This document shows, piece after piece, positions 1 through 64,000 of a stretch of 64,000 nt of DNA (position 1 is its first letter; the number at the start of each line of letters is the position of its first letter). The notes under the pieces are model-generated. The model worked only from the letters and a program-made list of their open reading frames with translations, made no database searches and was not told the origin of the DNA. Both the position numbers and the translations under genes were made by a program. Location: positions 58,590,001 to 58,654,000 of the forward strand of contig OX597822.1 of assembly GCA_951406725.2 (NCBI GenBank). Reading direction: 5' to 3'. The DNA comes from Octopus vulgaris (lineage: Eukaryota).

Positions 1-200
1 TGTATGTATGTATGTATGTATGTATGTATGTATGTATGTATGTATGTATGTATGTATGTATGTATGTATGTATGTATGTATGTATGTATACATACATAAA
101 TGCATACATACACAGAGACATACACATATGTGTACATATATATATATATACATATATATACATATATATACACACGTATTTATATGAATATATATATATC
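1..200. repeat. (TATG)n/(TA)n microsatellite; representative of the dozens of (CA)n, (TA)n, (GA)n, (TATG)n, (GATA)n tracts in the window
   Basis: Direct reading; these tracts explain most short ORFs (MYVC.., HTHT.., IYLS..). Confidence 0.98.
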
Positions 201-1323
201 CATCCATCCATGCACTTTCTATCTTTTCCTATTTTTTGAAGTTTATAGCAATGCGATCTAGGTTATTTTGTCAAAAATATTCATGATTTTTAGCTCACCA
301 GATCTGGGGTCAACCAATGGACGGCTATGTACTCTCCACAGGAGAGATTGTTTCTTTGTTTAAGACTCTGGAAAATAATAGACGGTCTTCATATACATAT
401 ATATTTGTGAGTGTGTGTATGAGCGCACAAGTATTTTTATGATATACTCATACACACAGACACATACAATGCATTCATGCGTGTATGCATGCATATATAT
501 ATATATATATGTATATTTTCTATATGTTTTCACGTACCAACAAACACGCACAATCATAAGAGCATTTAAGCTTAAAGAAATTATTACACACAAAATTAGT
601 GTGTAGAATTGCTTGCATACATTTAGATTATATACACGAATTCACGCGCATGAATACACACACATACATATATATACACACAATTACGTACAAGTGTGTT
701 CATGTGTACATGCTAGCTTAGCAGCCCTTACTGTTTGTTTTCACTGTCCTGTTTTTGTAACCAACTTTGACCGTCCGCCAGTCTCAAATCTTATTTTGCT
801 ATGCGGGACATATTTTGTCGCAATTGCTCGAAATGTGGAATAGATAAAACAGCCGACAACTGATGAAGGGTCATTCTTTATGTTACTTGTTTTATTTTCC
901 ATTGTTTTCTTTCGTTGTTCGCCAAAAAGTTCGTATTCCATGTTTTCATATTTCGTATTTCATGTTGTTTACGTTTTATGACGTCTTGAACCCATATGTG
1001 CATATATATATTATTTATATTATTATAGGATTGAACGCCACGCATCCATTTCCAAGTAAGTTTATCATAATAATTCCGATGCGACTCTATCATGCATTGT
1101 TCTCTTTCCCTCGTTAGTCACATTGAACAAAAAAAGAAGTAAAAAGTTTCTTATTCTTTACTTTACTTGAAGTAATAGTTTGTCCTATACTTTTGCAGGT
1201 GTAATAACTTGTCCTGTACTTTTCCAAGTTTATAATCTTAAGAATATCACTTTTCATGCTCGCATTTTTCCATGTAGCATATATATATATATATATATAT
1301 ATGTAAGTATGTATATATATATA

Positions 1324-1538
1324 TAACGGGAAGGTTTACGAAAATAAACAAAAGACGAAGGCAGGTGGAGTACAAACAAACAAATGTTTTAGTATGGCGT
1401 TCAGGAATAGAAATAGAACAAGTCTTTTACGTTTCGAGCCTACGCTCTTCGACAGAAAGATACGTAGAAAAAAAAAACAAGGAGAAAAACAAAGAGAGAA
1501 AGAAATGCATGTAGGAGCTAACGATCTATCATGGCGTC
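1324..1538 (-). mobile_element. Short non-autonomous PLE-like repeat with degenerate hammerhead motif (family A)
   Basis: Reverse-complement match to 8170-8361; minus strand reads TTT-CTGTCGA-A-GAGCGTAGGCTC-GAAA-CG-TA-AAAG; abuts (TA)n. Confidence 0.6.
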
Positions 1539-1884
1539 GGGCACACACACAAATGCCGAAATATTTCTGGCTTTGGGTAATAGAAAATACAGAACGATCA
1601 ATTAATTACGATACTATTCAACATATTCCCATCTCAGATTCACTCATTTATTGCAGTTGTCCTTCAGTTTTTCTAAGCCCTGTGAAAGAACTCGGAAGGT
1701 TGGGCCGCTAACCAGGCCTTTCGTGACACCCTTAAAGCACTTCCTCGCATGTATGTATGTATGTATGTATGTATGTATGTATGTATGTATGTATGTATGT
1801 ATGTATGTATGCATGTATGTATGTGTATATATATATAAAGAGAGAGAGAAAGAGATCTATACTGAGAGCGAGTTATGTCCTTAA

Positions 1885-2340
1885 ACGAACTTCAGCAATG
1901 GCTCACCTTGGGGTTTCCATTGTCCTTTTTTCCCTACCTATTGTGTTTGGATGAAGGGGCAAAACCCACGATTCTTTCAGACCCTCTGAAACGGGGGAGG
2001 CTGATGCTGTTAACGCTCTGTCAAAACTGTTGGAGGTTCAAATCTGCAGGAAAGAGATAAACAGTGAGGAGATTCCTGTGCGCGGGTATTCTAGGGATGA
2101 AGGATTGCTCATGATAATTAGTGTACAGAAAGAGTGGAGGGACGCATCAAGTGTGCCGAAAAGTGGAGAGATTTTTGAGGCGGAGGAGCCCAAGTGGCAT
2201 ACAGTTTTCAAATCACGGTTGTTGGTTTCTCTCCAAGCCTCAAATTAATGCTGTTGTATTGCTTTATGAGGGATCTTGTGAAGGTTTCAAAGTTGAGAAT
2301 TTCACATCGACGGGCCTCGTACTCATTGGATTATATTGTA
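1885..2340 (-). pseudogene. Degraded 3' end of an L2/Crack/Jockey-group LINE ORF2
   Basis: Minus-strand translation TNYHEQSFIPRIPAHRNLLTVYLFPADLNLQQF*QSVN resembles the C-terminal 'SF.PRT...WN.LP...FP...NL..FK..VN' motif. Confidence 0.5.
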
Positions 2341-2390
2341 CATGACTGAACATGTATAATATACTCCAACACATACACACGTGCGCGCAC

Positions 2391-2466
<76 letters not shown>

Positions 2467-2514
2467 CTACATATATACACACCTGTACATTCAGACATTT
2501 ATATATTCATACAT

Positions 2515-2820
2515 GGAGGCGCAATGGCCCAGTGGTTAGGGCAGCGGACTCGCGGTCGTAGGATCGCGGTTTCGATTCCCAGACCGGGCGTTGTGTGTGT
2601 TTATTGAACGAAAACACCTAAAAGCTCCACGAGGCTCCGGCAGGGGGTGGTGATCCCTGCTGTACTCTTTCACCACTCTTTCTCCCACTCTTTCTTCTGT
2701 TGGCCTGCTCGCTTAGCCAGCGGGGTGGCGTCATTCGAAGGCTAAAACAATGTGAAGCGCATTGTGACCAGCGATGTGTAACAACATCTGATAGCCTGGT
2801 CGGTCACGTGATCACGTGAT
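2515..2820 (+). mobile_element. Full-length tRNA-derived SINE with target site duplication
   Basis: A-box (TGGCCCAGTGG) and B-box-like (GGTTTCGATTCCC) head; ATATTCATACAT duplicated at 2503-2514 and 2821-2832; same head at 35447(-) and 54714(+). Confidence 0.88.
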
Positions 2821-2934
2821 ATATTCATACATATTACGAGTCAAAGATTGGACTTCTAACAATATCTCGCACAACAACAACAACAACAACAACTACTACT
2901 ACTACTACTACTTTTTGCACAAGTCCCTCCTCCT

Positions 2935-3115
2935 CCCAATTTTAAAGGGAGAAGCAAATTTTTTTACATCGACCCTAATGTTCAATACATAATTATTATG
3001 TTGACCCCGAAAAGTTGAAAGGCAAAGACAACCTCGGCGGAATTTGAACTTAAAACTAAAAAATGGCCGAAATGCCGCTAGGCGAAATGACGTCTTTACG
3101 ATTTTGCCAGCTTGG
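2935..3115 (-). mobile_element. Degraded Meta-domain SINE
   Basis: GAAAGGCAAAGACAACCTCGGCGGAATTTGAACT matches the family at 13237-13455. Confidence 0.7.
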
Positions 3116-3150
3116 AAAATACACACTCACGCCGACACACACGCACGCAA

Positions 3151-3226
<76 letters not shown>

Positions 3227-3378
3227 ACACACCGTAATGTAAAAGTTGTAAACTATATTAATAGTATACTTTATGTAGTGCAAATATCTGATATACAAGG
3301 CAAAATACGTTGTATATAGTTGACAGCAGCGAACAGCCCACCCTGGGGCGAAATTAAGTAGAATGACATTCTTTTCAT

Positions 3379-3433
<55 letters not shown>

Positions 3434-3503
3434 ATTACAGTCAGGAAGCTTCAAATTCCGCGAACAATAACAATAATAAAAATTATAAACTATCTCTCTC
3501 ATT

Positions 3504-3539
<36 letters not shown>

Positions 3540-3556
3540 CGTGCGTGTGGGTATGT

Positions 3557-3599
<43 letters not shown>

Positions 3600-3668
3600 C
3601 GTGTGTGTGAGCGTGTGTGCGTGTTTGTGAGTACACATAAACGCGAACAGGCGGCTAGATAGAGAAAC

Positions 3669-3699
<31 letters not shown>

Positions 3700-3712
3700 C
3701 AGACAGATAGAC

Positions 3713-3780
<68 letters not shown>

Positions 3781-4072
3781 GGATAGACAGGTAGATAAGT
3801 AAAAAGACAGGTGTGTGTAAGTGCAATTAAACATAGATAACAAAGGTTGTTTCGAAGAAGGTGTTTGTAGCTAGGTAGGGTAGGAGGTGTCCGTAGAGCT
3901 GATTGTGTGAATAGAGGGACTGGTTCGAGGTTGATAGGGACGAGTAAGAAATTAGTTACTAGATAAGACAGGCGCCTGGTCAGGTGGGTAAATTCATAAG
4001 GTTGTTACAGAAAGACAGGTAAATGGTATCTCTTTAAACGTAGGTATTAAGGATGGGTTATGTTGTACATAG

Positions 4073-4170
<98 letters not shown>

Positions 4171-4734
4171 AGTGAGAGACAGAGACAGTGAGAGACATAG
4201 AGAGAGATAGAGAGACAGAGACAGAGACAGAGAGAGAGACAGAGAGAGAGGGAGAGACAGGGAGAGGGAGAGACAGAGGGAAAGAGAGAAAGAGAAAGTG
4301 GCGTCCTGAGGGTCGGCCTAACTATGTGGGTCGTGGGCTTGTATTATCGGTGAGTTGGTGGGCGAGTCCATAGTTGCGGTAGCTGTGTCGGTGGGGGAGA
4401 CGTTGCGACATTTGTCAAAGGTCTTAATCTACGAAGAGATTGAGCAAGGTGAGCGACAGGTCATTCTGTTACCTGGCGTTTATTATTTTTTTTCAAGTCA
4501 TCCCAGAGATATTTTATACATGCAAACAAAAGCATCACACACAATTGATAAAATGTGTTGTACAATTACACATGCAATTGCTAAATGCAGTGCTAAGAAA
4601 ACACACATGTATGCGGTACACACACATAGATACTCTCTCTCACTCTACACGCACACACACACACACATATATACATATATAAAGAGAGAGAGAGAGAGAG
4701 AGATCTATATGCATGCATATATATATATATATAG

Positions 4735-4930
4735 TCATTTGACTACGTCCATTCTGGAGCACCACCTTAAAGAGGTTTTAGTCGAAAAAATTGACCCCAG
4801 GACTTATTCTTTGTAAGCCTAGTACTTATTTTGTCGGCCGCTTGCCGAACAGCTACGTTATGGGGACGTAAATACACTAACATCGGTTGTCAAGTAATGG
4901 TGCGGTTGGGATTGGAGGCAAACACAAAGA
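4735..4930 (-). mobile_element. 3' half of SINE (family of 61335-61715)
   Basis: GTCATTTGACT..CTGGAGCACCACC..GTAAGCCTAGTACTTATT..CATCGGTTGTCAAG shared with 61345-61500. Confidence 0.75.
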
Positions 4931-4939
4931 CACACACGC

Positions 4940-5021
<82 letters not shown>

Positions 5022-5046
5022 GTGTGTATTTAAATATATATATATA

Positions 5047-5078
<32 letters not shown>

Positions 5079-5274
5079 AGATGGCCGTCTACTCGCTACC
5101 TGAAGTCCTCTAGGATATTCTGAACTCCGAGAGAGAGAGAGGCATTGTAAGGAAGATGTCTTCGAAGCAACATGAAACATAGTGAAGTATCTGATATTAG
5201 TTGAAGGAGTTCAGTGAGTAGTGAATTTAGGCAAAAAGGAGATTGCAGCGTGAAAGACAATATATTAACTTACT

Positions 5275-5595
5275 GGCACTCCGTCGGTAACGACGAGGAA
5301 GTTTGCAGTTGATTCGATCAACAGAACAACCTAGTCAAGAAATTCACGCGCAAGTGGCTGAGTACTCCACAGATACGTGTACTCTTAAACCAGTCCTCAA
5401 TGAGATTCAGTGTGACATAGCGTATGACAAGGCTGCCCATTTGAAATACAAGTACTACTCATTTTTGTCAGCTGAGTGGACTGGAGCAACATGAAATAAA
5501 GTGTTTTACTGAAGGACACAACACGTCGCCACGAATTGAGCTCACGACCTTACGATCGTGAGCCGAGTACCTAACCGCTAAGCCACGCGCCTTCA
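5275..5595 (-). mobile_element. tRNA-derived CORE-type SINE
   Basis: Reverse complement of 10403-10725. Confidence 0.8.
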
Positions 5596-6083
5596 CCAAA
5601 GACATACATTTGTCATTCGGAAAAGCATAAACTTTACTTAAATACTTATTATTTAGTGTTAAATGTTTCGCCGCAACATTTGCGATCCTTGTTGTTGACG
5701 TCAGAGTGAAATAAAAAAAAGATGTGTAATAAATAATGGAATCTACATAAGCATAGATTTTTTTTTTTTTTAAATCGAAAATAGAAAAACAGAGTGAATA
5801 ATTGTGTTTAATAGAGGCAAAGAGCTAGAATTTTGCAGATAAAGTTTTGTCTATTAATCTGCCACCAGCCTTTGTCAGGAACTTTATGTTATTGACATGG
5901 AAGGATGAAAGCAAAGTTAGCTTCAGTTGGATTTGAAACTAGAATGTAAAAATCCAGATCAAATAGGCGTAGGCGTGACACCTCGGGCAAGGGTCTTCTA
6001 CTATAGCCTCGGGCGGACCAAAGACTTGTGATTGGATTTGGTAGAAGGAAACTGAAAGAAACCCGTCGTATATCTATCTATTG

Positions 6084-6243
<160 letters not shown>

Positions 6244-6689
6244 GACTGTCTGTCTGTATGTATGTATGTATGTATGTCTATGTATCTAGCTATCTATCTA
6301 TAGTCAAGAATCAACACACACAACCATTAAAAGAAGCATAAAGATCAAAATAAAACAAAAAAAGACAGAAGAGAGAATATTATTTCATCAGTTAATTCTT
6401 GCTTCTTTTCACCAATATCTCTTGAATTTAGTTTAATCTTGATCCTTCCTAGAGCCGTATTTTAGTTGCACTATCTTAGAACAGTTATCAAATTGCCAGG
6501 GGCATGTAACTTTCATGCATTATAATATTGATTTCAAATTTTAGCCCAAGGCCAGAAATTTCGAGAGATGGATATAAGTCGATTACATCGATCCCAGTGT
6601 TCAAGCAGTACTTATTTCATCAACCCTGAAAGGATGATAGGCAAAGGCGACTACAGCGGAATTTGAACTAAGGACGGGCTTTTGCGCCC

Positions 6690-6930
6690 TTTTTGTTAAA
6701 GCCTAGCCAGGCTCATGGGCCCGGTTTCCTGGTTTCTCTGGCGTATGTGTTCCCCAGCAGGACGCCAGTCCATCGCAGCGTTACTCATTTTTGCCAGCTG
6801 AGTGGACTGGAGCAACGTGAAATGAAGTGTTTTGCTCAAGAACACAACGCGTCACCCGGTCCAGGAATCGAAACCACAATCTTACGATCATGATGCTGAC
6901 ATCCTAACCACTAAGCCATGCGCCTCCACA
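6690..6930 (-). mobile_element. tRNA-derived CORE-type SINE (alternative tail)
   Basis: Head/CORE as in 10403; tail GGTTTCC..GACGCCAGTCCATCGCAG shared with 40355-40555 and 12130-12350. Confidence 0.8.
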
Positions 6931-7402
6931 CTAAGTATTTTGGCTTGCGTATTAATGACTCTGCCAACTCGTCACCTTGCTTTCATGCATAATATTGAAT
7001 TGAAAAATTGCTGATCGAGCAAAGCACCGTGGAGATCCACGACAGTTGATTCTATCAACTTCTTTTCTATTCAATAATGTTATGTATAACATTTCCGATG
7101 ATTTCACAGTATGTAACATTCTGTAACTAATAATTACCTTATGTTCATGACACGTACGTAAGAGGCCGTAATGAAACGTCCTAGAAACAATCACTCATGT
7201 TTCGTTTATTTTCCACGTTTACTTGGTGAAACACGCATAGCAAGGGTTACGAATACAAAAATGCAAACGGGAATACACATTGGAGCTTTAAATACTGGTT
7301 AATTGTCACGCAACTTAAAGTTCAAATTACACGGGACGACCATCGGAGAGCCGTGAAACTCGAGTCGTGAGACAAACTATCAATTTCTGCTCCAATAAAA
7401 GA

Positions 7403-7449
<47 letters not shown>

Positions 7450-7459
7450 TGGATGTATG

Positions 7460-7496
<37 letters not shown>

Positions 7497-7750
7497 ATTC
7501 ATTTTGTGGTACAAACATATGAAAGTATTTTATACGGCATTTTGTAAGAAATGTGCAGTTTTTATTTATGTAAATTTATGAGATAATCAGGAATCACACA
7601 TCCAAAACAGCGGTTTCGCACGGTGAGTCCTTGGCCACCAGCACACGCCAGCTGCCGTGCACGGCATACATACATACGTATACATACATACATACATACA
7701 TACATACATACATACATACATACATACATACATACATACATACACACATG

Positions 7751-7809
<59 letters not shown>

Positions 7810-7854
7810 ATATATATACATGTATATACATTTATTCTCATGTGTGTGTGTGTG

Positions 7855-8108
7855 ATAGCGCCTAGCCTAATGGTTTAGGTGTTGCGCTCACGTTCATGAG
7901 ATCGCGGCGATGCCTTGTTTTCTTGAAGAAAACAATTCATTTTACGTTGCGCAAGTCTACTCACCTGTGATCGACTGGCATTCCGTTCAGAGGAAATGTT
8001 GGCTGCACTCTTTAGTTAGATGAATGACATCATTTGAAAAGTTCAACTATATGAAGAAGTGCATTGTGACTAGCAGTGTATAACAACATCCGTCAGTCTG
8101 GTCAATAC
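7855..8108 (+). mobile_element. Degraded CORE-type SINE with the tail of the 2515 SINE
   Basis: GCGCCTAGCCTAATGGTT head; GCATTGTGACTAGCAGTGTATAACAACATC tail resembles 2759-2790. Confidence 0.6.
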
Positions 8109-8110
8109 AG

Positions 8111-8169
<59 letters not shown>

Positions 8170-8358
8170 GACGCCATGATAGATCGTTAGCCACTACACA
8201 CATTTTTTTTCTCTCCTTGTTTTTTCTGTGTCCCTTTCTGTAGAAGAGCGTAGGCTCGAAACGTAAAATACTTTTTCTATTCCTGAGCGTTATACTAATA
8301 CATCTGTTTGTTTTGTACACCATCTGTCTTCGTCTTTTGTTTTTTTCGTAAACTCTCC

Positions 8359-8361
<3 letters not shown>
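8170..8361 (+). mobile_element. Short non-autonomous PLE-like repeat with degenerate hammerhead motif (family A)
   Basis: CTTT-CTGTAGA-A-GAGCGTAGGCTC-GAAA-CG-TA-AAA at ~8234-8268; flanked by (TA)n on both sides. Confidence 0.62.
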
Positions 8362-8399
<38 letters not shown>

Positions 8400-8756
8400 T
8401 ATATATATGAAAGAAGGTTTGAAAATGCAATTTTAAAGATGTTTATTCACTTGACCGGTTTCACTTTTTTAGAAAAAGATTGTCAAAAATAAAATGTAAA
8501 GCTTAGTATGAGCTTTGTTGCATCAAATACTAGTTATCACAAAAGTATTAAAATACAGATTTACATTCTTTGATAGTAATATGAAAATGTTAAAAACAGT
8601 TGACAAGAAAGTATTTAAGTAAGTAATTAGAACGGGACTCCAAAAAGTATTTTGAGTTCAATAAAAATCATGTCTAAGATAGTGTAACTAAAATATCGGT
8701 GGTGTACTTGCCAAACAGGTGATTTGTTATTAGACTCTGCGTTGAAACTAAAACGA

Positions 8757-8997
8757 TTGCAGTTTGAAAAACAAAGACTAGCCATTCAAAACATACAAAG
8801 ACTATTAACTTTACATTTATTATTTGTTATTTATTAATTTTATTCCTCATGAGCTGTGACCTCCGCTTCGTGTCAGTGAAGAGGTCACGGTTCATGCAAC
8901 GAAAATTTTGACACTATTATACAAATAATAAACGTATAAATGAAGTTAACAGACTGTACGCTTTTGAACGGCAATTCTGTATCTTCCATGCTACAAT
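8757..8997. mobile_element. Degraded fold-back element (MITE-like)
   Basis: Imperfect inverted arms (TTAACTTT..TTTATTATTTG / CAAATAATAAA..AAGTTAA) around inner CATGAGCTGTGACCTC / GAGGTCACGGTTCATG. Confidence 0.55.
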
Positions 8998-9197
8998 TGT
9001 TTATATATAGGCGTAGGAGTGGCTGTGTGGTAAGTACTTAACTTACCAACCACATGGTTCTGGGTTCGGTCCTACTGCGTGGCACATTGGGCAAGTGTAG
9101 TTTGGTTTATTGATAGTGATTGGTAATAATTAATATTAATATTAAATTAATATCAATATTAATATTTATGGGATGACCAATATATATATATATACCC

Positions 9198-9228
<31 letters not shown>

Positions 9229-9229
9229 T

Positions 9230-9266
<37 letters not shown>

Positions 9267-9277
9267 CATATATATAT

Positions 9278-9470
9278 GTACCGTTGGCGATCTTTTTTTC
9301 TCCATCTCCCCTTCTCTGGATCTTTCCTTTTCCTATGTTTCTGACGAAGAGCTCCGCTCGAAACGTAAATCCCTACTCTTCCCTTCCTTCCTGATCGTCC
9401 AACTATATTTGTTCAACGTTCTCGCGTTGTTGTGTTTTCTCTTGGTGTTTTCATGTTTGGATTAACTTTA
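9278..9470 (+). mobile_element. Short PLE-like repeat with minimal type I hammerhead (family B)
   Basis: GTTT-CTGACGA-A-GAGCTCCGCTC-GAAA-CG-TA-AAT at 9337-9370; reverse-complement copy at 31278-31475. Confidence 0.7.
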
Positions 9471-9916
9471 TATATATATATACATATATACATATAGGGA
9501 GGTGGAAAAGGAGGGAGACAGAAGGGGAGAGGGAGAAAGTGTGAGTGTGAAAGAGAGAGAAAATTAGTGAAAGTGTCAGTGTGTGTTGCTGTGTGTGTAT
9601 GCGTGCAAATGTTATTGCATATGCACGTATAAATGTTTCTTCTGAGAAGCAATATAACTGCCGGCGCGCATACACAAACACAGATTTACACACACACACA
9701 CTCATACACACGCATACACATGCACACACCTGTTTGAATACGCAGCTAGCTCAATGATCCCACAACTCAACTTTCCCACAGCAATGTTTTGTTTTTACTT
9801 TTTTATGTTAATTTTTAATTTTTATAATGTTTAATCAGGCTGTAATCACTAATTGAGCCTCGTTACGGATTTAATCAGTTGTCATCTTCTGACGACAGGA
9901 CGCTATATGTGTACCA

Positions 9917-9980
<64 letters not shown>

Positions 9981-10402
9981 TTGCTGCTAATACACACTTG
10001 TACTGTCAAGCATAAGCTGAGTGCACTAACATTCCATTGAGATTAATACAATATTAAGAGATAATCCATCTTTGTGTGTTTGAAAAGTGGGGATGTAAGG
10101 GATTTGGTGGTGGAGATGGTTGTAGTGGTGGTAATACCATTTATTTTTCTTTTCTTTTCTTCTTCATCTGACGACTTTACCGTTAGAGGTTTTCCGAAGA
10201 ACAGATTCTACTAGTCATTAGTGTTGTTGTTGTTGTTGTTATTGTTGTTGTTCCTGGTGATGATGACAATATAGTTTAGCTCTATGTCTACTCTGATCAT
10301 CATGGGGTTTCAGTCATGACCATCGCGATTTTCAAGGAGTCTTTGTAGAAACATGTAAGACTGCATTATCTAATACGTTCTGCCCTTATATTAAACAATG
10401 TA

Positions 10403-10725
10403 AAGGCGCATGGCTTAGTGGTTAGGGCATTCGGCTCACGATAATATGCTCGTGACTTCAATTCCCAGCGACGCGTTGTGTCCTTGAGCAAGACATTTTA
10501 TTTCACGTTGTTCCAGTCCACTCAGCTGGCAAAAATGAGTTGTACCTGTATTTCAAAGGGCCGGCCTTGTCACACTCTTTGTCACGCTGAATCGCCCTGA
10601 GAACTACGTTAGGGGTACACATGCCTGTAGATTGCTCAGTCACTTGCACGTTAATTTCATGAGCAAGCTGTTCCGTTGATCGTATCAGCTGGGACCCTCG
10701 TCGTCGTAACCGACGGAGTGCTCCT
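10403..10725 (+). mobile_element. Full-length tRNA-derived CORE-type SINE
   Basis: GGCGCATGGCTTAGTGGTTAGGG head; TGTGTCCTTGAGCAAGACA CORE-like block; multiple copies in window. Confidence 0.85.
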
Positions 10726-10867
10726 ACTAAACATTAGGGACAAGGGAAAATAATTGAGGGAAGCATTCTGCATATTAACATACACTCATATAAATATATA
10801 CCTCACGCGCCCATACTCGCATATACATACACACATACACATACTCGCATACAAGCATACACACATA

Positions 10868-11175
10868 GTTTCGGGTTCAGTGTCTCTGCATGGCACTTTG
10901 GCTAAGTGTCTTCAACTATAGCGCTGGGCCAACCAAAACCTTATGAGTGGATTTGATAGACAGAAACTGAAAAATGTTCGTTGTATATATGTTCTTGCGT
11001 TTGTGTTTGTCCCCCTCCCACTGCTCTACAATCGGTGCTAGTTTGTTTACGTTCCTGTAACCAAGCAGTTTAGCAAAAGAGGCCAATAGAATAAATACCA
11101 GACTTTATTTGTTCGACTAAAACCTTTCGAGGCGATGATCCAGCATGGCTGTAGTCGAATGACTGAAACAAGTAA
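10868..11175 (+). mobile_element. SINE (family of 61335-61715), 5'-truncated
   Basis: GGTTCAGT..TGGCAC..AAGTGTCTT..CTATAGC..GTGGATTTG..GAAACTGAAA..TGACTGAAACAAGTA. Confidence 0.78.
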
Positions 11176-11314
11176 AGGATGAAGATTAGGATTTTTCTCC
11201 AGAGGTATGAAAGGTCCAGCACCTCGAAATAAATTCTTATATACTCAAAAGCGATTTACTGTAAAATGAAGTGTTTGTGAATGGAACCTACTTTTCATCG
11301 ACAACTGTGATTGT

Positions 11315-11359
11315 CACACGCCGATGACGGGTCAATACTCAGAAACTCGAGTCCGTGTG
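11315..11359 (+). ncRNA. Type I hammerhead ribozyme motif
   Basis: Stem I CACACG/CGTGTG; core CCGATGA; stem II GGGT-CAAT-ACTC with C.A closing mismatch; GAAA; palindromic stem III CTCGAG; cleavage triplet GTC. Confidence 0.75.
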
Positions 11360-11559
11360 TATCATAAGTTGAAGACAGGAAGGATGGCTTCCCTTTGCAA
11401 ACACTGATAGGGCACAGAAAGTGTGTCTAAATCCAGCTGGCAAATATACGTCACGACAACATTTAGTATTGCAAAAAACGAATTTGACACTTTAAGTTCT
11501 GATAGCTTATTTCATCCATTTGCAGCTGCAAAGGAAGAATTAGCTCATATAAAAATATT

Positions 11560-12020
11560 CTTTCTACTATAGGCACGGAGCCTGAAATTTTGTAGGAAGG
11601 CCCTAGTCGATCACATTGACCCCAGCGCTCAACTAGTACTTACTTTATCAACCCCGAAAAAAGTGAAAGGCAAAGTCGACCTCGGCAAAATTATAACTCA
11701 GAATGTAAAGTCGGAAGAAATGCCTATTTCTTTATTACCCACAAGGGGCTAAACATAGAGGGGACAAACAAGGACAGACATAGGTATTAAGTCGATTACA
11801 TCGACTCCAGTGCGGAACTGGTACTTAATTTATCGACCCCGAAAGGACGAAAGGCAAAGTCAACCTCGGCGGAATTTGAACTCAGAACGTAACGACAGAC
11901 GAAATACCGCTAAGCATTTCATCCGGCGTGCTAACGTTTCTGCCAGCTCGCCGCCTTCTCGGAAGAAATGCCGCTAAGCTTTTTGCCCGGCGGCGCAGTA
12001 ACAATTCTGCCAGTTCACAG
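11560..12020 (-). mobile_element. Nested Meta-domain SINEs (young copy 11725-11957 inside an older one)
   Basis: Two GAAAGGCAAAGTC(G/A)ACCTCGGC blocks; TCGGAAGAAATGCC repeated at ~11711 and ~11959 flanking the inner copy. Confidence 0.8.
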
Positions 12021-12913
12021 ATAAAATTTTACCATGACTATTAGAATGCTATCTGAACCACACCAACATAAATATACTTACAGTTTTGTAATACACAACG
12101 CCAGGGTAGGCCTCTGACCAGCCAGTTCAGAAGTATCTTTCCGTTTGGTTTTTAGACAAGGCCACCATCCATCGCCGGTTTGCCAGGCCTGTCGCGACTT
12201 CACTATATTACTAATTTTTGCCAGCTGAGCGGAGTGGAGCAAGCTGAGATGAAGTGTTTGTCTTCAAGAACACAAGGTAACGTTCGGTCCAGGAACCGCA
12301 ATCTTACAATCATAAATCGAGCACCCTAACCACTAAACCAAACGCTTCCGCTTACACAGTTTTGTGTAATGATAAATTTCATTTTGAATCTTATGAACTA
12401 TTTTATAAATCCGGCTGATAATCCATGTATACTACTGACAACTTGTATCTCATACAAAACATGAGTTTTGTAACTAGGGATATTTATCATGCATGCTTGC
12501 GCGATTACCTTAGCTATGTGACTTTGAACAATACTGGATGACATATATATCAAAATGGCATACAAATTGTGTAAGCGTATCTAGTAGGCTACATTCTGCA
12601 TTAATCCGAAGTTTACAGTGGTAGTATTGTGTGATGGTTTGACTTTAATTTAGGCGTTAATTAATTCTTCATGTTAATGTAATTAAGCGGGACGGGAGTA
12701 TGTCATTAAAACAAATAATCAGAACACTTTATTCAGAGAAGAAGGGCGCGGAAACTGTCTTTACTCTTAGTTGTTCCGAAAAAACTTTGCTACGCCGCAT
12801 TTCGTGTAGCAGATATGTATGTATGTATGTGCGTGTGTATGTATATAGATATGTATGTATATATATGTATATGCATATATATACAAGCACACGCACGCGC
12901 ACACACACACACA

Positions 12914-13040
12914 TATTATTTAAAACAGTTTGATTTGGTCCCGTGCTACTTCAAGTTTTGTGGCCCCTAATGGACTCCCATTAGGGGCCCTGCGAAACTT
13001 GAAGTAGCACGGAACCGGAATCAAACTGTTTTATATAATA
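12914..13040. mobile_element. ~127-bp fold-back (MITE-like hairpin)
   Basis: AAAACAGTTTGATT..CCGTGCTACTTCAAGTTT..GGCCCCTAATGG / CCATTAGGGGCC..AAACTTGAAGTAGCACGG..AATCAAACTGTTTT. Confidence 0.75.
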
Positions 13041-13103
13041 CATGTAACTCCTACAAAATGTGCTGAGTGACCTGTTCTTTCGTTTGTCCACTCACTCGCA
13101 CGC

Positions 13104-13198
<95 letters not shown>

Positions 13199-13236
13199 GT
13201 CTACAGACGAGATCCAAGGATTCTTATATATATATA

Positions 13237-13455
13237 TGGCAGAAACGTTAACACGCTGGGCGAAATGCTTATCGGTATTTCGTCTGCCGTTCCGTTCTGA
13301 GTTCAAATTCCGCCGAGGTTGACTTTGCCTTTCATCCTTTCAGGATCGATAAATTAAGTACCAGTTACGCACTGGGGTCGTTGTAATCGACTTAAACCCT
13401 TTGTCTGTCCTTGTTTGTCTCCTCTGTGTTTAGCTCCTTGTGGGTGGTAAAGAAA
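13237..13455 (+). mobile_element. Meta-domain SINE
   Basis: TGGCAGAAACGTT head, GAGTTCAAATTCC B-box, GACTTTGCCTTTCATCCTTTC..GATAAATTAAGTACC Meta-like block. Confidence 0.85.
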
Positions 13456-13756
13456 TATATATATATATATATATATATATATTCGCTTAGGTATTTCGAT
13501 ACTGATAACCTGGTGTAAAACTCAAAATACATATGCTTCATAACGAAGTGTTAAACGAATATAGAGCGGGAATAGGAAAGATTTTACAAGTGGAGTGTCA
13601 CAGTTACCCAGGCACTCAACAATGAGTATATTACATCTTATAGCAGAAACAACTGTAAGCTAATGAATTTCATAATATGATTTATCCCTTGTCGTCCCAT
13701 TTTCTTATATAAGCACACACACACACACACAGACACACAGACACACAGACACACAG

Positions 13757-13788
<32 letters not shown>

Positions 13789-13929
13789 ACACACATTTAC
13801 AACTGCATCTCTTTCTTTCTTTTGTTGTCTTACCATTTTTATCAATATATATATATGTAATACATCTGTTTATTTTCTACACCACCTGTCTTCGTGAATT
13901 CTCCCTATATATATATATATATATATATA

Positions 13930-15786
13930 TGCCTCAGATATTATACCAGCAATAAATGAGGTCAAATACTATTCTACTGTGGGCTCTGATAGATTCCCTG
14001 CTAGCCGCCTGAAGGAATGTAGACACCAACCTCTGGAGAAATTCTTTAGACTCAGGTTATATACCGAAACAACTCCTATCCTAATCTGTCATCCCGGTTT
14101 TCAAACTGGGAAACAGATCCCTCGCAGTCAACTATCGCCCAAACTCACTCACCTCCCATATCATTAAAATGTTTGAAAGAGTGGTAAGATCAAGGATAGC
14201 TGCCTTTCTGGAGATCCACAAACTCCTAAATGGAAATCAGCATCGTTTTCGCTGTGGCAGGGACTGTCTAACACAGCTCTTACACCACATTGAGGATATA
14301 CGTAAAACCTTGGGAACAGGTTCGAACTCTGATGTCATATATCTTGACTTCAGTAAAGCTTTCGACAGCGTTGACCATTATAGCTTATACTCAAATTTGG
14401 CAAATGTTGGAATCCGTGGGAAACTTCTACACTGGATTGAGTATTTCCTGGCGAATAGAACACAACATGTTGTGGTCGATGAAATCCACTCAAGCCCTGC
14501 AAAAGTCACAGAGGACTGTCTTGGGTCTGCTCCTCTTTATAATCTATATAAACGACCTTTCCAGCGCTGTAAAACAGCAAAGTGAAAATATTTGCTGATG
14601 ACACTAAGCTCCAGAAAATCATCAATGAAGAAGACCTAACTCAACTCCAGTCTGATCTATATGCGGTGAATCAATGGGCAGACAAAACCAAAATGCAACT
14701 AACCGAGGGAAAATTTGGGCAGATACATTTTGGAAGAAAGACTATACTAAAACAGCCATACTCTCTTCCTTCAGGGGAACCGCTCACGGCATCTAATAAT
14801 CTCAGTGACCTAGGAGTAATTGTTTATAACAATCTCAGTTGAGTGCCCACATCAACAAAAGTTCGATATAGCTCGTAGGATAAGCTCCTGGATCTTAAGA
14901 ACCTCCCGGTCCAGAGAGCAAGGTGTCATCATTCCACTTTTCTCCTCCTCGAATACTGCTACCCCTGTGGTTTCTCCATACAAAACAAAACATCTCTAAA
15001 ATTGAATCACACTGGTGATCATTCACTAAACGAATTAAGGGCATAACTGATCTTGATTACTGGGACCGCCTTAAAGCCTTGAATCTCTACTCTCTCCAGC
15101 GCCGTCGCGAGCGGTACATAATTTGCACGATGTGGAGAATATCCCGCCAGCATTGCCCAAACGACCTGAACATTAGTTTCAAGGTTCATCCAAGGCTAGG
15201 ACCACAGGCCATAGTCCTCTGCTCAATTTAGGAGCATAACATATTACGGCGGATGACACACTTCGGGATTAGTCTCACCATCTGGTGAATACTTAATCCG
15301 CCATCACACCGGCTGCTGTATAAAAAGGAAGCGGAAGTGGTCTCCGGGAGATGTAGGATTCTCCTAGCTCCTACGCGGATGACCGTGTCAAGTTGCTCGA
15401 GAATTCCTCTTGACAGCAGTACCTGCGTGAGACTATAGAAAAGTCTCGGCGGGAGTTTGATCGGCCGGTAGAGGTGCGCGGACTCCCAATCAGTGCTTGT
15501 GGTGCTGTTGCCGGTCTGCGACACAATTTCTTTTCCTCAACAGGCCCTGCCCTACTTAACATTGACCCAAAACGGATCAAAGAGGAAAAGGATCCCATCA
15601 CTTTTAAATGGAATTTGGCCAAATTTCTTCAAGGAATACCAGATAAGCCACCTATACCTGGATACAGCTCACACAAGAACTCTCTACTTGAAAGCACTAT
15701 AACACAAAACTTGACATAAAAAGGATTTAGGTAATCCTATCAGGTGATGCTATTAAGTTAGACATGGCCTGGTCGAAACATATCTA

Positions 15787-15790
<4 letters not shown>
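13930..15790 (+). pseudogene. Degraded 5'-truncated CR1/L2-group LINE ORF2 (RT plus C-terminus)
   Basis: YLDFSKAFDSVDH, IFADDTKL, DLGVI, YWDRLKALNLYSLQRRRERY motifs across frameshifts; C-terminal FLQGIPDKP..NSL. Confidence 0.88.
15228..15495 (-). pseudogene. Antisense fragment of an R2/NeSL-like (RLE-type) RT thumb region inside the LINE
   Basis: LPPRLFYSL...LEQLDTVIRVGARRILHLPETTSASFLYSSRCDGGLSI matches 'LD..IR......L.LP......FLY....DGGLG'. Confidence 0.7.
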
Positions 15791-15822
<32 letters not shown>

Positions 15823-16019
15823 TAATACTAAGTAATTAAGGGTTTAGCAACGAATTGCCTCACCAACACACCGAATTTAGAAATAGCAGTCAAAGAGATA
15901 TAGCTATTCCTTCTACTAAAAGGGGGATCTCAGTAAAAACACAGCACTTGAAAGGCAAACACAGACAGGTAAGAAAGAAAGAATGAAATGACGGCAATCT
16001 ATCATGCAATTTTAAGTTA

Positions 16020-16111
16020 CCTACGGACGTACGTTTCGAGATCAAGTTTTAGGATAGCATAAGAATTAGAAAATTCTACTTTACCCAAACTTCTTCTCTC
16101 ATCGGCGCAGG
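16020..16111 (-). ncRNA. Type I hammerhead ribozyme motif (copy 1)
   Basis: Reverse complement of 17027-17118. Confidence 0.75.
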
Positions 16112-16610
16112 ATACGACAATTATGAATAATTGTATATTAAATTTTGAGATACTAGAATGCATCATCTCAACTCAGTGTCAGAGCGAGCCAAAGCATGAC
16201 CAGTACCACGAAATTCAAAGTTTGAATGAAAGTTTGTGTCACCAGCCCCCTTCCACCCGCGTGTAGCCAAGACAAAATGCTGCGGTCATTCACTGGGATA
16301 AAATATGGTTATCAGTAATAATAATAAAGGGTGAAATTAATTAATTAGGGATAATTATCAATTACACCAAGTAGATTTCGGCATGTAAAAGCCCCATTCG
16401 AGGAAAATTTAAGTAATACTAAGTAATTAAGGGTTTAGCAACGAATTGCCTCACCAACACACCGAATTTAGAAATAGCAGTCAAAGAGATATAGCTATTC
16501 CTTCTACTAAAAGGGGGATCTCAGTAAAAACACAGCACTTGAAAGGCAAACACAGACAGGTAAGAAAGAAAGAATGAAATGACGGCAATCTATCATGCAA
16601 TTTTAAGTTA

Positions 16611-16702
16611 CCTACGGACGTACGTTTCGAGATCAAGTTTTAGGATAGCATAAGAATTAGAAAATTCTACTTTACCCAAACTTCTTCTCTCATCGGCGCA
16701 GG
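16611..16702 (-). ncRNA. Type I hammerhead ribozyme motif (copy 2)
   Basis: Reverse complement of 17027-17118. Confidence 0.75.
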
Positions 16703-17026
16703 ATACGACAATTATGAATAATTGTATATTAAATTTTGAGATACTAGAATGCATCATCTCAACTCACTTGGTGTAATTGATAATTATCCCTAATTAATTA
16801 ATTTCACCCTTTATTATTATTACTGATAACCATATTTTATCCCAGTGAATGACCGCAGCATTTTGTCTTGGCTACACGCGGGTGGAAGGGGGCTGGTGAC
16901 ACAAACTTTCATTCAAACTTTGAATTTCGTGGTACTGGTCATGCTTTGGCTCGCTCTGACACTGAGTTGAGATGATGCATTCTAGTATCTCAAAATTTAA
17001 TATACAATTATTCATAATTGTCGTAT

Positions 17027-17118
17027 CCTGCGCCGATGAGAGAAGAAGTTTGGGTAAAGTAGAATTTTCTAATTCTTATGCTATCCTAAAACTTGATCTC
17101 GAAACGTACGTCCGTAGG
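17027..17118 (+). ncRNA. Type I hammerhead ribozyme motif (copy 3)
   Basis: Stem I CCTGCG/CGTAGG; core CCGATGA; 61-nt stem II GAGA..AAGTTT..AGAATT-TTCT-AATTCT..AAACTT..TCTC; GAAA; palindromic stem III CGTACG; TC cleavage site. Confidence 0.78.
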
Positions 17119-17617
17119 TAACTTAAAATTGCATGATAGATTGCCGTCATTTCATTCTTTCTTTCTTACCTGTCTGTGTTTGCCTTTCAAGTGCTGTGTT
17201 TTTACTGAGATCCCCCTTTTAGTAGAAGGAATAGCTATATCTCTTTGACTGCTATTTCTAAATTCGGTGTGTTGGTGAGGCAATTCGTTGCTAAACCCTT
17301 AATTACTTAGTATTACTTAAATTTTCCTCGAATGGGGCTTTTACATGCCGAAATCTACTTGGTGTAATTGATAATTATCCCTAATTAATTAATTTCACCC
17401 TTTATTATTATTACTGATAACCATATTTTATCCCAGTGAATGACCGCAGCATTTTGTCTTGGCTACACGCGGGTGGAAGGGGGCTGGTGACACAAACTTT
17501 CATTCAAACTTTGAATTTCGTGGTACTGGTCATGCTTTGGCTCGCTCTGACACTGAGTTGAGATGATGCATTCTAGTATCTCAAAATTTAATATACAATT
17601 ATTCATAATTGTCGTAT

Positions 17618-17709
17618 CCTGCGCCGATGAGAGAAGAAGTTTGGGTAAAGTAGAATTTTCTAATTCTTATGCTATCCTAAAACTTGATCTCGAAACGTAC
17701 GTCCGTAGG
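17618..17709 (+). ncRNA. Type I hammerhead ribozyme motif (copy 4)
   Basis: Identical to 17027-17118, +591 bp. Confidence 0.78.
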
Positions 17710-18449
17710 TAACTTAAAATTGCATGATAGATTGCCGTCATTTCATTCTTTCTTTCTTACCTGTCTGCGTTTGCCTTTCAAGTGCTGTGTTTTTACTGAG
17801 ATCCCCCTTTTAGTAGAAGGAATAGCTATATCTCTTTGACTGCTATTTCTAAATTCGGTGTGTTGGTGAGGCAATTCGTTGCTAAACCCTTAATTACTTA
17901 GTATTACTTAAATTTTCCTCGAATGGGGCTTTTACATGCCGAAATCTACTTGGTGTAATTGATAATTATCCCTAATTAATTAATTTCACCCTTTATTATT
18001 ATATATATATATATATATATATATACGTGTGTGTGTGTGTGTATGCATTTATGTATGTATGTATGTATGTATGTATGTATGTATGTATGCATGTATGTAT
18101 GTATGCACGCACACACATTTGCTCACGCACTCTAGCGTATATACACACGCACATGTACAGAATGATTGGGGTAGTAAAGAGAGAGGGAGAGAGAGAAGGG
18201 GGCAGAATGAATGAAAGTAAAAATAGGTGCTAGGAAAGAAGGTAGAGAAGGAAAGTTACGAAACACAAATTCAAAATGAAGCAGAACGCGCACAAGAATG
18301 ACAGGTAGAAAGCGTGAAAGAGGCAGACTGACAAACAGAAAGCTGATTAGAAAGACAATAAACAGATACATAGTTATATAAACAGAATCGATATACAAAG
18401 AGATAGAGCGGTATATGTATTTATACCACTCTATCAGTAGTATTGTGCA

Positions 18450-18484
<35 letters not shown>

Positions 18485-18486
<2 letters not shown>

Positions 18487-18890
18487 CTTTCAGTCTTCGT
18501 CTAGCAAATCCTCTCAAAAAACTTTGCTCGCCCCAAGACTATTGTCTATGGGGCCGCGCAGTGGCACTGAATCCAATACTACGTGGTCAGGAAGCAAGGT
18601 CTTTCCACTACATAGCCACGTCTGCAACAGGCGTGACTGTGTGGTAAGAAGCTTGCTTGTCAACTACATTGTTCCGGGTTCAGTCCCACTGCGTGGCACC
18701 TCGGGCAAGTGTCTTCTACTATAGCCTCGGGCCTACCGAAGCCTTGTGTGTGAATTTGGTAGACGGAAACTGAAAGAAGCCCGTCGTATATATATATATA
18801 TATATATATGCATGTATGTATGTATTTGTGTATCTATCTTTGTGCCCCCACCCCGACCATCGCTTGACAACCGATGCTGGTGTGTTTATG
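18485..18890. mobile_element. Two SINEs of the 61335-61715 family head-to-head (18485-18620 minus; 18630-18890 plus)
   Basis: GTGGTAAGAAGCTTGCTT..GGGTTCAGTCCCACTGCGTGGCACC and its degraded reverse complement. Confidence 0.75.
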
Positions 18891-19329
18891 AACGCGTGAG
18901 AAAAAATGTGCTTAATTAAACGAGGTAGTCCGCACCTAAATAATACACACCCTGCCCTAATTACCCAACGAAACTAGCCAATCTACCACAAGCAAACCTC
19001 TACTCAGCAAATTTACCAGTGCAAGAACAAAATTTCAATATAAGAATTACCAATTTGTTTACATTACTATCACATATGTATCAATCGTTTTCGCATCCTA
19101 ACCGATGCATCTATCTATACTCGCATTCTGAAGAGATTTACTTACTCCAGTAAATCGAAGCGATCGTAAATGACACCCTCATCTCTGCTTCTTACTTCTT
19201 TGTTACCTATATAATTAAAGACATGCCAGCGTAAATCATGAGTTTCGCATTGTTATTATATTCATTTTCTTCTCATATATAATATATAAGAGAAAAATCC
19301 AGGGAAAAATTCAGAGAAAAAACACACTC

Positions 19330-19810
19330 TAAGATGTGGTGCAGTGTATATCAAAAAAGCAGTTCACTAGCTCCAATAGGTACGGGCCCATTTTCAACCG
19401 GCACAACGTTAGGGTCTCGTTTACCTGTGCCCCCAATATGAAGAGCATTTTAGTTAGCTCCCCTAAACTACAGGCAGAGGCAGGTTGTCCATGCAGGAAT
19501 CGCAACAGTTGCTGGGTAGGTCCTCTTTCAGAGTTCCGGAAAGGAAATATGTAACATTGCTGGCCAGTCACGTCTGGCAAGTAAAGGACGATGGGATCCC
19601 GTGCTCGATCGCATGGAAAATCCTCGAAAAACCTACATTAACGGGACGAAGTGTTGCAAGTTATGCATAACTGAACGCGCGAGAATCCTAAAAGACTCGC
19701 TCGAACCATGGAGCATCTTTAACTCCAGTACGGAGATTCTCGGGCCATGTTTGCATTTTAGGAAATTTCTGCGAGCGTTTTGGAATTCGCAAGATGGCGG
19801 CACAGCCGGA
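19330..19810 (+). pseudogene. Penelope-like element relic (RT-endonuclease linker and GIY-YIG C-terminus, internally deleted)
   Basis: IFNRHNVRVSFTCAPNMKSI, CPCRNRNSC, LASHVWQVKD..IAWKILEK, CKLCITERARIL..NSSTEILGPCLH resemble PLE motifs. Confidence 0.8.
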
Positions 19811-19911
19811 AGTCGATAGCCAATGGCAAAGGAAGATAATCCCCTATTGTTTGCCTTCACAGCGAGGCTTTTTCCCCTTCCATATTTTGAAGAGGTCTTA
19901 GGCCAACAGAT

Positions 19912-19978
19912 TTTGGGGTCTGACGATACACCATAAAGCCACATCCTTTATGGATGGGAAACCCATAGTAATTTCATA
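19912..19978 (+). ncRNA. Hammerhead-like motif just 3' of the PLE ORF
   Basis: GGGGT-CTGACGA-[CCATAAAG/CTTTATGG hairpin]-GAAA-CCCATAG-TA-ATTTC; stems I and III weak. Confidence 0.6.
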
Positions 19979-20014
19979 AACCGGAAGACCCCATTAATAT
20001 ATATATATATATAC

Positions 20015-20240
20015 TTCTTTATTGCCTACAGGGGGCTAAACATAGATTAGACAAACAAGAAGAGACAAAAAGATTAATCGATTAGATCGACTCCAGTGCG
20101 TAACTGGTACTTATTTAATCGACCCCGAAAGGATGAAAGGCAAAGTTGACCTCTGCGGAATTTGAACTCAGAACGTAACGGCAGACGAACTACCGCTAAG
20201 CATTTCGCCCGGCGTGCTAACGATTCTGCCAACTCGCCGC
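20015..20240 (-). mobile_element. Meta-domain SINE
   Basis: Reverse complement of the 13237 family including GGCGGCGAGTTGGCAGAA head. Confidence 0.85.
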
Positions 20241-20241
20241 C

Positions 20242-20290
<49 letters not shown>

Positions 20291-20877
20291 CGCGCGCGCG
20301 CGTGTATATATATATATATATATACAGTATGTACTGTATCTATGTGTGTGTGAGTGTTTTTGTCTGTGTTTGTCCCTCCCCCCGAACAACCGTCGTTGGT
20401 GTGTTTGCGTCCTCGTAACTAGGCGGTTCGGCATAAGAGACCGATTGAAGTACCAAGCTTAAAAAATAAGTCTTGGGGGTAGATTTGTTCGACTTGAAAC
20501 CCGTCAAGGCGGTGCTGCAGCATGGATGCAGTCAAACGGCTGAAAGAAGTAAAAAGAATAAAAGAAGAATACACGCACACAACACACACGTCCATAGAGA
20601 TAGAAAGATGGATTAGAACACAAGAGAAGACAAAGAGCAGAGAAATTACAAAGAAAGAGCAGAAGGAAAGAAGGAAAGAATAAACGAAAGAAAGGAAGAA
20701 AGAGGAATACAAAAAGAAGAAAAAGAAAATCAGAGAAACCGTGTCACAACTAGAATCAACAGCAATTAGCCGCGTCTCAGATGTGTAACCATGGTAACCA
20801 AATACAGAAGGCATCTATGAATTCTGTTTGATGTGGAATGCAGCAGACCATAGAAAACCCAAACAGTCCTGAATTGG

Positions 20878-20949
<72 letters not shown>

Positions 20950-21904
20950 ATACAGATAGACAGACAGAAAGATAAATACACACATACTTATGCAGATAGA
21001 TAGACAGACAGACGGATAAATACACACACAAACACATAGACTTATACAGACAGACAAACACACACACACACACACAGGCTTATACAGACAGACAGAAGGA
21101 CAGGCATACACACACACACACACACACACACACATTATACAGACAGACATATACACACACAAACACAGTTGTACGCACGCAGACGCCGGCACACATACCC
21201 GTATATGATAGACTCAGATGCACACACATACCCGTTTTCTAGTTTCTCGATGTCGCTAAAGAACTGCAGTCTTGCTTCTTGTAAAGCAGGCGTGAAATAT
21301 GTGCGTCGAATATTTGGAACGTGTAGTGTGTTGTGTTGTGTGTTGTGTTGTGTTGTGTGTGTGTTGTGTGTGTTGTGTGTGTGTGTGTTGTGTGTGTGTG
21401 TGTGTTTGTGTGTGTGTTGTCAGTATATATAGCATATGGGGTATCTATGTCTGTGTATGTTTGCATATTTGTATTTTCATGTATGTGTGGTATGTGTGTC
21501 CGTTAACGCCTATGTATATGTATATTTGTGTTTCGTAAGGAGGTGAGGGAATTCGCAACCGTATAAATAAATATATATAGGAGCAGTTATTGTGTCAGCT
21601 TCAGCATATGTTCGCTTGTGTATTTATTAATAAAATATATGTGTGTGTGTGTGTGTGCATGTGTTCGTGCGTGTGCGTGTGTATGTGTGCGTGTATATCT
21701 AACGGGTACGTCTGTATTCTGTCTACCCTTTCTCTATATGAGTACAAGAATTTATCTATTATCGTCTCTCTATTCTGTCAATAAATCTGCCTTTCCCTCT
21801 ATAAATTCTTGTCAAATATCTAATCCAAGGATTGCCAACGTGGGCTGATTGCACCCGAGAGGATGCGAGATGGCATTTCTGGGAGTGCTACGGAGGAGAG
21901 AAAT

Positions 21905-22285
21905 TATATATTTCGCCCGGCGTTGCTCGGGTTTGTTTCGACCTTTTAGAATTGGAATTTTTGAAAAGTAAAAATTTTGCATTATGTAGCTTGTTATTCT
22001 CTTTAATTGAACATTTTTCTGGTTGAAATACACCGAAAAATGGCGACACAGCAGTCAAAAAAATCGTAAAAAATAGGGATTTTCATAGAAAAAAAAAAGA
22101 ACCTTTTTGATGTAAATAATTTTTTGGTCTTAACATGGTCCGATTTGAATTTTATATTCTACGGAATGAAGAGCAAGCCTTCTTCTAATATACTCGCAAT
22201 TTTGGTCAACTTGCGCCGCAGGGTCTCGGTGGAGATAGTGTTAGTTGAAGGCTACCAAACCTGCCATACTTCAGCCTTATATATT
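21905..22285 (-). mobile_element. Non-autonomous Helitron-like element
   Basis: TCGCCCGGCGTTGCTCGGGTTTGT subterminal hairpin identical to 62802-62826. Confidence 0.65.
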
Positions 22286-22347
22286 TTATTAGCTATTCAG
22301 AATAGAATTATTAACTAACACTTGCAAATTACTTTATTCTTTTAAAC

Positions 22348-22677
22348 CAGGGGTTCTCAACCATTTTTTATTCATGGATCCCTTTGATTACTATTATATT
22401 CTGGTGGGTCCCCATAGCCATTCAATGTTTAAAAACTAGTGTTATTTTCAAATTCCTATTTTATGGTTCACACATTAACTTGTGTAGTTGAACTATATAA
22501 AATGATAGAAAAAGAAACCTAACTGTTTCTTGCAGTACTTATATCTAAAGCAAATTTTTTCAGGGACTCTTAAAATACTATTGTGGGTCCGCAATTTATT
22601 ATTTTGTTTCATGGACCCCACTCCCAAATCTTATATGGATCCTCAGGGACTATATGGACCCCAGTTGAGAACCAGTG
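22348..22677. mobile_element. hAT-type MITE
   Basis: TIRs CAGGGGTTCTCAAC / GTTGAGAACCAGTG, internal GGACCCC motifs, TTAAAC on both flanks. Confidence 0.7.
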
Positions 22678-23059
22678 TTAAACACACAAAGAAATTTATT
22701 TCGTCTACACATAAAGAGTTAACCCATAAGAGATTTGGACTGCGTTCCTACTGCCACTTGCAATGACATTCATTCTTATGTGAGTGAGTAAACTTCTTGT
22801 CAATCAAGACAAAATCTAGGCTGATCTGTGGATCAAAATCAGCGAGAAAAGTTCCACATTTTGATAAAATCATGTATGAGTCTGGTACTTATTCTATCGG
22901 TGTCTTTTGCCAAGCTGCTTAGTTACAGGAATGTAAGGAAACCAACACCGGTTATCAAGCGGTGGTGGGGGAGAAAACACGATCTCAAAGACACACACAC
23001 ACATACATGTATGCATATACATGATGATGATAAGAACAGACATACGACCCACTAAGGCA

Positions 23060-23944
23060 GTAAATAAGCGTAAAAAAAGCAAAAAGCCAAACAAGAAAGC
23101 TTGAAGGAATATCAAGACTGTGTCAAGAAAAAAACCATTGCATAGGCAATGCCCCAAAAGAGCTGGGGAAGCTGATGTAGATGGGAGAAGAACCATCAGG
23201 GGCTGCAGAGTGTTGGTTTGAAAGCCGCAACAGAAGGATTTATACTAGCGGCACAAGATCAGAATCTCCCCACTCGAAACTATCAAGCTAATGTCACACA
23301 CAATGAGGTAGACACAAAGTGTAGACTCTGAAATGACATACTCGAGAGTATTGATCGCATTGTTGCCGGTTGCTCAGTCATTGCTCCTACAGAATATAAA
23401 ACCAGGCATGATCAAGTTGGACAATACTTGCACTGGGTAATATGCCGTTACTATGGTATCCCGCACCCTGAGAACTGGCATGAACACCATCCAGAGCCAG
23501 TCACTGAGACAGAAAACGTTACCATCCTATAGAATTATGGATACACACAGAGAGCAAATAAATGATAACAGACTAGACATCGTCATCAAAGACCTAAAAC
23601 AAAAAGCATGTCTGTTAATGGATGTGACAGTGCCTACTGAGAGAAGCATGTCAGTAAAGGAATGCGAAAAACTGTCGAATTATAAGGGCCTTGAGATTGA
23701 GATATCTAGGACGTGGCAATTAAAACCTAAAAGCATCCCTGTTGTTATAGGTGCCCTAGGAATGATCAAGAAAGGCACTGACAAATGTTTTGACCAGATC
23801 CCTGGGAAATTAATCTATGAGACTAAAAAAATTGTGTTGACATCAACCACCTACATTCTCAGGAAGTTTCTCTTCATCTAATATGTACCTTACGTCCCTG
23901 GTTGAGACCCGGTCACAAGATGAAATAAAATACAATTGAATCGG
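23060..23944 (+). pseudogene. 3' end of an R4/Dong-clade LINE (zinc knuckle plus restriction-like endonuclease), degraded
   Basis: TEGFILAAQDQ, CRL..ESIDRIVAGC, YKTRHDQVGQYLHW, DIVIKD..LLMDVTVP, K..Y..L..EI, VVIGALG; ends in (TAA)n. Confidence 0.88.
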
Positions 23945-24022
<78 letters not shown>

Positions 24023-24060
24023 GTAATAGTAATAATAATAGCAATAATAATAATAGATGC

Positions 24061-24101
<41 letters not shown>
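23945..24101. repeat. (TAA)n tract between two R4/Dong elements
   Basis: Direct reading. Confidence 0.95.
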
Positions 24102-24102
<1 letters not shown>

Positions 24103-25830
24103 TTCTGGTTAAATTGTCTGATAGAAGTACATCAACATTTAGCTGCATCTCTAAATGATGTTATCCAGAACCCAGAGCAAATACCCGCCTGGCTGACTGA
24201 TGGAACAACATACCGTCTACCAAAACCTGAAGACACAAAAAGTTCCAAAGAACTACCGACCGATAACATGTCTCAGCACCACCTACAAGACCCTCACATC
24301 CATATTAACTGACAGAATATACGCTTTCCTTGGACAGAGATCTATCCATCCACAAGCTCAAAAAGGCTGTAAAAGGAATGGGTGCAAAGATCAATTACTC
24401 ATAAGTAAAATGACTGTAGAGAATTGCCGGAGCAAAAAGAAAAACCTGAATATTGCATGGATAGACTACAGGAAAGCGTATGATAGTGCCCCACATAATT
24501 GCATACTCAAGGCCCTTGAAACATATAAGATCTCTCCTGTCATCTCCAAATTCTTAGAAGGTAGCATGGCCAAGTGGACAACACGTCTTCTTCTAAACCA
24601 TAGTAATGGGATGATCCAAACTAACAACATCAACATCAAACGAGGCATCTTACAAGGTGATTCCTTCTCCCCATTACTTTTTTGCATGGCCCTGATCCCA
24701 CTCTCAAATGAACTAAATAACACCAGGTATTGGTTCAAAGTTTACAATACGACAATAAACCATCTGTTTTATATGGACGGGCTAAAGCTGTTTGCGAGAA
24801 ATTACGAAGAGCTAGTAGGGCTGCTAACAACTGTTAAAGAATTCAGCAGCGATAAGTGTGCTAAAGCAACTTGTGATAGAGGCGAGCTGAAGCTAACAGC
24901 TTTCATTAAATTAGATGCCGACACTACTATCAAGGAGCTTGACCCACAAGAAAATTACAAATACATGGGGATAAACGAAGGAGATGGTATACTACATGCT
25001 GCTATAAAAGAAAAAATAAGACAAGAATATTACAGGAGAATAAAACTCGTACTAAAAGCTGAACTCAACTCTAAAAATCACATCGACACCCTGGCACTTC
25101 AAGTATTCCAATATAGTTTTAACATCATTAACTGGAATCTTACAGAGCTCCAACGCCTGGACAGGAAGACATGAAAAATACTGACTTCTAAGAACATGCA
25201 CCACCCAAAAGCAGATGTTGATCGTCTGTAGCTACCTAGAAGTAATGGGGGAAGAGGAATGATGCTGGTAGAACTGGTAAAACCTCCACAATAGCAATGA
25301 ACAGGTACTTATCTAGTACAGAGGATTGGACACTGCGACTTGTGTGCAAATACGAAAGCAGCAAAAAAAAAAACACATTCAGTTGTCAAGGAAGCTTGCA
25401 AATTCACAAGGGAACTTGGCATTAACTCTGAAGTAGTTGAAGAACCTGAAACCACTGCCACAAAACAAGCAGAATGTATCAAGCAGACTGCAAAAAAGAA
25501 CAGGCAGAAACAAATTGAGGAGGGATGGAGCCTGAAGCCTCTGCATGGACAGTATATACTTCGAAGTCGAAATGCTGATGTAGATCAAGCAACAACCCAC
25601 TAGCGGCTGAGAAGTTCAGGACTGAAAGCAGAAACTGAAGGTTTCATATTGGCGGCACAAGACCAAAGCTTGCTCACAAAAAATTACCAGGTTAACGTTC
25701 TTCAAAACGGTTATGACCCTAAATGCAGATTCTGCGAAACATTTGACGAAACAATAGACCATCTCGTCTCGGGAATGTCCTGTGCTGACACCAAACGAAT
25801 ATAAAAATCGTCACGATAGGGTAGGTCAGG
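24102..25830 (+). pseudogene. R4/Dong-clade LINE RT region, truncated at both ends
   Basis: ORF 24200-25174: NYRPITCL, AWIDYRKAYDS, GILQGDSFSPLLF, HLFYMDGLKLF (YMDD decayed), YKYMG; then PLHGQY, AETEGFILAAQDQ, CRFC..ETIDHL, RHDRVGQ. Confidence 0.9.
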
Positions 25831-25879
25831 GTAGGCCCGTTCACTTGCACAAGTCTCGTTACTCTCATCCATCTATCAG

Positions 25880-26390
25880 TGAAATAGCTAGAAGGCAGCA
25901 CGTCTCACCCGTGCTAGGTTCTTTAGCCACTTTCTCTATGATGTATCGCATGAGGTAGAAGTTGAGTGGATGAATCTTTTCGGGATGGCGCATGTCTGCG
26001 CTTCACTACCAGATAATCCTCTACAAGCACCAAGCTCGTTGCTAATATCTTGGCCAAAATTTTGAACTCTGCATTTAGCAGAGTTATGGACCTAAAATTA
26101 TCAATATAGTCTCTCTTGTTCTGGTCTTTTCTCGGCAATGCCACCGCTCCTCGGTTCACAACACTAGAAATTCTCCCATTCTGTTGCCGGTCGCAGTAAA
26201 CGTTTGCCAAGAAGTCGCAGAACAAGTCTGGTATGTAAGCGTAAAGCTCGTAGAGCAGAACATCCAAACCAGGCGATTTATCACTTGTGCAGTTAGTCAT
26301 TGCTTCCTGTATTTCAGGGGTTGTTATCGACCTTTCGCAGTATTCTGTCTCCATTCGCCACAGCAGTCCGTCGAAGTAGGAATAGTTTTA
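25880..26390 (-). pseudogene. Fragment of a diverged Tx1-clade ORF2 (RT N-terminal part)
   Basis: KSPGLDVLLYELY..PDLF..QQNGRISSVVNRG..NFRSITLLNAEFKILAKIL aligns by eye with ORF2 at 43877 (KSPGLDGLPYEFY..PDLFG..QQNGRIPSSVSRG..NYRPITLLNVELKILAKVL). Confidence 0.88.
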
Positions 26391-27957
26391 TTTGCTTTCT
26401 GTGTTTTCCTGACTATATAAGAAATCAGTTGAGAGCTATTGTTACCATATAATATGTCTGAGGCTGGCGACAGTATCTCACCTGACCGAATTGTCACCAC
26501 CGATAACAGGATGTGGTTGATAAAATTGAAACGACGCCAAATATTGACGTCACCAAGTGAATTCAAACACATGAGCCCCGATAACGGCAGACATATTAAG
26601 AGATGATCCAATATGTGAATATATAAATATGTATAAACGTGGGCATATGATTATGGGTAGATATGATTATGAATACTTATATATACGTGTTAGGGTGTGT
26701 GTTTGCTACATAGACAACTACAGAAGGAAGCTTTAGAATACAATCAGATGAGTTCCGAGAATTTCTGAGATAACGTTGATAGGCAGGGGAGTGGGGATCA
26801 CTTGAAGAGGTGGAGTTCAAGTTCAAGCGGGATGTCAAGGGGCTATAAACAAATTGGGACACAGACATAACTCTGTGGTTATGAAGTTTGCTCTACTACT
26901 TGATTTCGTGTGTGATACAACAGCGCGGTAGCTGTAATAGCTGTCTTCTACTATAGCCTCGAAATGGTAAGTTCATAGCTTTTGATCTCTGCATTCTGAG
27001 ATCATATCTTGCTGAAGTCAACTTTGTCTTTCATGCTTTCAAGGGTCGAAGAAAAATCGCCAATCCATAGTGGTGGATTGGCAGAACTGTAAGAATGTCG
27101 GATCAAATGCCTTGCTGTACGAGTAATTTGTTCCAACTATCTGAATTCCAAATCAAATTTCGCCTAGGTACCCACCCCCACCAAAGTATCCTCACGAACC
27201 TGCATGCCTAACATGGTGAGTAAGGCAAAATACTTGAAACAGATGTCTACCTATCGCTTCTGGTGGGCTGCCAGGATCAAAACCATTTTCCCCCAAGCGC
27301 TCCTGTTTCTCGTGATACTTTTCAGGTCTTCTACCAGTCCAAAATAGATGATGCTGGACAAGGTTGAGAGACGGGTTCCTCCGACTGCAGTGACGTGTAT
27401 GTACCCTAGTGAATGAATGATGGCGGTAACCTCAGGATGACTAGATATTTGTGAATGATATTTAGAGGGTAAACACGGTGTAGAATGTCATGCAGAGGAC
27501 CAATTCTGTGTAACACCACACAAGGTCTTTCGGGATGTTTTTTAGTAGAGTCCACTCACTTGCAAACATTTGGGTTGGATTCCTGTCTGAGAATAATTTC
27601 ATTCCTTTCTCTTGTCAGTCACGAATACTTTAAAAAAGTCATCGGTGCTAATTTACGTCGGTTTACTACGCTAATTTTTTTAAAATGGTTTCTCATTAAA
27701 ATAAAATGTTTCATACATGTATTAATATAATATATACGCATACGACTTTTCTGCTGATCGATAATGCGTGTTTCAGTTCCAGCCTCTTTCAGTATTTTAG
27801 GTAGCATTTTGGGTGTGGTGCTTGTGCACCAATTACTCATACATGTATTAGAATAATTTTTTTATTCAGAAAAACCAAATAAATTAAAAAAAATATTTGT
27901 GATGTGTTCTAATGTCCCTACAACATTTTATAGATTGGAATATTTATAAAGAGTAAG

Positions 27958-28170
27958 ATGGTGAGCTGGCAGAATCGTTTGCACACCTAGCGAAATGCTT
28001 ACCGGCATTTTGTCCGTCTTCATGTTCTGAGTTCAAATTCCACCGAGGTCGACTTCACCTTTCATCCTTCCGGGATCGATGAAATAAGTACCAGTTGAGT
28101 ACTGGGGTCAATGCAATCGACTTACCCCTTTCCTGAAATTGTTGGCCTTGTGTCAAAATTTTGAAACCAA
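27958..28170 (+). mobile_element. Meta-domain SINE
   Basis: GAGCTGGCAGAATCG head and GTCGACTTCACCTTTCATCCTTCC block. Confidence 0.8.
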
Positions 28171-28239
28171 TGTTTATGAAGAGTGGGTGAGAATAACTTC
28201 TAGTTGTGACGTTAAAGTGCATATATATATTGGCCGACG

Positions 28240-29712
28240 GATCGAGAAGGTTGTATTCTGATAGAGTTATACACGCCAACAGATGGCAGCACATGATTGC
28301 GTGCGCAGTGAGAGCTAGCAGTGACTTTCATGAGGCAGTGTGCCAAAGTGAACCGCTGTGTTTACTTCGCAAGTTGTTGTGAAGTAAACATATGATGCAT
28401 TTATTTGCTACTATTGATGGTTTTGTGATGACAAGATTCACCATACAATCTGATGCAAAAAAAAAAATGGCGGCGAGCTGGCAGAAACGTTCTGAGTTCA
28501 AATTCCGCCAAGGTCGACTTTGCCTTTCAGCCTTTCGGGGTCGATTAAATAAGTACCAATTACGCACTGGGGTCGATATAATCTACTTAATCCGTTTGTC
28601 TATCCTTGTTTGTCCCCTATGTGTGTAGCCCATTGTAGGTAGTAAAAAAAAAAAAAGTTGTGAAATTTGTATTTTTGCGATTACGTGTGAGGCTGTAGTC
28701 TGCTATTTTGTCATGGACAGGAACAAAGAACTAACGCGAAATTTTGCGTTAAACTTGGGAAGTCTGGTACAGAAACATTGAGCATGCTTCGGAAAGTTTA
28801 AGGAGACGAAACAATGGGTCGTATGCCATATTTCATGTGACATGGGCGCTTCAAAAGCGAAAGAACGTCTCTGAAAGACGATGAGCTATCCGGAAGACCT
28901 GTCACGGGATTCACCCAAGAAATGTGGTATTGTGCATCGAGACTTTGTTCCTCAGGTTCAGACCGTCAATCGAGAGTTCTAGTACGACGTTTTGAAGCGT
29001 TTGAGGGAGGGCATTCGGCAAAAGCGATCGGATCTGTGGAGCGCGAAGAAGTGGGTTCGTCACGACAATGCACCCTGTCACCGACCTCTCTTCACTCGTG
29101 AATTTCTCGCCAAAAGCGACATGGTATCGCTTCTGCACCCGCTCTATTCGCCATATTTAACACCTGCGGACTTCCATCTTTTCCCCAAGACGAAAATGCA
29201 GTTCAAAGGCCGCCGTTTTAATACCGTTGTCGAGATCCGGAGCGAATCGCAGAAGGTCCTCGACTCGCTTACGGAAAACGACTTCCAGGCCGGATTCCAA
29301 AAGTGACAGGAATGCTGTAATTGGTGTATTGCTGTGTAAGGTGACTATTTCGAAGGAAATGATGTTAAAACCTAAGTAAATAAGTTAGTTTTTATTAAGC
29401 ACGAGCAAAACGCCCCCATCCAATGGACGGTGTTGAGTTGTCAAACATTTAAACCAAATTTTCTCAAAACAACTTGTCCGACCGTCCCATAGACATCCCC
29501 TTTGCGAAACATTGATTTAACCTAAAGAAATAAAGATAGACTTTTTTTAAGCACTTGCGCGTAAAAATGCACGTTCCCACGGCTTTATCGATCGCATTCT
29601 CACCTGGAATCGATTTTTGTAATTTTTCAAGACTTATACACGCCCTGATACCGTCGTTATCTACATATCAAATTTGAGCGCAATCGGATGGAGGATGCCC
29701 AAGATCCTAGAA

Positions 29713-29770
<58 letters not shown>

Positions 29771-29831
29771 AAGAAAACAGATTTTATATAATAGATAATT
29801 AGTCCTGGAACTTTCTGATATCACCACGTAA
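28240..29831 (+). mobile_element. Degraded, internally deleted mariner transposon with nested SINE (28468-28645) and Helitron-like insertion (~29400-29797)
   Basis: N-terminal FCVKLGKSGTETL..RFK..LKDDELSGRP at 28713-28900; HDNAPCH and LHPLYSPYLTPADFHLFPK; putative right TIR GTCCTGGAACTTTCTGATATCACCACG+TA at 29802-29831; left boundary uncertain. Confidence 0.82.
29400..29797 (-). mobile_element. Non-autonomous Helitron/Helentron-like element
   Basis: Minus strand starts TCTATATATATAAAATCTG, then (TG)n and CCGATTGCGCTCAAATTTG, same architecture as 62794-63176. Confidence 0.6.
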
Positions 29832-30807
29832 TATTTCACTGACGGTATTTAATGTTTTGTAACACTGTTCAGCGAGGTGTAAATAGTTTCCATGAAATTT
29901 ATTGTTTTATTGTTGTTGTTGTTGTTGTTGCTTAGCCTCAAGTTAGTCCTAATCCAGCAAATCTACAATTTAAGCTGTATCAGCTGTGAACCTTCCCACT
30001 TTTTTAAAAATGATTTTTTATCATATATAGCATATCTAGAAATGCGTCATCCAATGTGTACCTCTTTATTTTAGCTGATAGAGTTGTATTTCAGGGAGAT
30101 TTGGTTACTATTTCTGCTCGATTGCGAGGGTACGTGGCCTAGAACAATGTTGTAGGTGAAGCTGGAAAGAAGCGGTGTCATGTCAATTTACAAACAGTGA
30201 GCAAATGAAATTCGGTGACGTCATGAAATATCTTGATGTCTTTAATGATGATGTAGGTGGGTCTACATCGAGCAATATATAAGAATTTCACGTCTCTCAA
30301 TGATCTCATTTACTCGTAAGACAGAATTCAAATCTCTTTACACATGAACCAGGATAAGTGTATGAGAAAACACCCCCAGTGAATATTTTTTTCTTTTTCT
30401 TTTTTGTAGAAGGATATCTTTTCCTTTGATGTAAACTGGGCCAATAATCATTCAACGATAAATCTGATTAGAAAAACTCAAGCCGTTGTTTTTATTTGTT
30501 ATATGTTCTTGAGATAAATAAAATATTTGCAACAATCATCATCATCATCATCATCATCGACAACGACGACGACGACAACAACAACAACAACAACAACACA
30601 TTGGTGAGAAAAACGTGAATTTGAACACAATTTGACGAATTAACAACATACGTTTAATATATATGTGTATGTGCGTGCGTGTGTGTGTGTGTATGTGTGT
30701 GTATGTATGTATGTATGGCTGTATGTATGTATGTATGAATGTATGTATGTATGTATGTGATTTCTGAGATTTCTGAGATTTCTGAAGATTTCTGAGTACC
30801 TTATTTC

Positions 30808-30855
<48 letters not shown>

Positions 30856-31213
30856 ATAGAGAAGAAGAAACGAAACGAAACCAAACGAATCGAATCGACG
30901 CGAAGGCGCTCAGTATACAATATAATAAATAAAATATATGCATACATATATATGTATATATATATATATATATATGGATAGATGATAAATAGACAGGTAA
31001 GTAGACAGATAAAATATACATATATACATTAGGTACAGGCGTGGCTGTGTGGTAAGAAGTTTGCTTCCCAACCATATGGAACTCGACTGAGAATAGAAAA
31101 CTCCGAATGACCCATCCTTGTTTTATTTGTATCGTCTGTCTTGATGTTTTGCGTTCTTGTCTCGTTTTGTATTTTTTATATATAAAACATATAGCAGCGT
31201 ACGTACGCTTTGG

Positions 31214-31254
<41 letters not shown>

Positions 31255-31277
31255 AATACATACATATATATATATAT

Positions 31278-31475
31278 AGTTAATCCAAACATGAAAACAC
31301 AAAGAGAAAATACAACGACGCGAGGACGTGGACAAGTATAGTATTATTGGACGCTCAGGAAAGAAGGAAAGAAGGAGGGTTTAACGTTTCGAGCGGAGCT
31401 CTTCATCAGAAACATAGGAAAAGGAAAGATCCAAAGAAGGGAAGACGGAGGAAAAAACAATCGCCAACGGTACAC
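31278..31475 (-). mobile_element. Short PLE-like repeat with minimal hammerhead (family B)
   Basis: Minus strand GTTT-CTGATGA-A-GAGCTCCGCTC-GAAA-CG-TT-AAAC (~31379-31413); homologous to 9278-9470. Confidence 0.72.
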
Positions 31476-31516
31476 ACGCGGTCACATTGGAGAAATAAGC
31501 TATATTAAATCTCCGG

Positions 31517-31755
31517 GTGAGATGTAAACAGTAGCAATAAGGAATCGTAATATATAATTGCCAACCAAGTGTGGCGTCCTATACAGAACATTGCTACTGG
31601 CATTTATAGCGACAGGAAGACATCTCTTCCAGCTGGCTAACGACACACATTCTGTGTCCGGGCTATAAACACCAGTAGCACTGTCCTGTATAGGACGCCA
31701 CACGTGGTTGGCAATGATACGTTACGATTCCGTATTGCTACTGTTTATATCTCAC
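31517..31755. mobile_element. Fold-back MITE with ~95-bp inverted arms
   Basis: GTGAGATGTAAACAGTAGCAATA..TTGCCAACCA..GTGTGGCGTCCTATACAG / CTGTATAGGACGCCACAC..TGGTTGGCAA..TATTGCTACTGTTTATATCTCAC. Confidence 0.8.
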
Positions 31756-32414
31756 GCTATTATTATTTTACCTATTATCACTTCTGTTGCCAGCAGATGA
31801 TAAAAAAAAACCTTCCTATTTTCTTTTTTGGTGAGGATATACTCAATGTGAGCATTATCGTTTAAAAACACTAAAGTGAACTGGATTAACCATTAAACAA
31901 CATAAGCAAGTGGTTAAGGCACCGACGCAGAGAGGAAACCATAGAGTTTTTCTCAATGCCGGATTTATTTTGGTGCAAATTATAACTATGAAAAGAAAAT
32001 TAATAAAAAGCAAGTCGAAAATTTGCATTTTTTCCTCGTAACCCTAATTATATATAAGTTAAGTAATTAACTTATATTGTTTACAGCTATTTAGTGGTAA
32101 GTAAATAAAATTAACTAACAGGCTATGTTTAATATGGGTCTAGCCTGATAGAGGTCTTGGAACAAAACTGAATTTTTAAGCAATTATATATCACATTTAG
32201 CTGTAATTATGACTTAATGAATTGTCAGACAATACAAATATCGAGGTTCATAATTATTGAGTTATGGTTATATTAATCTAGCATGACAAGATATGATTTA
32301 AGGAAATTTTTTTGTTATTGCTAGTGGGTCGAATGAGGCTCCTTCATTTAGTTGGTTTGCAAATATACTAAATGCAAGTTTGATCATCCTTAGTGTCCCA
32401 AGACGTCGGTGATT

Positions 32415-32505
<91 letters not shown>

Positions 32506-33770
32506 TATATATACAGTTATATCCCTACGTTAAGGATACATATATCTTTAGTTTTATTGGTTAGTGGTTAGCTGCTTGGATTATGATTCGCATTAATTAG
32601 TTTTGTTCTTAAGAATCATCAGGGATCATTGATTTATTCTGTAAATGATTTGGTTCGGAAGATTGGGGCTTTTGTAGGACCGCGGTAACTTCTGCCCTGC
32701 AAACTGCCAAAGGAAAGTAGCGTAAATTTACATATTTACAATAACCAATAAGATTGTGAATGGCACAATTCACAAGGATTATGAAGATCATAACTCTTAT
32801 AAGCGGCATAAATCCTATGAATGATGATTCTACTCGGATAAATTAACATTCCAGGCTCTCAATAGAGCCTGTCATTTAACCGTAAAGACCTCATCTCACA
32901 ATGATACTAAATATATGATTTAGAATTTTAGGTATTAGAAAGCGAGAATCACGAACATAAAATGTTGTTCTATTAAAAAATGTATATATATATATAATTG
33001 TACAGAAAACTAACAATTTACGAAAGGAAGAAAATAAAAATCTTCCTGAATGCTACAAAATATTTCAATCCGATTGATTGTAGTTTTTCAAGAAATATAT
33101 ATTGTTGATGTGGGTTACACTTCATCACAAGTTAAAATCAAAGAGTTCTACCATAAAAAAAACACTCTTTCTGCTTCGATTGACTTTGACAATCAGAATT
33201 GAAGGCAAGAAACAGTTTCTACAAGTTAAAACTTCTATAAGCAGTAATTTTAAACTCTTCCCTCTCTTTGACATTAAAAAAAAAACAACCCATTATATAT
33301 TTGATTGTTGATTGTTTTCAGTAAGTTCCTTAATAGTGCCATTCTTGATCGTTTTCAGCAGCTTCGTCAATGATATCATTTAATCTCTATAGTAGAGACA
33401 TTTCTTTTGACGGAGTGAATACTTCAACTGGAAATTGGGGATTCTTTGACAAAATGACGAAGATTCGTCCATACATTTTTCTTTGCGGCGTTTTATAGTT
33501 AAGTTTCTGATGGTAAAACCAGAAATGAGTCAAGTGTTTCGAAATTTATAGAAAGCATTAGTTAAATACTTCACCAATCCATCCAGGTTTTATTCCTCTG
33601 CTGTTCTATTTTCTTGACTCACTCTCCGGCAAGAGAGACGTTAGGGGTTATTTTGTCGATTCAATTCTCTCAGAATAAAAGCAAATATGTCTTTTGCAAG
33701 AATCAGAGCTTGACCTGGTTTTTTTCCCCCTTCACCATAATTTTTCAACTTCAATTTTAATTCGTTTCAA

Positions 33771-33862
33771 TACCCTAACCCTAACCCTAACCCTAACCCC
33801 AACCCCAACCCCAACCCCAACCCCAACCCCAACCCTAACCCTAACCCTAACCCTAACCCTAA
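33771..33862 (-). repeat. Interstitial telomere-like (TTAGGG)n/(TTGGGG)n array
   Basis: (CCCTAA)n flanking (CCCCAA)n on the plus strand. Confidence 0.9.
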
Positions 33863-34070
33863 ATTCATTAGTGAATAAAACAGATGTAATGTTAGTAGTA
33901 GTGGTAGTAGTAGCAGTAGTAGCAGCAGCAACAGCAACAGTAGTAGTAGTAGCAACAGCAGTAATACTGTTAGTAGTAAATTAGTTTTTAATGTTCCTTG
34001 CATTAACTTATTGACAACATTGACTTACTAAAGACTATTAAATACATGCATGCATACATACATACATACA

Positions 34071-34116
<46 letters not shown>

Positions 34117-34674
34117 CCTAACCATGTGTTTACTAAAAATATATTTAGTCTTACAATAAAATTAGTTACCAGGATTAAGTCACGGCGATTTTCAACGGCT
34201 TCGAATGAGGTTCTGATTAATTTAATTTCTCTGATGATTCATTAGGGAACACTTACCTCTACTTCCCAAACTGTCAAAAGAACGCAGTGAAGAAATACTA
34301 AAAACATAAGAAGATTGTGAATGACGTAGCTCATTTACATAAAGGTACATGGCTGATACTGTAGTATTAGAAACTACAAATAAAAGCTTTCTCAATTTCC
34401 CGGAACTCACCATTTCGAGAAACAGAGAGCATAAAGCAAAAACAAAAAAATTTTGTGCTCACGCTAATTTTCCGGCAAAATTTTTTTATCTTTTGTCTTT
34501 GACGTGTTTCAGTCATTGGACTGCGGCCATGCTGGGGTAGTGCTTTGAAGGGTTCAGTCGAACAAGTCGACTCTTAGTACTTATTTAAAAAAAAAAACCT
34601 AGTATTTATTCTGTTGGGCTCTTTTGAGGAATCGTTAAAATTTGGGAATGTAAACAAACCAATACCGCAGTAAA

Positions 34675-35005
34675 GAAATAAGTATTTCGTTTGCCGCTAC
34701 GTTGTGGGTTCAAACACCGCCGAGGTTGACTTTGCCTTTCATTCTTTCGGGGTCGATTAAATAAGCACCAGCTACGCATTGGGGTTGATGCAATCGACTT
34801 AATCCGTTTGTCTGTCCTTGTTTGTCCTCTCTGTGGGTAGTAAAGAAATAGGTATTTCGTCTGTCTTTACGTTCTGAGTTCAAATCTGCCGAGGTCGACT
34901 TTGCCTTTCATTCTTTGGGAGTCGATAAATTAAATACCAGTTGCGTACTGGTGTCGATCAAATCGACTGGTCCCCTCCCCCAAAATTTCTGGTCTTGTGC
35001 CTAGA
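34675..35005 (+). mobile_element. Two tandem 5'-truncated Meta-domain SINEs
   Basis: GTAAAGAAATA(A/G)GTATTTCGT junction occurs twice; Meta block twice. Confidence 0.8.
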
Positions 35006-35019
35006 GAAGAGGAGGCTAT

Positions 35020-35447
35020 TATTGTTACTATTGTTGTTGCTGTTTGTTTGTTTGTTTGAGCGAAGCGGTCTTCGTCCCAGAGCTCACAAGATCGCGCCCC
35101 AGGATTGTCTGTAGTGGGAGAAGTCTGAAACATGGTCCTTTGCTATTCATAAGACCCGCAGAAGAGAAAGCGGGTCAACCCCCGACACCGAGAGCATCGA
35201 CGGATGGATGAATGCGCATCCAGGTTCAGCGGTTGCGGAGGAAGTCGGGGACAAGAAACAGGAAGAAAGAGTGAGAGAAAGTTGGAGCGAAATAGTACAA
35301 CAGGTGTCGCCACCACCCACTACCGGAGCCTCATGGAGCTTTAGGTGTTTTCACTCAATAAACACACACATCGTCCGGTCTGGGAATCGAAACCGCAATC
35401 CTCCGACCGCGAGTCCGCTGCCCTAACCACTGGGCCATTGCACCTTC
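35020..35447 (-). mobile_element. tRNA-derived SINE (head as 2515, different tail ending (AAAC)n)
   Basis: GGGAATCGAAACCGC..GCGAGTCCGCTGCCCTAACCACTGGGCCATTGC is the reverse complement of the 2515 head. Confidence 0.82.
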
Positions 35448-36039
35448 ACTGCTGTTGCTGTTGATATTGCTGTTGTTGTTGCTGTTCTTCTTCTTCTACT
35501 TCAACACACGCCCTTCTCATACACATATATATGCATACCTACACACGTCTACACATACATACATACATACATACATACATACATACATACATACATACAT
35601 ACATACATGCATGCATACATACAGATATATATATATATATGCGCGTATATAAATGCACGCAGACATACACACACACTCATACACACACAAACACACACAC
35701 ATACATACTAACACATACGCACACACATATATGTGTATACATGTATGTATGTATGTATCTGAGTGTGTGCGTGTGTGCATGTGTGCATGTGTACGTGCGT
35801 ATGTGCATTACTTGAAAAACATATGCCTTCCGTTCAGCTGTGTTGATTTCCGTTAGATTTTACTTTTCACACAAGCAGACGATAATTTATCTGTGACTTC
35901 CATTTCACGAGATTGTTCTGGAAGCTTCTTACTGTCGAAATTTGACGGTTGCTGATGGCGGCAGCAGTATTCTACAAAGGTTGATAACTTTTAATGTTAA
36001 TATTTTTTTATGCATTGCGACTGTCACAAAAGCGTGGGA

Positions 36040-36188
<149 letters not shown>

Positions 36189-36219
36189 GTTTAATGGTTA
36201 GCGATCTATCGTGGCGAAA

Positions 36220-36302
<83 letters not shown>

Positions 36303-36531
36303 AAGAAAGACAGAGAGAGAGAGATGACTAGATAACTCGACAGACGATTAGACATTGAGACTGAGAGATTGATAGATAATTAAATAAATGCTTAGACAGA
36401 TGTGTGTGTTGTGTGCGTGTGTGTATATATATATATATTACAAAATTAGAGAATGGAGAAACATACTTAAATCAATAAAACATCAACTATCCGATGTATC
36501 CCATGGTGGGTTGAATTTTCAACCCCTATCT

Positions 36532-36605
<74 letters not shown>

Positions 36606-36731
36606 TGATATGAGATCAAACATAAAATTCGAGTTAACGACTTTATATAACACGCTTCCATACATTTGATCATATATAAATATTTCCATAGCTTCACAAC
36701 ACATAAAAAGAATATATATATAAAAACACAG

Positions 36732-37340
36732 ACATTCGTCCCCAGCCACCTGGATTACTGCTCACAGCTATGGTCACCCATCAGTGTAAAATTAACAGCA
36801 GACCTTGAAGCAATCCAGAGAAGATTCACAAAGAAGATCGTCTTTTTGCAACAGCTTAGCTACTGGGAAAGGTTGAAACAGCTAAGACTCTACTCCCCGG
36901 AGAGAAGATGGGAGAGGTATGCAGTAATGTATACCTGGAAGATCCTGGAAGGAATTGAGCCAAATTTTGGCAGTGAAAGCTACACCAGTGCCAGAACGGG
37001 ACGACACTGCATTGTGCCAAAGATCCCAGCAACGCCATCACGCTTCAGGGCCAGTTACTGCAACAGCCTGGGTTTCAAGGGCCTACAGCTTTTTAATATT
37101 CTCTCAAAGAGTCTGAGGAACCTGCACAAAGTAGATGTAGGGGATTTTAGATCAAAGCTGGACCACTTCCTGTCGAGAGTCCCTGATGAACCTACCTCAC
37201 GACAAGAGGTGCAAATGAGGGTAGCTATATCAAACTCCATTCTTCACCAAGTGCCACAAAGTAGAGGAGGCTCTTAGTAATAACAGTGCAGCAAAGCGGC
37301 GGTGCATCAGCATGGCCGCAGCTCTGAGCTGAAACTGGAG
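36732..37340 (+). pseudogene. 5'-truncated CR1/L2-group LINE 3' end
   Basis: HLDYCSQLWSP, LEAIQRRFTK, LSYWERLKQLRLYSPERRWERY, FRSKLDHFLSRVPDEP. Confidence 0.88.
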
Positions 37341-37422
37341 TAGACAAAAAGTAAAAATATATATCTACATAAAAAATACAAATATATAGAAACAGATTAT
37401 CAAGAAGGTATATACTAAAAAT

Positions 37423-37529
<107 letters not shown>

Positions 37530-37756
37530 AAGTTTTTACTCCCCTCAATTAAAAATATATTAAAATAGTTCGTTTCATAAAAACCATGGATGTTGAAGTC
37601 CAAGGAGCGTAAGAGAATTCCACAAAATCAAGTTAAGACATATCTATGGCCATTTCGGGAGTTCACTGCCGCGGTCCGATTACTAGTCATTTCATTTGAG
37701 CACTCCTTTTTTGTAGACCTATGAACCCTTTTGTCTCCATAAAAAGAGGCAAAAAT

Positions 37757-37799
<43 letters not shown>

Positions 37800-38376
37800 A
37801 TAAAACGACTTCAATGGTAGGTCTAATCAGTTTAATTTATTATTTTCTAGTTTTTAGTAATATTGATTTTACACTTTAGTTCGTAGATAGTAAGTTCTTT
37901 GTTAACTTAGGTAGGGAGATTTAAAAAAAATTCCTTGTTAACTTGTGATTCTATATATGGGATTTGGGTGTGCTTGAAGTGGGGTTTAGGCTTGTTAATC
38001 AGTGTGGGAGTGAAAGGGTGTTGATGAATAAGAGCTGAAAGGAAATAGTGAATGGTCAAACAAGATACTTGATTAGGGGTGGAGTTGGGAGGTGGTGGGT
38101 TGTTAAAGAAGTGTTTTATGAAGCCTTTTGCATAGCTGACCTTTAGTGAAAAATATAACGGTCAGATGTTTTTCCAAATTCTTTCTCTTAGTAATTTTCT
38201 GTTTTAGGTGTTTGACTGGGGTGGTGGTGTTAATGATGCATGTCTTGATAAAAAAATGTTTTTTTTATATATTAGTTTGGGAAGGAAGGCGAGGGAGATC
38301 ATGCTCGCTCACATATTTACTTCCCTACATATAATAGACAAAAGGTATATATACATCTCTCGCTCTCTCTCTCTTG

Positions 38377-38408
<32 letters not shown>

Positions 38409-38562
38409 AGTCTTTTTACTAACTATATACTATTTATTATTTTGTACTTTACTTAATTATGGGTATAGGTTTAATCGTATATTTAATTTTTATTCTATAT
38501 ATTATGATTTAATTATATCTTTGTTGAATCATGGTGATTCTTCTCTAATTTATATACATATA

Positions 38563-38622
<60 letters not shown>

Positions 38623-38624
38623 GG

Positions 38625-38715
<91 letters not shown>

Positions 38716-39257
38716 CAGACGGGCTGACAAATAGGTAGGCCGACTGATAAGTAAATAGAAAAACTGTAGAAGAACAAGCCCTACTGAGTTTATTTTATTC
38801 TATTTATTTATTGTATGATAAATACTTTAAGGAACAAATCACAATATACATCACACAGATGTTTGTGATGTAATGTATAACGATTGGTGCAGTTTTTACT
38901 GTTAGTAGGGGAATGCGAAGTCGTGGTGTCTATGAAAGTATTAGTGTGTCTCTTAGTGTTGGAGGACTTTGTAAGATAAGGGTTAGAGGAAGTGTATTGA
39001 TAATGTTGCGTAAATGTAAATATAGCAAATTGTTAGTTTGGTTTCAGAGGAATTGCTTGTATATGTAGTAATGATTTTTATAGATATTGGTAGCTGTGAG
39101 AAATGCTATAAGCAGTTTTGCAGTTGTTGGTGATATTATTTAGCTCTAAGTCCAGTTACTTAGCTTAGAAAGTGTCTTTTGAGCAAGTGAGTGTTCTGAC
39201 TCGGATGATACTTTTATAGGGGCAGCACTTACGGGTTTGTTGCAGAAGCCTATATAG

Positions 39258-39416
39258 TAGTCATGGGCAAACTGCGGCTCGCGAGAAATTCTGAATGGCT
39301 TGCCTAACGAAACAATTACTTATATATTCTTCTGTTTTTTTTTTTTGTAGTGCGGCTTACCTGATGATGATCCATGTCTTATGCGGCCCGCTTCTCGAAA
39401 AAGTTGTTTATGCCTG
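39258..39416. mobile_element. Small hAT-type MITE
   Basis: TIRs TAGTCATGGGCAAACT / AAGTTGTTTATGCCTG, GCGGC(T/C)CG subterminal motifs, 8-bp flanks CTATATAG / CTGTATAG. Confidence 0.7.
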
Positions 39417-40354
39417 CTGTATAGGCTCATACGCCAGGCAAATTTAAGGGCGGCTCTTGGCGACATACTCCACGGTTATTTCACTGTCTATGTCAGCCCT
39501 TACTAATCAGACCCGTGATCAAAAACATTCTAGGCGTGATCATCCCTTCTTTCTATATATCAGGGACTACATTGTAATTTGTGGTAAATTTCTATTTCTA
39601 GAAGAGCAAGGGACTACTTACAGGCATCCTCCCCCATTAGTTCCAATTTCAAAGTGTATATTGGGTATATCTTTTGTCATCTACATGTTTTAGTCATTAG
39701 ACCGCGGCCAGGCTGGACCATTGCCTTGAAAGGTTTTAGTCGAGCGAATCGAATCCAGTACTTTTTTTTAAGGTCTAGTACGTGTTCTGTCGTTCTCTTT
39801 TGTCGAATCGCTAAGTTACAGAGACGTAGTTTTAGAATATTTCCAGATGTCTATGAATGAAATTTTGGGGAAAGGCGATTCATACAGAAATATTCATTCG
39901 AACACATGCTGAATTTATGAATGAAGAATACGTCTTGGAGAACTAATGACTGAAGAATACCATTTGGGAATGGAATTTGCAATAAAGAGATTTTGTTTTG
40001 GTTAACAGATGTTTTAGTGAAAAATAGCCGGATCGTCATCTCACAGGAAGGTCAACTGAATTTGGTCTGTTTTGTATGAAATTATAGTTTGTATTTTGTG
40101 CAATACACGCGCACACACATACATGAAAACACACATTGGCACCATTATCACATGCGTTTAATAATATACACATATACATACATGCATACTTATATTTATA
40201 TGCACAAACGCATGCATGTATACCTATAAACATGTATGTGTTTGTGTGAGTGTGCGTGTATTTGTATAAATGAGGAACGGCCTCTGGTATATTGAAAACA
40301 CGACTACATACCAATTTAGATAGGATAGAGATCTTTCTTGAGTCATATAGACTC

Positions 40355-40556
40355 ATAGGTTTCCCGGTTTCCCGGTTTTCGTGGAATATATTCCCTACCT
40401 GAACGGGACGCCGATCCGTCGCAGAATTACTCATTTTGCCGGCTGAACGGACTGGATCAACGTGAAATGAAATGACTTGTTCAAGAACACAGCGCACCGC
40501 CCGGTCCAGGAATCGAAACCACTATCTTACGATTATGAGTCCAACACCCTAACCAC
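40355..40556 (-). mobile_element. CORE-type SINE
   Basis: Matches 6715-6915. Confidence 0.8.
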
Positions 40557-40831
40557 TCACTTCTCGGTTTTTTGCCCAACATCAAAGTTTAGTATCTGTT
40601 CTTAGCAGCTGAATATCTGAAACGGTCCCTATTTGGGGTGACTAGTCAAGAAAGGAGATGTAGAAAGGCTATTTCTAAATGAGTGGTAGTTATACATACA
40701 TGCATACTTATATGCAACAAATATTTGGAATGCTTTCATTATTAAAATTACGTATTTAATAATCGTATCTTCTAAAAGTTTGATCAAGGTTTCAAATGCC
40801 ATGGCAGAAAGTGTTTCATTCCTTAATTATG

Positions 40832-40912
<81 letters not shown>

Positions 40913-41199
40913 CACACACACACATACACACACACGCAATTATATAAGAATAATATTATTTCTGAAAATAATAACGTTAGTGGCTGCGAGCTGTACAGGC
41001 AAATTAATAAGTTATATATAAGATATATAAATATATTTATATATACTAGCACCTGCTTCACTAAAAATAGAAGTCAAAATAGTGACTTAGAAGTATTTTG
41101 ACTTCTATTTTTAGCGAAGCAGGTGTTTATGTAGTACCCTAGTATATATCTATATCCTTTTTATATAATTTATATATATGTGTATGTGTGTGTGTGTGT

Positions 41200-41510
41200 G
41201 TGGTAGGAAGTTTGCTTCCCAACCACATGATTTCGGGTTCAGTCCCACTGCGTGGCACCTTGGGCAAATGTCTTCTATTATATCAACATGGACCAATCAA
41301 AGCCTTGCGAGTGGATTTGGCAAACGCGCGCGTTTGTCTTGTGTATGTGTGTGTGAGGGTGTGCTTGACCCCATCGCCGCTTGACAATCGGCAAAAGACA
41401 CCAATCAGGCTTTAAAAAAATGTAAGTACTGGGGGCGATTCATTCGACCAAAATCCTTGAAGGAGGTGCCCCGGCGTGGCCGCAGTCTAATGACTGAAGA
41501 AAGTAAAAGA
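41200..41510 (+). mobile_element. SINE (family of 61335-61715)
   Basis: GGGTTCAGTCCCACTGCGTGGCACCTTGGGCAA..TGACTGAA. Confidence 0.8.
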
Positions 41511-41522
41511 AAGAAAAGAATA

Positions 41523-41583
<61 letters not shown>

Positions 41584-41626
41584 ACAGAGCAACAGATGGA
41601 AAATGGTGCATTCATTTGAATCCTGA

Positions 41627-41673
<47 letters not shown>

Positions 41674-42222
41674 TACACACACACTATATATATCTTTATA
41701 TATATAAAACTGAGAATGTGTGTGTGTGTGTCTGTCTGTCTGTGTGTTTCCCTAAAACTTGGGAACTACACAACCAATTTCATTCAAATTTTACACATGC
41801 CTTACTTAGGGTCCATGTAATTTCATGGGCAAAAAAATGTTCAACTTCTTGCCTAGAGCGAGCCCATAGCAATATCATATCTTCTCCACTATTTCAGTAT
41901 TACGTGTTAAAAGTGAAACAAAAACATTTCTCTATTTTATGTCAGATACTTTCACTTTAACAATAAAAATAATAATAACAATTGAATTATATGTAGTAAG
42001 TAATAATTAAAATCAAACTAAAGTATAATATTATCGTAACATAACAAAAGTAAAAATAACAATTGGTATAAAATTGCAACAATGACTTGAACTTGAATAA
42101 GTGGTTTCACATGAATGGGAATAAATAAAAAATAAAATTTAAGTGCAGAAATGGAATAGTCCAGATGGAGGTGTGCACGGCTTTTACATTAGATTATTTG
42201 CTAATTAGCTAGCATTAAGCAT

Positions 42223-42238
42223 TCTACTGAGTACCGCT
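42223..42238 (+). repeat. 16-bp target/TSD motif TCTACTGAGTACCGCT (copy 1; also 47501-47516 and 52779-52794; 13/16 copy at 52830-52845)
   Basis: Exact repeats at 5278-bp spacing. Confidence 0.95.
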
Positions 42239-42424
42239 TCTGTTAATTGCGTTATTTTTCTGTTTGCGTTGTGAGAAAATTGCTGCCTCCATTTAAGAGA
42301 GTTCGAAGTCGTGATATTATTGTTTGTGCCAACTATTTTGAACAGTGCCCGTTGTAAAACGGTAATTTTCGCCCTACGGGGCAGAAAATTTTGTATTACT
42401 TGGATTTTTGTTACCTTCGAGGTG

Positions 42425-43848
42425 ATGGAGTTCGACTTGACGTCGAAAGACGATTTTCCCGTGATGGGAAAAAGTGAAACCATGGAAAACCCAGTAACCA
42501 AACAGTCATTCTCGGCCGCGGTGGGCGGCGCTATGATAGAGGTCGAATTCAAGATCGAACAGCTGTATGAATACAGGAATCTTGTAAAGGTGGAAGGAGG
42601 AGAGATAAGGCTGGTACCGCCGCAAGCGAAAGTGCAAGAAATCAAGGAAAGGATTGTAACTTATAAAGTGTATAGCTTTAAGGAAAAAAGATTATGGACG
42701 CGAAAAACGAAATTGTTGAGAAGTGCCTGTCCCCGGTGTGGGACAGAATTCGTCACATCGCGAGAGGCGCACGTAGTGCTACGGTAGAGGTGCACTTCGA
42801 CACGGCAGAAGTGGCGAAGGAGGTGTCGTCGTTAACCTTAAAAAGCGACGACATCATGTTGTTACCCTCGTATATGGGGAAACGAACTGCAAAGTTAGTG
42901 GTAGATGACATACCCAGAGGGTACGACATCATGTGGGTGGCAGCGGCGGTACTACACAACATGGAGCGGGAAATTTCAATTCTGCAAATGAGAAGGAAGG
43001 AAGTGGTACGCTGGAAGGGTCAGACCTTGGAACTCCTCGTACAGGCAGAGAACAAGATCTTGGAGAGCCTGCCTGACAGAATTTTTAATGAGGATGGCAC
43101 GTCCATGAGAGTGTCGGTGGAGGGACGTAGACCCAGATGCTTCAAGTGTGGAGAGAAGGGTCACGTCCGGTCCAACTGCATTAAGAAAAAAAGAACAGAA
43201 GAAACGCCTCCTCCAAGTGTACCTGTCACTGAAGGGGAGGAAACAAGCAAGAACAACCAAATGAAGAAGACAAGTACGGAAACGAAAACGGATTCAAAAG
43301 AACCAATGGACTACACACAAGTCACACACAAAAAAAAAAAAGAGAACACCCAGGACTCCCCTCCCCAAACAAGGAAAAAAACAACAAACACAGCAGACAC
43401 ACACATTAAACAAATCCCCCAACCCTACCCCCATGGCACTGTTTTCATTGGAAAACAGTTTGCCAAACCCCTCCCCATAAAACAAGACATCAAAAAGTGC
43501 ATATTGAAAAACGAAAGAATTATAGCCTTTGATGAAAAAAATGAAAAAGTTTACAAATGCTGCAAACTCGCGAGATTTCCACTGTATAGTAGAACCTCAG
43601 ATGGGAAGGCGACCGCTCGTTTCGCGAAGGTAGGGGAGAACGAGTGGAAGGAGGAGGTTCTTCAGGAACACCTGAGGAACCGTCTTATTAGAGATGTAAC
43701 CAAGGAGGTAATGGAGGGTAAACTGGCAATAACCCCGGCAACCACACCCACCCAGAGCCCAGTGGCAACGCCGGTCAAGAACCCTGCAGCAACGGAAGAA
43801 AGGGAAGCAGGCAGATTGAAACTGTCATGCTCCCTCTCGCAACCGTGA
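42425..43848 (+). CDS. Tx1 ORF1 gag-like nucleic-acid-binding protein (~474 aa consensus; 1-nt deletion in A-run at ~42684-42689)
   Basis: MEFDLTSK start; CFKCGEKGHVRSNC (CX2CX4HX4C); frame restored using copy 2's A7 run. Confidence 0.85.
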
Positions 43849-43876
43849 GTATATACATTTCCTTCTCTCACCCACA

Positions 43877-46800
43877 ATGGCTAAGCTGGGCTGTATAAAT
43901 GTACGTGGAATGGGGTCGAAACGGAAACAAATTTGTTTCCTGAACGACCTCACGACACACAGTGTAGATATTGCTATTGCAACCGAGTCCAAGATGAGCG
44001 AGACCCAAGCGTTCTCGCCTCTTCTAAATGGTTTCGAGAAATTTATTTCTCCTAGCCGAGGAAGAGGCAGAGGCGTGGCAGTCTTCATCAGGAAGAGCTT
44101 GGACTTGCAGGTAAGTACTGTCTTTCTGGACCCAGAAGGCAGGCTGGTTGTCCTGGATGTGACTCACGTAAGTAAACAGTCCTTCAGGTTGGTAGCTGTC
44201 TACGCCCCGAACGAGGGTAGACAGACGGGTTTTTTCCGGAACCTGGAGCCCTTTTTAGCGACGTCGAAAACAGTAATCCTAGTAGGGGACTTTAACACTG
44301 TCCTTGAAGCGCACATCGACAGTGTTGGCTCAACCAATAGGAAGGGGAACCCTAGCCTCAAGGGTCTACTAGAGAGCTTTGATCTAGTAGACCGTTACCG
44401 ACTGGATGAGCCGAGCGTTCCACAGTGGACGTGGAGTAACAACGACGGCTCACACAGATCGTATCTAGATAGGATATTTATTAAGAAAAGAGATAAGGAT
44501 ACGTTTAGTTGTCCACAATTTCATATTGTACCTTACTCGGATCACAAATTTGTGACGTGTGAGGTGCAATTAGACAAGTGTCATAGACAGGGACCCGGGT
44601 ACTGGAAGCTGAACAAGGCTATTTTGAATTGTGAAGACTTCCGTACCCGGATTAAGGTGTTAGTTCAGAGGGCATTGTGTGGCACCATCATTAACAATAG
44701 ATGGTGGCACGCCCTCAAAAGAGCCATTCGTTTAGAGTCCGTCAGATTTAGCAATCAGCTAAGGATAGATAGGGCTAGTCTAGAGGGCGATTTAGTCAAG
44801 AATCTAGACGAGGCAATGGAAGCTGGCTCTGCATCCGGAGTGTTGGCGGCAAGGACGGTATTGTACCGTCACCTTAACTCCAAGTACGAAGGTTGCAGAG
44901 TCAGAGCTAAGCTGCGTGCTGGGAAACGAGAAGGTATTAACGTGGCCGGATGGGCCCGTCGTGTGGAGAGTAAGAGAGGCAATAGAGCCTCAATTAAATC
45001 TTTGACTGACGAACAGGGACAAAAGATCTATGGACAGGAGGAGATGCAAAAGTTTCTTCACCAGCATTTCGCTCGCGTGTTCGGGGGTGGTGGTTCGCTG
45101 GATCGGGGGAGGGCCTTAAAGGACTTCCTGGCCGGCGGACCGCGGCTCGCGGGGCGTGAAGTGGAGTGCTGTGAGGGAGCGATCACTCCCGCGGAGATAA
45201 AGGAGATACTGGCCGGATGCGCCGGGGAGAAGTCGCCGGGGTTGGATGGTCTGCCCTATGAGTTTTACCAAAGTATGCCGGACTTGTTCGGGGGAATACT
45301 GGCAGGCGTCTACACGAACTGGCAGCAGAATGGGAGAATCCCCAGTTCTGTAAGCCGGGGAGTGGTGACGCTAATCCAGAAAGACCCGAGCAAGGGGGAT
45401 AATATTAGTAACTACAGGCCCATAACTCTACTTAATGTAGAGTTAAAGATTCTGGCCAAGGTGTTAGCAAAAAGGTTGACGGTTGTCGTGGAGAAACTTG
45501 TAGGGAGAGCACAGACATGTGCAATTCCAGGCAGGTCGATCCAGGACAATCTTCACCTTATACGCTACACCTTAGATAGGGTGGGTAAATTAGCCGGCAA
45601 AGGTGGGGTAATGGTCCATTTAGACCAAAGTAAAGCCTTCGATAGGGTAGACCATGGGTACCTGGCGACGGTCCTCGAAGCGACTGGGCTGGGCCCTGAA
45701 TTTCGCGGGTGGATCTCCGCTATGTATAGCGGCATCAAGTCCACCGTCCAGATAAACGGTTACCTAACGGAACCGTTTTCGATCAAGTGTTCAGTGCGTC
45801 AGGGGTGCCCCTTGTCACCACTTTTGTACGTATTGGCTCTTGAGCCACTGCTGCGAAAGTTGGAGAGGCTGGGGAGTAACTCGGATGAAATCGGAGGTGG
45901 GAGGACGGTGACTGCTTACGCGGATGACGTCACCCTCATCGTGTCCAAAGAGGCCCAACTACCTTGTGTGGAGGAGGTTATCAGAGGATACGAGGCGGTG
46001 GCAGGAGCAAAGGTTAACAAGGACAAATCGGTTGGCTTGCGCCTCGGCACCTGGAGGAGCAAGCCGATATCGTCCAGTGTCGTGGGACACTGGACGGATG
46101 GCCCTGTTAAGTTGCTGGGAGTTTGGTTTGGACCAGACTCCCAAACGGAGAAGAACTGGAGCGAGGTGACGAGCAGGGTGGAGGCCATAGTACGGACCTG
46201 GTCCGGAAGGTCTCTGTCCCTGAAAGGAAGGGCGGAGGTGGTGCAGATGTTTATTGCATCTGTAATCACCTACCGCCTGACCGTTGTCCCTTGCCCCGAT
46301 TCATGGCTTAACAAGTTGGAACGAATCCTTTTCCGCTTTTTGTGGAAAGGAGGAAAGCCACTTGTGAGACGATCCGTTTGCTGCCAAGAACCGTTAAAGG
46401 GCGGGTTAGGGATGCCTTGGTTGATGATGCGCAGACATGCGTTGAGGCTAAGGCACCTCTGGCACCACCTGGAGGGTGATAAGGTGTGGAGTCCGCTGGC
46501 AGAGGGATTTTTCCCGAGACCGGCCTCCTTAGTTAATTTTAAACCCGGTTACATCAAAAGATGGAAACTGACTCCATGGCAAAAAGAGTGCCGACAGGCA
46601 CTCACGCTGATCCACAAGACGGGTAAGGCCGGCTGCGGAAATACCACCTCGGTATTTTATAGAGGGCTGGTGGAGGTAAAAAATGACGACGTCCTAGGAG
46701 GGGCTCTGGGGTTTGATGAAGACCAGCTCGCCAACCTGTTTAAAAAAACTTTCAGGTCGGGGTATTTGGATAATTTCCAAAGATCCCTGGCCTGGCAGTG

Positions 46801-47266
46801 CTACAGGAATGCTTTACCTGTTCGCGAGAAGTTATCGCGGCACGGAGTTCAAGTGCCACCGACGTGTCCAAGGTGCGGGTTGGACGATGAAACCGTCCAG
46901 CACGCCTTTGTTCACTGTCGGAAGTTGTCCGACTTGATAAGTTACGCAGAACACGTGTTGTCCCATCTGGGACGAGTACAGCTGTCGGCTGAGTCTATGA
47001 TTAAGATGATACCGCCAACTGGACTCTCGAAGGAAGGTGAGGCATGTTTCCACTGCACGGTGGCAGTGGTAAAGGAATGCATGTGGAGAACGAGAATGGA
47101 AGGAGCCGCGATAGGGTCCTTCATCTCCGGACCCGGCTTGCTCACTTACTTCAGATATCATCTGAAGAGCAAAATGGGGCTGGAGAAGAGGACCCTGCCG
47201 CGGGGTGTGTACGAGAAAAGATGGAAGGAAGTAGAAAGAAAGGTGGGTGTGAGAAACCCAGCTTGA
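43877..47266 (+). CDS. Tx1 ORF2: AP endonuclease, reverse transcriptase, C-terminal zinc finger (1129 aa, intact)
   Basis: INVRG, VYAPN, GDFN, LDRIF, SDH; KSPGLDG, NYRPITLLN, DQSKAFDRVDH, RQGCPLSP, YADD; CPRC..ETVQHAFVHC. Confidence 0.97.
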   Translation: MAKLGCINVRGMGSKRKQICFLNDLTTHSVDIAIATESKMSETQAFSPLLNGFEKFISPSRGRGRGVAVFIRKSLDLQVSTVFLDPEGRLVVLDVTHVSKQSFRLVAVYAPNEGRQTGFFRNLEPFLATSKTVILVGDFNTVLEAHIDSVGSTNRKGNPSLKGLLESFDLVDRYRLDEPSVPQWTWSNNDGSHRSYLDRIFIKKRDKDTFSCPQFHIVPYSDHKFVTCEVQLDKCHRQGPGYWKLNKAILNCEDFRTRIKVLVQRALCGTIINNRWWHALKRAIRLESVRFSNQLRIDRASLEGDLVKNLDEAMEAGSASGVLAARTVLYRHLNSKYEGCRVRAKLRAGKREGINVAGWARRVESKRGNRASIKSLTDEQGQKIYGQEEMQKFLHQHFARVFGGGGSLDRGRALKDFLAGGPRLAGREVECCEGAITPAEIKEILAGCAGEKSPGLDGLPYEFYQSMPDLFGGILAGVYTNWQQNGRIPSSVSRGVVTLIQKDPSKGDNISNYRPITLLNVELKILAKVLAKRLTVVVEKLVGRAQTCAIPGRSIQDNLHLIRYTLDRVGKLAGKGGVMVHLDQSKAFDRVDHGYLATVLEATGLGPEFRGWISAMYSGIKSTVQINGYLTEPFSIKCSVRQGCPLSPLLYVLALEPLLRKLERLGSNSDEIGGGRTVTAYADDVTLIVSKEAQLPCVEEVIRGYEAVAGAKVNKDKSVGLRLGTWRSKPISSSVVGHWTDGPVKLLGVWFGPDSQTEKNWSEVTSRVEAIVRTWSGRSLSLKGRAEVVQMFIASVITYRLTVVPCPDSWLNKLERILFRFLWKGGKPLVRRSVCCQEPLKGGLGMPWLMMRRHALRLRHLWHHLEGDKVWSPLAEGFFPRPASLVNFKPGYIKRWKLTPWQKECRQALTLIHKTGKAGCGNTTSVFYRGLVEVKNDDVLGGALGFDEDQLANLFKKTFRSGYLDNFQRSLAWQCYRNALPVREKLSRHGVQVPPTCPRCGLDDETVQHAFVHCRKLSDLISYAEHVLSHLGRVQLSAESMIKMIPPTGLSKEGEACFHCTVAVVKECMWRTRMEGAAIGSFISGPGLLTYFRYHLKSKMGLEKRTLPRGVYEKRWKEVERKVGVRNPA

Positions 47267-47702
47267 TCATGGAGGAGAGAGAGGAAGTGGAAGCTGCAGG
47301 GCCTCACAAATTGCCGGGGTGTAAAAACGCCAGTGAGACGACAAGGTTACCTACTGTTGTTTGCTATACTAGTTAAGCAAAGGTTAATATTTTTATAACG
47401 AATTTAAACAATTTTTAAACGATTCTCTTAAATGTTTTTGTATGTATGTCCTGTATTTGTAATTCTGTGTACCGATTTTTATAATCGTAATAAAGAAATA
47501 TCTACTGAGTACCGCTTCTGTTAATTGCGTTATTTTTCTGTTTGCGTTGTGAGAAAATTGCTGCCTCCATTTAAGAGAGTTCGAAGTCGTGATATTATTG
47601 TTTGTGCCAACTATTTTGAACAGTGCCCGTTGTAAAACGGTAATTTTCGCCCTACGGGGCAGAAAATTTTGTATTACTTGGATTTTTGTTACCTTCGAGG
47701 TG

Positions 47703-49126
47703 ATGGAGTTCGACTTGACGTCGAAAGACGATTTTCCCGTGATGGGAAAAAGTGAAACCATGGAAAACCCAGTAACCAAACAGTCATTCTCGGCCGCGGT
47801 GGGCGGCGCTATGATAGAGGTCGAATTCAAGATCGAACAGCTGTATGAATACAGGAATCTTGTAAAGGTGGAAGGAGGAGAGATAAGGCTGGTACCGCCG
47901 CAAGCGAAAGTGCAAGAAATCAAGGAAAGGATTGTAACTTATAAAGTGTATAGCTTTAAGGAAAAAAAGATTATGGACGCGAAAAACGAAATTGTTGAGA
48001 AGTGCCTGTCCCCGGTGTGGGACAGAATTCGTCACATCGCGAGAGGCGCACGTAGTGCTACGGTAGAGGTGCACTTCGACACGGCAGAAGTGGCGAAGGA
48101 GGTGTCGTCGTTAACCTTAAAAAGCGACGACATCATGTTGTTACCCTCGTATATGGGGAAACGAACTGCAAAGTTAGTGGTAGATGACATACCCAGAGGG
48201 TACGACATCATGTGGGTGGCAGCGGCGGTACTACACAACATGGAGCGGGAAATTTCAATTCTGCAAATGAGAAGGAAGGAAGTGGTACGCTGGAAGGGTC
48301 AGACCTTGGAACTCCTCGTACAGGCAGAGAACAAGATCTTGGAGAGCCTGCCTGACAGAATTTTTAATGAGGATGGCACGTCCATGAGAGTGTCGGTGGA
48401 GGGACGTAGACCCAGATGCTTCAAGTGTGGAGAGAAGGGTCACGTCCGGTCCAACTGCATTAAGAAAAAAAGAACAGAAGAAACGCCTCCTCCAAGTGTA
48501 CCTGTCACTGAAGGGGAGGAAACAAGCAAGAACAACCAAATGAAGAAGACAAGTACGGAAACGAAAACGGATTCAAAAGAACCAATGGACTACACACAAG
48601 TCACACACAAAAGAAAAAAGAGAACACCCAGGACTCCCCTCCCCAAACAAGGAAAAAAACAACAAACACAGCAGACACACACATTAAACAAATCCCCCAA
48701 CCCTACCCCCATGGCACTGTTTTCATTGGAAAACAGTTTGCCAAACCCCTCCCCATAAAACAAGACATCAAAAAGTGCATATTGAAAAACGAAAGAATTA
48801 TAGCCTTTGATGAAAAAAATGAAAAAGTTTACAAATGCTGCAAACTCGCGAGATTTCCACTGTATAGTAGAACCTCAGATGGGAAGGCGACCGCTCGTTT
48901 CGCGAAGGTAGGGGAGAACGAGTGGAAGGAGGAGGTTCTTCAGGAACACCTGAGGAACCGTCTTATTAGAGATGTAACCAAGGAGGTAATGGAGGGTAAA
49001 CTGGCAATAACCCCGGCAACCACACCCACCCAGAGCCCAGTGGCAACGCCGGTCAAGAACCCTGCAGCAACGGAAGAAAGGGAAGCAGGCAGATTGAAAC
49101 TGTCATGCTCCCTCTCGCAACCGTGA
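47703..49126 (+). CDS. Tx1 ORF1, copy 2 (1-nt deletion in A-rich run at ~48609-48619)
   Basis: ORF 47589-48758 continues in ORF 48782-49126; run is A4-G-A6 versus A12 in copy 1. Confidence 0.85.
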
Positions 49127-49154
49127 GTATATACATTTCCTTCTCTCACCCACA

Positions 49155-52100
49155 ATGGCTAAGCTGGGCTGTATAAATGTACGTGGAATGGGGTCGAAAC
49201 GGAAACAAATTTGTTTCCTGAACGACCTCACGACACACAGTGTAGATATTGCTATTGCAACCGAGTCCAAGATGAGCGAGACCCAAGCGTTCTCGCCTCT
49301 TCTAAATGGTTTCGAGAAATTTATTTCTCCTAGCCGAGGAAGAGGCAGAGGCGTGGCAGTCTTCATCAGGAAGAGCTTGGACTTGCAGGTAAGTACTGTC
49401 TTTCTGGACCCAGAAGGCAGGCTGGTTGTCCTGGATGTGACTCACGTAAGTAAACAGTCCTTCAGGTTGGTAGCTGTCTACGCCCCGAACGAGGGTAGAC
49501 AGACGGGTTTTTTCCGGAACCTGGAGCCCTTTTTAGCGACGTCGAAAACAGTAATCCTAGTAGGGGACTTTAACACTGTCCTTGAAGCGCACATCGACAG
49601 TGTTGGCTCAACCAATAGGAAGGGGAACCCTAGCCTCAAGGGTCTATTAGAGAGCTTTGATCTAGTAGACCGTTACCGACTGGATGAGCCGAGCGTTCCA
49701 CAGTGGACGTGGAGTAACAACGACGGCTCACACAGATCGTATCTAGATAGGATATTTATTAAGAAAAGAGATAAGGATACGTTTAGTTGTCCACAATTTC
49801 ATATTGTACCTTACTCGGATCACAAATTTGTGACGTGTGAGGTGCAATTAGACAAGTGTCATAGACAGGGACCCGGGTACTGGAAGCTGAACAAGGCTAT
49901 TTTGAATTGTGAAGACTTCCGTACCCGGATTAAGGTGTTAGTTCAGAGGGCATTGTGTGGCACCATCATTAACAATAGATGGTGGCACGCCCTCAAAAGA
50001 GCCATTCGTTTAGAGTCCGTCAGATTTAGCAATCAGCTAAGGATAGATAGGGCTAGTCTAGAGGGCGATTTAGTCAAGAATCTAGACGAGGCAATGGAAG
50101 CTGGCTCTGCATCCGGAGTGTTGGCGGCAAGGACGGTATTGTACCGTCACCTTAACTCCAAGTACGAAGGTTGCAGAGTCAGAGCTAAGCTGCGTGCTGG
50201 GAAACGAGAAGGTATTAACGTGGCCGGATGGGCCCGTCGTGTGGAGAGTAAGAGAGGCAATAGAGCCTCAATTAAATCTTTGACTGACGAACAGGGACAA
50301 AAGATCTATGGACAGGAGGAGATGCAAAAGTTTCTTCACCAGCATTTCGCTCGCGTGTTCGGGGGTGGTGGTTCGCTGGATCGGGGGAGGGCCTTAAAGG
50401 ACTTCCTGGCCGGCGGACCGCGGCTCGCGGGGCGTGAAGTGGAGTGCTGTGAGGGAGCGATCACTCCCGCGGAGATAAAGGAGATACTGGCCGGATGCGC
50501 CGGGGAGAAGTCGCCGGGGTTGGATGGTCTGCCCTATGAGTTTTACCAAAGTATGCCGGACTTGTTCGGGGGAATACTGGCAGGCGTCTACACGAACTGG
50601 CAGCAGAATGGGAGAATCCCCAGTTCTGTAAGCCGGGGAGTGGTGACGCTAATCCAGAAAGACCCGAGCAAGGGGGATAATATTAGTAACTACAGGCCCA
50701 TAACTCTACTTAATGTAGAGTTAAAGATTCTGGCCAAGGTGTTAGCAAAAAGGTTGACGGTTGTCGTGGAGAAACTTGTAGGGAGAGCACAGACATGTGC
50801 AATTCCAGGCAGGTCGATCCAGGACAATCTTCACCTTATACGCTACACCTTAGATAGGGTGGGTAAATTAGCCGGCAAAGGTGGGGTAATGGTCCATTTA
50901 GACCAAAGTAAAGCCTTCGATAGGGTAGACCATGGGTACCTGGCGACGGTCCTCGAAGCGACTGGGCTGGGCCCTGAATTTCGCGGGTGGATCTCCGCTA
51001 TGTATAGCGGCATCAAGTCCACCGTCCAGATAAACGGTTACCTAACGGAACCGTTTTCGATCAAGTGTTCAGTGCGTCAGGGGTGCCCCTTGTCACCACT
51101 TTTGTACGTATTGGCTCTTGAGCCACTGCTGCGAAAGTTGGAGAGGCTGGGGAGTAACTCGGATGAAATCGGAGGTGGGAGGACGGTGACTGCTTACGCG
51201 GATGACGTCACCCTCATCGTGTCCAAAGAGGCCCAACTACCTTGTGTGGAGGAGGTTATCAGAGGATACGAGGCGGTGGCAGGAGCAAAGGTTAACAAGG
51301 ACAAATCGGTTGGCTTGCGCCTCGGCACCTGGAGGAGCAAGCCGATATCGTCCAGTGTCGTGGGACACTGGACGGATGGCCCTGTTAAGTTGCTGGGAGT
51401 TTGGTTTGGACCAGACTCCCAAACGGAGAAGAACTGGAGCGAGGTGACGAGCAGGGTGGAGGCCATAGTACGGACCTGGTCCGGAAGGTCTCTGTCCCTG
51501 AAAGGAAGGGCGGAGGTGGTGCAGATGTTTATTGCATCTGTAATCACCTACCGCCTGACCGTTGTCCCTTGCCCCGATTCATGGCTTAACAAGTTGGAAC
51601 GAATCCTTTTCCGCTTTTTGTGGAAAGGAGGAAAGCCACTTGTGAGACGATCCGTTTGCTGCCAAGAACCGTTAAAGGGCGGGTTAGGGATGCCTTGGTT
51701 GATGATGCGCAGACATGCGTTGAGGCTAAGGCACCTCTGGCACCAACTGGAGGGTGATAAGGTGTGGAGTCCGCTGGCAGAGGGATTTTTCCCGAGACCG
51801 GCCTCCTTAGTTAATTTTAAACCCGGTTACATCAAAAGATGGAAACTGACTCCATGGCAAAAAGAGTGCCGACAGGCACTCACGCTGATCCACAAGACGG
51901 GTAAGGCCGGCTGCGGAAATACCACCTCGGTATTTTATAGAGGGCTGGTGGAGGTAAAAAATGACGACGTCCTAGGAGGGGCTCTGGGGTTTGATGAAGA
52001 CCAGCTCGCCAACCTGTTTAAAAAAACTTTCAGGTCGGGGTATTTGGATAATTTCCAAAGATCCCTGGCCTGGCAGTGCTACAGGAATGCTTTACCTGTT

Positions 52101-52544
52101 CGCGAGAAGTTATCGCGGCACGGAGTTCAAGTGCCACCGACGTGTCCAAGGTGCGGGTTGGACGATGAAACCGTCCAGCACGCCTTTGTTCACTGTCGGA
52201 AGTTGTCCGACTTGATAAGTTACGCAGAACACGTGTTGTCCCATCTGGGACGAGTACAGCTGTCGGCTGAGTCTATGATTAAGATGATACCGCCAACTGG
52301 ACTCTCGAAGGAAGGTGAGGCATGTTTCCACTGCACGGTGGCAGTGGTAAAGGAATGCATGTGGAGAACGAGAATGGAAGGAGCCGCGATAGGGTCCTTC
52401 ATCTCCGGACCCGGCTTGCTCACTTACTTCAGATATCATCTGAAGAGCAAAATGGGGCTGGAGAAGAGGACCCTGCCGCGGGGTGTGTACGAGAAAAGAT
52501 GGAAGGAAGTAGAAAGAAAGGTGGGTGTGAGAAACCCAGCTTGA
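49155..52544 (+). CDS. Tx1 ORF2, copy 2 (1129 aa, intact)
   Basis: Same protein as copy 1 except LWHHLEG to LWHQLEG. Confidence 0.97.
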   Translation: MAKLGCINVRGMGSKRKQICFLNDLTTHSVDIAIATESKMSETQAFSPLLNGFEKFISPSRGRGRGVAVFIRKSLDLQVSTVFLDPEGRLVVLDVTHVSKQSFRLVAVYAPNEGRQTGFFRNLEPFLATSKTVILVGDFNTVLEAHIDSVGSTNRKGNPSLKGLLESFDLVDRYRLDEPSVPQWTWSNNDGSHRSYLDRIFIKKRDKDTFSCPQFHIVPYSDHKFVTCEVQLDKCHRQGPGYWKLNKAILNCEDFRTRIKVLVQRALCGTIINNRWWHALKRAIRLESVRFSNQLRIDRASLEGDLVKNLDEAMEAGSASGVLAARTVLYRHLNSKYEGCRVRAKLRAGKREGINVAGWARRVESKRGNRASIKSLTDEQGQKIYGQEEMQKFLHQHFARVFGGGGSLDRGRALKDFLAGGPRLAGREVECCEGAITPAEIKEILAGCAGEKSPGLDGLPYEFYQSMPDLFGGILAGVYTNWQQNGRIPSSVSRGVVTLIQKDPSKGDNISNYRPITLLNVELKILAKVLAKRLTVVVEKLVGRAQTCAIPGRSIQDNLHLIRYTLDRVGKLAGKGGVMVHLDQSKAFDRVDHGYLATVLEATGLGPEFRGWISAMYSGIKSTVQINGYLTEPFSIKCSVRQGCPLSPLLYVLALEPLLRKLERLGSNSDEIGGGRTVTAYADDVTLIVSKEAQLPCVEEVIRGYEAVAGAKVNKDKSVGLRLGTWRSKPISSSVVGHWTDGPVKLLGVWFGPDSQTEKNWSEVTSRVEAIVRTWSGRSLSLKGRAEVVQMFIASVITYRLTVVPCPDSWLNKLERILFRFLWKGGKPLVRRSVCCQEPLKGGLGMPWLMMRRHALRLRHLWHQLEGDKVWSPLAEGFFPRPASLVNFKPGYIKRWKLTPWQKECRQALTLIHKTGKAGCGNTTSVFYRGLVEVKNDDVLGGALGFDEDQLANLFKKTFRSGYLDNFQRSLAWQCYRNALPVREKLSRHGVQVPPTCPRCGLDDETVQHAFVHCRKLSDLISYAEHVLSHLGRVQLSAESMIKMIPPTGLSKEGEACFHCTVAVVKECMWRTRMEGAAIGSFISGPGLLTYFRYHLKSKMGLEKRTLPRGVYEKRWKEVERKVGVRNPA

Positions 52545-53394
52545 TCATGGAGGAGAGAGAGGAAGTGGAAGCTGCAGGGCCTCACAAATTGCCGGGGTGT
52601 AAAAACGCCAGTGAGACGACAAGGTTACCTACTGTTGTTTGCTATACTAGTTAAGCAAAGGTTAATATTTTTATAACGAATTTAAACAATTTTTAAACGA
52701 TTCTCTTAAATGTTTTTGTATGTATGTCCTGTATTTGTAATTCTGTGTACCGATTTTTATAATCGTAATAAAGAAATATCTACTGAGTACCGCTGTTAGT
52801 TTATTTCTGATCCATAAAGGCTTATAGCTTCAACAGAGTACTGCTTTTTGGTTTACCGTAAGGTTTGTTGTTATTATTATTTCTGTTTAACCATTGTTAT
52901 CACGTTTGGTGGTTCATCGTAAGGGAAGCGTTGTTGTGTTGCATTTGATAAATAATTGTAAACCGTAACCCTTCCCCTTTGGGAGAAGGAGCTTTGGTTA
53001 TTATTTAAAATTGAATTGTGTCCCTGTTTGGAGAAATTGACAATATTTTCACCGTTTACACGGAAGTATTTCTGTTAAAATGTCTTCGATAGAAGAAAGT
53101 CCAAAAATGAACTTCGCTGCAGCCGTCGGATTGTAGCCACACTTCTATACATGAGGGAGGACAAGATACTATTGATTGAAATTACAAGAGACGGGCTAAC
53201 AATTCCAGTCTGTTATATATTTTGAGTATTGTTATCACTAGCGATATCAAGATATAACTTTGTATTTTATGTGTAGATGTATATATATAGATGTACATGT
53301 AATATGTACACATATATACACATTTATACATGCACTAGCACTATGACCCGGCAACGACGGGTCTTTAATGCTAGTATATATATATATATATATA

Positions 53395-53560
53395 TATAAA
53401 CGGAACACAAACGGAATAGAGGGCATTAAAACGTTCGGACAGATAGACAACACAAAAGCGGGCAAGAGAAACAACAATTAGAAGGACAGGCAAAAAAAGG
53501 ACGGGCCATTCTTGGCTTTCTTTCATCAGTCAAGTACCAGAAGTCATGACTATTTCGGAC
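53395..53560 (-). mobile_element. Short PLE-like repeat with degenerate hammerhead motif (family C)
   Basis: Minus strand CTTGA-CTGATGA-AAGAAAGCCAA-GAAT-GGCCCGTC; relatives at ~31082-31180 and ~62145-62240 (CTTGA-CTGAAGA..CGAAA-GACCCGTC). Confidence 0.5.
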
Positions 53561-53878
53561 AGTGATATCCATTGAGTGTATGTTGATACAGGATGGACCA
53601 AGAGTCGGTGAGGACTTTGAAATTTAAATAAATTCTCATTATTTTTATCTTTTAAAGGTAAATTATGAGACACGAATTTTCACAGCAAGTCTGCATTATA
53701 TATCTCCTTTAGATTCTGTATATGATGGTATGATATTGTAAATTTAAAATAAAAGCTTTGAGGAGTTATCAAAAATTGAAACCCTTTCAGGATTTTGGGC
53801 AACTCTGTATGTAAATATGTGTGTATGTGTGTGTGTGTGTATACTTCGGCTAGTCGTGATGGCATATAGTAACATTCA

Positions 53879-53920
<42 letters not shown>

Positions 53921-54262
53921 GTCTGGCACATCCACACTGCATTAAAGGGCCATATCAGACGACACATTAGAGAGAGGTATTCAACTGAAAAGTACAAAAA
54001 GGGAAACAAGGTCCTCGCCACCCTTATCCCTAACACCTCAAACTCAAATAACTCTCCATTCTCCTCTCACATCCTTTCACCCCCGCAAACTCAGCCTCTT
54101 CGAATTAGTTACCCCACCATCACCACCTCCACCACCTTTGCCCAAATATAATTCCAAGAGATAAAAACTGTTTCTTTCAGGAACATTAATCTGAAAATAA
54201 ACTTTGCTAATGGTTAATACTGATGGCGGTGGTGGTGGTGGGGATGATGATGATGATAATGA

Positions 54263-54296
<34 letters not shown>

Positions 54297-54713
54297 GGTG
54301 GTAGTGATAGTGGTGGTTGTACTTGTTGCTGTTGTGGTTTCAGTGATGGAGGAGGTTGTGGTTGGAGTGGTTTTAGTGATGATGGCCGTGAAGGTGAGGG
54401 TAGTGTTAATGGTGGTGATAGTGTTGTGGTAATAGTATTAGATGTAGTAGTAGTAGTGATAGTAGTCTTACGTTGTTGTGTTGGGCAGTTGTTTTGGTGA
54501 AGAAATACGTGGTAGTGGCTTTCGTTGTGATAGTTATCGTGACCTGGTGAGTAGACTCTCCAGAGTCAAATCTGGAGAGTCTACTAGAGTAGATGCAAGC
54601 GCTAATATATGATTTATAAAAACATGTGACATATTAATAAAAATCTGTAAATATAAAACCATCCAGATATCTGAGCACCTTATTTCTTCTAATATATATT
54701 CTATTTTTTACTT

Positions 54714-55050
54714 GGAGGGGCAATGAGACAGTGGTTAGAGCAGCGGACTCGCGGTTTCGATTCCCAGACCAGGCGTTGTGAGTGTTTATTGAGCGAAAGC
54801 ACCTAAAGCTCCACAAGGCCCCGGCAGAGGGTGGTGGCGAACCCTGCTGTATCCTTTCACCACGACTTTCTCTCACTCTTTTGTTTCTGTTGCACCTGTA
54901 TTTTAAAGGGCCAGCCTTGTGACACTCAGTGTCACACTGAATCTCCCCCGAGAACTACGTTAAGGGTACACGTGTCTGTGGAGTGCTCAACCACTTACAC
55001 GTTAATTTCACGAGCAGGCTGTTCCGTTGATCGGAAGTGACGGAGTGTCG
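54714..55050 (+). mobile_element. Chimeric SINE (head of 2515 type, tail of 10403 type)
   Basis: GCGGACTCGCGG..ACCTAAAGCTCCAC head; ACCTGTATTT..AAGGGCC..GAGAACTACGTTA..GCTGTTCCGTTGATCG tail. Confidence 0.8.
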
Positions 55051-55061
55051 CGTTATCTTTT

Positions 55062-55415
55062 TCTTACTTCAGTCATTAGACTGCAGCCACGCTGAGGGAT
55101 CGCCTCCAAGAATTTTTAGTCAAAGGAGTCAACCCCAGTGCTTACTTTTTTAAAATCCTGGTACTTATTCTATCGGTGTCTTTTGCCGAACCACTAGGTT
55201 ACGGGGACGTAAACAAACCAACACCGGTTGTCAGTGGTGGTGCGGGACAGACTCTCTCTCTTTCACCTCCCCCCCATTTCAGTTTTCGTCTACTAAATCC
55301 ACTAGAAAAGTTTTGGTCTGTCCAAGGCTATAAGAGTAGATACCTGCTCAAGGTGTCACGCAGTGAACTGAACCTGGAACCATGTGCTTGGAAAGTAAGC
55401 TTCTTACTACGCAGT
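55062..55415 (-). mobile_element. SINE (family of 61335-61715), degraded
   Basis: GTACTTATTCTATCGGTGTCTTTTGCCGAACC..GGAACCATGTG. Confidence 0.78.
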
Positions 55416-55421
55416 CACCTA

Positions 55422-55565
55422 ACTATATATACGCCAATTGAATGCTAGCTAGCTGTATGTGATTGGTCGGAGATTTGGACAGTATTCGCGTGTATGTGCG
55501 CATGCACGCAGCTGTATATGCATGCAATAGCACTATGACCCAGCAACGCCGGGTCATAGTGCTAG
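55422..55565 (+). mobile_element. Miniature Helitron-like element
   Basis: 3' hairpin TAGCACTATGACCC-AGCAACGCC-GGGTCATAGTGCTA ending CTAG|T; same terminus type as 53335-53374. Confidence 0.65.
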
Positions 55566-55955
55566 TATATATATATATGTATGTGTGTGTGTATGTGTGT
55601 ATATATATTTAAATATATATATATTTAAATACAAGATAAGAAAATGGAGAAATACATCTAAATCAAATATCAATTACCAGATAATACTCATCACATACTT
55701 TATTAAACCACCACATAAGAGACTGTAGGGTTAAATATAAAAAGCAGAACAAATCAGTGTACATAAAGGAATGTACATAAAAAAGTGTACATAAAAGAGT
55801 AATGTTGTATATATGTTGTAAAAAAGTGTACATAAAAGAGTAATGTAGAATATATATAAAAGAGAATATAAATATAAGTATATAATACATCTTACAGCTG
55901 TTTCGGCCATGTAGATAAGTATGTCTCATTTTACCAATATTAGCCTTTTATGGTA

Positions 55956-55987
<32 letters not shown>

Positions 55988-56224
55988 ACATGTGTATATA
56001 TATATATATAGGTGCAGGTGATGGTGGTGGTAGTAGTAGTAGTAGTGCTCGTGATGATGGTGGTGATAGTTGTAGTAGCTGTGGTACTACACTAAATAAA
56101 TATGTTTAGTGCACCTAAATATATATATATATATATATATGAAAAGCTAACAGAATCTCCTGCCGAACATATATTCCCCCTTTAGATACAGGGAAATACT
56201 TTTAAGGGCATATTTCAAAGCTGT

Positions 56225-57490
56225 TTATTTAATTGCAAAAACTAAAAAGGAAAACATGCCGTATCGGTGAAGAACCTGTGTTACCTGAAGTGATTACGAT
56301 AGCTGTAATTGCTAATGGAAAAAAATATGCAAATGAATTGAGGAATGTTCCTTTGTCAAGTAATACTGTTGGTAGTCGTAGTTCAGAAATTAACGCGGAT
56401 CAATTGGAGAAATTTATTGGAAGAAGTAAAAAATTTTTAAAAACCCACTAAATTTGCAAGTCAGTTGGATGAAATGGCTGACATTTCAAACTTAGCACAA
56501 TTATTGATATATGTCCTGAAAACTTGTTCAAGAAGACTTGTTCTGTTGATCTTCAGATGAACGTATGGTATGAGGAAATATTTTTCAAAATTTAGGCGAT
56601 TTCTTCAGAGATTTGAATGCGGAATAACTGTGCTAGAACATGTACTGATGGTACAACAGCTATGGCAGGAAGGATAATTGCATTTCAAGTTAAAATAAAA
56701 TCTATAAACAAAAATCCTAACGCTTTCACTCATTGTATTGGGTTGTCCGGAAAGTTCGTGTCGATTTATAGTAGCTTACCTTTCGACTTATTTTAGAACA
56801 TGGTTGAGTCCATAAAATAGGATTTGACAACATCTCCATTTAAAGCACAGTTTAAGCTATCTTTTCCTGGAAGAAGGTTTATGTTCCTATAACCTGTGTT
56901 AACTCTGTAACCCTTTAAAATGGAAGATAAGAAAGTTCATTTTCGGCACTTGATGCTTTAGGAACCAGACAAAAATTGCTGCAACTCGGCTAAGATGTGT
57001 TACCCCACTCTCCATATTCACCAGATATTGCTCCTTCGGATTTCCACTTATTCAGATCTCTGCAGAATAGTCTTAATGGTAAAAAATTCAATTCCTTGGA
57101 TGACGTAAAAAGATACGTTGATGAATTCTTTGCCATGAAACCACCTCAATTCTGGGAAGAGGGTATTTTCAAATTAAAGGAAAGATGGAGACGCATTGTG
57201 AAACAAAATGGTTCATATTTGGTTGATTAAAAATGTAATGGCAAGTATTTATTGACCTTTCTCTTTCCTTTAAAAATCAGCACGAAACTTTCTGGACAAC
57301 CCAACATGATTCATCAAGAGATTTTATTGTTTAAAGAAATTTCTGCAGTTCTGAAGGTGTTAGAAGATGCAATTAAAATGATTGATTTTATTAACATCCG
57401 TCCACTCAATTATTTAATAACTCCCTATTCGCAAATGGAATCTAAGTTCATCAAAATTTTATTGAGATCAGGAGTGTGAAGGCTCTCTGG
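56225..57490 (+). pseudogene. hAT (Buster/Charlie-type) transposase relic split by a mariner insertion
   Basis: IGEE.VLP, VPLSSNTV, QLDE..DISN.AQL, CTDG..AMAG, THC|MIHQE, IRPLN motifs. Confidence 0.85.
56738..57304 (+). mobile_element. Internally deleted mariner element with intact TIRs
   Basis: TIRs TTGGGTTGTCCGGAAAGTTCGTG / CACGAAACTTTCTGGACAACCCAA; TA left, CA right; LPHSPYSPDIAPSDFHLFRSLQN..GIFKLKERW. Confidence 0.92.
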
Positions 57491-58147
57491 ATAAGAATCA
57501 AGTGTCTATCTAGTCTTTCGCAGAGAAAATCGCCAATGTTCAATTTTACCGTAAATAATCTTTTCTAACTTGCGTATAAGGCCAACAATTTTGAAGGAAT
57601 GGGAAGTCCATTACATCGACCACAATTTATCTACCCCGAATGGATGAAAGGCAGTCAAACTTACAATATGAAAACCAGAATTAATGCCGCTAAGCAATTT
57701 ATTCGGCACCGTAACCATTTTGCCCGTTCGTCGCCTTAAATTTACTGAAAATAATGTGGGATTTCCTTCAAACAAAGAAGACCAACCAAATGTGTGTTTG
57801 TATGGAATGGTGGTAGAGGTGTTGTGACACATTTCTTTAAAAGAAACGTGTGTAATGTGAGGGACGATTAAAAAAGTATGAAAAGGCCTGATGTGGAGTA
57901 TGTATTCTGTGAGTTGTTTTGAACTGAAACCATCTTGTGTATCATTTGTTGTTGTTGGTGCTGCTGCTGCTGCTACTGTTATTGTTGTTGTTTGAATCTA
58001 TTTAGTAACATAGACAGCTGGTTCCTTTAATCTGTATATATTTAGTTTTCAAACTTCATATATTTAGTTTTCAAACGTAAATATATATGTGTGAATGCTT
58101 GTATGTATAAATGCGTTTGTGTATAAATATATGCGTGCGTATGGAGA

Positions 58148-58216
<69 letters not shown>

Positions 58217-58684
58217 ATAAAGGAAGCACAAGTAATCTAAAAGACATCTGAATGGCTTTCTTCGTATCAGACTCAGCCCAGAAGGAAAGGTCCAAGGGCA
58301 GGAGACACGTGTCGTACAAACAACCAGTCGTTCTTTATCTTATCTTTCGCCGAGGTTACGTTACATAACGATCAAACAACTTTTGGCATGCAACAGTATG
58401 AGCGTATGCGTATGCGTGTGCGTGTGTACGTACGTATATGTGTGTTCGTGCACGTGCGTATATGTGTGTGTGTGCGTGTATTTGTTTTTGTGAGCGTATG
58501 TATGTATGCATGTGTATATATGGACATTCAGATGTACGTACGCCTGTCGGTATATTTGTGTATTTGTATGCGTCCGTATACCTTTACATACATGTGTATA
58601 CGTGTATTTCTATCAGTTTCAACATATTTATTTGTGTATACATGTATGTACGTACTTACCTATGCATCTACTTATGTATGTACG

Positions 58685-58716
<32 letters not shown>

Positions 58717-58890
58717 TGTATGTATGTATGTATGTATATATGTACGTACGTACGTGTTTGACTTGTCTCATGAAGCTGTCCAGAGTAATACTTAACTCCA
58801 GAGAGAGAGAGGGAGGGAGAGAAAGAGAGAGAGAAAGAGAGAGAGAAAGAGAGAGGGAGATAGAGAAAGAGAGAGGGAGAGAGAGAAAGA

Positions 58891-58932
<42 letters not shown>

Positions 58933-59183
58933 GATCGAAAATCGGAGTAATTACAGTAAAATATGTTTTAATTGCTTTTTGATAACGGAGTGATGACCAA
59001 TCTACCTCGTGGTATTCAGTTACAATACTTTACATTCTGAGTTCAAATCTCAGCATAATCATCCTTGCCATTTTATTAAAAATAAAGTACCATTTGAATA
59101 GTGGAGTCGATACCATCGACTGTTACCTCTCCCCGAATTCATGACCTTCTGCTTCTGTCAGTACTTTACCTTACACGCACAAG

Positions 59184-59217
<34 letters not shown>

Positions 59218-59275
59218 CATGTGTGTGTGTATGTATGTATGTGTGTGTGTATGCATGTGTGTGTGTATGTATGTA

Positions 59276-59310
<35 letters not shown>

Positions 59311-59322
59311 ATTACAATATTT

Positions 59323-59760
59323 GGATCTTTCCGGTTTGAACGTCAGTTTTTAACATAATTTCTAGGTAACTAAAAAATTTTAAACTTCGTATACTGGTAG
59401 AATGTATTTATAAAACATCTTTTTCTCTTAGCTTTATTGAGAAAATTCTATAATTTGTAAGATATTTGGTCTTTAATTTCTTCAATTTCTGCAATTTCAA
59501 CCAATCACTGACGTCCATTGAGTTAAAAACATTCTGCGTCGTATGAATATGTCCCTCGTTTAAGAAACAGATTGGGTTTATTTACATTTGTGAAAAAAAA
59601 AAAGATACCCTTTCCCTTACCCCTACCCCTAACTAACCCTAACTAACCCTCACCCTAAAACAGATTGAAATGCAATAGATCGATACTAGGGTCATAATTA
59701 TGGGTGACAATTTCATATGACACCACTAGAAAAAAACTGCCGTTCAAACCGAAAAGATCC
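59323..59760. mobile_element. 438-bp MITE with GG termini and exact 8-bp TSD (Merlin-like)
   Basis: TIRs GGATCTTTCCGGTTTGAACGTCAGTTTT / AAAACTGCCGTTCAAACCGAAAAGATCC; CAATATTT at 59315-59322 and 59761-59768. Confidence 0.85.
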
Positions 59761-59885
59761 CAATATTTGAAAGTGTATGTGCACTGGTGTGTTTACACAT
59801 ACTATATATATACAGCTCAGTCTATACATATCTAATGTTTTTGCAACTATGTATAATAAAGATATAATGATAAAGGAAGACATGA

Positions 59886-59945
<60 letters not shown>

Positions 59946-61334
59946 GAGGAAGAGGTGTATTTTAAATAGATATTTATGTATTTCTCATCCATAAATTAAT
60001 GCTTAAGGTGACTACTGTGCAAAAAGTTATTCATTCATGTGTATCCACGCTAAAATTCTTGATTTATTTATCTTTTCTTCGCTGTTCTGCCCCAAATCAA
60101 AGAAATCTATTCTAAAAATCAATGGCTTTTGTTTTCAAAGGGAGCCAAATTCATCTTCCGTAAGGTTTTACTCTCACAGTTGAAGACCTTTCCTTAGTAA
60201 TTTTATCTCAAATGTAATATAAAAAAAACCCCAAAACAACAAAATAATCATCATAGAGCAATGAACTTTGTAACACCTCTCGAAAGACATCTAACCACCA
60301 CTGATATAATTGTATACAAAAGATACAGATTAAACGGAAAGAAAATACGAAACAAACAAACAAACAAACAAATAAATAAATGTAAACGAAAAAGAAAATG
60401 AGTTTATAAAAGTCCCTGTTTTTTTTTCTTCGAATACTTGATTTGTTGCCTCATTTATTTTCTACAAGTGTCAACATTAGATTGATTTCATTAAGAAGGA
60501 CTTTTGCGATAAGATTTACTAAGTGGTAGATAATTTTTTTTTTACTGAAATAAAAAGAAAAAGTGGTGGTGGGGGATTAGGAAAAGAGGTTTTCAATGGG
60601 CAAACCTAATTTTGTGGCCTCTCTCTCTCTCTCTCTTTCTCTGTCTGTCTGTATCTCTTTCTCCCCCGTCTCTCTCTCTCTATCTCTTTATCTTTTAGCT
60701 AGTTAGTAATGCCATGCTTTGTGTGTGATGGAGTCATTAAAATGTAATATGAATTGAAAAACTTCGATTTCTTGAGATTAATTTTGTAATTAGAAAACTA
60801 AAACACCCACAGAGGATATTTGAAATCTAAAAGCAAGTAGGACAGATAACTCCATTAATATCAACTATTCTAAATTTCTTGAAAATAAATGCAGTTAGGA
60901 GGAGATATTGCTTAAACTTCCTGTGTCTCCGAAAGAAAAGTATCACAGGTAAATTTTTCCGGGAAGCGGGCTGCATGCGGCATAGCTCATCATTAGGTGG
61001 ACCGCATGATATATGGCTCATTATCAGGCGAACCTCGTGAAACATAGCTCATCAGACGAGCGACGCTACTAAAAAAATCAATGATGTTGGTCTTTTGTTT
61101 AGTGGGCTGGTATCGAATAACCTTAGCTGTGACAACCCTTCTGTATTTCAATATATACTATATTTGTACATTTTAAACTTGGTATCTTAAGATAATTTGT
61201 AATCTTCTCTTCATATTCTTTTAAATTGTCATTTTATATCAAGAACCTCGTTCGAACTCAAGAAATAGCGTTCGCATTTGTAGATGCTGAATTGTAGAAC
61301 TTGTACATAGTATTTATATATCTCTCTCTCTGTT

Positions 61335-61715
61335 ACTTGTTTCAGTCATTTGACTGCGGCCATGCTGGAGCACCGCCTTTAATCGAGCAACTCGACCCCG
61401 GGACTTATACTTTTGTAAGCCCAGTACTTATTCTATCGGTTTCTTTTTGCCGAACCGCTAAGTAACGGGGACATAAACACACCAGCATCGGTTGTCAAGC
61501 AATGCTAGGGGGACAAACACAGACACGCAAACACACACACGCATATATATATACATATATACGACGGGCTTCTTTCAGTTTCCGTCTACCAAATCCACTC
61601 ACAAGGCTTTGGTCGGCCCGAGGCTATAGTAGAAGACACTTGCCCAAGGTGCCACGCAGTGGGACTGAACCCGGAACCATGTGGTTGGTAAACAAGCTAC
61701 TTACCACACAGCCAC
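61335..61715 (-). mobile_element. Near full-length tRNA-derived SINE
   Basis: Minus strand GTGGCTGTGTGGTAAGTAGCTTG..GGTTCCGGGTTCAGTCCC..TGACTGAAACAAGTA; many partial copies in window. Confidence 0.88.
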
Positions 61716-61721
61716 ACATAC

Positions 61722-62082
61722 AATTTTATAATTATGAGTATAATTATAATTAGGGTTTAGCAAAAATTTGCTTCGCCACATACCGAAATTTAGAAATAGC
61801 AGTTTAAAGTAACTATTTCACTACTATAAGAAAATCTCCCAGATAGTAATACTCAACAACCCACGCAGGTAAAGAGAAAAAAAAAACGAATCTATCCGGG
61901 TTTTAACTGCTATTTCTAAATTTCGGTATGTGGTGAAGTAAATTTTTGCTGAACCCTAATTATAATTATACTCATAATTATATAATTTTATGTATAAGTT
62001 TACCGATAATGTTTTTTGACATACTGAACTACTTGGTAAAATTATTGATTATTAATTAATTAATTTTACCCTTTATTATATA
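61722..62082. mobile_element. Diverged relative of the 591-bp unit, with inverted 5' segment
   Basis: Arms 61722-61808 / 61901-61987; shares GGGTTTAGCAA, TTTAGAAATAGCAGT, CTACTTGGT, TAATTAATTAATTT.ACCCTTTATTAT with 15820-18001. Confidence 0.75.
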
Positions 62083-62793
62083 TATATAAGAGAACAAGGT
62101 GTACGTACAAGATTAATCAGCAGAAATTGCGAGGATGATCCGGTTCTTGACTGAAGATTAGAGGCTTCGAAAGACCCGTCCGTGTTTTTTGTATCGTCTA
62201 TTTGAATGTTTTGCGTTCTTGTCCCATTTTGTATTTATATATATATATATATATCTCATGTCCCGAATGTTATGTAGTATTCCGATGACAAAGTATAAAA
62301 TTGGATTTGGATCTAGTTACTTCTGTAATTTGCGAGTAATAACGGCTGCTGAAACTTTCAGTAGTATTTTGTTATTATTTCAAATATTACGACTTGCTTG
62401 AGATCAGTTGTAAAGCTCGAGATTCATAACAATTTATCATTTGTAAACCAAAACATTTCACCTCTAAACCCAAGAAATAATCATAGCTTACTTTACTACG
62501 ACATGTATGATGAACGAGGGTTATAGAGTTACGTTAAAATGTAAGGCTTATAGTGTTGTTGGTTATGCTTGCCATGTTCTTTCTATCATTATCTCGATAA
62601 AGTTATGTTCAAGCTGTTGTTTTACTTATTAGAAATGTATCACTGAAATTGCTGCTGTTGTTGCTCTCTCGGCATCTACTGCTGTCTCTGCTGCTGTTGC
62701 TGTTGTTGTTTAACTGCATTACAATTCAGTCCTGATCGAGCTGTTCTATGAACAAAGGCATTCCATCAGAGCCCATTCATTGTTATGTGTATA

Positions 62794-63176
62794 CTAGCAG
62801 TATCGCCCGGCGTTGCTCGGGTTTGTAAGGGAAATAACTATAAAGCATTTTTAGAGAGTTATAGCCAAAAAATAGCAAAAAAATGGAAAAAAAAGTATGG
62901 TAAATTTTTTTGAGAGTTAAAAAGGTCGAGTTGCATCCCCTAGACAGTCTGTGGTTTGTGTTTCTGATTCTCGACCCCATGTCGAATTTATCGATTTTTT
63001 TCAGAACTGGGGGAACTTTTCAAAATTTTTGCTGCGTTAGTTTTGAATTATGACATTGGGCTATGTGTGTGTCAAGTTTCATCAGAATCAGTTGAAAGCC
63101 GTGGTCAGGGTGAGGGTACAACCTAACAGACACACAGACACACACACAGACAAACTGCCGTTTATATAGAGAGAGA
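62794..63176 (-). mobile_element. Non-autonomous Helitron
   Basis: Minus strand begins TCTCTCTCTATATAAACGGCAG, ends CCCGAGCAACGCCGGGCGATACTG-CTAG|T. Confidence 0.78.
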
Positions 63177-64000
63177 TATAGTAATACATTAGCCAACATG
63201 AACTTCCTTTCTTTGAAAGAGTTGGTTGCTATTTCAAGTAGTTGATCACTTAGAGACTCACTTGTATGTCGTCCCGTATACTTTGTACATGTTAAACCTT
63301 TGCCTGTCTTAAGCATTTTCACAAGTTTGTCCTAAACGACCATGCTTGTTTTCAAACTTTTAGTCAGCCCTTGCTTTATACGTTCTGAATGATATAAAGC
63401 CTTTCTTTCATAAGTTTCAAGTTACCCTGGTAATTGAAAGCAATTTGGGCTGTGTATCATATATAATGCATAGACGCCAAAGAAATATGTCCTGTGTGTC
63501 ACATGTGATACACAGGACAGGCAAAATGTTAATTCATGATATCTTCAGTTGAGTCTGATTGGTACGATTAATTAATTTTGTAAACCGATCACAGATTCAA
63601 TTTTCTATTGAATTTCTTTTTATTAGTGTAGATCTCCTTCGACGTGTCTAATAGTGATAATCAGGAGACTACAAACCATCGAGAATGTCACTCCGGATGA
63701 ACTCCATACAATCCATCAGTACAGGCTGGAATATGAAGTTTCTAATTTCATAAACTAATCAAAAATTCAACTCTCTACTACAATTTTACTTTTAATTTTT
63801 TTTTTCATTAGTGTAGGTCCTCGTCAACGTCTCTATTAATTCTTTGCCTGTCCAAAGATTTTTCATAAGATTGTCCTCTACGTCCATACATGTTTTCAGA
63901 CTTAATTAGCCTTAGTTTCATACGTTCTGAGAAATATAAGTTTTCCTTTCATATGTCCCAAGTCAATCTGGTAACTGAAAAAAATTGTGAATGTGTATCT

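Follow-up and report, generated by a model that had tools for sequence, protein, structure and literature searches.

We found that a young LINE family of the L1/Tx1 type in Octopus vulgaris probably seeks out TATA boxes, and that one of its branches has made 23 independent insertions at a single base of a Helitron, likely by means of target duplications carried on the ends of its RNA. One of the loci concerned lies in the window, by which we mean the whole 64,000-nucleotide stretch analysed (GCA_951406725.2, contig OX597822.1, positions 58,590,001 to 58,654,000, forward strand; Table 1). The first-pass annotation of this DNA had placed a LINE dimer between the two ends of a Helitron, and this layout was borne out. 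The A|TC start, the hairpin and the CTAG|T end lie where it had put them, the two LINE units repeat with a period of 5278 bp together with three copies of a 16-bp motif, and removal of the dimer leaves a host of 1126 bp (11682 − 2 × 5278). The units show five differences, three in A-runs and two substitutions; unit 2 has one private SNP in common with unit 1 and two private substitutions of its own. AATAAA stands 6 bases before the 3' end of unit 1, which has no poly(A). The annotation had also assigned the same termini to three short side elements, which holds in part: the one at 62794-63176 (minus strand) has both ends, that at 55422-55565 has the 3' end and lacks the TC start, and that at 21905-22285 (minus strand) has the hairpin and lacks both TC and CTAG.

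Table 1 Features of the Helitron with its LINE dimer, and of one separate Helitron, in the window
Feature	Position	Strand	Remarks
Helitron left arm	41693..42222	+	A|TC start, (TG)/(TCTG) microsatellite; non-autonomous; short subfamily, without the 49-bp TATA-like segment preceding the site in the long subfamily
16-bp target motif, left copy	42223..42238	+	target-site duplication
LINE unit 1	42239..47500	+	type-A 5' head
Unit 1 ORF1	ATG 42425	+	CCHC knuckle; frame break in A-run near 42683
Unit 1 ORF2	43877-47266	+	intact; APE endonuclease, RT, zf-RVT
16-bp motif, middle copy	47501..47516	+	between LINE units 1 and 2
LINE unit 2	47517..52778	+	
Unit 2 ORF1	from 47703	+	frame break near 48610
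Unit 2 ORF2	49155-52544	+	intact
Unit 2 AATAAA	52767-52772	+	
16-bp motif, right copy	52779..52794	+	host's own site
Captured piece of older LINE ('family B') in right arm	52826..53195	+	5' UTR, and an ORF1 start with an internal deletion
Captured ORF1 start	ATG 53080; deletion junction near 53129	+	
Helitron 3' hairpin and CTAG|T end	53345..53374	+	hairpin GACCCG-GCAACGA-CGGGTC at 53345-53363, CTAG to 53374, T at 53375; close to ends of the genome's autonomous RepHel Helitrons
Separate short Helitron, both ends	62794..63176	-	5' end like those upstream of autonomous RepHel ORFs (L202, L210)

The LINE has the architecture of the L1/Tx1 group, with an ORF2 that combines an N-terminal APE endonuclease (PF03372), an RT (PF00078) and a C-terminal zinc finger (PF13966), and an ORF1 with a CCHC knuckle (PF00098). 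Among solved structures its RT is nearer to that of human L1 (129 bits) than to that of R2 (89 bits), and its target-site duplications, both copies of which were located at 46 loci, are mostly 14-18 bp long. Protein searches returned no relative named Tx1; the neighbours were unannotated proteins of argonaut (64%), turtle, fish, coral, lancelet and limpet. The label Tx1, taken over from the first-pass annotation, presumably fits the range of that clade. In a census based on 3'-end motifs and top matches, which misses more diverged copies, 12 of the 56 loci examined (21%) lie at the Helitron site, as do 12 of 22 once the count is confined to the young group, whose copies share 96% identity or more. 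Helitron specificity of the family as a whole is thereby rejected. A LINE is nevertheless classed as target-specific by Kojima 2015 (PMC4494074), in the part of that paper used here, when one flank type occurs in >20% of copies, and this one qualifies both family-wide and in its young group. Two loci (C9_58.89 and C27_23.18) were retained in the census on the end motif alone, and three motif matches (C1_206.5, C2_204.05 and C2_204.06) were removed as chance matches in AAT-rich DNA; a one-mismatch motif search gave 275 matches versus 218 in the control, and 2 of its matches were fetched. The LINE copies are recombinant mosaics, so donor-offspring pairs are untraceable.

The host is indeed a multicopy non-autonomous Helitron. 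Thirty host loci were fetched from 40 scored right-arm matches, among 2587 candidates; 23 of them lack the LINE, and in 22 of these 23 the left arm abuts the motif, which are the empty copies of ~1.1 kb that had been predicted. The other seven, the window's locus included, have the LINE 3' end at the identical base. Contigs of a public run (X3) contain both junction types, the empty one and that at the LINE 5' end, so neither is an assembly artefact. Public-run contigs, which are not on record as RNA, showed neither a poly(A) end nor a start site. The CTAG|T terminus is present in 26 of the 30 loci and the A|TC start in 14 of the 16 5' ends recovered; the hairpin folds and is followed by a CTRR-type end and host T, as in the Helitron1 type. 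Compared with one another, the host flanks of the copies vary and show no evident duplication, though many lie in (TA)n. RepHel elements (PF14214, PF05970), with ORFs of 1500-1744 aa, are abundant in the genome, and a hairpin-CTAG|T end very similar to that of the host follows the ORF directly in 8 of the 14 fetched and further on in 2 more; the 5' ends agree at ~76% over 50 bp only, partly in microsatellite. The host shares with non-autonomous Helitron1 elements the A|TC start, the 3' hairpin, CTAG|T, a captured foreign fragment and candidate autonomous partners with similar 3' ends, and it differs from known capture-bearing ones in having taken up a LINE 5' end, which then serves a related LINE as its landing site.

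Sequence comparison traces the right arm of the Helitron to an older, related LINE whose 5' end was captured. Of 20 long hosts sampled, 18 gave tblastn matches for the captured ORF1 fragment, the best with an E of 5e-25 (100 bits, versus at most 30 bits in a shuffle control), and full-length relatives were found in the octopus genome itself; a protein search of public sets returned no full-length relative. The window's short arm had no significant tblastn match to ORF1 (E 5.2), and its LINE origin is read from the DNA alignment. A LINE fragment has therefore ridden the Helitron and spread the site. This captured 5' end and the ~30-bp TATA spacing off the Helitron were both missed in the first-pass annotation.

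The exact target motif occurs 338 times in the 2.8-Gb genome, and 12 loci hold 23 LINE copies with a full 5' end, unlinked copies sharing one identical Helitron base as first proposed. None of the filled composites at these 12 loci has moved as a unit. Filled host arms differ by 2.7-5.2%, whereas the LINEs inside them differ by 0.02-0.17%; not one of the 66 host pairs is closer than 2.7%, and no two loci share both host haplotype and LINE, which leaves a Helitron with the full LINE as cargo unsupported and, with it, the suggestion that the composite could move whole. It is accordingly very improbable, and largely refuted for these loci, that the common position arose through RepHel proteins mobilising a LINE-filled Helitron, even though the dimer is flanked by two intact Helitron ends, autonomous Helitrons with similar 3' ends abound and a LINE fragment had spread earlier inside the same Helitron; filled hosts are interspersed with empty ones on the tree, and the LINE content varies from locus to locus (1-6 units, mixed haplotypes). 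Another reading would restrict targeting to the first insertion at each locus and derive the arrays, the window's dimer included, from unequal exchange between the 16-bp duplications or from copying of a read-through dimer RNA. The shared private SNP of the window's units, which are 2 substitutions apart outside A-runs, would suit such an origin, and it can hold for this dimer alone. At the C1, C5, C27 and C9_59.2 arrays, however, adjacent units are clearly different haplotypes, so that these arrays need serial insertion, and as a general account this second reading has very little chance of being right.

Off the Helitron, insertion appears to be steered by TATA boxes. A sense-strand TATA (score at least 7/8 at −34..−26) lies 26-34 bp above 13 of 21 distinct contexts, against 1.2 expected, for an interval picked after the data were seen and contexts that are partly related (C4_112.4 with C9_89.3; C27_22.82 with C2_14.65). 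Ten regions without a left duplication were left out. Control intervals further upstream gave at most 3 of 21 in any, and the antisense strand 1-2 of 19; the peak is sharp, with the TATA starting at −30 in 8 of the 21 contexts. The spacing also holds out of sample: the TATA stands at −30 in a new locus and at −33 in a copy of family B, whose ORF2 is ~57-60% identical. This spacing makes it likely that the young LINE family enters Pol II transcription starts, in sense orientation and ~30 bp downstream of the TATA box. Branches sister to the one in the Helitron target other promoter-like sequences that are also multicopy, and many targets are repeats, namely tandem 0.5-0.6 kb units and an LTR-like repeat. 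The term LTR-like is tentative, the integrase-like piece beside C9_89.3 scoring 23.7 versus a Pfam cut-off of 25.5; Rfam gave no matches on 8 target loci. At the Helitron itself, the short subfamily provides 10 of the 12 filled hosts and the long one 2, though the latter is far commoner in the genome, and the short-subfamily hosts score a poor 5-6 for TATA at −30; the present Helitron site is thus left unexplained by TATA targeting.

The type-A 5' tag has 23 exact matches genome-wide, all 23 at Helitron sites; the lone one-mismatch match (C11:20.9 Mb) is unrelated sequence. Target follows this tag better than it follows the endonuclease; one site was entered by three endonuclease types, and an endonuclease two residues from that of the Helitron branch enters a CCC site. 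At C7, C5 and C1, the left duplication keeps the family version where the right one has a host variant, and the C27 junction has a target copy and a second partial tag. A group-4 tag lies within a group-2 site at C7_109.6, and stacked old tags match the new target in their first 6-7 bases at C2_134.4 and C2_182.8. At 9 of 45 loci the right duplication copy departs from the left one within bases 0-3, although single first-base mismatches could be non-templated additions. Such mismatched duplications suggest that the RNA may carry donor flanks at both ends, which would provide an inherited memory of the target; the left copy of the 16-bp motif at other loci would then be partly RNA-derived.

Alternatively, the alpha endonuclease (S29, V30, V106, S149) may itself recognise the Helitron motif, as reported for Tx1L/Tx1D, the 5' tag being a passenger from a single master copy. 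The alpha segment is found in 22 of the 23 on-site copies despite swapped ORF1 and 3' half haplotypes, and first units have it at all 12 on-site loci but at 2 of 8 off-site ones. Residue 149 falls, by alignment to L1-EN, within the loop after the GDFN motif, which we take to contact DNA. Kojima 2015 (PMC4494074) also names the endonuclease as the main determinant of target choice. Yet where alpha copies have a type-B head they lie off-site, in sequence like the C9_59.2 spacer; the endonuclease of one on-site copy is a different one, with 9 changes; across the family, target cannot be predicted from endonuclease type; and alpha and beta are identical where they align with the L1-EN specificity hairpin. 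We thus consider recognition by the endonuclease unlikely. Less probable still is an enzyme that reads DNA shape or open chromatin, such as an AT-rich bend 30 bp upstream, independently of transcription machinery and RNA flanks, with multicopy repeats often entered simply for being numerous. It would accommodate the 8 of 21 contexts with a TATA score below 7 and the many repeat targets that are only presumed to be transcribed, but the TATA peak is sharp and strand-specific, every branch stays on its own repeat though all are available, and insertions are fewer in the long Helitron subfamily, despite its TATA-like box and its much greater abundance.

In the cycle that we propose for the flank-carrying RNA, with transcription start and poly(A) site predicted from motifs, the host promoter would start transcription within the left duplication and the AATAAA near the element end would place 3' cleavage within the right duplication. 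The 3' flank of the RNA would pair with the nicked strand and prime reverse transcription, and its 5' tag would pair with the top strand to complete integration. Because the RNA flanks pair with the target strands, offspring would favour parent-like sites and re-enter the parent's own site, building arrays that range from 2 units to 10 or more. The capture of the older LINE 5' end, upstream of which the long subfamily has a TATA-like box, would have come earlier in the order of events that we infer. Its dispersal by the Helitron to hundreds of loci would have given one LINE branch a dispersed multicopy target. We advance rather tentatively the wider idea that a promoter-less LINE lineage is steered to Pol II starts and inherits its exact address outside the protein, through the target duplication on both RNA ends.

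Our literature searches found Tx1 elements that target other transposons and no Helitron-targeting or TATA-targeting LINE; the word 'Helitron' has 0 occurrences in the main text of Kojima 2015 (PMC4494074), the figures and supplements being outside this count. In the passages of that paper compared here, Xenopus Tx1L enters Tx1D (piggyBac), crocodilian Tx1-Mar/SINEU enters Mariner-N4_AMi, Tx1-9_AMi enters Harbinger and Tx1-8_Crp enters LTR elements. These cases share with the octopus LINE an APE-endonuclease element at one position of a multicopy transposon, a 16-bp duplication, tandem copies sandwiching the duplication and a host-derived 5' extension for which co-transcription was proposed. 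Unlike them, the octopus LINE has a Helitron host and a site that is a captured LINE 5' end, and its sister branches use different sites that share a TATA at −30. Drosophila R1 (Stage and Eickbush 2009, PMC2718515) and R1Bm/SART1 (PMC7265360), as far as the parts drawn on go, likewise form tandem arrays split by the duplication, have transcripts with upstream target sequence that anneals, incorporate at most 14 nt of downstream target and insert off-target at sites that match the target in 4-9 bp. R1, however, reaches one fixed rDNA target through its endonuclease, whereas in octopus near-identical enzymes reach several targets unrelated to one another, with flanks that seem to follow the donor. 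Keno, a Tx1-clade element of U2 snRNA genes (PMC4494074, same passages), also inserts into Pol II-transcribed multicopy targets, transcription being predicted in octopus, but it uses one RNA gene and not many unrelated TATA-type sites at a fixed box distance. Mu, the P element and Tf1 (PMC7337890, in the portion used) share a preference for Pol II promoters or starts, for which tethering was proposed, a preference predicted for the octopus LINE from its TATA spacing; P element dimers arise at strong sites (10.1101/158386, likewise in part). Those three are DNA or LTR transposons, whereas the octopus LINE is a TPRT element, sense-oriented and held within a few bases of the −30 spacing.

Acquisition and switching of LINE targets are usually credited to slow endonuclease change, yet near-identical enzymes of this octopus family sit on at least 5 unrelated multicopy sites. 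Intact ORF2 copies and junction variants separate the enzyme from the RNA flank, so the question of enzyme versus flank is testable by simple swaps. If the proposed inheritance is true, a single landing of a copy in a multicopy element would be enough to create site specificity, the Helitron with its captured older LINE 5' end would have seeded hundreds of addresses, and the known Tx1 cases in Mariner, Harbinger and LTR elements may be the same phenomenon, unrecognised. If this TPRT element does find transcription starts, it would be a lead for flank-programmable RNA-mediated gene insertion and a new route of promoter disruption and capture in cephalopod genomes. In the Helitron case two transposon classes feed each other, the Helitron spreading a LINE 5' end and a related LINE landing on the copies.

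The window covers C9:58590001-58654000, and its two tandem LINE units, labelled Tx1 in the first-pass annotation, had been placed inside a Helitron. Sequence inspection bore out the Helitron ends and GC-rich hairpin around the dimer, and the motif positions, the period and the remainder after LINE removal all agree. Three smaller elements credited with the same ends fared unevenly: one carries both Helitron ends, one the 3' end only and one the hairpin only. In both units ORF2 is intact (1129 aa; endonuclease, RT and zf-RVT), and ORF1 has a CCHC knuckle and a frame broken in an A-run; the nearest named RT relative is an argonaut protein (64% identity), which makes an octopod the probable source. 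Both units share a private SNP, so the dimer may have formed by re-insertion on the spot or by duplication.

Features of the window and of two other regions
Feature	Position	Description
16-bp target motifs	window 42223, 47501, 52779	period 5278 bp; remainder 1126 bp
Older RT fragment	window 25922-26282 (-)	70% identical to dimer ORF2
Further RT-like fragments	window 14085-14585, 24197-25174, 36651-37277	
Nested direct and inverted repeats	window 15821-18002	99.8-100% identity; very young duplication or assembly feature
Inverted pair within these repeats	window 15821-16766 vs 17908-16963	946 bp
MITE-like inverted repeat	window 61716-61993	arms 93 bp, 94% identity
LINE array, loci L118-L123	C9:59.20-59.25 Mb	at least 10 units, own 17-bp spacer, nine distinct haplotypes; 0.6 Mb from window, extends into N stretch
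Loci L107, L177, L178	C27:22.8-23.2 Mb	Helitron-like 3' hairpin directly upstream of TATA-like box at group-5 landing site

The host Helitron proves to be a genuine multicopy element. Searching the 2.8-Gb genome with its right arm gave 2587 candidates (40 scored, 30 loci fetched); as had been anticipated, empty hosts are numerous (23/30), and the 7 filled loci carry the LINE at one identical base. The CTAG|T end is present in 26 of the 30 host loci, and 14 of the 16 5' ends that could be recovered begin A|TC. Genome-wide there are 338 exact copies of the target motif; 90 of the first 100 sites listed are the T-variant, and all 20 T-variant sites sampled belong to the longer subfamily of the host. 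Autonomous Helitrons with RepHel ORFs are abundant in the genome, and their 3' hairpin-CTAG|T is closely similar to that of the host. Many dispersed copies (L200-L204, L209, L211, L213) score equally in Pfam and have 1500-1744-aa open frames, which suggests that this autonomous family was recently active.

A census of the LINE yielded 56 loci: 24 from exact 3'-end motifs, 2 more from a 5' search, 28 from a looser motif after removal of 3 chance matches, and 2 from one-mismatch matches. The Helitron site is occupied at 12 of them (23 copies), either singly or in arrays of 2, 2, 2, 2, 3 and 6 units, and accounts for 12/22 loci and 23/42 copies among those at least 96% identical to the window LINE. 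The 12 loci are unlinked and share the identical insertion base, as predicted. All 23 copies are complete at the 5' end and share one head sequence (type A); a search of the genome for the type-A tag returns exactly these copies. The proposed Helitron specificity therefore stands for this one branch (23/23 type-A copies) and falls for the family as a whole (12/56 loci). The nesting of LINE in Helitron is real and branch-specific.

The further suggestion that the composite could move as a unit was not supported. The 12 filled hosts differ pairwise by 2.7-5.2% (median 4.0%; empty hosts, 4.5%) and are interspersed among empty hosts on the tree, whereas the closest LINE units differ by 0.02-0.17% (29 listed pairs of loci). 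The LINE inserted independently into old, already dispersed hosts. In the arrays on C1, C5 and C27 and at 59.2 Mb on C9, neighbouring units have mixed haplotypes, which shows serial insertion.

A LINE fragment, however, did ride the Helitron: the multicopy long subfamily holds a captured 5' piece of family B, an older related LINE. At 18 of 20 sampled loci, translation of the arm downstream of the site gives an ORF1 fragment that shares 29-40% identity with the window ORF1 (best E 5e-25; 100 bits vs at most 30 for shuffled queries), and the genome holds at least 150 scored copies. Four of 12 fetched candidates are longer family-B members with an ORF2 ~57-60% identical to that of the window LINE, and they match the captured fragment at 74-80% DNA identity. 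The window's own arm is an internally deleted version of this piece. The 16-bp target is almost a repeat of the first bases of the family-B 5' UTR ~50 bp downstream (15/16 bases in locus L136), and a TATA-like box scoring 6-7/8 lies 30-31 bp above the site in 19/20 sampled long-subfamily copies (16 at -31); the short subfamily has lost it. The present LINE thus inserts in front of the fragment; insertion before another LINE 5' end also occurs at C2_182.8, C27_22.9, C27_22.93 and C9_48.0.

Outside Helitrons, the LINE family is placed at a fixed spacing below TATA boxes. The 34 loci with a left duplication reduce to 21 upstream contexts, part of them related (independent number nearer 19). A TATA-like 8-mer (at least 7/8) starts at -34 to -26, a window picked after inspection of the data, in 13/21 contexts, 8 of them with the start exactly at -30. 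From those flanks, 1.2 contexts with a box in this range would be expected, and none of 200,000 simulations gave as many as 13. Windows further upstream never exceeded 3/21, and the antisense strand gave just 1-2/19. Two later cases agree (C3_97.8 at -30; family-B locus L227 at -33). A TATA box at -30 marks a transcription start, and the off-Helitron landing sites are putative transcription starts. Each sister branch (85-94% identity) is confined to a multicopy site of its own. Of these sites, three are tandem repeats, one is a family dispersed over C27 and C2, and one is a CCAAT/TATA repeat that is hit by family B too. At L101, L156, L108 and L175, every tandem unit (about 0.5-0.6 kb at L101, L156 and L175) has a TATA box and, 30 bp below it, a site where the LINE lands; Rfam gave no match for the repeats in L101, L156 and L108. 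At L098, L102, L225-L227 and L229, two LINE families with ORF2 proteins that differ by ~40% hit the CCAAT/TATA promoter repeat, which may be an LTR, near one position.

What sets the target can be sought in the endonuclease or in the flanks. The alpha endonuclease could direct the Helitron branch, being tied to the site in 22 of its 23 copies. Family-wide, however, endonuclease type does not predict target: the group-2 site holds copies with three endonuclease types, a single type is found on two sites, and an endonuclease two residues from that of the Helitron branch lies on a CCC site. The junctions point to target flanks carried by the RNA. On C7, C5 and C1, the left copy of the duplication reads as in the family at positions where a host variant stands in the right copy; at a C27 junction a second partial tag comes after the target copy, in a variant that recurs on C5 linked to the same 5' haplotype; C7_109.6 has a group-4 tag inside a group-2 site; and at C2_134.4 and C2_182.8 old tags are stacked, their first 6-7 bases matching the new target. 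Right and left copies differ in the first four bases at 9/45 loci (7 counting a triplicate once), several toward another donor's site, although mismatches of a single base may have arisen without a template. The element carries AATAAA six bases ahead of its end; cleavage occurs 10-30 nt downstream of such a signal, which would place the RNA 3' end within the right duplication. The variant predicted for the RNA is present in 10/12 filled hosts vs 7/97 empties, a comparison confounded with host subfamily. Against RNA flanks speak the tie of the alpha endonuclease to the Helitron site and the 10/12 filled hosts that have no good TATA box.

In the parts of the literature covered, Tx1 families target piggyBac, Mariner, Harbinger and LTR elements, with tandem copies enclosing the duplication and a 5' extension that stems from the host transposon (Kojima 2015, PMC4494074). 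R1 forms arrays and its RNA carries target sequence (Stage and Eickbush 2009, PMC2718515); the RNA tails of SART1 and R1Bm anneal to target (PMC7265360); and Mu, P and Tf1 target TSSs, with dimers arising by double insertion (PMC7337890, 10.1101/158386). Thirteen recently active L1-Tx1 families are listed for an octopus, and the parts consulted do not analyse their targets (PMC13282606). No Helitron- or TATA-targeting LINE turned up in the article text covered, mainly of open-access papers, and one may be described elsewhere in print. More notable than the nesting appear to be the fixed sub-TATA placement and the apparent inheritance of targets: judged from their junctions, LINE branches appear to inherit the target through RNA flanks, and the Helitron would be one such inherited address.
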